Below, one piece after another: positions 1-62,459 of a stretch of 62,459 nucleotides of DNA; the stretch's first letter is position 1, and every line of letters starts with the position of its first letter. The translations under genes were made by a program, and so were the position numbers. The notes under the pieces were generated by a model, which had not been told where the DNA came from, made no database searches, and worked only from the letters and a program-made list of their open reading frames with translations. The stretch comes from Girardia tigrina (taxonomy: Eukaryota): assembly GCA_001938485.1 (NCBI GenBank), contig MQRK01249634.1, forward strand, positions 1-62,459. Reading direction: 5' to 3'.

Positions 1-919
1 TATAAGGCAAATGATTGAAAAGCAAAGTTATTATTGACATTACGAAAATACTAATTATATTATTTATTCATTTTTATTGAAGTAATCACGACAAGGGATT
101 GGAATTGTTGGTAAAATAAAAGACAATTTGATTCCACAATGTACTTTATTTAAAGATATAATAAAGATCAAAAAAGATCAATAATCAAATTGATGGAAAT
201 AAATTTGGATATATATGATTATGACTTAACAATGATATTTTTTTTGGATCCCATGTTGTAATGTACGTTTATTTTTTTTATTAAACAGTTCGTCGCTTTG
301 ATTATTTGTTTTTTTTTATTTGATAATTTATTTTTTTAATTGTAAAAAATATAATATATTGTAAAGGCAGCGAATATAATATATTAATTGAACTTTTGTA
401 AAATTCGCTGCTTTTACAGTAAACATTAAAAATAATTAAATTAAATGAAGTATATATAAGTATATATGTAAATCATCACGTTCATTTGGTTTTGTGATGA
501 TTGCCGCTTTCAATTATTATGAATAAATTGATTCACTTTAAAAATCAATATCAAGTCAATCACATCGGATATTAGTCCTGATTTTCCGAGATTGCATAAA
601 ATTAAATCAAATTCATATTGAGCATCTTAACGATCGCTTTGTGAAGGTTAAAGTACATCATTAAAACAAATCGAAATATTGTTGTTTGTTTTTTTTATTT
701 TTCTTAAGTGAATTGAATTCACATTTAAATGAATCCATTTGAATGGACCAATGGAAAATCATTTTGGACCATTTTGCCCAATGGAGAACAAATGAATGTG
801 AAAATGTGTGTGTGTGATTGGTGTGTATAAAATTGATTTTTTGAAAATGTACCACAATTATTCAATTCAATTAACAAAAACAATGGTTCTGTAATTAATA
901 AAACGATCTTTGCTGTGCA

Positions 920-1299
920 ATTTTTCAATTCAATAAACAAAGATACCACTTTCTTTCAGTTTGGAAACCATTCCTTGCTGTGTCAATTCATTATCTTCCT
1001 GAATTATATCGGACAAAATCACTCTTTTCATTGGCTTCCATTACCAAGTTTTCAGGTTTCTTTATCAACCCAGATACGTTTTTACCTTGCTCCTTGCATA
1101 AATAAATTTTTTCTAACTTTTTATATACAGTTGATTTAGATAAATTTAATCGTTCAGATATGATTGATACCGAGTCGCCCTTTTCATCCATGGTTTCAAT
1201 TAGTTTTAGCTTTTCCAAAGTTAATGGGATTCTTTTCTTCCTAGCCCTTAACCTTTGATCAGAAACTGTGACATTGTTGATGTTGTTATTATTTTCCAT
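920..1299 (-). pseudogene. N-terminal HTH fragment of an IS630/Tc1-like transposase
   Basis: ORF 991-1299 has an HTH-like pattern (GDSVSIISERLNLSKSTVYK). After a frameshift it continues ILSDIIQEDNELTQQGMVSKLKESGI, a second HTH-like block. No DDE domain visible. Confidence 0.5.
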
Positions 1300-1464
1300 A
1301 TTGTGATGAATTTTTTAATGATTTCCTTAATTCAAATACATAAAGTTATTAATTAACTATTGAATTGGATATAAATATTAATAAAGTGGATATAATTATT
1401 AATAAAGTGGATATAATTATTAATTATTATTATTAATTTATTATTATTAATTATTAATAACCCT

Positions 1465-1586
1465 GTATATCATTTTTAATTTTAAAATATTGAATAAGCA
1501 TATTAACATTAAAATATTTTACCTTTTAAATTAAAAAAAATAATAAATTATTCTGGAGAGATGCAAATTTAAATTAACCCCTCATA
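1465..1586 (-). repeat. Partial LTR of the Gypsy family at 50590-56381
   Basis: Nearly identical to 50790-50912 and 56262-56381 (tatcatttttaattttaaaatattgaataagcatattaac...aaattaacccctcata). Confidence 0.9.
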
Positions 1587-1649
1587 GGCTTATTCACGTA
1601 TACTCGCCCCTTCAAGTAGCCTTCAAACACAAAATATCAAACATTCAAA

Positions 1650-2695
1650 ATATTCCTCACACATAGCTGCCTTTTCTACCTGATAGCAAATATTCCCCGA
1701 ATGGAAAACATAAGAAACTGATATGTCATATGGAAAATCGACAGAGATATGTAGTCCACTACATAAATCTCCAGCGGGCTATAAGAAATGGTCTCATAAT
1801 CACAAAAATCCATCGGGTTCTCCAGTTTAGCCAGTCAAAATGGCTTCAGCCATATATTGATTTAACACCAATCTGAAACCAATGCCAAAACCGACTGTGA
1901 AATATCAGTTTAAACTGTATAATAACAGCGTTTCTGGCAAAACGATGGAGAATATCCACAATATAATCAACATCGAACTTGTATGTGATTGGAAGCGGAC
2001 AAAGAAGCTCATTGCCAAATCAAACCTCCATAGCAGCATCATATACACAGAAAACCTTTTGAGTATACATATGGGGAATACATCCCTGGAGTTTAATAAG
2101 CCAATATATGTAGAGATGTCAATTCTAGATCTATCCAAGACCTTGATGTATGGCTTCTATTATGAAATCATGGTCCCTAAATTCAATCAGGATTTAGAAC
2201 TAATGTATTGTAATAATGTAATGTAATGGATACTGATAGCTTTGTCTATCAGATCTATACAAAAGATCTGTTTGTGGACTTAAACGAAATGGCACAGCAA
2301 TGGATACATCAGATTATCCAAAAGACCATCCAAATTATTCAACATCAAATAAAAAGGTCCTTGGAAAGTTTAAGGATGAGGTCAATGGACAGATTATATC
2401 CAGATTCGTTGCACTACGCTCTAAGATGTATGCTATTAATGTGAGCGGTAAAATCAAAAAGAGGGTCAATGGGGTTCAAAGAGTAACATTAGTCAATTAC
2501 ATCGGATTCAATGATTATATGAGAGTTCTAATGGAACAAAGTAGTATCATATCAGAGATGAAAAGGATTAAAGCAAGAGAACATCAAGTCTCCACAGTAG
2601 TGGTGCGGAAGAAAAGCCTTGACTGGTTTGATGACAAGCGACACATTATTGCAGATGGAATACAGGCACTTCCTCATGGACATTATTTGTTGTGA
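1650..2695 (+). pseudogene. Protein-primed DNA polymerase B (Polinton/Maverick/adintovirus type), C-terminal part, frameshifted
   Basis: Motifs across ORFs 1882-2226, 2226-2444 and 2300-2695: KLYNNSVSGKTMEN, FNKPIYVEMSILDLSKTLMY, MDTDSF, NKKVLGKFKDE, FVALRSKMY, FDDKR, LPHGHY. Upstream sequence reads YVVHYINLQ...KIHRVLQFSQSKWLQPYID. Confidence 0.85.
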
Positions 2696-2838
2696 ATGAT
2701 CAACTTGTATTTATTGTACATTTGTTATATATTTTTTACATCTTTACATGTTATGTAAATAAATGTTTGTTATAAATAATCGTCTTATACATGTCTTCAT
2801 TCAAAATCCTGTAAACAAGAACTTTTATTATATATATA

Positions 2839-4107
2839 TAAGGTTGGAAACAAAGTTCTCGCACAACTTTTATTAACAATGATATATAATGAAACAATGC
2901 AACAATATACATTTATTGTTTTATTGATTCATATATAAGTAAATACAATATTTTTTAATTGTATATTTTCATAATTTCAGATATCTTAATTTTCAAATAT
3001 GGCCGATAAAATGACTCTTTCGTGAACAGCAACGTACTATGTTACTGTATGATTACAAGTCCGGGCTAAACCCTGGTCACTCGGAACGTCGTATCAACCA
3101 AGCATTTGGAGAAGGTACACTTGACCATAGCACAGCCTACGATTGGTTTAAGAAGTTTCAGCGTGGCCAATTCGATCTCAAAGATCAGCCAAGGAGTGGT
3201 CGATCCTCATTTATTGACAATGACCGTTTGTGCGCCTGTGTCGAAAGTGATCCACACCTGAAATCACGTGAGCTGGCTGAGAAGTTTAGCGTCAGCCATA
3301 CTGCCATTTTGCATCACTTAGAAGAAATGGGCAAAGTCAGCAAACTGGACGTATGGGTCCCACACCAACTAACCGACTTCGATCGTCAATGCCGCATAGA
3401 TGCCTGCACGACACTACTGTCCAAGAAGCGTCGTTTAGATTGGCTGAACAAATTGGTTACTGCAGATGAGAAATGGTGTCTGTACTCGAACATGACACGC
3501 AGAAGAAGCTGGACAGACAAGGGTACAACTGCACAACCTCAGGCAAAGGCTGACCTGCATCAAAAGAAGCTCATGGTTTGTGTCTGGTGGGATCTAAAGG
3601 GCGTGATTTACTGGGAAATGTTGGAACGCAATCATTCCATCAACGCCCAATTATACAGTCAACAATTGCAACGGGTGGCAGACGCGATTGCACAAACACG
3701 ACCAGAATTGACTGATGTCATGTTTCTTCAGGACAACGCCCGACCACACGTTGCAAATCTTACCCGTGATAAACTTTTGGAGCTGGAGTGGGAAGTTCTC
3801 CCTCACCCACCGTACTCACCCGACCTGGCACCAACAGACTACCACTTATTCCAGGCACTACAGAACTTCTTGAGTGGCAAAACGTTAGCAACTGATGATG
3901 AATTGAAAGCTGCAGTTGGAGACTTCCTCAAAAGCAAACCAGTTGAATTTTACAACAAAGTTATCCATGATCTACCCCGTCGTTTGAAGCAGGTGTTCGA
4001 AAATAACGGTGATTACATTGATGATTGATATGTGCCTTTTGCTGCATTGTGTCGTTGTATATAAAAGTTGTAATAAAATTTGTGCGAGAACTTTGTTTCC
4101 AACCTAA
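2839..4107 (+). mobile_element. Full-length mariner transposon
   Basis: TIRs (t)aaggttggaaacaaagttctcgcacaa / ttgtgcgagaactttgtttccaacctaa, with imperfect symmetry to about 60 bp. TA flanks. Encloses the transposase ORF. Confidence 0.95.
3039..4028 (+). CDS. Mariner DD34D transposase, 329 aa open; true start probably ATG 3000 with a one-base frameshift near 3021
   Basis: WVPHQL, TADEKW, QDNARPH and YSPDLAPTDY motifs; 34 residues between the 2nd and 3rd catalytic D. Confidence 0.92.
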   Translation: MLLYDYKSGLNPGHSERRINQAFGEGTLDHSTAYDWFKKFQRGQFDLKDQPRSGRSSFIDNDRLCACVESDPHLKSRELAEKFSVSHTAILHHLEEMGKVSKLDVWVPHQLTDFDRQCRIDACTTLLSKKRRLDWLNKLVTADEKWCLYSNMTRRRSWTDKGTTAQPQAKADLHQKKLMVCVWWDLKGVIYWEMLERNHSINAQLYSQQLQRVADAIAQTRPELTDVMFLQDNARPHVANLTRDKLLELEWEVLPHPPYSPDLAPTDYHLFQALQNFLSGKTLATDDELKAAVGDFLKSKPVEFYNKVIHDLPRRLKQVFENNGDYIDD

Positions 4108-4169
4108 TAATATAAAATATATAATATGTAATATTGATATTTATTATATGTATAAAATATATGATATTT

Positions 4170-4217
<48 letters not shown>

Positions 4218-4267
4218 NNNNNNNNNNNNNNNNNNNNNNNNNNNNNNNNNNNNNNNNNNNNNNNNNN

Positions 4268-4300
<33 letters not shown>
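4170..4300. repeat. (TA)n microsatellite with assembly gap (also at ~12850-12985, 24283-24336, 25590-25628, 25957-26067, 60593-60698)
   Basis: Direct reading; most tracts contain a run of N. Confidence 0.95.
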
Positions 4301-4302
<2 letters not shown>

Positions 4303-4461
4303 GTTCACTACACATTTCGTTGACATAATGAATGTGATACATTGATATGATGTATGCATAACAAATACATGACAATAGCAACATAGTTACGGTCACTTTT
4401 TGAATGATTGAATAGATAATGGTTGATAATATTATAATAATATAATATAATATAATATAAT

Positions 4462-7398
4462 TGTTATATTATCATTTATGATAATTATTAAAAATAATAA
4501 ATAAAAAAGTTTTAAAAACCACGTTTTCATATGGACTAAAAAGAGGAAAATAATTTTTTTCTAGACATGTGAGAAATTTTATACCTAACCAAAAACGTGG
4601 GGCGGATTTCTGAATTACTGCTATTAGTAACTGCTATTTCCTCTTTACTACTTTTTAGTAACAATCGATTATTTCTATGCCCCACGTTTTTCATTTCACG
4701 TTATATTTCAACTTATCTATATACAGATTTAGAGCGCATATTTCTCTACCTGTTTAAAATAATCAGAAGTTATCAAGGTCCGGAATATATATGATTTTTA
4801 CTGGGGACAAAGCAAAAATGGCGGATAAAAATTTATTAATTGGAAACTCTATTGTATCGCTGAAAGATGGCTATTATCTAGTGGTTATTATCAAATCCCT
4901 ATTAAGTCTGATGATATGAAAAAAACGGCCTTTACAACAACACATAGACAGTTCGAATTTACAAAAGTGCCCTTTGGTCTATGCCCTGCTCCTGCCACCT
5001 TCCAGAAAATGATGAATATAATTCTGCAAAGAGAGAATTGGAGTAAGTGTCTAATATATTTAGACAATGTTCTGATTTTCGGAAGAACTATAAAAGAACA
5101 TAATGAACGATTAAGCTTAGTACTCCAGAGAATTAAAGAAGTTGGACTGAAACTGTCACCAGAAAAGTGTTGTATTTTGAAAACCAGAGTACAGTATCTG
5201 GGTCATGTTATTGATGCTGATGAAGTAAGAACAGATCCAGATAAATAACAGGAATTAATCAGTGGCATATACCAATGTGTGTTAAAGAGTTGCAGTCTTT
5301 TTTGGGCCTGTGCAATTATTATAGGAGATTTATCAAGAATTATGCTATGTTATCGGAGCCTTTAACACAAATGATTCAAAAGATGCTAAATTTGATTGGG
5401 ATGATGATAAAATTGATGCTTTTAATAGACTTAAAGAAGCACTATCCTCTCCGCCAGTATTAGCCTTACCGATACGTGATGGATACTATGTTCTCGATAC
5501 AGATCCATCCCAAAATTCTATAGGAGCGGTATTATCACAAATTCAGAATGGTTCAGAAAGAGTTGTGGCCTTTGCATCAAAAACAATGACTAAAAGCCAA
5601 AGAAAATATTGCATTACTAGAAAAGAGCTTTTTTCGATTTATACTTTTGTATTAAAATTTAAGCATTATTTATTAGGACAAAAATTTACAGTTCGAAATG
5701 ACCATGAAGTTTTAAAATGGTTTCTTAAATGGGATAGTCTGAACACTTCTCAATTTTGTGTATGGAAATCTGAACTGGAAGTTTACGATATGGTTACAGA
5801 ATACCGGAAGGGAAAGGATCATGTTAATGCCGATGCTCTTTCCAGTCAACGATATGCAAGCTATTTATTAGTGATGACAATCAATTTAAAGACGTGATTA
5901 TTAAATCGACTGTCAAAATATTTGAAAAAGAAATAGATATAAAAAGTCTACACAAAGATGTTCAAGAAAACAAAGGATTTAGAACTTTATTGTCTAAATT
6001 ACCAGATTTACGCCTTAGAGGAAATGTATTTTATTTATTAGACAAAGATTCATACAGATTAATAGTTCCGGAATCTGATAGATTCAATATGATTCACAAA
6101 ATGCATAAATTGTTAGGTCATGTTGGAATTGAAAGAACTTTAAATGCAATGAAAATTGAATTTTATTGGCCAGATATGACGACAGATATAAAGAATTTCG
6201 TTACGAAATGTGAAGCATGCTCAAGAATGAAAGGAAAAAATGGTCGTGATAAAGCCCCACTTCAGAGCTTGGAATAGATTTTTTCAAATTATTCGGAATA
6301 GATATTTGTGGTCCTTTTCGCTGTACTAAAGATGGTCATCGTTATGTACTAGGCATCATTGACTACTTTTCAAAATATCTGTCTTTAATTCCTATTAAGA
6401 AAATTGATTCGAGTANNNNNNNNNNNNNNNNNNNNNNNNNNNNNNNNNNNNNNNNNNNNNNNNNNNNNNNNNNNNNNNNNNNNNNNNNNNNNNNNNNNNN
6501 NNNNNNNNNNNNNNGACGATTTTGTTCAGGCATGAACATAACACAGTCACACTCTTCACCTTATTACCCACAATCAAATGGTTTAGTTGAAAGACTTTTT
6601 CGAACTGCAAAGGAGTTAATGGGATCGTGTATAATAGCGAACAGGACAGGCGACTGGTCTGACATTTTAACAGTGGTTGAGTTTGGGCTACGATGTTCAA
6701 ATCAAAAGACAACAGGCCTTAGTCCTTTTGAAATTGTTTTTAGTAGAAAGCCCATAGTCTTAACCACAACCAACAATGATTGTACAACAAGATCAATAAG
6801 TGATTATGTGACGTGGCTTAAACGAGAACAAGAAAAACTAAACAAATTGATAATAGACAAAATGAAAACAGTTTGTGGTTACTCAGCTGATATATATAAT
6901 CGAAACACATGGTATAAGCAATTAAATATCGGAGACAAAGTTCTGGTTAAAGAAAACGGAGAGAGAAGATTGGGTAAACCAATATACAGTGGACCATATA
7001 CAACAAAAGATTTTAAATAAGTATACTTATATTTTTCAAGATAAAACATCGCAGAAAGTAATGAGAAGAAATTATAATCAGTTAAAAAAGTACAACGGGG
7101 AATTAAACGCACCAATACATTATCAATCAAGTATCTCATTTATATCAAGGAAAGAATCAATTGTCAGAAAGACGAGATACCCGATTAGAAACACCAGGAA
7201 TCCAGCACCAAAATATCGTTGATTTCCAAAGGGATGTTATATTATCATTTATGATAATTATTAAAAAATGAATAAAAAAATAGAAATTATTAAAAAATAA
7301 TAATTTATATATTGTTTAAAGAATACTATTTAAACATTGTTTTTTGTTAATAAATATTGATAATCCATTTTATTAATCTTTTATTTAAGACTATAACA
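4462..7398 (+). mobile_element. Internally deleted Ty3/Gypsy LTR retrotransposon (RT-RNaseH-integrase, no gag/protease)
   Basis: RT (KTAF..., IYLDNVL), RNaseH (YCITRKEL, NADALS) and integrase (GHVGIERT, YYPQSNGLVER, GPY) in ORFs 4916-7222. PPT aaaggga, then 3' LTR 7235-7398 (TGTTAT...ATAACA). First ~45 bp of the LTR also at 4462. ATAAT 5-bp TSD inside an (AATAT)n tract. Confidence 0.9.
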
Positions 7399-7529
7399 AT
7401 AATATAATATAATATAATATAATATAATATAATATAATATAATAAAATATAATATAATATTTATTTATTTAAAGATTGATAAGGTATTTTTGAGCACATG
7501 TGCCATATCGATTTGCACTTTTTGCACTT

Positions 7530-7870
7530 TTTCTTGTAATTTTGATGGTTGATATTGTGATTTTAATAGTTGATAATGTGATTTTTATGATTGTTAAGAC
7601 AGTTTTGATGGTTTTTAAGGTGTTTTCGAGGGTTTATAAGGTAATTTCATTGGTTGTTAAGATAATGGTGACGGTTGTGAAGGTAATTTATAGTTGTTAA
7701 GGTGAATTTAATGATTACATAGTGATTGGAATCGTTGCTAAGGTGAACAGAACCATTGCTATGGTAACTGGAAGCGTTGATAGGTTATCGAAACTGTTGC
7801 TACAGAAACCGGAACCGTTGCTAAGGTAACGGGAACCAATCAGAACCGTTGCCATTGTAACGGGTACCCC
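7530..7870 (-). repeat. Degenerate ~21-bp tandem repeat encoding heptapeptides (YLSNGSN/YLNNHQN-like) ending in a CxxCxxxH-like motif
   Basis: Periodic + strand units such as ccgttgctaaggtaac / gttgttaagataatgg. The minus strand reads ...NHQNCLNNHKNHIINY...KKKCKKCKSIWHMC. Confidence 0.55.
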
Positions 7871-7914
7871 CTTGGGGTGTCTGTTGTAGAATCCACATTT
7901 TTTCTCTACTTTCA

Positions 7915-10900
7915 TTGCCAACGCATCTGCATTTTTGTGTAATTCCCTTTTACGATATTCTAAGATCATATCCAAACTGCTCAGAAAATTCATCCAGTTT
8001 TGAAACTGAGGTGTAATCGGATTTTTCGTAGTCATCATAAACTCAATTGCCTTATGTTCCGTTTTTAACTTCAATTTGGCACCATACAAGTCGTGCTTGA
8101 AATGTTGCGTGAAATAAAAAATCGCTAATAGTTTTTTTCTGGTAATGCAATACTAAATCTCATGTTTGTCATTGATTTAGATCCGTATTCAATCACATAT
8201 CCTTCACATTTCTCATTATTGTGGGATAACACTGCTCTATCGTGTCAAAAGAAACATCAATGTCTTAATATAAATTCATTCCAAAAATCAGGATAAAAAA
8301 GTACTGGGGTCGATATTAGCGCTTCCTTTAGTTTTTTAAAGGCAGCTGATTGTGAATCTGACAAATGTACAATGTCTTTCAAACTTTCAGAAATTTCTTC
8401 CAATAGTTTTGATAGTTTTGAATAATTGTGTATAAATTTTCTATAGTCCCAAAAAACTCCGTTATTTTTATACATTTTGGTGGTTCAAATTTCACTATCA
8501 ATTGTATTTGGTCTGAATCAGTCTTATTTCCATTTCTGTTTATTATATTCCCTAAAAATCGTTGTTTATTTTGAAAGAATCCACATTTTTCGGGATTTAT
8601 TCTCAGTCCAGCGATTTCTATTTGTACAAATAGTTTTTCCAATTCTGTCCATGTTCTCCATTTTATTTTTTGAAAAAAATCAAAATGTCTTCAAGATAGA
8701 CCAGGGCTTCTTTCCACAACATTTCTTTCAAAACATCCATCACAAGTTTCTGAAATGTTGCTGGTGCTGTTGCAATGCCAAACGGCATTCTTGTGAAGCA
8801 ATACTGATCCATTTTTTTCATCTTTTAAGAATCTGATAATTCTATTTGATAGTATGCGTTTCCCAGGTCAATAGAATTGAACCACTTCATTATTCTTAAT
8901 CAATCTAACATTTCCCCAATGTTTGGTATAGGAAATGCAGGCATCTCTGTCACTTGATTTAACTACCTGAAATCTAAACATAAACGAATTTCCTTCTTCT
9001 TTTTTTTCCAAACCCACGTCATCGGTGTGTTCCATGATGATGAGCATTTCTCTATTATTCCGTGTCGTTCCAATTAACGAACAGCATCATCAATATGACT
9101 TTCTAAAAAAGTTAGTTGCCTACGCGGTTTCTGCAGAATTGATTGTCCTGATATATTAAATCAATGTTTAACTAATTATGTCTTACCAATGTCCCATCTT
9201 CCAGCCATAAAAATATTTTTTAATTTTTTAATACATGTGTTTAGTTTGCTATCCTCCTTTAAATTTAATTTTTCTTTTGCATTTAACCCTAATTACCCTG
9301 GGTCATTTTACAAATATTTCGAGAATCGTCTTACTTGAACTTTTGTAAAATATGTAAAACATTTATAGAACGTTTTTCTTTGGTACATAAAGAGTAAATA
9401 TTAGAATACGCTTAGCTCATACTATCTTAAAAAATAATTTTGTTGCAGTTATTTAAAGATAATTTCGAAATGAGTTTCGAAGACTCATCCCAGGGTAATT
9501 AGGGTTTAAATTTTCATTTCATCTGTATATTTCAACTTATCTATATACAGATTTAGAGCGCATATTTCTCTACCTGTTTAAATTATATTTTTCTCATTTC
9601 CGTTTATCACCTCTAAATTCCATCTCAAATCCAACCATATAGCTCTTATCAAAGTTATTCAAAAATAATTGATTGGAATATTGTTTTTGAAACATAAAAT
9701 AACTGGTTCACTTTCTTATTTCTCCATAATATTATAATATTACATGTACCTAATATTTCCATTCCACTTCCATTGGTACATAATACGATGATATAACATT
9801 CCTATTTATCCTAACCTGTAATTTTTGTGAAATTTTCTTGTCCATTACATGAATACGTGCGGCATTGTCCAATAAACAATTCATCACTATTCCATCGATC
9901 CTAGTTTTGATACTGGGTCTTCCAGTAAACTCCCTATAGTCTAGTTTTTCGCTCGAATTAATTTCTCGAATTAATTATTGTACGCTCTTGAACTATGTTA
10001 TCATTAAAATTTCCCCTATGGGATATTATTTTTTTTATTATTAACAAAACTACATTTACTATAATTATCATGTAATATATTATCATTTAAATTAATATAA
10101 TTAAAATTACATTTACAGTTACTAATATTATAAAAGTTTGGAACCAAAACATTCTTACTTTTTAATTTATGGCTCGTATCATCTCTTGAGTTGATAGAGC
10201 CTCCGAGTTTACTGATCTGTCGCCTGCGCATCTGTTTGTTTCATCCAATTCTTCGATTCCTGTAACTGGTACTTTGTATCGGTTGGATTGTCATCTTTTC
10301 TGATCTTGATGTAACTTCAGTGTTTCTTGTTTATAACACTGGTACCATGAATAACCTGACGCGTTGCAATTTGAACATTTAAGGTAAGGACATTCTCTCC
10401 GAATATGTCCTTTAGCTGGGCACCATAACATACTTTACATTTTCTTGACATTCCCGTTTAATGTGTCTGGGTTTCCTACAATTAAAATATTCAAAAACTT
10501 TACCATCATGTCCACTTTATTGTCCCTGATTCATTTGGTCGGGCATTTCGTTCCTTTTTGTGAAGTCTTGTCGAAACATCCTTGTTTGTTGGAATCTTGG
10601 TTGATTGACATAATTCGATCTATCATTTAATAAATTCGTGAACGTTCTCTATCGTTGTATCTGGCAATTTCGTTAATATTAACTTCGGCCTTAATATTTT
10701 CCATTTTCTCGATGACAGCTTTGTGATGAAGTCGGGCGCTTTTGCTTATTGTTTGTAGATTTGTGTCTTTACTGACACGTCTTCAACACAATGCGTCAAG
10801 AAATATGTCATTAACTCATGTTTGTTCCATTTGTGCAACAGGATTTTGCACACTATCTTCTCTATTCTTTTACAGTAAACTGCTGCTGAATCTGTTCATT

Positions 10901-11200
10901 TTCTGTAATTCAACAGTTCATTGAGGTATTAGATTAATGACGTCGGACGTTTAAACGCCTTCCGCAATCTGTCTGGGAAATCTATGATTTTGACATCCAC
11001 TGCGTCGTAAGTGGAAAGCATATCTCTACTTGTGAATGCCTTGACCATTGTCGCTTTGATGGCTTCATTGATCTGGGCAACTTCAAAAAATCTTCGACAT
11101 TTGGATTTGAAGTCTTCAATATCCTGCGATCCATCGTAACTTTTTTTGAGTCAGATTGACTATAACACTGGCCGTGGTGGCCATGTAAGAATTTTACATG
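7915..11200 (-). mobile_element. Decayed Ty3/Gypsy element (gag, protease, RT, RNaseH; integrase missing)
   Basis: Gag-like frame at ~11100-10750 (IFEVAQINEAIKATMVKAF...), zinc knuckles at ~10440-10330, protease CLLDNAARIHVM at ~9870, RT (LCLDFR, GLRINPEKC), RNaseH (EYRK..LHKNADAL). Confidence 0.85.
9286..9505. mobile_element. MITE inserted in the Gypsy protease-RT linker
   Basis: 17-bp TIR accctaattaccctggg / cccagggtaattagggt. Flanks read as a TTA duplication or an imperfect TTAA (piggyBac-like CCCT end). Confidence 0.8.
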
Positions 11201-12879
11201 CATAATTGAGAAAATGAAATAATTATGAAAATTTGTTATTATTCAAAATCTACACGCTTTTTGCTTATTTAAACAAAAAACCTCAAGAGACTTATTTCAG
11301 AATATTTTGGATACATTATTATAATATTGTTAATGTTACGAAATCTAAGTATAGTAAAAATAATGTATATATAAATATAGTTACTTATCCTTACAAGTAC
11401 TGCGTAGGAAATTTCATTGTTTAATCTGTGTTGCGGAAACCGTGCCTCCGCATAAAACTGAGAACCAGAAAGAACTTCACTCGAATTTCTGTATGGAGTT
11501 TTAAGTAAAGAAGTTTCCTTCCTACGGTCTCTCTTTTTGAAATGTGATTTTCCAGACATGATTGTAAATAGTTTGCGACGAATTGAATTTTGAGAGTTTG
11601 GAACGAAAACATAATGAAGAGATGATTTTCTTGACTGATCTTGAGAAACTAAATTATTAAGATTATTTTGTCGATTGGAAAAGTTGAATTATTGAGATTA
11701 TTTTTTCAATTGAAAGATGATTTAAGAGTGTTTATTGTTTTGATTGTATTCACATTTTTAAATTGCTAATTGAAATTTTATTTTTTTGAACCTTGAGACA
11801 ATTTCATTTCTTGTATGTTTTCTTTCTAACAAATAAACCGAACAAATATCACCGATTTAAAAATACCAAAAATATGGTCCAAGCACCATGTTCATTACGG
11901 CAGTTCTCTGGGATAACCCAGAGACTGCCAAAACAATGTGTCAGCGGAGGTAAACATCACTTACACCTATTTTTATTCATAAATCTAATTTTAACAATAA
12001 ATTCCGGAATAATTCTGGAAAAGTCATATTTATAATCGAATATATAAACATATCTAACTTTCATTGAGACACTTAAATTTTAAAGAAATCTGAGAAAAAT
12101 AATTATTTATAAATTATTCCATAACATATTTACAATAAAATGTCAATTAATAAAAAAGATCAAAGTAAAGCGATGATGACAAAATTTCATTTTAAAAATT
12201 AGTATTTTAATAGCTGATTCATTAATGATATTTATTAGCCACCTTCAAATAACGAATCTTGAATATTGTAATTGCTACTCATATAACCTATTCGTACATG
12301 ATGCCAATATTCTATAAACAAATTTACCGTTCACTCTGATTGACAGTTTGTCTATAAATCAATGATTTGGATACTCATGAATATCATTTATAGCCACATT
12401 TTTCAGACGGCACCATGTTTAAAACTCCGATATCCTTGTCTGAATTGTGTCTATCACATAAAGTAATTTTAAAAAATTATAGATTTAGTGCGGTATAATA
12501 ATATATATGAAGCTTCCATATAAATGATAGCAAATATTGACAGGATTTATTGTCTATAAGTAAACATATATTTCATGACTTAAAGCGGTGCGAATTAACT
12601 AATGTTGTGAAAAATTCATCGGTTGAACTCGCGTGTTATTTGTAGGCGGCATATCTCAATAAAAACAAATAATGGAACAGATTGTGTTTGATTTAAATAA
12701 ATGATAAAGTTCAAGTGTTCTCATTCCTCTAATTGTAAATATTGGTTAATTAAAATAATATCTAGTCCTGGTACAATTTGATTATATACAACATGATTAT
12801 TACCATATTATTAATAACTATTTGCTACACCAAGTTCTTTTTTAATATACTTTATATATATATATATATATATATAGTA

Positions 12880-12910
<31 letters not shown>

Positions 12911-12960
12911 NNNNNNNNNNNNNNNNNNNNNNNNNNNNNNNNNNNNNNNNNNNNNNNNNN

Positions 12961-12991
<31 letters not shown>

Positions 12992-13099
12992 AGTGAGCTA
13001 ATAAAAATAGTGGAAAAATATAAAAAACTAAGTAAAAGTATATAAAAGCTAAGTAAAAAATGAAATATGTTGTAAGTATTTAAAAAAAATAATATCTTT

Positions 13100-14760
13100 A
13101 TTTTACAATCAATGCCTTATTAGCTTTCGACGGTCTTCCAAGTTTTAGTTTTTCGCCAATTCTTTGCAACTGGAGGCGGTCTACATTTACCTATTCGAAT
13201 TGAAATACCAACAACATGTTTACAGATAAAGATTTTGATAAAAGCTGGCAGTCACAAACTCCTTCCTCTTTTTGAAATGTAATTTTCCAGACATGAAAGG
13301 CGCGTTTTTTTAATTGTTCGAATGTATTCTAACGAAGTAAAGTCTTCTCGTCAATATCGTTTTTGCCAGTTGCGTTGTTTGTCCAGATACTACAAAGTAA
13401 TCAATGATTGTATCTTGGTCATCTGATAACAACACTTTATCTGCCTTTGCCGATTGATAAGCTGCTATCCAAACACCCAATGTGATGCTCGGCAAAGTGA
13501 CGAAAACTTTGATTTCTCGTTCATAACTTTTTGACCATGTTGAAACCATTTCAAAAATGACGACCAATAAACGTGAGACTGAGAATCGCTTGTCTTTTAT
13601 GTATCTATTAAAAGACTCCAAAGCATTGTTTGTGCTAGGTGTAAGGTGAGTATAACCTTCAAACGACATGTTATTTTGTAGTAGCCATTCGTTGTAAAAA
13701 TACTTGACAAACTGAGGAAAATCTTTTTTTCAATTTTTTAAGAAAGAAAACAGAAGCATTTTAAAAGATTTCTAAAGACTGAAAAAGTTGTGACTTATCG
13801 ATATCATCTAAGATACTGTCACATTTATCAGTAGAGATAATCGATTCAACCTTTTGAGCACAAGCTCGACGCATATGAGCCCAGCACATAGCATTTTTTT
13901 CTTATTAAAAACCTTAATAAAAGCATTTTTAATTGCAGCTGATGCGTTGCTGACTAATATTTCTGGTTCAAAGGATGCATTATGAATATTAGATATGCCT
14001 TCAACAAGACTCTAAAAAATAAAAATAAAGTCAGAAGTCTTTTCATTCGAACATACTGCAAGACCATAAGAAGGAAGTGACGATCTAAGTATGTTGCTCC
14101 ACAAAGTAAAGCTGGAAAGCCATGCCAATTAAACTTATAAGAACCGTCGCATGAAGAAATTTTTGTAGTTATGAAAAATCTGAAAATATAACTTTCTACT
14201 TCTTCCTCTTCTTCATCACTTTCTTTATCGCTCAATTCATAATGTACATAATAACTTAATACGAAAGCCTCATCATCTGACTCTGGTACCATAGTTTTAT
14301 CCTTAAGTATTTCTTCCAACTCACTTAAACTTATTATAGCCGGTCCATATTTATTCTTAACTGCCTTATTGTTGGGACTGTATCTTTTTCTTCTATCTTC
14401 TCATGCAACTTTTCTAATATTCTCTTTGGCTTTGTTCTTAAACATAGGTCGTGAATATTTTTTACATCTTCTGTAATAATATTTCTAGCAGAATTTTCAT
14501 TGTGTGTATGCTCAGCCTTAGCTCTATATAAAATAACTTCTTCACTCGTAAAATCGTATAATAAATAAATACCTGCGTTACACGTCTTTCCTTTGAACTT
14601 ATATAAATTATACCTATAATACATTTTTTCACCTTCTGCGGGTTTATTCGTATAATGATAACTCCAAATCTTTTCTTGCTTAATTTTATTAAGTGCTTCG
14701 GCTCGTTTTTTTAAAACGACTATCTTCCTCCCAAACTCGTGAACTTTTTAACGTTCTTTT
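13100..14760 (-). pseudogene. MULE (Mutator-like) transposase with SWIM zinc finger, fragmented
   Basis: ORFs 14334-14624, 13954-14319 (DGSYKFNWHGFP) and 13310-13669 (TPSTNNALESFNRYIKD). MCWAHM at ~13880. C-terminal CDC..FICKHVVG and GRPSKA. Confidence 0.88.
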
Positions 14761-16140
14761 TTAACAGTATTATCTTTCTGAAAACTCGTTAATTTTTATA
14801 TTTAAAAAGGATTGACATTATTTTTATTAATTCTCCTGAATTGTTGTTTATTGGTTATTTGATCAATTGATCAATAATTGTTGCCAACAACTTATAAAAT
14901 ATACTGACTGTTTCAAGGAAATATTGAAGTTTTCATGTACTTTATTTTATAGATGACGTTTCAACCAATCTTTTTTTCCAAGAACACTGTGGTAGTATAC
15001 ATAACTGGTTATTTACGGGGGACCCTGTAATAAATTTTAAGTATTTTAATATTTTTTTAAAATTAATCAATATGGCCTTGTTTTTCTAAATTCCTTTTTC
15101 AAATACCCAAAATTCCTACTTATTTAAAATATTATTATTGCCAAAGTATATCTAATAATATTTGAAACTATAGTAAAGTGAGAGTTTTTACATTTTAAAA
15201 TGTTTTTATATAATGAACTTAATACAAATTCAATAAAACAGTTTAAATTTATCAGTGCACATGCAATATGAATTGCATTTTTTGTAAATGTTTTATACAA
15301 TCTTCAGAAAGGGAACTTTTAACGAAATCCGTAATATACATAAATGTTTATTGCAGATAAGTACACACAAGGAAACTATTTAAGTCTTTTATTTTTAAGA
15401 TTATCATCACAAAAATTTTGGCTATTTTTAGTCATTCAGATTTAAGCATATTGATCCATCCAGCCTGAGATAACATACATTTATGTGAGATTAAATTTTC
15501 AGTGAGATAGTTTCCCCTTAAATTTTACTTATAGAATGTTTTATCTTCTGTTGGTTTCAGTTTTCGTTAATTCAAAAAATCTGATTTGATTTACAGAAAC
15601 TTTATCAAATTATCATCCATAAATAGCTTAATTAATTTTAAATATATAAAATAAAACTAGATAACATCTTTGCCGCAATAGTATCCAATATTAAGAAAAC
15701 ATCACATCAATCATTTGGAATAATATTTGATTATGTTGGGAATTAATCATAATTTGTGTCTTTGTACCCAATAAACACAGTTAAATTTGTTTTTTTATAT
15801 TTTAATAAATTTAGCAGTATTTCAAGAAATTACTTTTAAAAATTATTTTATTTTGATTCATATTAATGATTTATGAATAAAGTAAGCAATTTCATTGGAT
15901 CGGATGTATCTAATTTTCAACTTAATAAACATTAAAAAATATTCTCAAATAACAGCTTCATAATTACAATGAAAAGTCTGGACAAGACAATTATTTAATT
16001 ACTTGAAAAGATAAGCAAGAAATTGTAAGCAGCCTTGTTTAGCATGTGCTTGAAATATTAAATAAAACATCACTTACTAATATAGTTATAGATTAATAAG
16101 ATTCACTTATTTATGTAAATAAAATGATTAATTTCCTTAA

Positions 16141-16373
16141 CCCTACAATGTGCAATTTTTTTTAATTATCATAAAAACTGAATTAATTATTACAAACTGA
16201 ACTGTCATTTTTGTTGTCAAAATATATTGCATCTATGACTTTATGGGCAGTTATCATTCCATAGACAATGTTTTTGGTTCACAGTATGTAAACACTCAAA
16301 GAATATCACGTGATTAAAAGATATTGAGGTAAAATATGGTTCATTCAAATATGAATCACGGCGCATTGTAGGG
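16141..16373. mobile_element. piggyBac-type MITE
   Basis: TTAA|ccctacaatgtgc ... gcgcattgtaggg|TTAA (13-bp TIR, one mismatch). Confidence 0.85.
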
Positions 16374-17229
16374 TTAAATTCATGACCTCTTTTTTGAAAG
16401 TAATTTTGACAATGTATTAAAAATATTACGATAAGATTTATTTTAATCACAAAAATTGTTATTCATACTTTCGGAATTATTCGTCATTCTTGGTTAATAT
16501 TGACATAGATGAATTCACTGACAAAATTATCCCAGAACTTATAGAACTCAAATGGTTAATAATTTTGTATTTTGTGATTGAGAAAGTAAATGAAAAACCT
16601 CAATTGTTGTTTTAATACTAGAACGTTAGAGCGCAATTTGAGAATTATTGTAACTCTTGCTAGTGTCAATAGATTATAGTGTTATAACAAATGCTTTACA
16701 TCCGATTATTCAAACAACTAATTGTAAATTACATAAATTATTTTTTTTAATTATTAAGCCTTTGACTTAAATTCAAAGGTTCAATTAATTAATTATTTTT
16801 GAATTTTATTAGAATTTATTCCATTAAAATTAGCACTTAATTTTTAGAATATCAAAGGTAAAAAATGTATCAATAACTATATAATCATGGTTATGAAAAG
16901 CACTACTTAAAATATACCAAATATACTGTAATAAAAGCAAAACGCAAGGTTTATTTCAAATTATAAAACTACACCAAACTTTGACGATCCACCGATTTAA
17001 ACAAATGAATATTTATTTTCCTCTTTCACAGTATACTTGACGCAAACATCTATCAACGGTAGGTTTATGTACCTCGAGATGAAATTCTCCTTGTATTCTA
17101 CTAGCAATACTTTTAGAGTCAAAGTGCAATCATCATCTACCCAGGTGAACATCTGCTATTTTTGCTCCAAGCCAAGCTTAGAGCGTCTGTCACCACCACA
17201 CTTCATGTTAATAAAGTTTTTTCTGGAAT

Positions 17230-20200
17230 GCTGCGTTCAGTTTAAATTCAATTTTTGGTACAGGACTTCCCAATCAGTCTTTAATTTTTCTCGCAGTGAC
17301 GCATTTAAATATTCTCTAATAGTCCGGAATTGTCTCTCTACTATTCAATTTGATTTGTGATGGTATGTGCTCGAGTAACACATTTTTATATTCATTGATG
17401 CTGCCATATCTTTTATTATTTTGATTCGAATGTCTTACCACAATCGTTATGTATTTCCTTCAGTGCTCCAAATCTCAAGATCCATTTTTGTCATTATAGT
17501 ATCTTTTATAGTTATTTCATCCTGCTTGCTAATGACTGTCAAAGATATGTACCTTTTAAACTGATCTATGATTGCAACAATATACTTTTTCTTTCTCCAA
17601 GTCTCCTTTGGTGGTTCGCATATGTCTATGCACACTTTCTGAGATGGTTCTTCTTTGACCAGTTTTAACCGTTCTTCGTTTGTAGCGATCGTTAATGTTT
17701 TAATTTTTTGTCATGCTTCACACTGTCCAATTAATTCTTTTATTATTTCATTCCGATTGATCATGTCATACTTTTCTGAGATGTATTTCGTTACTTTCTC
17801 TGTGCCGGCGTGCAACAATAGCGTATGCATTTGTATGATCATTTCTTCTCTTTTTGACTTCGGTATCAAATCTTCCCAATGTAAGTTCTTATTATGCCGT
17901 CTTCAATCGTAAATTTTCTGTCTTTACCTGAATTTGGGTATCTTGTAATTTCTTCTATTTCTTCCTGGTGATGTTTGAAAATCTCCGATGTGTCCAGCGT
18001 GTTGATTCTTCGAGTCTTTATCTTCACTATTTTAGCATCTTCATGAGCCATCAAGCATTTCGTACATGTATCACATGTATCCGCGTTGGAATGATCTATT
18101 CATTTTCTGTATTCTAGGCGTATGTCCAGGCTTGATAAATAATTTATCCACGTCTGAAATTGGGCCGTAATCGTTTTTTTTTGTTTTAACCATAAACGTA
18201 ATTGCCTTATGATCGTTCTCAAAGTGAATCGCTTCCAGTACGAATAATGATTAAAATGTTGACAGAAGTAATACATTGCCAACAACTCTTTCCGAGTAAT
18301 GCAGTATCCTTTTTCATGATTATTCTTGGAGTGTGAACCATATGCAATAACTCTCTCACGTCCGTATTTGTCTCTTTGGGATAACACTGTTCCAATCGTG
18401 TCGAAACTAGCATCAGTGTCCAGGATAAATTCTTTCTGGAAGTCTTGGAATCCTAGAATTGGTGATGTTGTTAAAGCCTCTTTCATCTCTGCAAATGTTA
18501 TATCATATGCCTCTGTCCATAACAATCCACACAGTTATTCCAGTGTTTTGGCCTTTGTTGCTTTGTCCTTAATAAACCTTCTGTAATAATTGCAAATTCC
18601 GAGAAAACTTCTTAGATTCTTTACACATTTAGGCTTTTGAAATCTCTTTATGGCTTCTAATTTAGATAGATCCGTCTGTATACCTTTATCATTAATCATA
18701 TGTCCCAAATATTTCACTTCCGTTTTTAGGATATGACACTTCTCCGGATTAATTCTTAAACTTGCTTTCCAAATTTGGTCTAATACTTTATCTAGAATTT
18801 CGTAGTGCTGTTCCAACGGTTTTGAAAATATAAGAATGTCATCTAAAATAGACCACTGTATATTCTATGCCTCCGAGCACCTTTGTCATGAGTCCAGAAA
18901 CGTTCCCGGTGCCGCTGCTATGCCAAACAGCATTCTGTTAAAAAATTGTCCTAGCTTTGTTGAAAATACCGTTTTTAGCTTTGAATCTTCCTCTAGTTCG
19001 ACCTGGTATTATGCATTACCTAAATCGATTGATGTGAAATGTCTGGTTACATACAATCTGTATATCATTTCTATCATATTTGGAATAGGAAATGCCTGTC
19101 TCTCCGCGACTAAATTTAGCTGTCTACAATCCAAGCAAATTCTAACATCATTCTTTTCTTTCTTCCATACACAAGTCATCGGTGTATTCCATGGTGAATT
19201 ACATTTCTTAATAATGTTGTTTTCCCACAAATTCTTAATAATCTTATCAATCTTTTCTTCCAGATTAATTGGTTGTCTATGTGGTCTAAGGTTGATTGGA
19301 GGTCCTTTCGTGTCTATTCTATGTTTAATCATCGTCGTTACATCCGATATCCCATTTATCAGCCATAAAAACTTCTTGATGTTTTTTAACAATAACAACA
19401 ATCTTTGGTTTATCTACTATTTTCATAATTTCCTTGGTTCTTTTGAATCTTTCCTCTTTTGTAACTTTACGTCCAAATTTGGCCTCTAATTTGCATACTT
19501 GATAAAATTGTTTATTCACACCATTTTCTTTCTTTTTCTAATGTAACTCTATTCCGAAAGCCATCTGCAATTCTATTCCTCCTATTATGTCTGGTTTTAC
19601 GCCGTTTACTATTATGAAAGTTATATTTCTCCGTTTCTCTTTAATTTCTATGTCCACCGAAATTTTACAAATACAATCTAGTTGATTACTGTTCGCACAG
19701 TTTAGTTTAATATCTGCTTTTTTAATCTTACATTCGTTAGTTTCTCAAAAATCTTTCTGTGGATTACATTTACTCTTGCACCTGTGTTTAATATACAATC
19801 CTCCACGTTACCTTGTATAATTAACTTTACACACGGCCGGCCCTGCATTCTATCATACGATATATTTTCTGCTTTCCATTCATCTATTGACAAAATCCTG
19901 ACATTTTCTTTTGTGTTCTTTTCTTCAATGGTTCCCACTAACCTTCGTCCAAGCTTGTCCTCAAAAGTTTCTTTCTTTATAAATTTCCGAACTTTATCAT
20001 TTACTCTTGCTTCGCTTATCTCAACATTCCTTTCATCGTCTATCACTACATCTATAATATTTGATATATTACTTCTACTATAAATACCAATACTTTGGGA
20101 GTCACTGTTATCTTTTAATTTATTGCCCCGACTGGGGGTGTTGCCTTTTAGGTTTTCACTTCCTGTCCCCGATTCTTCATATTCTTCTACAATGTTAGCT

Positions 20201-20512
20201 TAGAATTTTCGATTATTTCCTCGTCTTTTGTCTTTTCTATCCCTATATCTTCGTTGATTGTATCTTGATCCTTGATAGTTATTGTCATCTGTATTTTGCT
20301 GTCTTATTCTCCCATTTAGGTTTGTATAACATTCACTTTCTCCGTGACCTCTATTTTGACATCTTTTGCATTCGATGTTTGGACAGTTTCTTCTTACGTG
20401 TCCCTGTTGTCCACAACCATAAAATTTTATTGGTCTCCTTTCAGAACAGTTACTTATCATGTATCCTTCTTTTCCACATCCGAAACACATAATTGGTTCT
20501 CTTTGTCTAGAC
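17230..20512 (-). mobile_element. Decayed Ty3/Gypsy copy, sister of the 50590-56381 element (gag C-terminus to integrase)
   Basis: Collinear and highly similar to 51250-54560: CCHC knuckles, CILNTGARVNVI protease, RT, RNaseH DTDASF, integrase. Truncated at a (TA)n tract at 20513. Confidence 0.93.
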
Positions 20513-20539
20513 GTTATATATATATATATATATAATCAT

Positions 20540-20960
20540 TGACAGATTCAGTAGATATATTAGTTTGACGGACGTAAATAATTAGGATGAAGCCATGTTG
20601 ATAAAAAGCTCTCAACACAAGTGGATATATGAATTCGGAGCTCCAGCAAATATCCACGTTGACAGAGGAAAAGTTTTTAGTCGCAGAATTTTGGAGAATA
20701 CGCGAAATCAATGCTGATGAAAATCCATTTTTCAAGTCCATATCATCATAGCGCGAACGGGATAATAGAACGACAGTTTCGGATCATCCGAGATGCTCTT
20801 AATGCTACATTGAAGGAAATAGGAGCTTCAAACTGGGTTGAAATTCCCCCGGAACTAGAGTTCAGTTTGAACGCTTGCAGGCAAAGTACTATAGGAGTTA
20901 GTCCAACAGAAGTGATGTTGAGGAAGCGTATAACATTAGATGGTTCTCGCCACTATGAGC
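20540..20960 (+). pseudogene. Gypsy integrase core fragment
   Basis: FSSPYHHSANGIIERQFR motif in ORF 20711-20995. Confidence 0.8.
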
Positions 20961-21524
20961 TGGATAATAAAAAGGATAATAATAAAAGATATTAAACAAA
21001 AGAACTATCTTAAAACAAACTCGTTTGAAGTATTGCAAAGAAATTTTGAATCTCGTATCGGGAGTAGCCATCCAAAAATTTGAAAATTTACTAATTTTTT
21101 GCCAAGAGGGTTTTAGTTCGAACATAAATGCATTATTACCATTTTGGGTATTGAAATATCTTATATTAACAACTTTAATTTTTCTTAAAATTAGCCCTAA
21201 TACTCTTATGGTCGAAACTCAATGTCCAAAAATTAATTTAATAAATAATTTAATAAATAATAAATGTTTAAAGTCAACTGTTCTATTTATACAGTCAGAG
21301 AGAAATAAAAATAATATATGCAGCTATAAATAAATTAAAATAAATTGCGAAAATAAATCTCTTCGGAATAAAAACCAATCAAATATATCAACATTCAATT
21401 AAAAGCTAAATAATCTAATTATATTGTAATCTAATTTTTAAATGAATGAATATTATTAAAAGAATTATACTACTTTAAGCTTAATTTGAAAAATTTTTCT
21501 TTAAAAGTATTCATTTTTAAAATT

Positions 21525-21536
<12 letters not shown>

Positions 21537-21594
<58 letters not shown>
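21537..21594. repeat. Head-to-head (AAT)n/(ATT)n palindrome
   Basis: An (AAT) run switches to (ATT) at 21565/21566, forming a perfect inverted repeat. Confidence 0.85.
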
Positions 21595-21597
<3 letters not shown>

Positions 21598-21758
21598 ATA
21601 ATATCAATATTTATCGCAGGTAACATAACAAAATGCGTGTCTACGCAGATCATATACTTATGATTATAACGTTAAAATTTTAGATTTTTAAAATAAAAGT
21701 TCAGTTAATTATTTTGCAAATCTTAAAAAAAATTATTTTATGTTTTTACTTATATTAG

Positions 21759-22105
21759 GAATAGTACACCTGCAAATGAATTTGTTCCTGTTTCTGGGTC
21801 TTTGTTCAATAATTTGGTCTCCTCTAATGTCGATAATTCATGTAGTACACAATACATAGATGTACCTTCTTTTCATTTGCCTCATTCTGCACAATTTAGA
21901 GCAGGTTGTCATTCGGATAGTCGTTGCTATAGTAACTTTCGTTCTGTAATCGGATCTAAGCGTCCTCGAACCCAAACATCACTTTCTGAATTTATAGATA
22001 TTCAAACACTAACTAGAGTTTCTCAGGATTCTTTGGCTGTTCGAAGTTTACATTCTAGAAGTGGACATGGTTCAAGCATAGGATCAATTGGTCATTTATC
22101 AGCTG
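21759..22105 (+). CDS. gli: Gli/Ci transcription factor, N-terminal repressor-region exon (5' exon(s) not identified)
   Basis: AG acceptor 21757-58, GT donor 22106. Encodes KRPRTQTSLSEFIDIQTLTRVSQDSL and GSIGHLSA, matching the Gli KRALS..DL..MIR.SP.SL and SYGHLS blocks. Confidence 0.85.
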
Positions 22106-22137
22106 GTTAATTTATTTAAATGTATTTTAAAATTTAG

Positions 22138-22394
22138 AAAGTTATTTAGCTTCAATGGGTAGTCCATCTGGAAACAACCAATATGCTTTTCCTCAATCTG
22201 AAGCTAAACAATTACGTTCTGAAAAATCTTACGAAAACTCAGATAATTTCCAAATCATGGATATTCAAAAATCGGCAACTAGTACCTATAAACTTTACTT
22301 AAAGCCACAAGAAGGGGATCCAGATTTTTCTGAAACTAATTGTCATTGGAGTGATTGTGTCAAAGTATTTGATACACAAGCTGAATTAGTTAAG
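22138..22394 (+). CDS. gli: Gli exon, start of zinc finger 1
   Basis: Follows a 32-nt GT-AG intron that keeps frame. Encodes ETNCHWSDCVKVFDTQAELVK. Confidence 0.9.
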
Positions 22395-22441
22395 GTTGAT
22401 TTTATAAATGAATGCTTAAATTATATAAAATATTAACAAAG

Positions 22442-22594
22442 CATATTTCAACAATGCATATTAGTGGCAATGGAAAGCAAACATTTGTATGTCAGTGGAA
22501 AGATTGTGTTCGATCTGGAAGACCTTTCAAAGCTCAGTATATGTTGGTCGTACATATGAGAAGACATACTGGGGAAAAACCTCATCAGTGCACT
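22442..22594 (+). CDS. gli: Gli exon, end of finger 1 and finger 2
   Basis: After a 47-nt GT-AG intron: HISTMHI...[37 protein letters not shown], the Gli-diagnostic finger 2. Confidence 0.96.
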
Positions 22595-23836
22595 GTATGT
22601 TTTTAATATTTCAATTGGTTTAATTTTTAATTAATTATTAATATTATTGTTAACATTATTATTTTATGATTTAAAACAAGAGATTTGCACATATTATGTA
22701 GTCGTTTAATAGTCGTTTAGTTGAGATCTTTTGCCATTAATTATTTAATATTTTAGTTATAAATTATAAAATCATTATGCATATTATATGTCTTGCTTCT
22801 TTTTGCATTTCTTCACAAAGGATACAAATTTCTTGTGATAAAAGTGTTTCAATAACGAATTCAAAAAAATTAATTAAAATCTTTTTTAACCCAAAATAAT
22901 TGACAATGAATCAAATCATGAGCTTATTTTCAATTATTTAAACAATTATTCATCATGCAATTCACAAAAAGCCTAGTGACTGATCCTTTTATGGTGATTT
23001 TTATCAAGTTATTTAGTTTTTGATGTAATCGAGTTAGTTTCAGGGTTAGCGATTACTCTTCTCAATTGTAACTAACTGGTTGTCTTCTTCAAAGTAGTAA
23101 GTTGATCTGCTCTGTTAGTTAATTCATTTAGATGGTATGTGTGAGAATAATTTATACTATATCAATATTTATTAACCAAAATACCAATATCAAACTATGT
23201 AAATCATCTTTGAACGTATATAACTACTAAGATTAATTAAAATATAAGAATTTTACGATAAGATTAAAATAAGATAATATAAATGTGGTCCGAATTGCTG
23301 CAAGGGGTAGCCGTGCTCAGGGCCACTTAACTGGGAGGGGACCCGACCACTCCGGATTTGGGTGGGACTGCGCGTCCCCGTCGTAATTAACCTGAACTGA
23401 GCTTGTGTCAGTGATTTTCGATTTCTGGTACTCATTATCACCATATAAGGTTGAGAACGACCGGTCTTCTGGACAACCTGGATATCAGACTGAACAAATC
23501 ATCTTAAAAAATAAAAATTTACATTTCATTTAAAATCCATTTAACATTTTTAAACCACTTTTATGATAAACTTTAATTGCATTACATATTTCATTAAGAT
23601 TTTTAAAGACAAATAAAGACTTCATTTCAGTTTGAAAATAATTTTAAAATTTACTGTATTTAGAAACATAGGCCATCTTAGGTTTTATTTTTTCTGTTCC
23701 TCTTTTTATTATTTTTTAGATTTCCTATTACATAACTTAATTGTTGAAACTGTTATTGGTAACTGTTAATTAAAATAATTTTTATAAATATATATAATAA
23801 ATGTATATAATTTTAACAATATAATTTTACTTTTAG

Positions 23837-24094
23837 TTTTCAAATTGCAACAAAAGATACTCAAGACTTGAAAATCTTAAAACTCATATTAGATCTCATA
23901 CAGGAGAAAAGCCCTATGAATGTGAATTTCCAGGTTGTCACAAAGCTTTTAGTAATGCATCTGACCGAGCTAAACATCAAAATAGAACTCATAGCAATAC
24001 AAAACCATATGTCTGTAAAGTTGAAGGATGTGCTAAAAGGTATACTGATCCTAGTTCGTTGAGAAAACATGTGAAAACTAATCATGGACCACAG
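23837..24094 (+). CDS. gli: Gli exon, zinc fingers 3-5 (missed by the ORF track)
   Basis: ttttag|[86 protein letters not shown]|gtaatg. Confidence 0.97.
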
Positions 24095-24279
24095 GTAATG
24101 TATTAAACAATTTTATTTAACATTTTACTTTTGATGTGAATTAAATTTCTTTTATCAAGTCATAATTATATTTGTCCATTAGAAACAAGTAAGAACAAGT
24201 TGTGAAAATTCCACGCTTCTTAATTAATTAAATAGTAAGATATAAGCAAATATATACATTATACATAATATAAAATACA

Positions 24280-24339
<60 letters not shown>

Positions 24340-24677
24340 CTAGTCTGGTAAACGATAGATTGTTATTTATTCGAATAAATATTTGAAAAAAGGTCTTTTA
24401 ATTATTTTTAATATAGAACATTTTTCGATCATCTTTGATCATCATCAACTATTAATTAGTGTTTGATTGTGCTTCATTTAATTAGTTAAATGTTAACAAA
24501 AATAAAATTAATATTTGGATTGATTTGATTGGAAAAAAATTTAATTAATTAAAAATATTTAATATCATCGGTGTTCCACCCGAACCTCAGGTTGCCCCGA
24601 GAATCGGACGGAAGCAGCAGGGTTACGCAGTGGATTTTTCTCGCTCGAGTGCTAGGCCCGTATTGTGTTTAGTTCAT

Positions 24678-25036
24678 TTAATTTCGGCACGAGAACGATG
24701 ACGCATTGATCGATGATTGAAACAGCGGTTGATTAACATCGAGGCGATCTTGTCTATAGAATAACCCTTGTTCCTCCACCGGGATTTCTTTCACTGATTG
24801 AATCTTATGTCTCAATGAATCCAGTAACTGAGTTCTCTCAAACGATATTTTAAATGATTCATTTTTTTCACGCAAATTATCACATTGAATTTATTCAGAT
24901 GTATCGAGCAGAGAATTTCGCATCCGTCACTGACTCCACAATCGATCAGTTTCTCGTCTTCCATATCCAAAACATTATTTTTAAATAATAATCTCTGTTC
25001 AGACGGAGAGAATCCGCAAATATTTTTGAATTTCGA
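24678..25036 (-). pseudogene. Intronless tandem ubiquitin-like domain fragment, frameshifted
   Basis: Domain 1 reads ICGFSPSEQRLLFKNNVLDMEDEKLIDCGVSDGCEILC; domain 2 reads FKISFERTQLLDSLRHKIQSVKEIPVEEQGLFYRQDRLDVNQPL. Both align by eye to ubiquitin [33 protein letters not shown]. Confidence 0.75.
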
Positions 25037-25094
25037 TTAGTAATAAGTATAATAATAACATTGTTATAAGTAGTATTATTATAAGTAGTAAATC

Positions 25095-25540
25095 TAAAAC
25101 ACAATTGGGTATGAAAGCAAATTTAGTTTACCAATATAAATGTCACAAGTGTGAATCCTTGTACATTGGAGAGACAAATCGTTACCTCCGTACTAGAATT
25201 GCAGAACATATCAAGTAGAAAAAGCTCAATTTTGGACCACATAGTGAAATGTCATGGAACTCAAAGGAGGGTATTTGATAATGATTTTCGGGTTTTGATT
25301 AGTATCTTTGATCACAATTATGAAAGGACAATTACTGAAGCACTCTTGATAAAGTTTTGTACACCTAGTCTAAATGTGCAAAGTGATTCGTCCAATCATA
25401 TTAGAGTATTTTGACTTAACATACTGTGACGTATTGGTCATCTTTCTATATAAACAATAACTTTCTAATTAAATACAGAACTGAAGATGCCACAAAAGTG
25501 GCGAAACATGTTTTCCAATAAAAATTTAAAATTAAAATGG
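25095..25540 (+). mobile_element. 5'-truncated Penelope-like element (GIY-YIG endonuclease plus 3' region)
   Basis: NLVYQYKCHKCESLYIGETNRYLRTRIAEH...SSILDHIVKC...EALLIKFCTPSLNVQ, followed by a hammerhead motif and AATAAA. Confidence 0.9.
25478..25515 (+). ncRNA. Minimal type I hammerhead ribozyme (Penelope-associated)
   Basis: GAA-CUGAAGA-U-GCCAC-AAAA-GUGGC-GAAA-CAUGUU-UUC: conserved core, 5-bp stem II, palindromic stem III (AACAUGUU), short stem I. Confidence 0.8.
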
Positions 25541-25591
25541 TNNNNNNNNNNNNNNNNNNNNNNNNNNNNNNNNNNNNNNNNNNNNNNNNNN

Positions 25592-25631
<40 letters not shown>

Positions 25632-25659
25632 ACAATATAATAATAATAATAATAACAAT

Positions 25660-26027
25660 TGAATCCCGAACAATCCCTATTAAGAACATTAAGGCAATTC
25701 TCATTTGAATTTGTATTACTATCACAATTAGAGTTATTACTACTCTCAGAAGATCTTTCATCTTTTGAAATCGTTCTAATTGGTTTTGTTATTCCTATTT
25801 TTAATCATTATTATTCGAACAATTTTTCTAAATCTTTTTAAAATATTTAATTTCTAAAAATATTAATTAAAATAATAATTTTAACCATTTCTTAATAAAA
25901 CACAAAATAATAAAAATGTTGTAAAATTATTAAAAATTAATTTCATTTAAATTTCAATATATATATATATATATATANNNNNNNNNNNNNNNNNNNNNNN
26001 NNNNNNNNNNNNNNNNNNNNNNNNNNN

Positions 26028-26073
<46 letters not shown>

Positions 26074-26286
26074 TGATTTTCTTTTCTTAAAAATATATTA
26101 AACTTAATTTTAATTGTTAATTTCAAAAATATAAACTTATAGTCAAAACGAATAGTCAATCACTTTAAATAAAAAATACCAACTTATATCTGGGTAAGAG
26201 AATCATCATTCTAAGTTCAACATACTCAAATCAACATACAGCATCAATACATTTACACATTCAAACAATTTTAATTATTCTTCACA
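25660..26286 (-). mobile_element. 5' part (LTR, TGGTAT PBS-like motif, leader, gag start) of a Gypsy family; second copy at 41600-42428
   Basis: Collinear with 41885-42428. Both begin TGTGA on the - strand and carry TGGTAT about 100 bp in. Confidence 0.7.
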
Positions 26287-26708
26287 ATCGTTGCGCTACT
26301 CTTCCTATTTTGTATGTTAATCAATGAGATATGGTGTCTGAATTACCTATGTAAAAGAGCTAATTGAGAGGGATGTTTCAGTGAGCTCTCTTAATCAAAG
26401 ATATAAATGAATATAAAAGGTAAATTTTAATTTAACGAAATTATATTAAAAATAAAATACAAACAGAAATATCACAAAGAAGAAAACGAAACAGGAAAAA
26501 GTTGATAGGAATTCTTTGTTTTGAGTGTGGTCTGGGAGTTATTTGAAGAGCAAAAGCTTGAAAGATAATGACTGATAATATTATTCCGATTTTTATTGTG
26601 GTAATTTATTGACTGGGTTTCTTTTGACACGAGATATCTGATAACTGACTGTCGGAAGTGTATATTGAATTTTGTATTTGAAAAAGAGTATGAATAAACA
26701 CGGTAGAG

Positions 26709-26870
26709 AAATGAATTAATTCGGAAAATAAATAAATCATTCCAGAAGATAAATTTAAGTAGTATTAAATTAGAATATAAATGAATTAATTCGGAAGATA
26801 AATTAATGATTCAAGAAGATAAATTTAATTAGTATTAAATTAAAAGATAAATGAATTAATTTAGAATATA
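26709..26870. repeat. ~70-bp tandem repeat, about 2.3 copies
   Basis: The unit aaatgaattaattcggaa...agtattaaattagaatat recurs at 26709, 26779 and 26849. Confidence 0.8.
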
Positions 26871-26989
26871 AGTAAACTAAACCAGCAGATAAATTGCAAA
26901 AAAGATAAGATGTTTTAATTAATTAAATTTATTTTTATAACAAGTTTTATCCATAAAAATTACATTTTACATTTTTTAAAATAATTAGT

Positions 26990-27815
26990 TGGCAACACTT
27001 CATTTGTATTGCGCTTCTTAGGCATTGGAACAGGCATTTTTTCCAAAGCAAATGTGATTTCTGCTGGGCGACCACGCTTCTGTTTTATATCCAATGGTAT
27101 ATTTTGCGCTCTCAATGGTATTTACGTGTATTCATAGCGGCAGGCAAGCAGTACAAAATGTTTGCAGATATATTTTTTTTGGAATTCACTGCAGTTGCAT
27201 GTGCTAAACGTCCAATTGTCCTTATCTTTCATTAAACATAGTTCCCAGAAACGCGACTGCATGTCCTTGAACGAATCAAAATCAGTCTAGTTGAGTTTAT
27301 CTTTTAACCTTCTATATTCTTTTAAATCTGCTTTGAAATTTGTAGCAATAGTTCGACCTAACGCCATGTAATGAATCTTCTCTTTGTTTTTTGACATCAC
27401 TGTTGTCATTTCTCTTTGAGTGGTGTTGTATGTTTTAAGTCACAGTTCGGGACTAATTGGTTTTTCCGGATTCCTATTGATCGACCAATCTTTGACAATT
27501 TTAGACTGAACTAATTCCAGAAAGCGAGCCAATGATAAACGCTTGCGAGTTGTTCCTTCTTTCTTTATCATACCATTAATTGATTCTAAGCCATTATTTG
27601 TGCTTGGTAATCATGGCGCAAATCCTTTATACCAACCCGGATGTTTTGTGTACCACTCTTTGTCGAAATATTGAAGGAATTGATTGCCCTTTAGATCATT
27701 CCACTTTTTCTTAAACAACTGGGAATTCTTTGTCAAATATCTCTTTAGATTCGGGTAGCTGTAGAATAGAGATATCGTAACTCAACCGAGCTTTATTGTC
27801 TTTCGATAGAATCTA
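26990..27815 (-). pseudogene. MULE transposase C-terminal fragment with SWIM finger
   Basis: The minus strand reads LPSTNNGLESINGMIKKEGTTRKRLSL and CNCSEFQKKYICKHF...KQKRGRP. Confidence 0.85.
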
Positions 27816-28568
27816 TTTAAAAGATTCTAATTGAAGTATAGAATATGTAATTGTTTTGTGGAAAATAAATTTTTTTCATAAAAACCAAACTTTTTAAACA
27901 AAATTCTGAAAACTTGCGGGGATCGTTATACTTGGGTATGTCAAAAAGACCAGATTTTGGATTCTAAAGTTGGAAGAGCATTATACTTCGGTGATTACGG
28001 TATAAAAGTATAAGTATATAAGTAAAATAAATAAATAAGAATATTTTTTTCTATAAATATAGATTAATAATTATAAAAAAGTGAACTGACAGATAACAGA
28101 ATAGTATAAATTCACTTTTATACGTATTAAAAATAAATAAAAAAATATTGTTTAAAGTAAATATTATAATTAACACATAATAATTAACAGATAGAGCAAT
28201 AACGAAGGATAAACAAACAAATTACACTAAAAAGGAAATGGCTTTGGAGGAGAATTGAGGTATATAAAAAAATAATAATATAAAAATAAATTATAATTTA
28301 TAAATATATAATTTATAAATTATAATTTTACATAAATAATTATTTATGTTAATTCTGTTTATTGCCTTTATTAAGATTTTATTTCACTTTATTTAAAAAA
28401 TCAATTTACTGCGATTTTTGAGTAAAAACATTTGCATTTAAAAAATGTCCAATATATTTTACACCAAATAATCTAGAAAATTTCAAATAAAAGCAAAAAC
28501 GATTTCTAAGACATCTGTGTAAAGAATTTGTGTACTTTGTGACGTAATTGAAAAATACTGCCATTTTT

Positions 28569-28645
28569 AATTTTATAGTTGGGGGTCGCCACAACATTGG
28601 GAATTGTATTAAGTGTCATGGTACTATAAAGATTGAAAACCGCTG
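28569..28645 (-). mobile_element. hAT (Charlie/SPIN-like) terminal fragment
   Basis: Minus strand CAGCGGTTTTCAATC...TTAATACAATTCCCAATGTTGTGGCGACCCCCAACTATAAAATT resembles the SPIN/URR1 terminus as recalled from memory. Confidence 0.65.
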
Positions 28646-28761
28646 GTGTCCATGTATAGAAGCGTAAAAAATGTAGGAATTTGTTTATGCATAAATGTTT
28701 TTTCTATTTTAAAAGTTTTACCGTGTATATTTTTTTGATTATTTAATAATAATATCCTTAG

Positions 28762-29061
28762 GTCTATGCGGATAAGAAAATGAAAGGTGAAAGTTGGAGT
28801 GATAGATGCCAGTCTGGAATGACATCTGGAAAATACAACTGGGATCATCAATTGTCTGTCAAAAGCTCATTAGATAACTTCAATAGAACAAATTCTAATA
28901 GTTTACATACACCATCATCAACTCATACTACAAATGCTTGGAGTGATAATTTAAGTCCGAATGATACAGCATTTAATATTTTAACCAACCTAAGCAATAA
29001 TGATTCTTTAATTTTTGACGCTGATGATGAAGATATTTTGGGAGTTGATTCTTTAGAAATG
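28762..29061 (+). CDS. gli: Gli exon following the zinc fingers
   Basis: ccttag|VYADKKMKG... continues HGPQ in phase 0, matching the Ci/Gli HG.E.YANKKHKG block. S/N/T-rich; GT donor at 29062. Confidence 0.88.
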
Positions 29062-29109
29062 GTAATTCATTTTTAATTTAGTATTCTTAAACATAAGTTT
29101 TAATTACTT

Positions 29110-32100
29110 AGCTTTATTTTTTATACTTAAATAAATAAGTCACTGACTGCTTTCTGAATAATCTGTCACGCAATCTATCGGCTGCTCGTCTTCTTGATCA
29201 AAACTTTCACTACAGTCACCTGCGTTCTTGCCCTTCACGACCCCTCGTGAAGCCGTCGGACCCTCTACTGAAGTTATTTAACTGTCTTCAGTCACGTGCC
29301 TACCGTGCTACACGTGGTACAAAATTTCGTCAGTCTCCCCTTAATGATGGTGGCGGAACCCACTCCAAACTGCACAACTCAACTATGTCGTGCAAATTTA
29401 TTTCGCTAGTTTCACAAATACAGCGTTTCTACTTGTACGTTCCGCTGTGTGTTCGATTCTACGGGACGTCGAAAGCTGATCTTCGAAATTAACCGGCAGA
29501 GGCAATCGCCGCCGCTGCGCAAACATTGTTGATGCTCGAATTCGGAGAGGTGTTTTACAATGCCATCATGTTATCGATCAGATTTCTACTCTGATCTATC
29601 ATGCGCTTGATTGTTTGGTAACAGTAATTGATGATTTTGTTCCTGCAAAGCTGATTTCCGTACATAAACCGCATCTCGATACCCATCCCCGATAACAACT
29701 TCCAAATTGCCGCTTTAGCAGTAACTCCTATGGTGGGATGAATTCATTGAACACAACCTGAGAAGAATTACAGAAATTCCCGTCGCTTTCTAAAATGATT
29801 TTCCTCCGCACCAAGAATCAACCTTACAATCAACAAGTACCATATCGTTTCCCCTGATTGTGTGTATGACATGCATGGTGAAGCACTACCACGTTTCCTT
29901 GAAGCTGATCTTCGAAAATAACCGGCAGAGGCAGTCGCCGTCGCTGCGCAAACATTGTTGATGCTCAAATTTGGATCACCTTTCTCCCCTTCACTGGAGA
30001 GGGATCGATCGACGCACAACGAAGACATACCTTCACCACTGCGTCGACTTGTATCTCAGTGACTCGTCCTGGGCTCCAGGAAGCCAGAAGCACTATTATG
30101 AATCTCGTGCAGCGTTTCTAGGTTTTCCACTGACTCTCGCTCCCCCCATTAATCCTTATGACCGCCAATTCCAGTGACTTTCGTTGCTGACAACCAGTCA
30201 CTGGGTACCCGAGTGAGGCGATCTGCTTTGTTCTCCACTGAACCCACCAACTTCCACTTCAATTGCAGCCGCTCTTCTTCGATTATCTGCTTGATAGTGC
30301 TGATGCGAATTTTTACCAGCCATTCACTTATTCCACTGAATTTGACTGGTCCATCACCCGTCATTATATTCGTCAACCACCAGAACACTAAGGCGGAGTC
30401 GTTCATGATCTCGAAGTAATTCAGACCCATCGATACAATCACCTTTATCGCCTCATTTGTCGCTTCGAGATTTGCCAGGTTGATGTGAGCAACGTCATCG
30501 TCCTTGGCAGCTACGAGGCGTTCTCTACTAATGCTTCCACTATTTCTGCAAAAATATGGGTCGCGATTGATTTTGCGTCACACCACCCGCGACCTTGACA
30601 GTGGTCAGAAACTTTCCATCTATCGTTCATCAGATCATCTATCTCGAATCGCTTTGCCAATCTCTGTGTGATGTCCCCTACGCGCGGTCCCACGACATCA
30701 TCCATCAGCTGTTGCAGGTCTATTCTTTAAGAAAAGATTAAATGGCCCACCAGCTGACCGACCCGCGAAAACGATTTTTGTAGCGTTAAACTATCCGGTA
30801 ATTCAAACATTTTGTCATCCAGATACCATAGCAGTTCACCGTCAGTCTCGCGCACCTCGAGTCCGAGCACTCCTCCTTCGTTAATTTTCACCGGTGGCTT
30901 TGTTTCGAGCCTGAAACTGTTAAAAACAACCTAGAGGCTCAGCCTTACTTATCTCAACTGTAATGTCGTTATAGTATACGTCTGCAGCTTTCACCACCTG
31001 CTGATCCATCAATGATGTGCCTCATGATTTTTGGCACAACTGAAACCCAATCGCTTCAAGCAGTACTCCTGTCCTCTGTGTCTAATTATTTTATTCGTCA
31101 CAATCTGGATATATAATCGCTTCAAGTCGATTATTTCGAGCTACTTCCCAATCTTTTATTAGCTACGCCGATTTTCTGCGCAAACCAGGTTCTCTGTGGT
31201 GTAGTTGGACATGAATTCGTTAAAGACTCAGTAGCTCAGCACTTTTCTCATTTTCTCTTGGCCGCTGCACTGTTGCATGAGCGGAAGAATCGCTTTTGCC
31301 TTGGCCTTGAACGGGATGAAGCATTTATTGTTCTTCCATTCCAACAGCTCCTGGCTCACTTCTTCTTCCTACTGCTTTGCTGGCACATATGCAGCGGCTT
31401 TACGTCGCGGTCCACGAGCGGCCATCGAACTCGGCCAAAAAATCGATGTCTTCAAACCGCGTACGCACCGGTTGCTTCATGACGGTCATCGATACCCAGG
31501 GTTTGATCCATCCAAATTTTGGGACTCAACCTCTGTCTTGTACTCACATACCGAGTTAATTGATCGCGTTCATCACGAGAAGAATCTTAGTCCTTTGATC
31601 TGACAACATCCGGTACTACTAAAACGCGGCATTCAATCCGCTTTCGTCGAACTCGATCGGCATCGTTGCCCTAAGCCACACTTCGATTTTACGTACCGAT
31701 TTCTCCACTTGGTCCAATTTTGCCGGTGGAACTACCACTTTCGCAACGACTGTTTTCAAACAGTCCGTGTCGACTGTCCTTCGCATACATTCATCAAAAT
31801 AAGTTGCAGCTGCGTGTCACCGTACCCAAGCCATACCCTGCAAGAACCCTCTTGCGATGTGATCCGCCAGGCCGCAACTGAAGCATCTTCGCTTCTGCTA
31901 TGGCCATCGGTTTGAGGCTTGTTATGCTGTGTACTGGGTGCGCCGCTTCAAGGTCGCATATTCAAGTGTAAAATGCCATCTCCCGACACAGCAATAACAT
32001 TTCGACTCACTAGTATCTGATAACGCGAGCTAAATGAACCACCATTTCAAAATTTGATGTTTTCCCAGAGCCTCAGCTTACACACTTCTCATGACCGCAT

Positions 32101-32350
32101 AGGGTAGCCCTTTAATAAGAAGCCTCCGCACCAGATTACGGCCGCTGATCGTTTTGAGTCGATTATAAAGAAGTTCACTTTCTAGCCGAACACCAGTGTC
32201 GGGAGGCGGACTTCACCCATATTGGGCTTGGGGTAAAAGATTTCATGAGTGCGACGGCACTCTCTTCGAAATCCAGTTGCATCGCCTTGTTAAAACCCCG
32301 GAACACGATCGAAATTATAACGCTGAGTTTTTGTGCCACACTGCTTACCG
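29110..32350 (-). mobile_element. Decayed, GC-richer LTR retrotransposon of a distinct lineage, in a Gli intron
   Basis: RT/RNaseH remnants (WCDAKSIA, AHINLANLEA, MNDSALVFWWL, VGSVENKADRLTRVP), integrase-core remnant at ~29550-29730, purine-rich tract then TGTAGT LTR start at 29214. Confidence 0.75.
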
Positions 32351-32429
32351 CGTTATGAAAAATAGATTAAAATAAAAGGCCATAAAAACAATCATTTATT
32401 CGTTTAAATCATTAACTCACAAAGCACCT

Positions 32430-34342
32430 ATGTATTTATATATGTAATTAAAATTCAAAAATATCAATTCAAAATTAGTCCATTTGATTTTTCATTTTAT
32501 TATAGAGAAATAAGTTAATTTACTTTGCTTTTTCCCTTCCAGCTATTTTTACTTTGCAAAGTATAGGAGATTTCACGAGTGAATTATTCTATCTGAATCA
32601 CAGTCCTTCAATTCAAATCATTTAATAGTTGACTCCAATGATTTTACAAAATCAGAAACAGAAAGCACTGCAGCAGTAATGTCAATGTTATATCCTGGTT
32701 TTCTTTAACTTTATTTACAATTTAATTTTCATTCATCATATCGTCTCTTGCATCACCCTCTTCCAAATAGATGTTAAGATGTCTTTATCAGAAAGGATTT
32801 ATAAAATCTGAATTTACTCATTAAAATTCAACCAGTGGTTAAAATATAATAGGTTGTTGCAAAAGTAATGCAGGTTTTTAATTTTTTGTAATAACCGCAA
32901 TGTTATACGACTAAAGTATGTATGATGTTATATAATGTATTAAGTCATTTGAAAGCTTAATTTATACTCTTTCAGATATATTTGTCTGAAACGTATTATA
33001 ATGTTTCTATTGTTAATAATTTCGATTTTAATTGCAGATGTCAAAACGTGATTTTTGCAACATTTACTTCTACGAGTTCAAGCTAGGGTGTAATGCAGCT
33101 CAAACCGCTCAAAACATCAACGAAGTTTGGGGTAAGAGAAGTGTCAATGAATTAATGGTGCAGCGCTGGTATCAAAGGTTTCGTTCTGGCAATACCAGCC
33201 TAGAAGATGAGCTCATGGTAGCCGCCCATCCACGATTTACAATGATGAATTGAAGGAGCTGGTGGAAGGCGATCCACGCACAACTGTTCGAGCACTCACA
33301 GAAGAGCCTAATGTTGATCTCTCAACTATTTCTCGGCATTTGAAGCAAATGTGAAAGTTTTAAAAGCTCGATAAATGGGTGCCTCACAAATTGTACGAAA
33401 GTAAAAAAATCGTCGTTTTGAGGTGTCTTCCGTGCTTCTTCTGCGCAAGAAGAACGAAAAGTTTCTTGATCGGATTGTGACGTATGATGAAAAGTGGATT
33501 CTTACGAGAATCGGCAACGTTCGACACAATGGTTGGATCGCGATGAGGCTCCTCACCACTTTCAGAAACCGAAACTCCACCAAAAGAAGGTTATGGTGAC
33601 TGTTTGGTGGTCTGCAGCTGGTCTCATTCATCACATCTTTCTGACTACGGGTGAAACGATCACCGCAGAGAAGTACTGCCAACAAATTGACAAAATGCAT
33701 CACGAGCTCCGACGTATGTGCCCGAGATTGGTCAATATGAAGGGGCTACGCCCGGCGACACATAGCAAAACCGACCTTACAAAAGCTTATAGAATTGGGC
33801 TACGAAATTCTGCCTCATTCACCCTACTATCCGGATCTCTCGCCCACCGACTACCATTTTTTCAAGAATCTGGACAACTTCCTCCAGGGAAAATGCTTCA
33901 AAAACCAAGACGACGCCAAAAAAGCGTTTAACGTTTTCATTGCATCCAGAATATAGGAGTTCTACACTAGGGGCATCAATAAATTTGTTTCTCATTGGCA
34001 AAAATATATTGATTCTGATGGTTTTTATTTCGATTTATAAAGTTTATTCTGGGCTGAGTAACATTTGTTTCAAGTTTAGGTTGTTTTTGCATTGTTTTTA
34101 CAACAACCTAATAAATAGGATAAATTTACATATTCCTTTTGAAGAATCTGTTGAAAATAGGTCTGTTTGACATTAGAAAACGTTAACGTAGTAGTATGTT
34201 TCGTGCAATGTACTTAATTTTAATTAAAAGTTATGCAACAGTAAAAATACTAGGAATTAATGAATGATTACCTTCGAATGAATGAATTCAAATCTTGGGA
34301 CACAGGTTCTAACCGAATTTTCATTATAATATGGGTCCACTG
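32430..34342 (-). mobile_element. Internally deleted pogo/Tigger-like element hosting the mariner insertion
   Basis: Minus-strand end TA|CAGTGGACCC at 34342 and a Tigger-type C-terminal KKQSKLTYF at ~32510-32535. Confidence 0.5.
32849..34111 (+). mobile_element. Full-length but decayed mariner
   Basis: TIRs aggttgttgcaaaagtaatgca / tgcattgtttttacaacaacct, TA flanks. Fragments WVPHKL, TYDEKW, KLHQKKVMVTVWW, YYPDLSPTDY with stops and frameshifts. Confidence 0.92.
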
Positions 34343-34389
34343 TAATTTCCTTTAAACTGAATGAACTTTAGATAGCGATATAAAGGAAA

Positions 34390-34735
34390 TATATCGTATG
34401 ACAGAATACAGGGCTAATCGAGCATAGACGTGATAATACAAGGTATAATGAAGGATTGTTTATTAGACATAGGTGCAAGAATAAATGTCATTAGCGGCAA
34501 GACGTTTGGGAAATTTATAAAACGTGAAATAAGAAAAGACAGATATTTTCCATTTTATTATAGCAGTGTTATCCCAGAAGACAAGAATGGACATGAGGGC
34601 AAGGGGGTTATTTGATATGGTTTACACGTCATGAATAATCAAGAAAATGATATTTTATACCTCGGAAAGAATTATTGGCAATGTATTACTTTTGTCAAAC
34701 TTTTTAATCATTATTTGTACGGAAAACGATTCAAG
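34390..34735 (+). pseudogene. Short Gypsy protease and RNaseH scraps
   Basis: CLLDIGARINVI, then RKELLAMYYFCQTFNHYLYGKRF. Confidence 0.75.
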
Positions 34736-37449
34736 GAATTTCTCAGCTGAAAAGCTCTGTTTTCATAAAGTAACATGCATTTAAGTCAGTAGTTAAAAAA
34801 CTGCATTGTATTTGAAAACCCCTTTTTAAAAATCTGATTAACTGCTAATATATGCATTCCGTCAGTATGACAGTGTATAGCTTATATATGTTACCATGAA
34901 AGATACTTACCATTTCATAAAGCTACTTCGGAAAAAGTAAATCAACAAGTTGCGCGCTTATATATGAGTATAAACAAATAATAAAATCATCATAAATCAT
35001 TATAAATCATTACCATAATTAAAATCTTTGCTTAAATTAAATTATATATACCGACACTGTAATATATCCTTCCTTTTGTCAACACAAAAGACTTAAACTT
35101 GGTTTTTATTTGTTTAATGAATGTATAGAAATACTATAGGTTGATACTCTATATACTATTTTCAATTAGGGGGCTTCAGAAAAGGCTTGATCTCATTTGG
35201 GGGGGACCTGCCGAACAAAACCTGATATAAATGAAATTTAAGTTAATAAATTTAAAATCAAATAAACATTTATTAAAATTAAATATTAAAAATATCAGTT
35301 TCCATCGGAACAAGACAATTAAGTCTCAAAAATTAAGTCTCGGATATTAAAAATTGAAGAAATGAAAAATTCAAGTAAATTTGAGAAATATATTTAATAT
35401 ATAAGAATGTAAAATAATATAAGAAAATATAAACAAACAATCTGAGATTTAATTTTTTTTTGAGTATGATGAATTAGTTAATTTTCATTTCGCTGATCAA
35501 GATTTAAATAATTAAAAATTATTTAAGATTAAAATCAAATTAAAAACTTTGTGTCAAATATTTTAAATAATACTTTAAAATTGTGTTTTTAATTTTTTCT
35601 AAATTTTACTGGAATCGTTTATTTTTAAAATTTATTTTACAAATTTGTAAATTATTTTAAAAAATTAAGTTTAAAAAAAATAAATCTGAAGCTTAATTGT
35701 CGGACTCTGTTTCCATATATCATAACCAAACAAAAAACTAATTAAATGATTTTTAATAATAAGAAAATATTATCCGCGTCCAAACATCACATACCGTTAA
35801 AAGTGTATTTCTAGAATCTATACCTTCACAACTCGAATGGTATAGTAAAGATACAATTCCGTACTATAAGAGAATATTTAAATGCGTCACTCCGAGAGAA
35901 AACATGGATAGATTTAGAAGACCAGCTTTCAGAAAAAGAATTTACATTAGATTAAATTTATACCTGTTGAATGCGTTATCCTTTTTCTTCGAAATTTCTT
36001 CTAGGGTTCAAATAACTTTTTTCATTCTCCGTACATCGTGTTTTATTTATTTTGAATTAAATATGTCTCTTCTCTACATTTTGAATATTTTGGATCATAG
36101 TCAACTCCTCAAAAGCTTCGATCTCCGTGAACTCTTCTTTGTGACTCATTTGCATCTTAATGCGTATTTTGTTATCCTCCCTTCATCAATTAATATTCTT
36201 TTCTAGAACATTTCATTTACGACTTCAAGAGTCTTTTATCAACCAATAATTCTTTTTTCATTAAATTCTATTTGTCTCCAATAAATGAAAATGAAACATT
36301 AACAGATTTTAAGACATGCTTTTCTCATCCCCCATAATTCTTTGTACCATATATTCACCGTCTCCTCTTAGACAAACATTATTATTAGTATGATATCAAA
36401 TTTCATTAAATATCCTCGAGTCTTTACTCTATCGTAATGTAAATTACGCTTATTAACGCGGATGACGTTAGTTTATTGCCGAGGGTAACATGATCTTGTA
36501 AATAAATGTCAATTCGATATTATTAATGAAAATTGTATTTTTATTCGGGTTTACAAAATTTCTTCATGCTATTAAATACTGATTATAAGGAATTAATTAA
36601 AATTTTCGATTCGCTGAATAATTTAATGTTTTTAATTTAAATTTTTTTCAAAAATTAAATAATAAAAAATCAGAGTTTAAAATCAAAAAAATCTAAAAGT
36701 TGATATATTTCAGTAGTAAATTGTAAAATAAGAACTTAAAAAAAAATAATACATTAAATAAAAGTTATTGCGTAAATTTATACATCAAGCCGCTACAAAC
36801 GTTTTTTATGAAATTAAATAGCTTTTTACAAATTAATTTTAAAATTAGATGTTTATATAAATGTTAAAATAATTTTATTGTTTTTCGAAAATTTTTAAAA
36901 ATACATAATAAAGACTTAGTTTAAATAAAAATTTCAACAAATAGTATGGGTTTATTAATAAATATTTTTAAAATTTTTTTCAGTTGATTGCATCTTATTT
37001 AAATGAAATAAATTAATTTTATAGGTAATAAAATTTTATAAAAGCATTCTAAAAATGATAAAAAAGTTTTAATTAAAAAGAAAAGTTCAAAAATATGTTA
37101 TCGAATATAATAAATTATTTTTTTAAGTTTTTACAAATTCATTGGATTTTATTTAATAATAATATTATTAAATTAATTTTATTTGTCATATAATTTTAAC
37201 AATGCATTTTTAAAATAATAAAAATTTGACCTAGTAAAAATTCAAAAATAAGTTATAGAATATAATAAATTATTTTTAAAGTTTAGAATGATTTTTACAA
37301 ATTGAAAAGTAAAATAAAATTTATGAAGCGAGACGAAAATTTTAATTAACGAAAAATTGTTTGAAAATTTCGAGTTGTGATATTGATAAAAATTTTGGTG
37401 TTGAATTATGGGTGTTGAAACTGATAATAATGAAAGTGGCATAAACGTA

Positions 37450-39000
37450 CACCGATATTTGGAAATATGACTCTCATTACTATAAAACCTAGAGTATGAT
37501 TCATAAGTCTGTTCACCCCCTCATATTTTGATTACTTCTTTTCTAACTAAAAATTTGACGTCATATTGATTTTGAATATTTGTTTATATATTGTTTTTTT
37601 ATGCAACATATTTGAATTTATATGTTAAATATTGAAATTTTCATTAATGACTTATTTTTTTAAATTTTAGATAAATTAAATGTCAAGAGTATTTAGTGAA
37701 TTTGAGCGTGGAATGATTGTTGCGCTTAAAAATGCAGGAAGTACATGGAATCAAATAAAGGTCGAACTATTTACAAGATATAATAGAAATATTTCAAAAC
37801 GTAGAATGCAAAAAATATGGGTGAAGTATTTAAAAACAGGAGAAGTGAAAGGTCATCCACGTGTAGGCAGACCTCATAAACTAAGCGCCAGATCAGAAAG
37901 AGTGATTAAACACATAAGTCGTTTAAACAATGATATTTCCACGTTAAATATTACAAGGATATTTAATTCTTCTTCCTCAAGTAAGTTATAAGTAAGTCGA
38001 CAGTCGAAAGGATTTTACAGAAATATGGAATACGGGTATTCAAAGCTGTAAAGAAACCTTTCCTTACCGCTAAATAGAGACAAAGAAGAATGCAGTTGGC
38101 TTCATTATATCAAAATTGGGATAAAGAAACTTGGTATTCTGTTACATTTAGCGATGAATGCATTTTCCAATGTTATAATCATCGTGGTAGATCAGACGAA
38201 CTAGAAATGAAAGGTTCAAACCCGGAAACATCCATGAAACCATGAGCCACGGAGCCAAAGTTCATGTCTGGGGTGTTTTTCGGCAAACGGGGTAGGTCTT
38301 CTTAGAAAAGTAGAAGGTTCAATCAATGCTCAAATGTACCAGGAAACTATAATACATGACATTGATATTATTGGAAAGTGCTTGGTATTTCCAAAACAAC
38401 AATTCATTTTTCAGCAAGATCTTGCACCACCACACCGTGCACTGTCGACATTTAATTTCTTAAAAAAGAAGGAAGTCAATCTTTTACCATGGCCAGCCAA
38501 TTCACCAGACGCAAATCCTATCGAAAATGTATGGGGACTTTTAAAAAGGAAATTATAGACGATAAGGTACACATCGTCAGAACAGCTGTGGGTGGCTGTT
38601 CAAAAAATATGGTACGAAATATGAAAAGACTATTGTAAGTCTTGTTGAATCCATGCCTAGGCGAATGAAAATGATAAAGGACATGAAAGAGCATTCAACT
38701 ATGTATTGAAAGTTCCACATAATAAATAATTTGTTAAAAATTTGATCTTTTTCTCAAAAAATAAGGGGAGTGAACAGACTTATGAATCATACTGTACTTT
38801 ATTTTTGTTTGTCCAATTGTCACTTCCAATTTTACATGTGACTTTTTCTATGTTTCTATTTGCAAAATCAATCATAGATTTGCCAGGATAAATTTACAAA
38901 TTTGGGCTATTCTTCTTAAGCTTTTCCAAGTCTTCTTTCTTAATTACATTCAAATCGGCCAGGGTATCAATAGTAACAATGTTTACTTTCTTTTCCAATA
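37450..39000 (-). pseudogene. Retroviral-type aspartic protease remnant, split by the Tc1 insertion
   Basis: Minus strand VNIVTIDTLADLNVIKKE at ~38990-38940, then VKLEVTIGQTKIK. Resumes across the TA site as VGFIVMRVIFPNIG at 37491-37450. Confidence 0.65.
37492..38794 (+). mobile_element. Tc1-like DD34E transposon, full length, decayed
   Basis: TIRs (g/c)agtatgattcataagtctgttcac, TA TSD at 37490-91 and 38795-96. Transposase fragments GRPHKLS, FSDEC, QQDLAPPH, SPDANPIENVW (34-residue spacing). Confidence 0.95.
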
Positions 39001-39305
39001 TTTCATTATGGACAATGCGTTTGTTACTCGCTTTTTCTTTTTTTCGTGCTAGAAATCAATGATTGGTTGTCTACAGCATATTTCGATTTACTATTGAGAT
39101 CATTATTAAAATCTACAATACTCAATATTTTTTCTGCTTTATAGTCCTTGTTTCATCTGAATTCCGAAGATAGGGGTCGGGCGCATTCGGACCCATAGGA
39201 ATGGGCCTCACTTGACAGCTTTTTGCTAGAACCTTAGCTTTAATAATAACCACATTTCTGGTTCCCGATGATTTAAAATTTTCATCCGCAACTGTTGGAA
39301 CTTCT

Positions 39306-39716
39306 TCAACAGTTTGTGTGGTTCTGAAAGCGGGAATGACGATGTTCTTGCTTGACCAAAAGATCCATCACTTCACCGAAAGTAACAAATTTTGAAGCAA
39401 GCCACCATATAAGGGGTATTATTGTGTGGTGGTAGACATGAAGAAATGTTATTTGGTTGTTTTTCTTTTGAAGAATAAAGAAGACAGTGTCGAGTAGTTC
39501 TACCAATTTAGAGATATAGAAAATGTAAATAACCCAGGCTAACATTATCGAGTCGCGATAGTCACTGTAATCCACCGGATACCAGAACAGATTAAAGCCG
39601 GTATTCAAAAGAGCGTATTTTGCGAACAAAACACACATATACGCCGACCAAATGACCAACATGAGATTGTTGGATATTATGACGAATTTTAAATTGAACG
39701 TCGATCTATTGGTCAT
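39306..39716 (-). pseudogene. elovl: Intronless ELOVL fatty acid elongase fragment (central part)
   Basis: SKLVELLDTVFFILQKKNNQITFLHVYHH (KxxExxDT and HxxHH motifs). Lacks the N-terminus and the C-terminal half. Confidence 0.9.
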
Positions 39717-39743
39717 TCATTATCAATATTATTTAAACAACAA

Positions 39744-40190
39744 TCATAATTTTCTGGAATTTTCCAGTACAAATCTTTGTAACGAGGTGGCAGCGTCCCG
39801 GGGTTGAGTACTCGGCATTTCCGGGACAGAAAATCCAATCTTACCGGCATTCGCCTGCCGCTCATCAATTTCATCTCCGCGGAAGAGTGGTTCGCGGGTG
39901 ATCATCTCAGCAAACAGGTTTTGTAGTTTAAGATCTCTGTGAATGACCCGGTGTAAATGAAGAAACAATAATCCCTGGAAGATTTGATAATCAAAACATT
40001 TTATAACGATCGCGTCCATATTGAACTCCAGATTATCGAGATACAGCCACAGAACCATATTTACATATTCAAATACGAGAAATAATTTTTTATTTTCTTT
40101 ATAAACAACTCCGTAAGTGCTTTCACAAATCTTTTCAATTTTAATGAAATCAAAAATGGAAATTTTGATATTATCATTTTTAGATGTCAT
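39744..40190 (-). pseudogene. cdk1: Intronless CDK1/2-like kinase fragment with two large in-frame deletions
   Basis: KIEKICESTYGVVYK | LFLVFEY...YQIFQGLLFLHLHRVIHRDLKLQNL | FAEMITREPLFRGD-EID. VAxKK, PSTAIRE, DFG and the T-loop are absent. Confidence 0.88.
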
Positions 40191-41054
40191 TTGATTTAAA
40201 TTCGAAATAAAATTTTGATTGACAATCGACCGTTAACACTACGAAACAGAATTTAATTTTTGATTAGCAAATCGATTTTCAAATAAAAAAAAACTGAACA
40301 TCGATCACCAATTTTCGCCTACAACTTCAAAAACAAATTTACAAATTTTGACCCAATGTCAATGCGCTTCAATTTCCACTTCACAAATATGCAATTTTTA
40401 GAACTCAAATTCTTTTTTGATCAAAATGATTAACAATCACCGATTTCAGCCGATTTTAAACAATTTCAAACCATATCACCACTTTTTAGATTTAATTTTG
40501 TGCGCCCAAACAACGCAAACCCCAATCATTTTCAATAATTATTTTTTTCGATAATTCATTTTTTTTCTTATTTATTTAATTATTATTTTTTTAAAGATAA
40601 AAATTGCAAACAAAAAATAAAAAAATCACCACTCAAAATACCAAAACTAATTTCTAAAACTAATTCAAAACAACTATATCACAATTATCGAATCAATTCT
40701 TTAAGTTCGATGTGCGTAAATTGTCAATCTCGAAAGAACCACTGAAATGGAGTTGCAAAACATCTTCGTTAGAATTAATTGATGCTTCATTGAAATTTAA
40801 AGTCAATAATTTGATTTGAATTTTTAGATTTCGACATTTTCACTAATTTTGACTAGAAATTCCGATAAATCATCTTCGAACATTTTTTTCAATAAACAAA
40901 GATTATTTCAACATTCTATTTTTTGAAAATTCCAAACAATACTCCGGTCTTCGCGATGGAACCACAATTCGACAGAGTTCAAATCGTAACGAATTTTTCG
41001 AATTTTATTTTTTTTTCCAATTTTTTTGAGTTCATTTCGATATCGACCCCCCAA

Positions 41055-41575
41055 TGTGAATCGAACAATATATATTAATCAATCTGGAACAGCCCTTGAT
41101 TATATTTTAATCGTTTTTTTGTTGCATCCTTTCAATTTATTGCATGGAAGAGTGTTGTCAATGTTATCCTACATTCAGGGATCTCTGAGTACAAAGCCAG
41201 ATGGGACGTACCTCCGAGCGTTATCCCTGTGAAACTAGAGCTCTCTTCTCTAGGCTAAAGCGTCCAAAGCTGAGGCATTTGCTGTTTGAATGGTCGGCAG
41301 TAGTCATGTATCGTTATTGGGCTAGCAATCCAGTTTCTTGAATGAACCGGCTGTGGGGAGTCGTGACCCTGCAGTCGTGTGGTCGATTGCATCGAAATGA
41401 TCCAGGGTTTCTAATCATGGTGAGGGGTGTTGGGAAGCCGGTTCGCCGGAGGAGCTTAGGCATTGATCTCAACATTTAGGGAGTGCCTTTTGAAGCCATA
41501 AGCGTCTCAGACCTCCTAAAAAACATCAGACTTAATACCTTTATAGGGGATGAGAGGATCCTGCATTACCCTACA
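41055..41575 (-). repeat. Putative 5' LTR (521 bp) followed by a PBS-like motif
   Basis: On the minus strand: TGTAGGG...ATTCACA termini, AATAAA ~80 nt before the end, then immediately T-TGGGGGGTCGATATCG (tRNA-Pro-like start). GC-richer than the flanks. No partner LTR in the window. Confidence 0.65.
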
Positions 41576-41599
41576 ATCATGCTTCAAAATCCAATACCA

Positions 41600-42428
41600 A
41601 TTTCCATCTATTTTTACCAATTCCTTCATTATTTCTACGATATTCTTCTCTTTATAGAATACACTTCTCATTCTTGTTTTCCAGCTGTCTCTTTGTGTTT
41701 TCTCATATTTACTTATCGCCTCTAGGGTCATGAATGCTGTAACTGATATTACTTTTCTTTATTCCTTAAATCCCAAAATCTTTGAATATCTCTCAAAGCT
41801 TATTAATTTTATCTAATTTTGTTTCTGGCCCATCGAATATCGCCGGTCCTTTGATAATTGGTGTCACGTGGTCATGTGCCACCATGTTAAGAACATTGAG
41901 ACAATTTTCATTAGCATTTTTATTATTATCTCATTTGGAGTCATTACAGATCTCGCAAGATCTTTCACTGTAGGACATCACTATGATTGGTTTTTTTAAT
42001 TTCTATTTTTAATCATGATTATTCGAACAATTTTTTCTAATTCTTTTTAAAATATTTAATTCCTTAAAACATAATAATTTTAAAATAATAATTTAAAATA
42101 TAATAATTTTAACCATTTCTTTATTAAAACTGAGAATATAAAAACTTTATAAAAATTGTTAAAAATGAATTTAATTTAAATCTAAATAAATGCTTTTCTT
42201 TTTGTTTTTAAAAAAATATTAAACTTAATTTTAATTGTTCATTTAAAAAGTATATAAACTTATCAAATTATTAATTTAACTATGTTCAAATAGGCAATCA
42301 TTGTAAATATACAAAAAATACCAATTTCCATCTGAGTTGGAGAATCACCATTCTAATTTCAACATACTCAAATCAATATAAAATATCACTGCATTCACAC
42401 ATTCATATAATTTAAAATATTCCTCACA
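41600..42428 (-). mobile_element. 5' LTR, leader and gag N-terminus of a Gypsy element (same family as 25660-26286)
   Basis: Gag-like PIIKGPAIFDG...AFMTLEAISKYEK; shares leader with 25660-26286; interrupted near 41575. Confidence 0.7.
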
Positions 42429-42801
42429 AAAATATTTGCGAAAATTGTAATTTATCTCTATTTATAAATTTTCATTTCATGATAAGCATCATGCACTGCT
42501 TTGAGATTATTTCTTATGTCCGGATCGTTTCTGGAAAATACTTTCAATCGATTTTCCATATTTGAAGAATAAAATTTTAAAGAAATCTTGACGCCATATT
42601 AAATTGTGGTAAAGAAATGAAGTCAAATAGAGGAATATTAATATTTTTACAAATAACATTTGTTTTTGATAATATTAAAATAACGAATATTTTCGTATCT
42701 CACAAATTATAAAATTATAATATAAATTTAATTCGAGTCAGCTTATATATGTGTACATATTTATATTTCTAATAAATTATTTTTCGAAAATTTAATTTCA
42801 G

Positions 42802-42928
42802 AATAGCAGTAATATAGTTACTGTGAGGTCAAACACTTCAAATCAATCAACCTCGAATAAAATGTATGTTAAAACGGAATTCCTTTCGGAGAACAGTAAT
42901 TTAACAACTGATATAATCAATAAGTTTG
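42802..42928 (+). CDS. gli: Probable downstream Gli exon
   Basis: tttcag|NSSNIVTVRSNTSNQSTSNKMYVKTEFLSENSNLTTDIINKF-G|gtaaat. Open, phase 0 compatible with the donor at 29062, S/N/T-rich. No conserved motif. Confidence 0.5.
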
Positions 42929-43050
42929 GTAAATTATTTATTCTCTTCTTAAAAGTTTTAGTCATTCTATAGATATTATTTATAATAGATTAGACAGAAA
43001 GTAAATTTAACTATCTTATTTATCTATAAAATTATAACATTTAAATAAAC

Positions 43051-43560
43051 TGATTATAAGTTAGTTAAAATTTCATCTCGCCAAATAATTTATTGAGAAT
43101 GTATAATGAGACTGATGTGTACCCGCATCTATAAATAATAAGAGAAAACAGACACGGGTACTTGAAAGTATGACCTTTAACGATGACATGCCACCGTGAG
43201 CTCGGTCTTTATATAGGTGGCCACTACCTCTGTCGATTGGGGTTGATGGTACTCGATGGTCCGCTGTTACGACCAAAATGATGGTCGATTTGGGTGTCGA
43301 TTGTCGGGATTGAATCGAGTGATCGATTAATCCGGCGCGGCTGTTGAGTTCAGGTCCATATTCAGCCTAGCGGAACGGTTTGAGCGCCACAATTTGATAT
43401 CGATCAATCGAGTGGCAGTAATCGACCGATAATAAATCGACAACGGTTGGCGGCGGCTTGTTGTTGACAACGGAGAAATTATAAAGAGTCATTGCTTGAA
43501 CTAAAGCGCAGTTGCAATTTCAAACGGTATCATTTTTTGAAGGCAGAAAAGAAATTCGAA
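43051..43560. repeat. GC-rich, TCGA-rich LTR-like island
   Basis: Sharp GC rise and many TCGA motifs. Its left end shares gttagttaaaatttcatctcgccaaataatttatt with the LTR terminus of the 50590-56381 family. Confidence 0.45.
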
Positions 43561-43703
43561 AGAAAATTTATTATAATTTAAAATTTTCATAAAAATTGTG
43601 ATTCAGAAAAACAAATTGTTTTTATCATATATTCAAATGAGTTTTTATTTTTGTTTTGTATTTTGAACTGTTTTTAAAAAATATGAATATTGGATTTTAA
43701 TAT

Positions 43704-46700
43704 TGTGGAATAATTATGTAAATATTAATGTATTGGAATGTGTGTTGTTTTAATAATCATTATTGTAAATTTTAATTCAAATATAATTTTCTTAGTTAAA
43801 TATTCTCCTTCACAACAGTGGCGTCATAAGCAGGATGAAAGCCGATAGTGGAGATCACCAGTCGAAATTACTGGAAGTAATTTTGAATAGAATCCTGAAA
43901 AAAGACTCCGCCAAAACTCCGAAAACATTCGAAGAAGGGGACGATACTGTCCAATTTTTGAAATGCATGGATGTATTTATGCGGCAACTTGAAATATCGG
44001 AGGAAACACAAGCTGATTTCTTCATGGAATACTTGGAGGAAGATGTTCAGTGTTTTTTGAAGTCGCAGTGGGGTTACACCCAAAATCAAAAGAGTTTCGA
44101 ATGGCTCAAGGAAACTTTTTTGAAGCTGTTCGGATGAAAGAAGTCAGATATTTCATCGTGGATGAAACTATTCGGCATTCGACAGAAGGATGGCCAGTCA
44201 ACGAAGGAGTTTATGAAAGAAGTAAGAATTCGTTGTTTTAAAGAATTACCGGAGTTGATCTCCGAAGAAAGAGAGCCCAAAACTCTCCAAGTTTTTATAA
44301 ATGGTTTTTATAAATAAGAGACAATGAATGACAGAGCTCAAAAGGCACTAAAAGTGTTGCAGCCTAAAACTTTGGATGAAGCATTCGAGATGATAAAAAA
44401 AGAATGTGTAACTCAAGATATGTCGGCAACAGTAAATGTGCTGGCCGAGAATGATGAAATTCGAATGCTTAGGGACAAAGCTTCCGAACTGAACAAACGT
44501 ATTACTTCATTGCAGGAAATGGTAAAAATGCTGCAGCAAGAAAGACAATCGAGTCAATGGAAAGGTGATAATAGAACGAGAAATCCTGTCAAAGAAACAA
44601 GTGGATGCTGGAATTGTGGGAGCAGCAGTCACATTCTGAGAGACTGTAATAAGTCTCGATTCTGCAAAAAATGCAACAAAAAGGGGCATATAGATAAGTT
44701 TTGTCTAAACGGAAAACGTAAATCAGTCCATGTGTTCGAGTCTGCCAGTATATCCAGTAATGAAAGTGAAACAGACACGGGAACAGGTACGGAAGAACCG
44801 AGCATTTGTCATATTTCAAATGCAAAGAAGTCGTATGCCAGAGTGGTGAAAGAAACTGTTCCGAAATAAAAGGAACAGAATAATCTTTGAGTAAAGAAGA
44901 TCAGTTATAAAGTAAAAGATCAGAACAAACCAATGTGTTACGGTCGGATCAATGGGAACAGTAAAAAGATCTTATAAGACACCGGAGCCGAAGTGAATGT
45001 TATCAGCAAAGACATGCTAATGGAGTTGCAAGATTCAGATAAAACATTGAAAACCAGACGTTCATCCAGAAAAATCAAGTGTGCAGATGGATTTACAGTG
45101 CCTGTACGAGCGGAAGTATCCCTGATAGTTGAATTGGGTGCTAAAGGGAAAAGTTGTAATTTCTTTGTTGTGGATGGATTAAGCCCGGATATAATTCTTG
45201 GGATATGAAGCATGAAGAGTCTTGGGATTAAGATTGATCTCGATAATAATGGTGTTAATAGTGGAACAATTTTCGTTCCATTCGTTTCGAAGGTGAATGC
45301 AGATACGACAGTCCCGACAAATCAGTTAAACTGAAAGGGCACTGCTTGAGGAGTCGGAAGCAGTATGCGCCCTATGAGACTCAGACTGTAGCAGCTGCCG
45401 TTACACGAGAAGCGCCTGAAAGTGAGTTTCTCTTATCCCAATTTAGATGTGTGAATGATAGCAATAGAGACAATATTATTAGTTTAGTGAAAGAATTCAG
45501 AGACGTATTTGATATAGGCTTGGTGCGGAACGCTGTGCATAAAATAGAGCTTAAAGATAGCTCTGATTTGCTCCGATACAGGAGCAAACGAGGAGAATTC
45601 CGGTGGCGCTCCAAGAAACAGTTGATGAGTTTGTTGAACAGTTGCTACAGAGTGGAACGCTCCTATAGTGATTGTGCCAAAAAAGGACGGAGATATTCGA
45701 CTTAAAGTAGATTACCGGAGACTAAATCAAAAGACTAAAATTCCATCATTTTCTGAAACACAACAACTTTTTGATACCTTGGGAGGAGCGAAACACTTTA
45801 GCACAATGGATTTGGCTGCAGGATGTTATAACATAAGTCTTGCAGAGTGTGATAGAGAGAAAACAGCGTTTAGTACTAGAAAAGGACACTGGGAGTTTTT
45901 GAGGTTGCCAATGGGCTTAGCGGCAGCGCCGGCCACTTTACAAAGAGTTATGAAAGCGATGTTAAAGAAGAAGACTGGAGGGAATGCTTGATATATTTGG
46001 ATTATATTATAGTTTTTGGGAAGACACGAGAGGAACATTTGATCAGACTGCGAAAAGTATTATCACAAATCAAAGAAGTGAGTCTAAAGATTGCACCAGC
46101 AAAGTGCCAATTTTTTGCAAGGGATGTAAAGTACCTGGGCCATAGAGTATCAACCAATGGAATTTCAATGGACGAGGATAAAATCAAGTGCATCCAGGAG
46201 TGGCCACAGCCAGAGTCTCAAGAAGAACTGAGAAAATTTCTTGGACTTTGCGGATACTATCGCAATTATATTAAAGAGTACGCCAAAATTGTTGCACCAT
46301 TAGAAAAGGCATGTAAAGACTGCTGGAACAAAGCTAGGACTAGAAAATTACACTCGTTGCAATGTTCAGCCTGTTTGGGTGACGCATTTCTTCATTTGAA
46401 ACAATGTTTAATGACCGCGCCAATTTTAGCAGTTCCGAATAGCTACGACCAATTCATATTGGATACGGATGCATGTGATAACACGATTGGATGCGTCCTT
46501 TCTCAAATGCAAAGTGGTGATGAAAAAGTAATAGCCTACGCTTCGCATAAATTGTCTACAGCAGAACAACATTATTGTGTGACACGAAAATAGTTGCTGT
46601 GTGTCTATAAATACACAAAAATGTTTAGACACTATTTATTTGGAAGAAGATTTAGTATAAGAACTGACCACAAAGCTCTATGCTGGATGATGAATAGGAA

Positions 46701-48482
46701 AACACCGAGTACAAGTCAATTTAGTTCATGGCTCAATGAATTGAGTGTCTGTGATATGGATATCCAATACTGGAAAGGAGAAGAACATAAGAATGCGGAC
46801 GCTCTATCCCGAGCGCCAGAACAATGCCAGCAATGTGCAATGAGCCACGAAAATCAGAAGGCAAAACGAAATGTTAAATATTACAATGAAAATCAAAATG
46901 ATAAAAAAGCTGTTGTCTACTGCCGGCGGATAGCAATGGAAGAAGAAGAGGTCTGTCAGACGGATGATAATAATCTGGCTTTGATAATTAAATTTATGAA
47001 AAACAAAAACGTTGAAGATCCTGGAGAACTTCAGAATACAGAAAGAGAAGCCCAGGTGCTATGGAGAAATCGGAAGGACTTCAGATTTACAAGGACTTGC
47101 TATATATTATTCGCCAAGAGGACTATAAACTTCTTCTACTAAAAAATAGAAGAGATGAAATCATCGGCCATGCCCATATGTTGCATGGGCACATCGGAGT
47201 CAGCAAAACAACAGCTCTTTTAAAGGAGAAATTCTACTGGCCAGGTATGTCTTTTGATATTAGAATAAGAATAGGAAAATGTAAAGAATGTCAGAGCCGA
47301 AAAAATCAACGACCAGACAGAAATAAGACTCATGGATCCTTAAATGCAGGGTACCCCTTTGGAACAATAACTTAACAGGACCACTTCCAGAAAGTAAAAA
47401 TGGATGTAGATACATCTTGGGAATTATTGATAACTTTTCAAAATACCCCATGCTGATACCGCTGAGAAATATGACTGCGAAAACGATATGCAAATCCATT
47501 TTGACAAGTGGATAGTGCAATTTGGAATCCCGGATAGGATACAATCAGATAGAGGTACTGCTTTTGAGAGCGAGATCGTACAGGAACTTTGTGTTCTTCT
47601 CGGAATTAGAAAATCTCGGAGCTCACCATATTATCCTCAAGGTGACGGGGTAATTGAGAGACTATTTGGTACAGCAAAAGACATGCTTTACGTAACAGCG
47701 AAGTCATCTGGATATGAATGTGAAGAAGCGATTCCCTTTGTTGAATTTGGACTAAGAAATAAAATTTGTAGAAGCACTGGATTCTCTCCCTTCGAGGTGA
47801 TTTTTGGTCGGAAAATGAGGTCTTTCTACTCGGAAAAGAAAGTGAGTCCAGCAAATGATGGAAACTATTGTAAATATATCACAGAGCTTTAACAAGTGTT
47901 ACAAGTGGTGAGCCAACAGATCAAGACCAAACAAGAAATTAAAAAGCCAGCTACATCAGGTTCAGGGGTTTGTCTGGCAATTGGTGATCTAGTGCTGGTT
48001 AGGATACTACCGCGAATCAAAGGAATCGATATGCCAAGATACGAAGGGCCATATGCGTTGATCGGTAAACTGGGGAAGCATGCGTACAGATTAAGACGGA
48101 TTAGTGACGGAAGAATAATTGAGAGAAATGTGGTGGATATCAAAAGATTGAGAACATCACAAAATGACACGAGAAAATCAGAAAAGGCTACAACAATTAT
48201 GTCAAAAAGTATCAAAAATGATCATCATGATGTACATGAAGAAGACCAGATGCCAGAGGAAGATCGACGAAATATTAATAAAACAAGAGTGAGACGCAAT
48301 CCAGAAATTAAGTTCGAGACCGACAGAAGCCTAAAAGATACAGAAATTAAGTTGCCGAACAAGGCGAGTGTGGAATAATTATGTAAATATTAATGTATTG
48401 GAATGTGTGTTGTTTTAATAATCATTATTGTAAATTTTAATTCAAATATATTTTTCTTCGTTAAATATCCTCTTTCACAACA
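43704..48482 (+). mobile_element. Full-length Ty3/Gypsy LTR retrotransposon with 114-bp LTRs, decayed
   Basis: LTRs 43704-43817 and 48369-48482 (TGT...ACA, about 4 differences), AATAT TSD, tRNA-Ser-like PBS TGGCGTCATAAGCAGGAT overlapping the gag ATG. Gag with two CCHC knuckles, protease DTGA, RT IYLDY, RNaseH DTDAC, integrase with GPY. Confidence 0.97.
45325..45373 (+). promoter_or_regulatory. Candidate -1 ribosomal frameshift signal between protease and RT
   Basis: G TTA AAC TGA, then stem AGGGC-ACTGCTT...AAGCAGT-(ATGC)-GCCCT. The -1 frame is open into ORF 45346. Confidence 0.7.
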
Positions 48483-49438
48483 AATATATAGATATATTTA
48501 TAAATATTAATATTTACTTTTGTGGTCACTTCAATATAACCGCGATGAAATTACCGGACACCATGTTACTTCACTTTTACGCAATTTTTTTGGTGCCACG
48601 AATGCAACTTTTTGCACAATTAATTCACGTAAATTCACTTGAAAGTGATTTTTATACAAGAGTTTTAATCTTGGGATCAATTTATCGAATTTACTGGAGG
48701 ATATTGCGGACAATTGTTCAGAAACATTTTTATTCCTGAAACTAATTTATTGAGTTAAAAAAGGATTGGATATATATTTTTGGAATGTAAATATATTAAA
48801 TAAAATTTGCATAAAAATGAATCGATTTTCTTATACATTACATTAATCCAGTTACTTACAATACAGATTTTGTCCACTTTTACATAAAATATTAAAGAAT
48901 TTAACCAATATTATTAAAAAAACTATCTATGGATCTTTGGTTGAAGACAGGATAAAAGAAAGGCAAAATGGTTCTACTAATAAGTCTATCACCGAAGAAG
49001 AAAATAATCCAAAAACTGTGATTTCTTCAAATTCGAACAATAAAGAGAAAATGTCATCTATGAACTACTGTTCCCCCCAGAACTTTTCCTTTGGGGAGGA
49101 AACCGGAAAACATGGAGGGGAACAGCAATATGCATGCAGTTTCTTCGACTCTAAATCAGAGCGGATACTGACGAGGAAGCAATGTGGTATTATAGTAATT
49201 CATCACAAAGAAAAAAGGGGTTTTAATTGACTAAGAAAGAAATGATTTTCCCATTGGAAAAACTTTTTTAATATCATCACATGAGAGTTATTGACCAAAA
49301 AGTGAATAACCATCAGGATAGCACAAAAAGAAATGGAACCACATCTTTTTACTATAATTCAACAAAGAAAAACACTAATAAACATCAGAATAGAGTAAAA
49401 CGGCAAAGGTGTTGTCATGTGAATAAAACAATCACATG

Positions 49439-49859
49439 CACGGGAAATCTCACCCGNNNNNNNNNNNNNNNNNNNNNNNNNNNNNNNNNNNNNNNNNNNN
49501 NNNNNNNNNNNNNNNNNNNNNNNNNNNNNNNNNNNNNNNNNNNNNNNNNNNNNNNNNNNNNNNNNNNNNNNNNNNNNNNNNNNNNNNNNNNNNNNNGATT
49601 GTGTTTAATCGCAATTACATTACTTCTTAGAGGAATTAATAGCGTTTAGCTAAATGAAATGGAGAAATAACAGGTCTGTGATGCCCTTAGATGTACGGGG
49701 CCGCACGCGCGCTACAATGGCAGTAACAGCGAGTTTTATTCCTAGCTAGAAATGGCCGGGTAACCTGCTGAAACACTGTCGTGTCAGGAATAGTGGATTG
49801 AAATTATCCCACTTGAACGAGGAATTCCTAGTAAGTACAAGTCACTAACTTGTGCTGAT

Positions 49860-49906
<47 letters not shown>
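49439..49906 (+). rRNA. Isolated 18S rRNA fragment (3' major domain), spanning an N gap; probably non-functional
   Basis: CACGGGAAATCTCACCCG before the gap. After it: ATAACAGGTCTGTGATGCCCTTAGATGT, TTGAACGAGGAATTCCTAGTAAG, GATTACGTCCCTGCCCTTTGTACACACCGCCCGTCGCTACTACCGATTG. Flanks are not rDNA. Confidence 0.95.
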
Positions 49907-49907
<1 letters not shown>

Positions 49908-49919
49908 ATAGTAGAATGC

Positions 49920-50390
49920 GAATTCTTCTTTCCTTTTGTTTTAGCCATTTTGGACAACGTCCTGCGATTCTTCATCTGTCATCTTTTCATGACCATCCAT
50001 CGTGACAAGCATACATACTTACAAGTTAAGTGCGTCCATGCTTTAAACTCGTAAGAATCATATTCATGTCACTGAACGACCTCTCGATACTTGGTGTTCC
50101 ATAAGGACACAGAAGAATAACTGACGCCACCTTTTAGAGGTTAAGAAAAGTTCCAGCCAAAACTTCTGTTGAATCCACCAAAGATCGAAGTACATCCGAA
50201 GAATAAAGAATGACTATCTTTTGTCGAAGAAATGCCAGATGGTTGCGAAACACATTGAACTCCTCTAATGCTGTCTGTTATGCTGTTGAGAACTGTATGA
50301 GATTCGAATTGTTGAGACTCGAATCTCTTTGTGGGCCTTTGTGAGATAAATTTTCCGTCTCGCTTTGATGTATTTATATTCAATATTCAC
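49920..50390 (-). pseudogene. hAT transposase C-terminal (dimerisation domain) fragment
   Basis: The minus strand reads KFWLE...NL*KVASVILLCPYGTPSIERSFSDMNMILTSL. Confidence 0.7.
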
Positions 50391-50589
50391 AATTATAATT
50401 GTGTCGTTTTGTTTTGACTGAATTTCATATAAAATGCAATTAATAATTTTTTATCATATGATTAAGTTATATTTAACTATCGAGAAATAGCTTAAGTAAT
50501 TGTCTAATATTACAATATATAAGGAATTAACATATTGCTTTATAATGAATATTAATTAAAAATTTAAAAAGCGGAAAAAAATATGACGC

Positions 50590-53500
50590 TAATATTTAAT
50601 GGTTTTCTTATCATTTTTAATTTTAAGATATTTAATAGATAGATTAAAAAGATATTTTTTATTTTTAAATAGATATTTAATTTTTTATGATTTTCTTTTA
50701 TTATATCATTTTTAATTTTTTTGAAATATTTAAAAAACACATTAAAAATATTTGATTTTTAAATACGTATTGATTTTTTAATAATTGTTTTATTATATCA
50801 TTTTTAATTTTAAAATATTGAATAAGCATATTAACATTAAAATATTTTACCTTTTAAATTAAAAAATAATAAATTATTCTGGCGAGATGAAAATTTAAAT
50901 TAACCCCTCATATCCCCCTTCTTTAAGAATTTTCTCAATTTTTCCACGTTTCGATCTAAAATTCTTCCATCTTCATTTATTAGTTTATACCTTCTGTCAT
51001 GTGTTTTCTCTATCACTTTATACGGTCCTTCATATTTAATTTACTCTTTATCCCCGTTTCCACCTTGACTAGTATTTCATTTCCGATTTCAAAATTTCTT
51101 TTGGTTGTTGCGTCTTCTTTTTCTTGCTGTAACTTTATATCTTGACTATGTCATCTTTCTCTGTGTATTTTCTTACCGAATATAATTTCTACTGGGCTCT
51201 TCCCTATTGTTTTCTGAAAAGTTGCATTTAATGTGAATTCTATTTCCGGTAGTAGTTCTTCCCAGTCTGATCCTTTCTTTGTATGTAACGATGCGTTTAA
51301 ATATTCTCTAATTGTACGAAATTGTCTTTCTACTATTCCATTCGTGTTATGATGGTACGGACTCGAGTAACACATTTTTATATTCATTGATTCTGCCATG
51401 TCTTTGATTACCTTCGCTTCGAATGTCTTGCCACAATCTGTATGTATTTCCTTCGGTGCTTAAAATCTCAAGATCCACTTGGTCATCATGATGTCTTTTA
51501 TGGTTATTTCATCCTACTTGATAATGGCTGTCAAAGATATGTACCTACTAAACTGATCTATGATTGCAACAATATACTTTTTTCTTCTCCAAGTCTCCTT
51601 TAGTGGTCCGCATATGTCTATGTACACTTTCTCAAATGGTTTTTTTTTGACAAGTTGCAACCGTTCTTCGTTTGTAGCGGTCGTTAATGTTTTACTTTTT
51701 TTGGCATGCTTCACATTGTCCAAGTACTTCTTTTATTATTTCATTCCGATTGATCATGTCATAATTTTCTGAGATGTATTTCGTTACTTTCTCTGCGCCC
51801 GCGTGCGACAATAGCGTATGTATTTGTATGATCCTTTCTTTTCTTTTTGACTTTGGTATCCAAATCTTCCCCATGTTTGTTCTTATTATTCCATCTTCAA
51901 TTGTAAGCTTTCTGTCTTTACCTGAACTTGGGTCTCTTTTAATTTCTTCTATTTCTTCTTGTTGATATTTGAATATCTGCGATGTGTCCAGCACGTTGAT
52001 TCTTCGAGTCTTTATCTTCATCATTTTAGCATCTTCATGAGCCATCAAGCATTGTGTACATGTATCACATGTATTCCGAGACAACATATCCGCGTTGGAA
52101 TGATCTGTTCTTTTTCTGTATTCTAAGTGTATGTCCAGGCTTGATAAATAATTTATCCATGTCTGAAATGGCGTCGTTATCGGTTTTCTTTTGTTTTAAC
52201 CATAAACGCCTTATGATCCGTTCTCAAAGTGAATCGCTTCCCGTATAAATAATGATTAAAATGCTGACAGAAGTAATACATTGCCAACAGCTCCTTCCTC
52301 GTAATGCAGTATCCTTTTTCATGATTATTCATAGAGTGTGAACCATATGCAATAACTCTCTCACGTCCGTCCTTGTCTCTTTGAGATAATACTACTCCAA
52401 TCGTGTCGAAACTGGCATCAGTGTCCAGTATAAATTCTTTCTGGAAGTCTGGGAATCCTAGAATCAGTGGTGTTGTTAAGTCCTCTTTCATCTCTGTAAA
52501 TGCTTCATCACATGCGTCTGTCCATAACAATTTCTTCTTGTTCAATCCACACAGTTGTTCCAATATCTTGGCCTTTGTTGCGAAGTCCTTAATGAATCGT
52601 TTGTAATAATTGCAAATTCCAAAGAAACTTCTTAGATTCTTAACACATTTCGGTTTTTCAAATGTCTTTATGGCTTCTAATTTAGATGGATCCGTCTGTG
52701 TACCTTTATCATTAATTACATGTCCCAAAAATTTAACTTCCGTTTTTAAGATATGGCACTTTTCCGGATTAATTCTTAAACCTGCTTTCCCGATTTGGTT
52801 CAATACTTTATCCAAAGTTTCTTAATGTTGTTCCAACGATTTTGAAAATATAAGAATGCCATCTATATATACCACTGTCTGTTCTATGCCTCCGAGCACC
52901 TTTGTCGTGAGTTCCTGAAATTTTCCCGGTGCTGCTGCTATACCAAACGGCATTCTATTGAAACAAAATTGTTCTAGCTTTGTGGAAAATGCTGTTTTTA
53001 GCTTTGAATCTTCCTCTAGTTCGACCTGGTAGTATGCATTGCCTAAATTGATTGATGTGAAATATCTGATTCCATACAATCTGTCCATCATTTCTATCAT
53101 ATTTGGCATAGGAAATGCCTGTCTCTCCGTGACTAGGTTTAGCTGTCTAAAATCCAAGCAAATTCTAACATCATTCTTTTCTTTCTTTCATGCACAAATC
53201 ATCGGTGTATTCCATGGTGAATTACATTTCTTAATAATGTTGTTTTCCCACAAATTCTTAATAGTCTCATCGATCTTTTCTTCCAGATTAACTGGTTGCC
53301 TATGTGGTCTAAGGTTAATTGGAGGTCCTTTCGTGTCTATTCTATGTTTAATCATCGTCGTACATCCGATATCCCATTTATCCACCATAAAAACTCCTTG
53401 ATGTTTTTTTTAACAATATCCACAATCTTTAGTTTATCTGCAATTTTCATAATTTCCATGGCTCTTTTGAATCTTTCCTCGTTTGTAACCTTACGTCCAA

Positions 53501-56381
53501 ATTTGGTTTCTAAGTTATATACTTGATAAAATTGTTCGTTCACACCATTTTCTTTCTTTTTTCCAATGTAACTCGATTCCAAACGCCATCTGCAATTCTA
53601 TTCCTCCTATTATGTCTGGTTTTACGTCATTTACTACAATGAACGTTATATTTCTCCGTTTTTCTTTAATTTCTACGTCCACTGAAATTTTACCCATACA
53701 ATCTAGTTGACTACTGTTCGCACAGTTTAATTTAATATCAGACTTTTCTAATTTTACGTTCGTTAATTTCTCAGAAATCTTTCTTTCTTACATTTACTCT
53801 TGCACCTATGTCTAATAAACAATCCTCCACGTTACCATCAACTTTATGTATCATCAACTTTATACTAGGCCGGCCTTCCATTCTATCATATGATATACTT
53901 TCTGCTTTCCATTCATCTATTGACAAAATCCTGACAATTTCTTCTGTGTTCTTTTCTTTAATTGTTCCCACTAAACTTTGTCCAAGCTTGTCCTCAAAAG
54001 TTTCTTTCTTTATAAATTTCCGTACTTTATCATTTACTCTTGCTTCGCTTATCTCAACATTCCTTTCATTGTCTATCACTACGTCTATAATATTTGATAT
54101 ATTACTTCTACTATATAAATACCAATACTTTGGGAGTCGCCGGTATCCTTTAATTTATTGCCCCGACTGGTTCCACTTCTGTCGAGGCGTTGCCTTTTGG
54201 GTGTTCACTTCCTGTAACCAATTCTTCATATTCCTCTTCAATGTTATTCACGAATCTCCGATTATCTCCTAGTCTTCTATCTTCTCTATCTCTATAACTT
54301 TGTTGATTGTAGCCCGATTCTCGATAGTTATTGTCACCTGTATTTTGCTGTCTTCTTCTGCCATTTAGGTTTGTATAACATGCACTTTCACTGTGACCTT
54401 TATCTTGACATCTTTTGCATTTGATGTTTGGACAGTTTCTTCTTACGTGTCCCTGTTGTCCACAACCATAACATTTTATTGGTCTCCTTTCAGAACAGTT
54501 TCTTATCATGTGTCCTTCTTTTCCACATCCGAAACACATAATTGGTTCTCTTTGTCTACACGTTTCACTTGTGTGACCTACTTTTTCACAATTTCTACAT
54601 TTGACCGCTTTCATGCCTTGAGTGTATTCTGTAGTATTTCTACCAACCCCTATCTGATTTTGTCCGTATTTACTGTTTCCTGTTACTGCTCCTCTGTAAC
54701 TCCGGGGTCTGTTTTGCATCCCCTGGTCTCTTACTACATTCATGTCTTCTGTCACACTTTTGACGTCATGTACTGCCTTTATCTTTTCTTGCATCTCATC
54801 TATTCCTTTCACTTTGTTAAGTCTCACTTCTTTTTTTATGTCCACGTCATCAAAACAATGTAACAATAATGCTTCCGCGAGGGCCTCTTTTGACAAGTCA
54901 TGTTTCAAGATCTTGACTGCGAGTTTTTCTACTTTCTCAAAAAATACTTCCGGTATATCTTCCTTCATCCTTTACCGGCATGCCTCAGTCAGGTCTTCGA
55001 ATAGTGAGGAAGTTTGAGAGAAAGCCTTTCTCAATCGGTCTTTATAACCTACTATTGTCTTATCTACCGCTTTGTATCGATCTTTCAGATATCCAACAAA
55101 CAAATGACTATTGTCTCTTGTTTGGCCTTCGCTATTCCTGCAAAATTAAAGAATTTTTCACATTCTTCAATAAATGTCTCCACATTATCGTCTTTCCTAT
55201 ACTTTTCAGGTAACCGTTGACCCGTGAAGATATCCATTGCAGCATTAGTCGCCATGTGAGAAGTGGTTGTAAAATCGATATCCGAATTCATTTTTTTACA
55301 CCAAAATTTTATTTATATAACAACAATTCACATATTTAAACAAATTTTTCTGTTAATTTAATTATCTCGCCACAAATTAATCTATTAACTTCTTTTCGAT
55401 TCAATTTTTAAAATCTTGCAAATTTATTAAATACATTTCACATTAAAACTAAAAATTTGTTTTAAAATTTATTTAAAATTGCTTAACCCTTTCGCTGCGG
55501 CCCCCTATAAACGTCATATGCGGCCTATTTTTTGGGAATTTCGTGATGTAAAGTGAAACTCATGTCATGCATAAGTTCTCATATCTCTGGAAGTAGACGT
55601 CATAGAGACTTAATTTTTGTGTCTATTATAATAAATTCAGGGTCAAGTTAATAAGTCTTATTAACTCCTCGTCCTCGAAAATGTTACAATCGAAACCAAT
55701 ATCAAATCTGTATGATAATATAGAAGTACTTAGAAAAAGTCATCAGCACTGCATATGCACTGCATTTTCCCATGATCATTTCCAGGTCATCCATTGTTTC
55801 CATAGTGATTATACGGACTGAAACTAAAGGTTTTTTTAATACTCTGTGCGACAGAATTAAATTCCGATAAGCTACATAAAATTGTTACGCACTGTATTGC
55901 AATATAAAGCATGACGAGACCCTCTCGTCAGCCGCATATTGGTATTGATTTTAATGACGAGACCTTCTCGTCATCCGCAGCGAAGGGGTTAATACTTCTA
56001 TTAAAATATATAAATTGTTATGACAATGAAAATATTTTTATTTATAAATAAATATTTAATATTTAATGGTTTTCTTATCATTTTTAATTTTAAGATATTT
56101 AATAGATACATTAAAAATATATTTTTTGTTTTTAAATAAATATTTATTTTTTATGATTTTCTTTCATTATATCATTTTTAATTTTTTTGAAATATTTAAA
56201 AAACACATTAAAAACATATTTGATTTTTAAATACGTATTTGGTTTTTTAATAGTTGTTTTATTGTATCATTTTTAATTTTAAAATATTGAATAAGCATAT
56301 TAACATTAAAATATTTTACCTTTTAAATTAAAAAATAATAAATTATTCTGGCGAGATGAAAATTTAAATTAACCCCTCATA
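50590..56381 (-). mobile_element. Near full-length Ty3/Gypsy LTR retrotransposon, decayed
   Basis: Direct repeats 50590-50912 and ~56057-56381, PPT aaagaaggggga at 50913-50924. Gag 55291-54150 with four CCHC-type knuckles, protease CLLDIGARVNV, RT, RNaseH, integrase with GPY. Confidence 0.95.
55487..55988. mobile_element. Non-autonomous piggyBac element nested in the Gypsy 5' region
   Basis: TTAA|ccctttcgctgcgg ... ccgcagcgaagggg|TTAA, with two subterminal palindromes atgacgagacc(c/t)tctcgtca. Confidence 0.9.
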
Positions 56382-56483
56382 TGCATTATTGATTTTTATT
56401 GGTATTGCATGAAGAATCTCCTTGTATTGTTTTATAAGTACTGTTTTATACATTAAACGTTTGTTTGTTTATTCTTATCAGAT

Positions 56484-57165
56484 TATGGAGAGCAAAAAAT
56501 AAGGAATTTGGGTCCTTTTGTAACATTACTGGAAAAATGTCTTTAACGCAATGGCTGCAGCCAAGGAAAATATTTGAAGTAGAAGGCGAATGTAGGGTCA
56601 TTGTTTGTGTTTCACAATTGTGGTTCAAGCGTTTCTGAAGTGGTGACGTCACTTTGAAAGACCAATCTCGCTATGGGCGACCATCTGTTGTTGATTATGA
56701 CACTACGTCAAGCTGTGGAGGAGAAGCCCTACACCAGAACGTGGAGATTATCAGCAAAGCTTTGTCTTTCACCACTCATTATTCAACTTCATCTTCATCA
56801 TCTTGGCCTTGTTAATAGACGGTGCCGACAAATTCATCACGAACTGACAGCTACTCAAGCACAACAACGACTTGATCTCTGCAAAGAATTGCTTGCTCAC
56901 CCCCATGACGTGCGCTTTTTCAGAATGATCGTGATGGCGGAGGCAAAGCGGATATTTTTCCGTAATCCCAACAAAGAGAATCAGGGACTCTACCCTGGTA
57001 TTCCCGCCAAAGCCATGGTTAAACAATTACGCTTCGATTGCAAAGTTATGCTCTGTGTATGGTGAAATTTCGAAATGGAGATCCAAATTGAGCTGATTCC
57101 GGAGCGTGAATACCAACTGTGAATACCGTGAATACTGTGAATACCGTGAATACTGTGAATACCAA
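56484..57165 (+). pseudogene. Truncated mariner transposase ending in a 9-bp tandem repeat
   Basis: WFKRF.SGDVTLKDQSRYGRP, IHHELT, KVMLCVW; GTGAATAC(C/T) units at 57105-57165. Confidence 0.8.
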
Positions 57166-57255
57166 CGCCATTCTCTGTGATATATAATATTGAGTCTTGC
57201 GAACGCAAGTTTAATATTTTGTAAATATAATTTGATTGAATTTTTTTATATAATT

Positions 57256-57297
57256 ATTGGACATGTTTCCATGTTTATATACATCATCATCAGCAAT
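57256..57297 (-). ncRNA. Second minimal hammerhead ribozyme, slightly degenerate
   Basis: AUUG-CUGAUGA-UG-AUGU-AUAUAA-ACAU-G-GAAA-CAUGUC-CAAU: core intact, palindromic stem III, GUC site, 4-bp stem I, mismatch at the base of stem II. Confidence 0.65.
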
Positions 57298-57789
57298 TTT
57301 CGGATATTTAGTATTTGAATATTGAATTGTTTTAATAATACAATTTTAATATATAAATATATTTTTTTTCTTGCGCAGATTTTTTATTCCTTTTCAATTT
57401 GTTAGTATATTGCAAAAATAAATGCCTACTAAATAGAAACCACGAAAATTTCAACAATCAAATAAGTATTTAAAAATGGTCAAATTTTAAAAACAAAGAA
57501 TTTATTCCAAAAATAAAAATTACAACGTATTGTAATTTAATTTACAAAAAAATAAAAACGATAAACAAAGGGAAATGAACAAAAAATCAAACTTTATTAT
57601 AACAGAAAACAATGATAAAGAAAAGGTTATTTCCTCAAATAATATTATCGAATAGAAAGTGGAACCGTCAAAAAACAATAAAGATCAATACTTGGAAAAT
57701 ATAAAAAACCCAAACTTGAAAGAAATTTTAAAGAAACAATTAGAAAACTATAAAAACAAAAGAATTTGAAAACAACGGAATCAAAACAC

Positions 57790-60170
57790 AACACGAAATT
57801 TTTACAGAAGGACCACCAACCGACGCCAAAGCGAGACAACTACCACCAGAAAAACTAGAAGCAGCCCAACAAATTTTTAAAGAATTACTCGAAAGCAAGG
57901 TCATCAGCCAATCCAATTCAAAATGGTCATCTCCTCTTATGATGAAAAAAAGAACAACGGCGAATGGAGATGTTGTGGAGACTACCGAAAATTAAATAAC
58001 ATTACCAAAAACGATTCGTATCCAGTTCCACTCTTCAATGATTTGACAACCAGACTAAACAAAGCAACCATATTTTTTAAAGTTAACCTATCAAAAGCTT
58101 TCTACCAAATACCGATGAAACAAGAACACATTAAAAGAACTGCAATTATAACCCCTTTTGGACTCTTCGAATTCAATAAAATGCCGTTCGGAATAAAAAA
58201 TGCAGCCGCAACATTCCAAAGAATTATGGATAATATTTTCATGAACGACCAAAAAGTAGTAGTTTATTTAGACTATATATTAATCGGAGATGAAAACAAA
58301 CAAGACCATCTAAAACATATTGAAAACGTTTTAGAACAATTAACCAAGAATGGTTTAAAGATCAACCCAGAGAAATGCGAATTTTTTAAAGAAATCAACT
58401 TTTTAGGTTACAAAATAAGTCACACACAAATCAAACCAATAGATGAAAAAAATATGATGAACTTAAAAAAACCGACAACAGCACGAGAAGTACGATGCTT
58501 AATCGGAATGATCAACTTCTATCATCAATGTTAACCGAACTGCTCAGAAATTTTAGCACCATTATGTGATTTATTAAAAAAACAAAAATAAAAACGATAC
58601 AATAACATGGAACGAACAAGCAGAAAAAAACTTTTGAAAATATTAAACTAAACCTTAATAAAATAACTTCAATATCAATGCTACAAGAAGGAGCACAATT
58701 AAGACTAACTACAGACGCTTCTGCAATAACTATCGGAGCAGTACTTGAACAATCAATCGACGGAATCCAATCACCAATCGGTTTCCACTCTAGAAAGCTA
58801 AAAATCCAAGAACAAAGATATTCTACATACGAAAGAGAATTGCTTGAAATATACGACGCAACTAAACACTTCAAACATTTAATCGAAAACTGATACTTCG
58901 AAATCTTCACCGATCAAAAACCTCTAATTCACGCTCTTGATATGAAAGACCCTAGCCCGACACAACTCAGGCAAATCAATTGGATTTCACAATTCAACTG
59001 TAAAATTAATTATATAGCCGGGAAATCAAACATAGTTGCCAATTTCCTTTCAAGAGCAGACTTGAACGTGATCACATTTTCACCAGTGATTAGAACGGCC
59101 GAAATTAAAAACAAACAAGAAGACTTTTAAAGAAGCATTAAAAACAAAATCATTAGAAGTCATCGAATTCAATGGAATTTGGCATGTCATTAGCATAAAA
59201 AACAACATTAGACCTCTAATCCCAAAAGAACTCAGGAGAAAATATTTCGAAACTATCCACGAACTGGGACACTACGGAATCCACACAATGCTACAAAATG
59301 CTACACAAAATGCTACATCTAGAAGTTTTTTGGCCGGGAATGAGGAATGACATTAAAAATTGGGTCAAAAACTGCAATAAATGCAATCTAAATAAAATTA
59401 CACAACATCTGAAAATAAAGGAATTAAAATTAAAAGAGGCACAAACTAGAAACAATACATTTAGACATCGTAGGACCTCTTCCAATCAATAAAAACAAGA
59501 AATACTTAATCACAATGATTGACAGAACAACCAATTGGTTCGAAGTATTTCCAAACAAAGAAATATCAGCCGAGAAAGTTTCAAAAATCTTCAACGAACA
59601 ATGGATATCAAGATACGGACAGCCCAAACGCGTAATAACTGACCGTGGCGGACAATTTGAATCAGAAGTCTTTAAAAATCTCTGCAAAGAAAATACAATA
59701 AAAAATCAAGAACAATCCACAAAGCAACGGCAAGATTGAAAGATTTCACCGAACGCTCAAGGAAATACTAAACACACTGAGTAACGACAAAAACTGGCTA
59801 GATAACCTCAACTAGCACTACGACTACAAACATCAATCAAAATACATTAGATACTATCAAATTAAGATTCTACCAACATTCATTTTTTTTAATATTTAAG
59901 TTCCACTTAACTGCGCGGGGCTAGTGTAGTGTATCATTTGCTCTTCTTACACCAGCCGATATTATATTTATATTTGTATTTAGATATTTAATATATTTTG
60001 TATATTTATATATTTATGTTTATCTATATTATATTTGTATTTTTCTTTTATTTTTGATTATCTATTTTTTGTAATTATTTCTATTTATAATTATTTCTAT
60101 TTCTATCACTTCTACTTTTTCTATTTCCATTATTTATAATTATAATATTATATTATATTATAACTTACTT
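57790..60170 (+). mobile_element. Decayed Ty3/Gypsy pol (RT-RNaseH-integrase) with probable 3' LTR
   Basis: WRCCGDYRKLN, TAIITPFGLFEF, VYLDY, TTDAS, RYSTYERELL, ITDRGGQFES. G-rich tract then TGTAGT at 59925. Right boundary approximate. Confidence 0.88.
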
Positions 60171-60590
60171 ATAATAATTATTCCACGGATAATTAAAATA
60201 TCCATGGAATAATATAAAATTTAAAATTTAAATTTAAAATCAATAATGAATTATGATGATATCATAATTATTATTTGATTCCAAAATTTTGATATTATCG
60301 AAGAAGATTTACGATCCAACGACTTTCGCGACTATTAAACAAATTATCAAGCCTGTTTAATTACCAGCGACGAAATTACCATAAGACGAAACTTTCCCAT
60401 CTACAAAATCTGGCAATATTTATACAATATCTAATCACCAGTGACTGAAATTGAAGTTATAAAATCCTGAACGAATAGATTAAAGTAACTTTATTGGTTA
60501 TTACCGATATCTCTTCGCTGACTCATTTCCCGTTATTGTGATCTCAAATACCTCCTTTTTTTGATCTTTCTGTTGAAGTTTGTAATCGTT

Positions 60591-60621
<31 letters not shown>

Positions 60622-60729
60622 NNNNNNNNNNNNNNNNNNNNNNNNNNNNNNNNNNNNNNNNNNNNNNNNNNATATATATATATATATATATATATATAAT
60701 AGATCAAATTATTATTATTATTATTATAA

Positions 60730-62344
60730 AGTTAGAGCAAGATATTGTTGTTAGGTTCGATTGAAGAGTAATTTGTTTTTCAATCGAGTTTCACCACATA
60801 TTTCACGGCAATTGACTTGGGAAACGTATACTATCAAGTTGAACTTGATGAAGAATAAAAGATTAAAACGGCATTCTCGACAAAGAATGGTTAATATTGT
60901 TTTAAAAGAATGCCTTTCTGAATAGTAGCCGCTCCGGCCACCTATCAAGAAATAATGGTAAAAATTCTTGGGGAATTGAACTGGAAGGAAGCAGTCGTAT
61001 ATCTAGACGATATCTTGATATTTTCTAAAGATAAGAAAGAACATCTACAAAGAATAAAGAATGTGTTTCAAAAAATCAAAGAATCAGGTTTGAGGATAAA
61101 TCCAGAGAAATGTCAATTTCTAGTAGAAAAGACCAAGTTTCTGGGCTACGTAATAAGTAAAGATGGTATAGAAACTGATAAAACAAAGATTGATGCGATT
61201 AACAAGTTTCAAAACCCGTCATGTATTAAACATCGAAGGAGTTTCTTAGGTTTGACAAATTATTACAAGGAATTCATAAAAGATTATGCAAGATATTTGA
61301 AAGTTTTAGAAGGTATGTGTGGCAAAAATAAGGATAAGAAAATAATATGAACAAAAGGATGTGACGAAGCTTTTCAGAGATTAAAAGAAAGAATGGTTCA
61401 AACTCCAATCTTGGCGTATCCATACTTCGATAAAGAATTTATTTTGGACAAAGATGCATATTTCGATACGATTAGAGCAGTACTGTCACAAAAAGACTCA
61501 AGTGGAAGAGAAAGAGTTATTGCATGTGGTTCTCATAAGATGAAATCGGTTATTACATTACCAGAAAAGAATTACTTGCGATATATTTTCGTAGTCAATG
61601 CCAAGCAACACATGAAAAAGCGAAGAAAGGAAAGATTAAAACTCGAATTCTAGCGTTACATGAAGAACCAAATAGTTTCAAATGATAGAAGGACAATGAA
61701 GAAATCGAACAATTTAAGAAAGATTTGAAACAACGAAGAGCAAATAAATGGAAACTGAAAGATGACATTGTAGCAACGGAAAATAATACGTACTGGATCC
61801 CGAGAACAAATAGAATCGATTTTATTGAAGATATGCATGTGATGTTATGTCATGCTGGGAGTAAAAAGGTTTTTAACTACCTCAGAGATAATTTTGATAT
61901 GGAAAATATGAGAGAAAAGATAAAAAAAATTGTCAAAAGCGAAAAACACTAACTACGAAAGCAAAAGAAAGACATATTAAGCAATTTGGATATGAATCTT
62001 TTCAGAAGATATATATTGATTTTTGTGGTTCATTCAAGAGAAATGTTAATGAATACCAGTATATTTTGGCGATAATTGATCAATTTAGCCGATATATTAG
62101 CCTGAATGCAGTTGCTCACCAAGACGAGAGAACGCTACGGAAAATATTGCTGGATAGATGTATATATAAATATGTACCACCTAAAGAAATCCATGTGGAT
62201 AGAGACAAAACATTTGAATCAGAACTATTTATAGAAACACTGAAGAAGTTTAAGATAGAAGTATTTTATTCAAGCCCATATCACCATAATACCAATAGAA
62301 TTATAGAACGACAATTTAGAACAATTACAGATATATTATGTTGA
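60730..62344 (+). mobile_element. Decayed Ty3/Gypsy pol fragment related to the 50590-56381 clade
   Basis: VVYLDDILIF, GLRINPEKC, CHAGSKKV, SSPYHHNTNRIIERQFR. Confidence 0.9.
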
Positions 62345-62459
62345 AAACGAGTTTTTAAAATAATGATAAAGGTCTTATTAGGAAATTGATATATTGATTA
62401 AAATTTAAATTTGAAATTCAAATTTGAATTTGAATTTTAATCAATATTTTTTAAAATTT

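Follow-up and report, generated by a model that had tools for sequence, protein, structure and literature searches.

CDK1-like and ELOVL-like gene fragments fused head to tail in transposon debris of Girardia tigrina: a possible decayed composite

On the minus strand of Girardia tigrina contig MQRK01249634.1 (the 62,459-nucleotide stretch of DNA analyzed here, hereafter the window), fragments of two unrelated host genes, one encoding the cell-cycle kinase CDK1 and the other a lipid elongase of the ELOVL family, are fused head to tail in a single orientation. The CDK1-like open reading frame (ORF; 39744-40190) comes first and is followed, after 27 bp and in the same reading frame, by the ELOVL-like ORF (39306-39716). 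This fusion had been described in an earlier note on the same DNA, where it was attributed to an LTR retroelement carrying captured genes. The reading that we favor, with confidence and doubt about evenly balanced, is that the region is made up of dead pieces of host genes, forming a decayed composite amid transposon debris, and that no LTR element with cargo is demonstrable here. Neither of the two ORFs contains a complete catalytic domain.

If the region did represent an LTR element with cargo, a cell-cycle kinase and a lipid elongase would have been transduced by one such element in an animal, echoing the capture of oncogenes by retroviruses. The evidence favors gene fragments that are dead and drift neutrally, of a sort common in repeat-rich genomes, and the ORFs at 39744-40190 and 39306-39716 should not be annotated as cdk1 and elovl paralogs. 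An already broken CDK1 mosaic is present at least twice, with different neighbors in each place, and could for this reason mark gene-fragment shuffling in the host genome.

Truncated CDK1-like and ELOVL-like ORFs

The CDK1-like ORF (39744-40190, minus strand) consists of 148 codons without an in-frame stop. Its best kinase match is to the Pfam Pkinase profile (E = 3.2e-11, profile positions 65-132 of 263), and CDK1 from PDB is matched with E = 1.6e-20, in three separate short stretches. The kinase homology claimed previously is thus genuine, but the ORF is not a whole gene: it covers about one-third of the kinase, its similarity falling into three blocks and two internal segments being deleted, and its last ~40 codons show no similarity. 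An apparent resumption of CDK1 similarity in another frame past the third block yielded no PDB match and was dropped. The CDK1-like blocks, together with ~86 bp of upstream sequence and a short tail, make up a module at 39783-40276 (minus strand) that is repeated elsewhere. This module runs without a break through one intron position of L002, which is the closest CDK1 gene that could be used for comparison, and because of this continuity, the CDK1 part looks RNA-derived; the edges of the blocks do not match exon ends of L002. Runs of A do not exceed 7 at the module, and its 5' flank is not matched by any direct repeat of at least 11 bp, as it would be in a target-site duplication (a poly(A) tract and such a duplication may both have eroded); there is also no LINE or SINE 3' component at the fusion. 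An exact pattern across a CDK1 block join had 0 matches in the JGI metagenomes.

The ELOVL-like ORF (39306-39716, minus strand, 136 codons) shows similarity to elongases over 39372-39716, with E = 2.7e-26 for Pfam ELO (profile positions 27-138 of 242) and E = 4.4e-26 for ELOVL7 (residues 56-168 of 288). Both the 27-bp spacer and the ELO homology are as described before, but what follows the spacer is only an internal fragment, cut at both ends, that includes the region of the HxxHH box. The similarity stops within one codon of an intron position found in oyster (L005 and L006) and coral (L007) genes, and a GT comes next. That this end coincides with an intron position which oyster and coral have in common suggests that the fragment derives from genomic DNA or an unspliced transcript.

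Of the two pieces that had been described as intronless, the CDK1 module is continuous at the L002 intron position, whereas the ELOVL piece, which ends at an intron position, is uninformative in this respect because the stretch that it covers is a single exon, without an intron, in the oyster gene. Searches of protein collections found no close copies of the ELOVL-like ORF, the best match being 45% identical. This lack of other ELOVL copies is weak evidence because the searched collections include very little from the host species; in a control for host coverage, a mariner ORF from the window retrieved one 94% relative, the next ones being at 72-78%. Exact look-up of eight window ORFs in the protein collection found 0 of them. 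Within the window, no further CDK1 or ELOVL pieces were detected over the 37 kb downstream and the 22 kb upstream.

A second, neutrally drifting copy of the CDK1 module

The CDK1 module is the only part of the region that is seen in more than one copy. The only other copy found, and hence all second-copy evidence, comes from a single short, low-coverage contig, L001 (721 bp, ENA, from ERZ2271649), which is 90.3% identical to the window over 503 bp. The protein of this copy (P0025) is 82% identical to the CDK1-like ORF and has the same block structure and the same deletions, such that an independent assembly reproduces the internal joins between the CDK1 blocks. Because the deletions are shared by the two copies, the module was already broken when it was copied. 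The two copies share their first base, and the DNA ahead of it is unrelated: similarity is lost upstream of 40276, both flanks differ between L001 and the window, and L001 contains neither the leader that precedes the module in the window nor the ELOVL piece that follows it. The flanks of L001 have no match in the window, Pfam or PDB.

Comparison of the two copies, a check suggested in the earlier note, gives dN/dS = 1.00, from just 23 differences distributed 7/7/9 over the codon positions. The copies drifted neutrally, with no protein-level constraint, and with their shared deletions this argues against functional cargo. To judge from the sequences, the module belongs to a small repeat family or is a duplicated pseudogene. 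The multiple cargo copies that the earlier note proposed to look for are seen for the CDK1 module, which occurs in at least one other place, but not for the ELOVL piece and the leader, which do not accompany it; and the proposed CDK1-ELOVL pair as the cargo of a family finds no counterpart in the single short contig, where the module has no leader before it and no ELOVL after it.

A nested Tc1-like transposon and a questionable protease remnant

Past the ELOVL-like ORF on the minus strand, the unassigned stretch at 38797-39305 is bordered by a Tc1-like DNA transposon on the plus strand, which is nested in this unassigned sequence and together with its flanking TA occupies 37490-38796. The inverted ends of this element (37490-37520 and 38766-38796) are 31 nt long and 94% complementary, with TA at both sides, and its transposase, which matches DDE_3 of Pfam with E = 3.6e-7, is split into three separate ORF pieces and broken at least two times. 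With terminal inverted repeats, TA target duplication and a DDE transposase, 37490-38796 is a Tc1/mariner element, in agreement with the earlier identification. No other terminal inverted repeats and no Helitron-type ends were found around the block.

The same cannot be said of the aspartic protease that had been recognized at 38897-39055, within the stretch 38797-39305 (minus strand). The resemblance is at the level of a motif, and the putative remnant is interrupted by one stop and then by the Tc1-like element. Its pieces have no Pfam match at E<=10, no meaningful PDB match and no BLASTP alignment to a Gypsy protease of the window, whereas Gypsy protease pieces of equal size from the window (76 and 53 aa) match Pfam aspartyl-protease profiles (2e-5 and 0.013, respectively). 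The D-T-x-A...N-V-I motif of the remnant does align, in tblastn, with the active-site region of two window Gypsy proteases, at a non-significant E of 0.5-1, an observation that speaks somewhat against the composite interpretation. When an 81-aa open piece was compared with 1.84 billion representatives, a lone bacterial MBG-repeat protein was retrieved, by 11 summed weak stretches, and this match was rejected as spurious. The protease reading was further held to rejoin across the TA site of the Tc1-like element, but the 27-codon open stretch on the far side (37409-37489, minus strand) has no protease match, and its openness is uninformative because all three frames are open there, for 27-92 codons. 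Farther along the minus strand beyond the Tc1-like element, no reverse transcriptase (RT) or integrase similarity was found down to ~33 kb, and none of the retroelement domains gag, protease, RT, RNase H and integrase could be detected in cis.

The 521-bp LTR-like unit

Direct reading confirms that a minus-strand unit of 521 bp (41055-41575) begins with TG at 41575 and ends with CA at 41055, and that a TGGGGGG string, previously likened to a primer-binding site (PBS), lies two bases past this CA, at 41053-41047 (minus strand). The unit also contains TATA-like and AATAAA strings and is, on these features, a candidate LTR only. TG occurs 59 times per kb in the window, and CA followed within 0-3 nt by TGG occurs 327 times, or 12 times if TGGGG is demanded; because such strings are frequent by chance, the combination of TG..CA with a TGG motif is not evidence of an LTR. 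No second copy of 41055-41575 was detected in the 62-kb window, which spans 41 kb on the side where a 3' LTR would be expected, by blastn with word sizes 9 and 7 under relaxed scoring or by nhmmer, which returned only the self match. The identification of the unit as an LTR is therefore not sustained: it has no second copy in 62 kb, and its terminal strings do not rise above chance. Nor did searches detect a repeat of any part of 38800-41800 inside the window.

The composition of the unit does not set it apart either. Its GC-rich core (~41130-41520, 47-53% GC) belongs to a compositional block that runs upstream beyond 41575, to ~41880, and the 5' edge of the unit coincides with no change in composition. 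RNA folding of this core was no better than that of shuffled sequences on either strand (z = -0.6 and +0.5), Rfam searches of the region gave no match at E<=1, and an exact pattern from the core had 0 matches in the JGI metagenomes. Open stretches of at least 40 aa on both strands of 40277-42000 and 37409-39372 had no Pfam match, and the 62-kb window contains no tRNA genes. Between the unit and the CDK1 module lies an AT-rich 'leader' (40277-41046, minus strand), which has no Pfam match and is absent from the second copy of the module; the distance from the TGGGGGG string to the kinase-like ORF is ~855 bp, in good agreement with the ~850 bp given before. With no paired or repeated LTR, gag, protease, RT, integrase or target-site duplication detected, the proposal that an LTR element was the carrier of the two fragments is not supported.

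Origin of the fused fragments

A mosaic produced in some way by reverse transcription or recombination is plausible because the fragments are fused in one orientation, the CDK1 part looks RNA-derived and the CDK1 module has another copy. Under the composite scenario, which is the one we prefer, the CDK1 module would have arisen by reverse transcription of a spliced cdk1 mRNA, whereas the ELOVL piece, comprising part of an exon and the start of an intron, would have come from genomic DNA or an unspliced transcript; the two would have been joined secondarily, by insertion, repair or recombination. The Tc1-like transposon arrived later, and neither ORF is expected to yield a working protein. Several observations do not fit comfortably with this scenario: the shared orientation, common frame and 27-bp gap are better accounted for by one chimeric event than by fragments coming to lie together by chance, and the CDK1 module lacks the poly(A) and target-site duplication of a classical processed pseudogene. 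Such a single event can be envisaged, as a genuine although unlikely contender, in the form of a chimeric retrocopy produced by an RT of the LINE or LTR type that switched templates from an elovl transcript, unspliced on its 3' side, to a cdk1 mRNA, the latter being copied to its 5' end with two more internal jumps and the product or its transcripts then being recopied. Chimeras of this kind, both bipartite and tripartite, are documented (PMC2104539, PMC13174262), and the direct head-to-tail joining of fragments of two unrelated genes in one orientation, without a long spacer, the missing intron position of the CDK1 part and the deletion edges that are not exon ends agree with this origin, as does the common start base of the two module copies, which is expected if it corresponds to the 5' end of the RNA template. 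However, poly(A), a target-site duplication and a LINE or SINE 3' component are all missing, the L001 copy has no ELOVL after the module, and the end of the ELOVL piece at an intron position requires that the template was unspliced.

The explanation offered originally, in which the region constitutes the 5' portion of an LTR retroelement, comprising the 5' LTR, PBS and leader, with gag replaced by transduced cdk1 and elovl followed by a protease remnant, and with the 3' LTR and the remainder of pol deleted, appears decidedly unlikely. Transduction of host fragments by LTR elements (PMC3726574) and accessory domains in Burro elements (PMC6431247) are known, and the TG..CA unit with its TATA-like and AATAAA strings, the TGG-led string two bases on and the alignment of the D-T-x-A...N-V-I motif with two window Gypsy proteases (E 0.5-1) can be accommodated. 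Against this stand the single-copy status of the unit over 62 kb, its chance-level terminal strings and its featureless 5' edge, the failure of the protease pieces where real ones of equal size pass, and the lack of gag, RT, RNase H and integrase downstream on the minus strand; furthermore, the cargo is neutral, L001 shares neither the leader nor ELOVL, and the list of Burro accessory domains includes no kinase or ELO domain. Very unlikely, in our assessment, is a more elaborate possibility, that a non-autonomous retroelement family uses the CDK1 module as a building block and shuffles host-gene fragments into varying combinations by repeated template switching, with the window and L001 copies as members and the 521-bp unit as the LTR. 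Finally, that the two ORFs belong to ordinary live genes as exons, or that an assembly chimera placed them side by side, is scarcely credible: the ELOVL piece does have an exon-like end, where a conserved intron position is followed by GT, and the CDK1-ELOVL junction is seen in this one sequence only, but no other exon of either gene occurs in the 37 kb downstream or the 22 kb upstream, the CDK1 blocks abut in one ORF from which essential kinase parts are missing, with the joins reproduced in L001, evolution is neutral (dN/dS = 1.00), and no run of N lies closer than 8 kb to the region.

Relationship to known gene-fragment mosaics

Among DNA transposons, Pack-MULEs and Helitrons carry mosaics of gene fragments (PMC6431247) and resemble the composite in that unrelated, usually non-functional fragments lie side by side; an origin from a genomic exon and intron would suit the ELOVL piece. 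Here, in contrast, there are no bounding inverted repeats or Helitron ends, and the CDK1 part looks RNA-derived. Burro, the giant Gypsy elements of planarians, include AIR1, Smc, MATH/TRAF, BIR, ankyrin, BCL2-like and env-like accessory domains (PMC6431247). The setting, an AT-rich invertebrate genome full of Gypsy copies, and the notion of host-like domains inside a retroelement are common to both, but the Burro domains reside in a huge intact gag-pol polyprotein, whereas the present region has no gag-pol, and neither a kinase nor ELO is among the listed Burro domains.

LTR retrotransposons with transduced host-gene fragments have been described, in particular, maize Bs1 and those from surveys of rice and sorghum (PMC3726574; reviewed in PMC6431247). 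The co-orientation of the fragments and the absence of an intron from CDK1 where this can be tested are similar, and the fragments would sit at the gag position if the LTR frame were right; unlike those elements, the region lacks paired LTRs, a demonstrable PBS or polypurine tract, any gag or pol domain, and a copy in which the unit and the fragments are linked. Processed pseudogenes and their duplicates are closer to the CDK1 module, which is continuous at an intron position, degenerate, neutral and present in more than one copy, but differs in having no 3' UTR or poly(A), in missing the 3' rather than the 5' end of the coding sequence and in containing two internal deletions.

Chimeric retropseudogenes, bipartite or tripartite, formed by template switching in mammals and Magnaporthe (PMC2104539, PMC13174262) differ from the present case in that here poly(A), a target-site duplication and a LINE or SINE 3' component are missing, the ELOVL piece ends at an intron position, and the L001 copy has a different partner. 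The points of resemblance are that different cellular transcripts are joined directly and in one orientation, that the 5' component extends to a constant 5' end, that the products are non-functional, and that several copies can exist.

Fragments of CDK1 and ELOVL genes

The earlier note described the minus strand at 37450-41575 as an LTR retroelement carrying captured CDK1 and ELOVL genes ahead of a protease. The ORFs are real, the retroelement was not demonstrated, and the locus is most likely ordinary gene-fragment debris. It lies within a 4.6-kb block of ordinary composition (~37350-42000), both flanks of which contain only 11-18% GC. The CDK1-like ORF (39744-40190, minus strand) starts ~855 bp after a TGGGGGG string and matches Pfam Pkinase (3.2e-11) and, among solved structures, best CDK1 (1.6e-20), ahead of CDK2. 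The homology to kinases and CDK1 holds, but this is no gene copy: three short CDK1-similar blocks abut one another, with two internal deletions, so that roughly one third of the kinase remains, and the absent parts include segments essential for kinase function. The last ~40 codons yielded no match, and no further CDK1 or ELOVL pieces were found elsewhere in the window.

A search of 5.8 billion proteins retrieved a protein (P0025) with 82% identity to the CDK1-like ORF and the same three-block structure. This second copy lies on a 721-bp contig (L001; ENA ERZ2271649) that aligns with window positions 40276-39783 over 503 bp (90% identity), an alignment that takes in ~86 bp before the start codon; the CDK1 module is, then, a repeated one. 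On both sides of the module, the two sequences are unrelated: L001 contains neither the AT-rich leader that precedes the module in the window nor ELOVL after it, so in the only other copy available, CDK1 and ELOVL are not conserved as a cargo pair. The two copies differ at 23 sites within the ORF (7/7/9 over the three codon positions), and the dN/dS, proposed in the earlier note as a check among copies, is 1.00 for these 23 differences. Given the same block structure and this ratio, the module was already broken when copied and has drifted neutrally since. This repeated, pre-broken mosaic is the one mildly interesting feature of the locus. After the module, L001 continues, unlike the window, with 44 open codons (575-721) that matched nothing in Pfam, PDB, or the window and may derive from a further gene. 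JGI metagenomes were scanned for two exact patterns, one across a join of CDK1 blocks and one in the core of the LTR-like unit, and neither returned a match.

Separated from the CDK1-like ORF by a 27-bp spacer, the ELOVL-like ORF (39306-39716, minus strand; ELO family, 2.7e-26; human ELOVL7, 4.4e-26) covers an inner portion of the protein, truncated on either side, with 113 aligned residues free of stops and frameshifts; like the CDK1 piece, it is a dead fragment. The earlier description of the piece as intronless is uninformative, because the matching stretch of two oyster ELOVL genes (L005 and L006) is itself a single exon. The similarity ends within one codon of an intron common to oyster and coral (L007) and is followed by GT, which suggests that the piece consists of part of an exon and the start of its intron, derived either from genomic DNA or from a transcript that had not been spliced. 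In a beetle gene (L008), that intron is absent. The ~575 bp beyond the ELOVL similarity gave no match. An 81-aa open piece after ELOVL had a single match among 1.84 billion representative proteins, which was rejected as a spurious, repeat-summed one.

Signatures of the proposed retroelement

The 521-bp unit (41575 to 41055, minus strand) was read correctly: it starts with TG and ends with CA, and TGGGGGG lies two bases on. In the window, however, the string "CA, 0-3 nt, TGG" occurs 327 times and TG 59 times per kb, so these terminal strings are not evidence of an LTR. Sensitive blastn and nhmmer searches of the 62-kb window returned only the self match; accordingly, the unit has no LTR partner there, despite 41 kb of sequence in the direction expected for a 3' LTR. 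No change in composition coincides with its 5' edge, and no tRNA genes were found in the window for comparison with the putative primer-binding site. The GC-rich core of the unit (41130-41520; 47-53% GC) is conspicuous in a 30% GC genome; it matched no protein family, Rfam family, or other part of the window, and folds no better than shuffled sequences.

The putative protease remnant (38897-39055, minus strand) depends on a single short motif, which has another residue in place of the D-T/S-G glycine. Queried separately, its pieces had no match in Pfam at E<=10 or in PDB, and BLASTP against Gypsy protease produced no alignment, whereas the positive controls, protease segments from the window's two genuine Gypsy elements (76 and 53 aa), match Pfam aspartyl-protease models (2e-5 and 0.013). 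The sole support comes from two tblastn matches (E 0.5-1) to the active-site region of these Gypsy proteases, so that the protease assignment is inconclusive at best. Beyond the remnant, no resemblance to gag, RT, RNase H, or integrase was found on the minus strand. The Tc1-like transposon at 37490-38796 (plus strand) was confirmed: it has 31-nt inverted ends and TA on both sides, its DDE transposase is interrupted in at least two places, and it arrived later than the gene fragments. The phase is compatible across it, as had been reported, but immediately past the element each of the three frames stays open for 27-92 codons, so this compatibility carries no weight.

Genomic setting

The window is AT-rich (~30% GC) and dense with transposon remains. 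A mariner transposase ORF (3039-4028, plus strand; HTH_48 and Transposase_1) is open for 329 codons, and a second mariner fragment lies near 33.5 kb (33494-33931, plus strand). The closest public relative of the former is 94% identical (Logan run SRR13496040) and further ones only 72-78%, indicating that the host species is sparsely covered by searchable collections; none of eight window ORFs was present on exact look-up in a protein collection with such sparse coverage. A Gypsy element (43704-48482, plus strand) is bounded by 114-bp LTRs with TG..CA termini and 96.5% identity, the 5' LTR being followed directly by a TGG-led string; its gag zinc knuckle, its protease, and its RT/RNase H lie in frames broken several times. 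A second Gypsy family is represented at 50590-56382 (minus strand), at 17.3-20.4 kb (minus strand), and, as inverted fragments, at 34.4-35.9 kb. One copy (50590-56382) has ~325-bp AT-rich LTRs that are 96% identical, and another internal copy shows 87-93% identity. Weak AT-rich similarity to its LTR is dispersed over the window, including both flanks of the CDK1/ELOVL block. Further remains are integrase pieces (5.9-7.0 kb) and RT pieces (57.9-58.5 kb and 61.0-61.3 kb).

On its upstream side, the CDK1/ELOVL block adjoins a 550-640-bp repeat (41882-42429 versus 25675-26287; 66% identity), so its boundary there is a further repeat rather than unique sequence. At 4170-4319, 12870-13011, 25502-26072, and 60582-60715, arrays of 8-bp period, in both orientations, each surround a 50-base N run. 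A stretch of 103 nt (49716-49818, plus strand), directly after an N run (49457-49596), gives an isolated match to the eukaryotic SSU rRNA model (positions 1502-1604; 69.5 bits); it may derive from rRNA or belong to a masked feature. A 47% GC block at 30000-32400 (minus strand), unlike the remaining window in composition, includes long open stretches, four of which had no match in Pfam.

Origin of the locus

As an intron-containing comparator, we used the nearest real CDK1 gene fetched (L002; Logan SRR33002330, 1-1096), which is 68% identical to the central block of the module and whose exons are GC-rich (up to 60%), while its three introns are AT-rich and very short (about 41-82 nt). The module is uninterrupted across the single intron position directly spanned, which points to an RNA template. 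The block edges fall inside L002 exons, not at their ends; on this gene structure, simple exon skipping does not explain the deletions. Most likely, a spliced cdk1 mRNA was reverse-transcribed, the two deletions arose by template jumps or later losses, and two or more copies were then made of this mosaic, which at the present locus lies against a fragment of an elovl gene.

That a single template-switching event produced the entire CDK1-ELOVL chimera is somewhat less likely than a later joining of the two pieces by insertion or repair, although two copies do not discriminate between these routes. Around the block, searches for poly(A), a target-site duplication, and terminal inverted repeats detected none apart from the ends of the Tc1. 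Still less probable is an LTR element comprising the 521-bp unit, the leader, and CDK1/ELOVL cargo, for which the terminal strings are present as read but none of the defining features was found. Debris of gene fragments remains the preferred reading. Neither a kinase nor an ELO domain figures among the published accessory domains of the planarian Burro elements (PMC6431247). Chimeric retropseudogenes (PMC2104539) are an established kind, as are LTR elements that have captured fragments of genes (PMC3726574).
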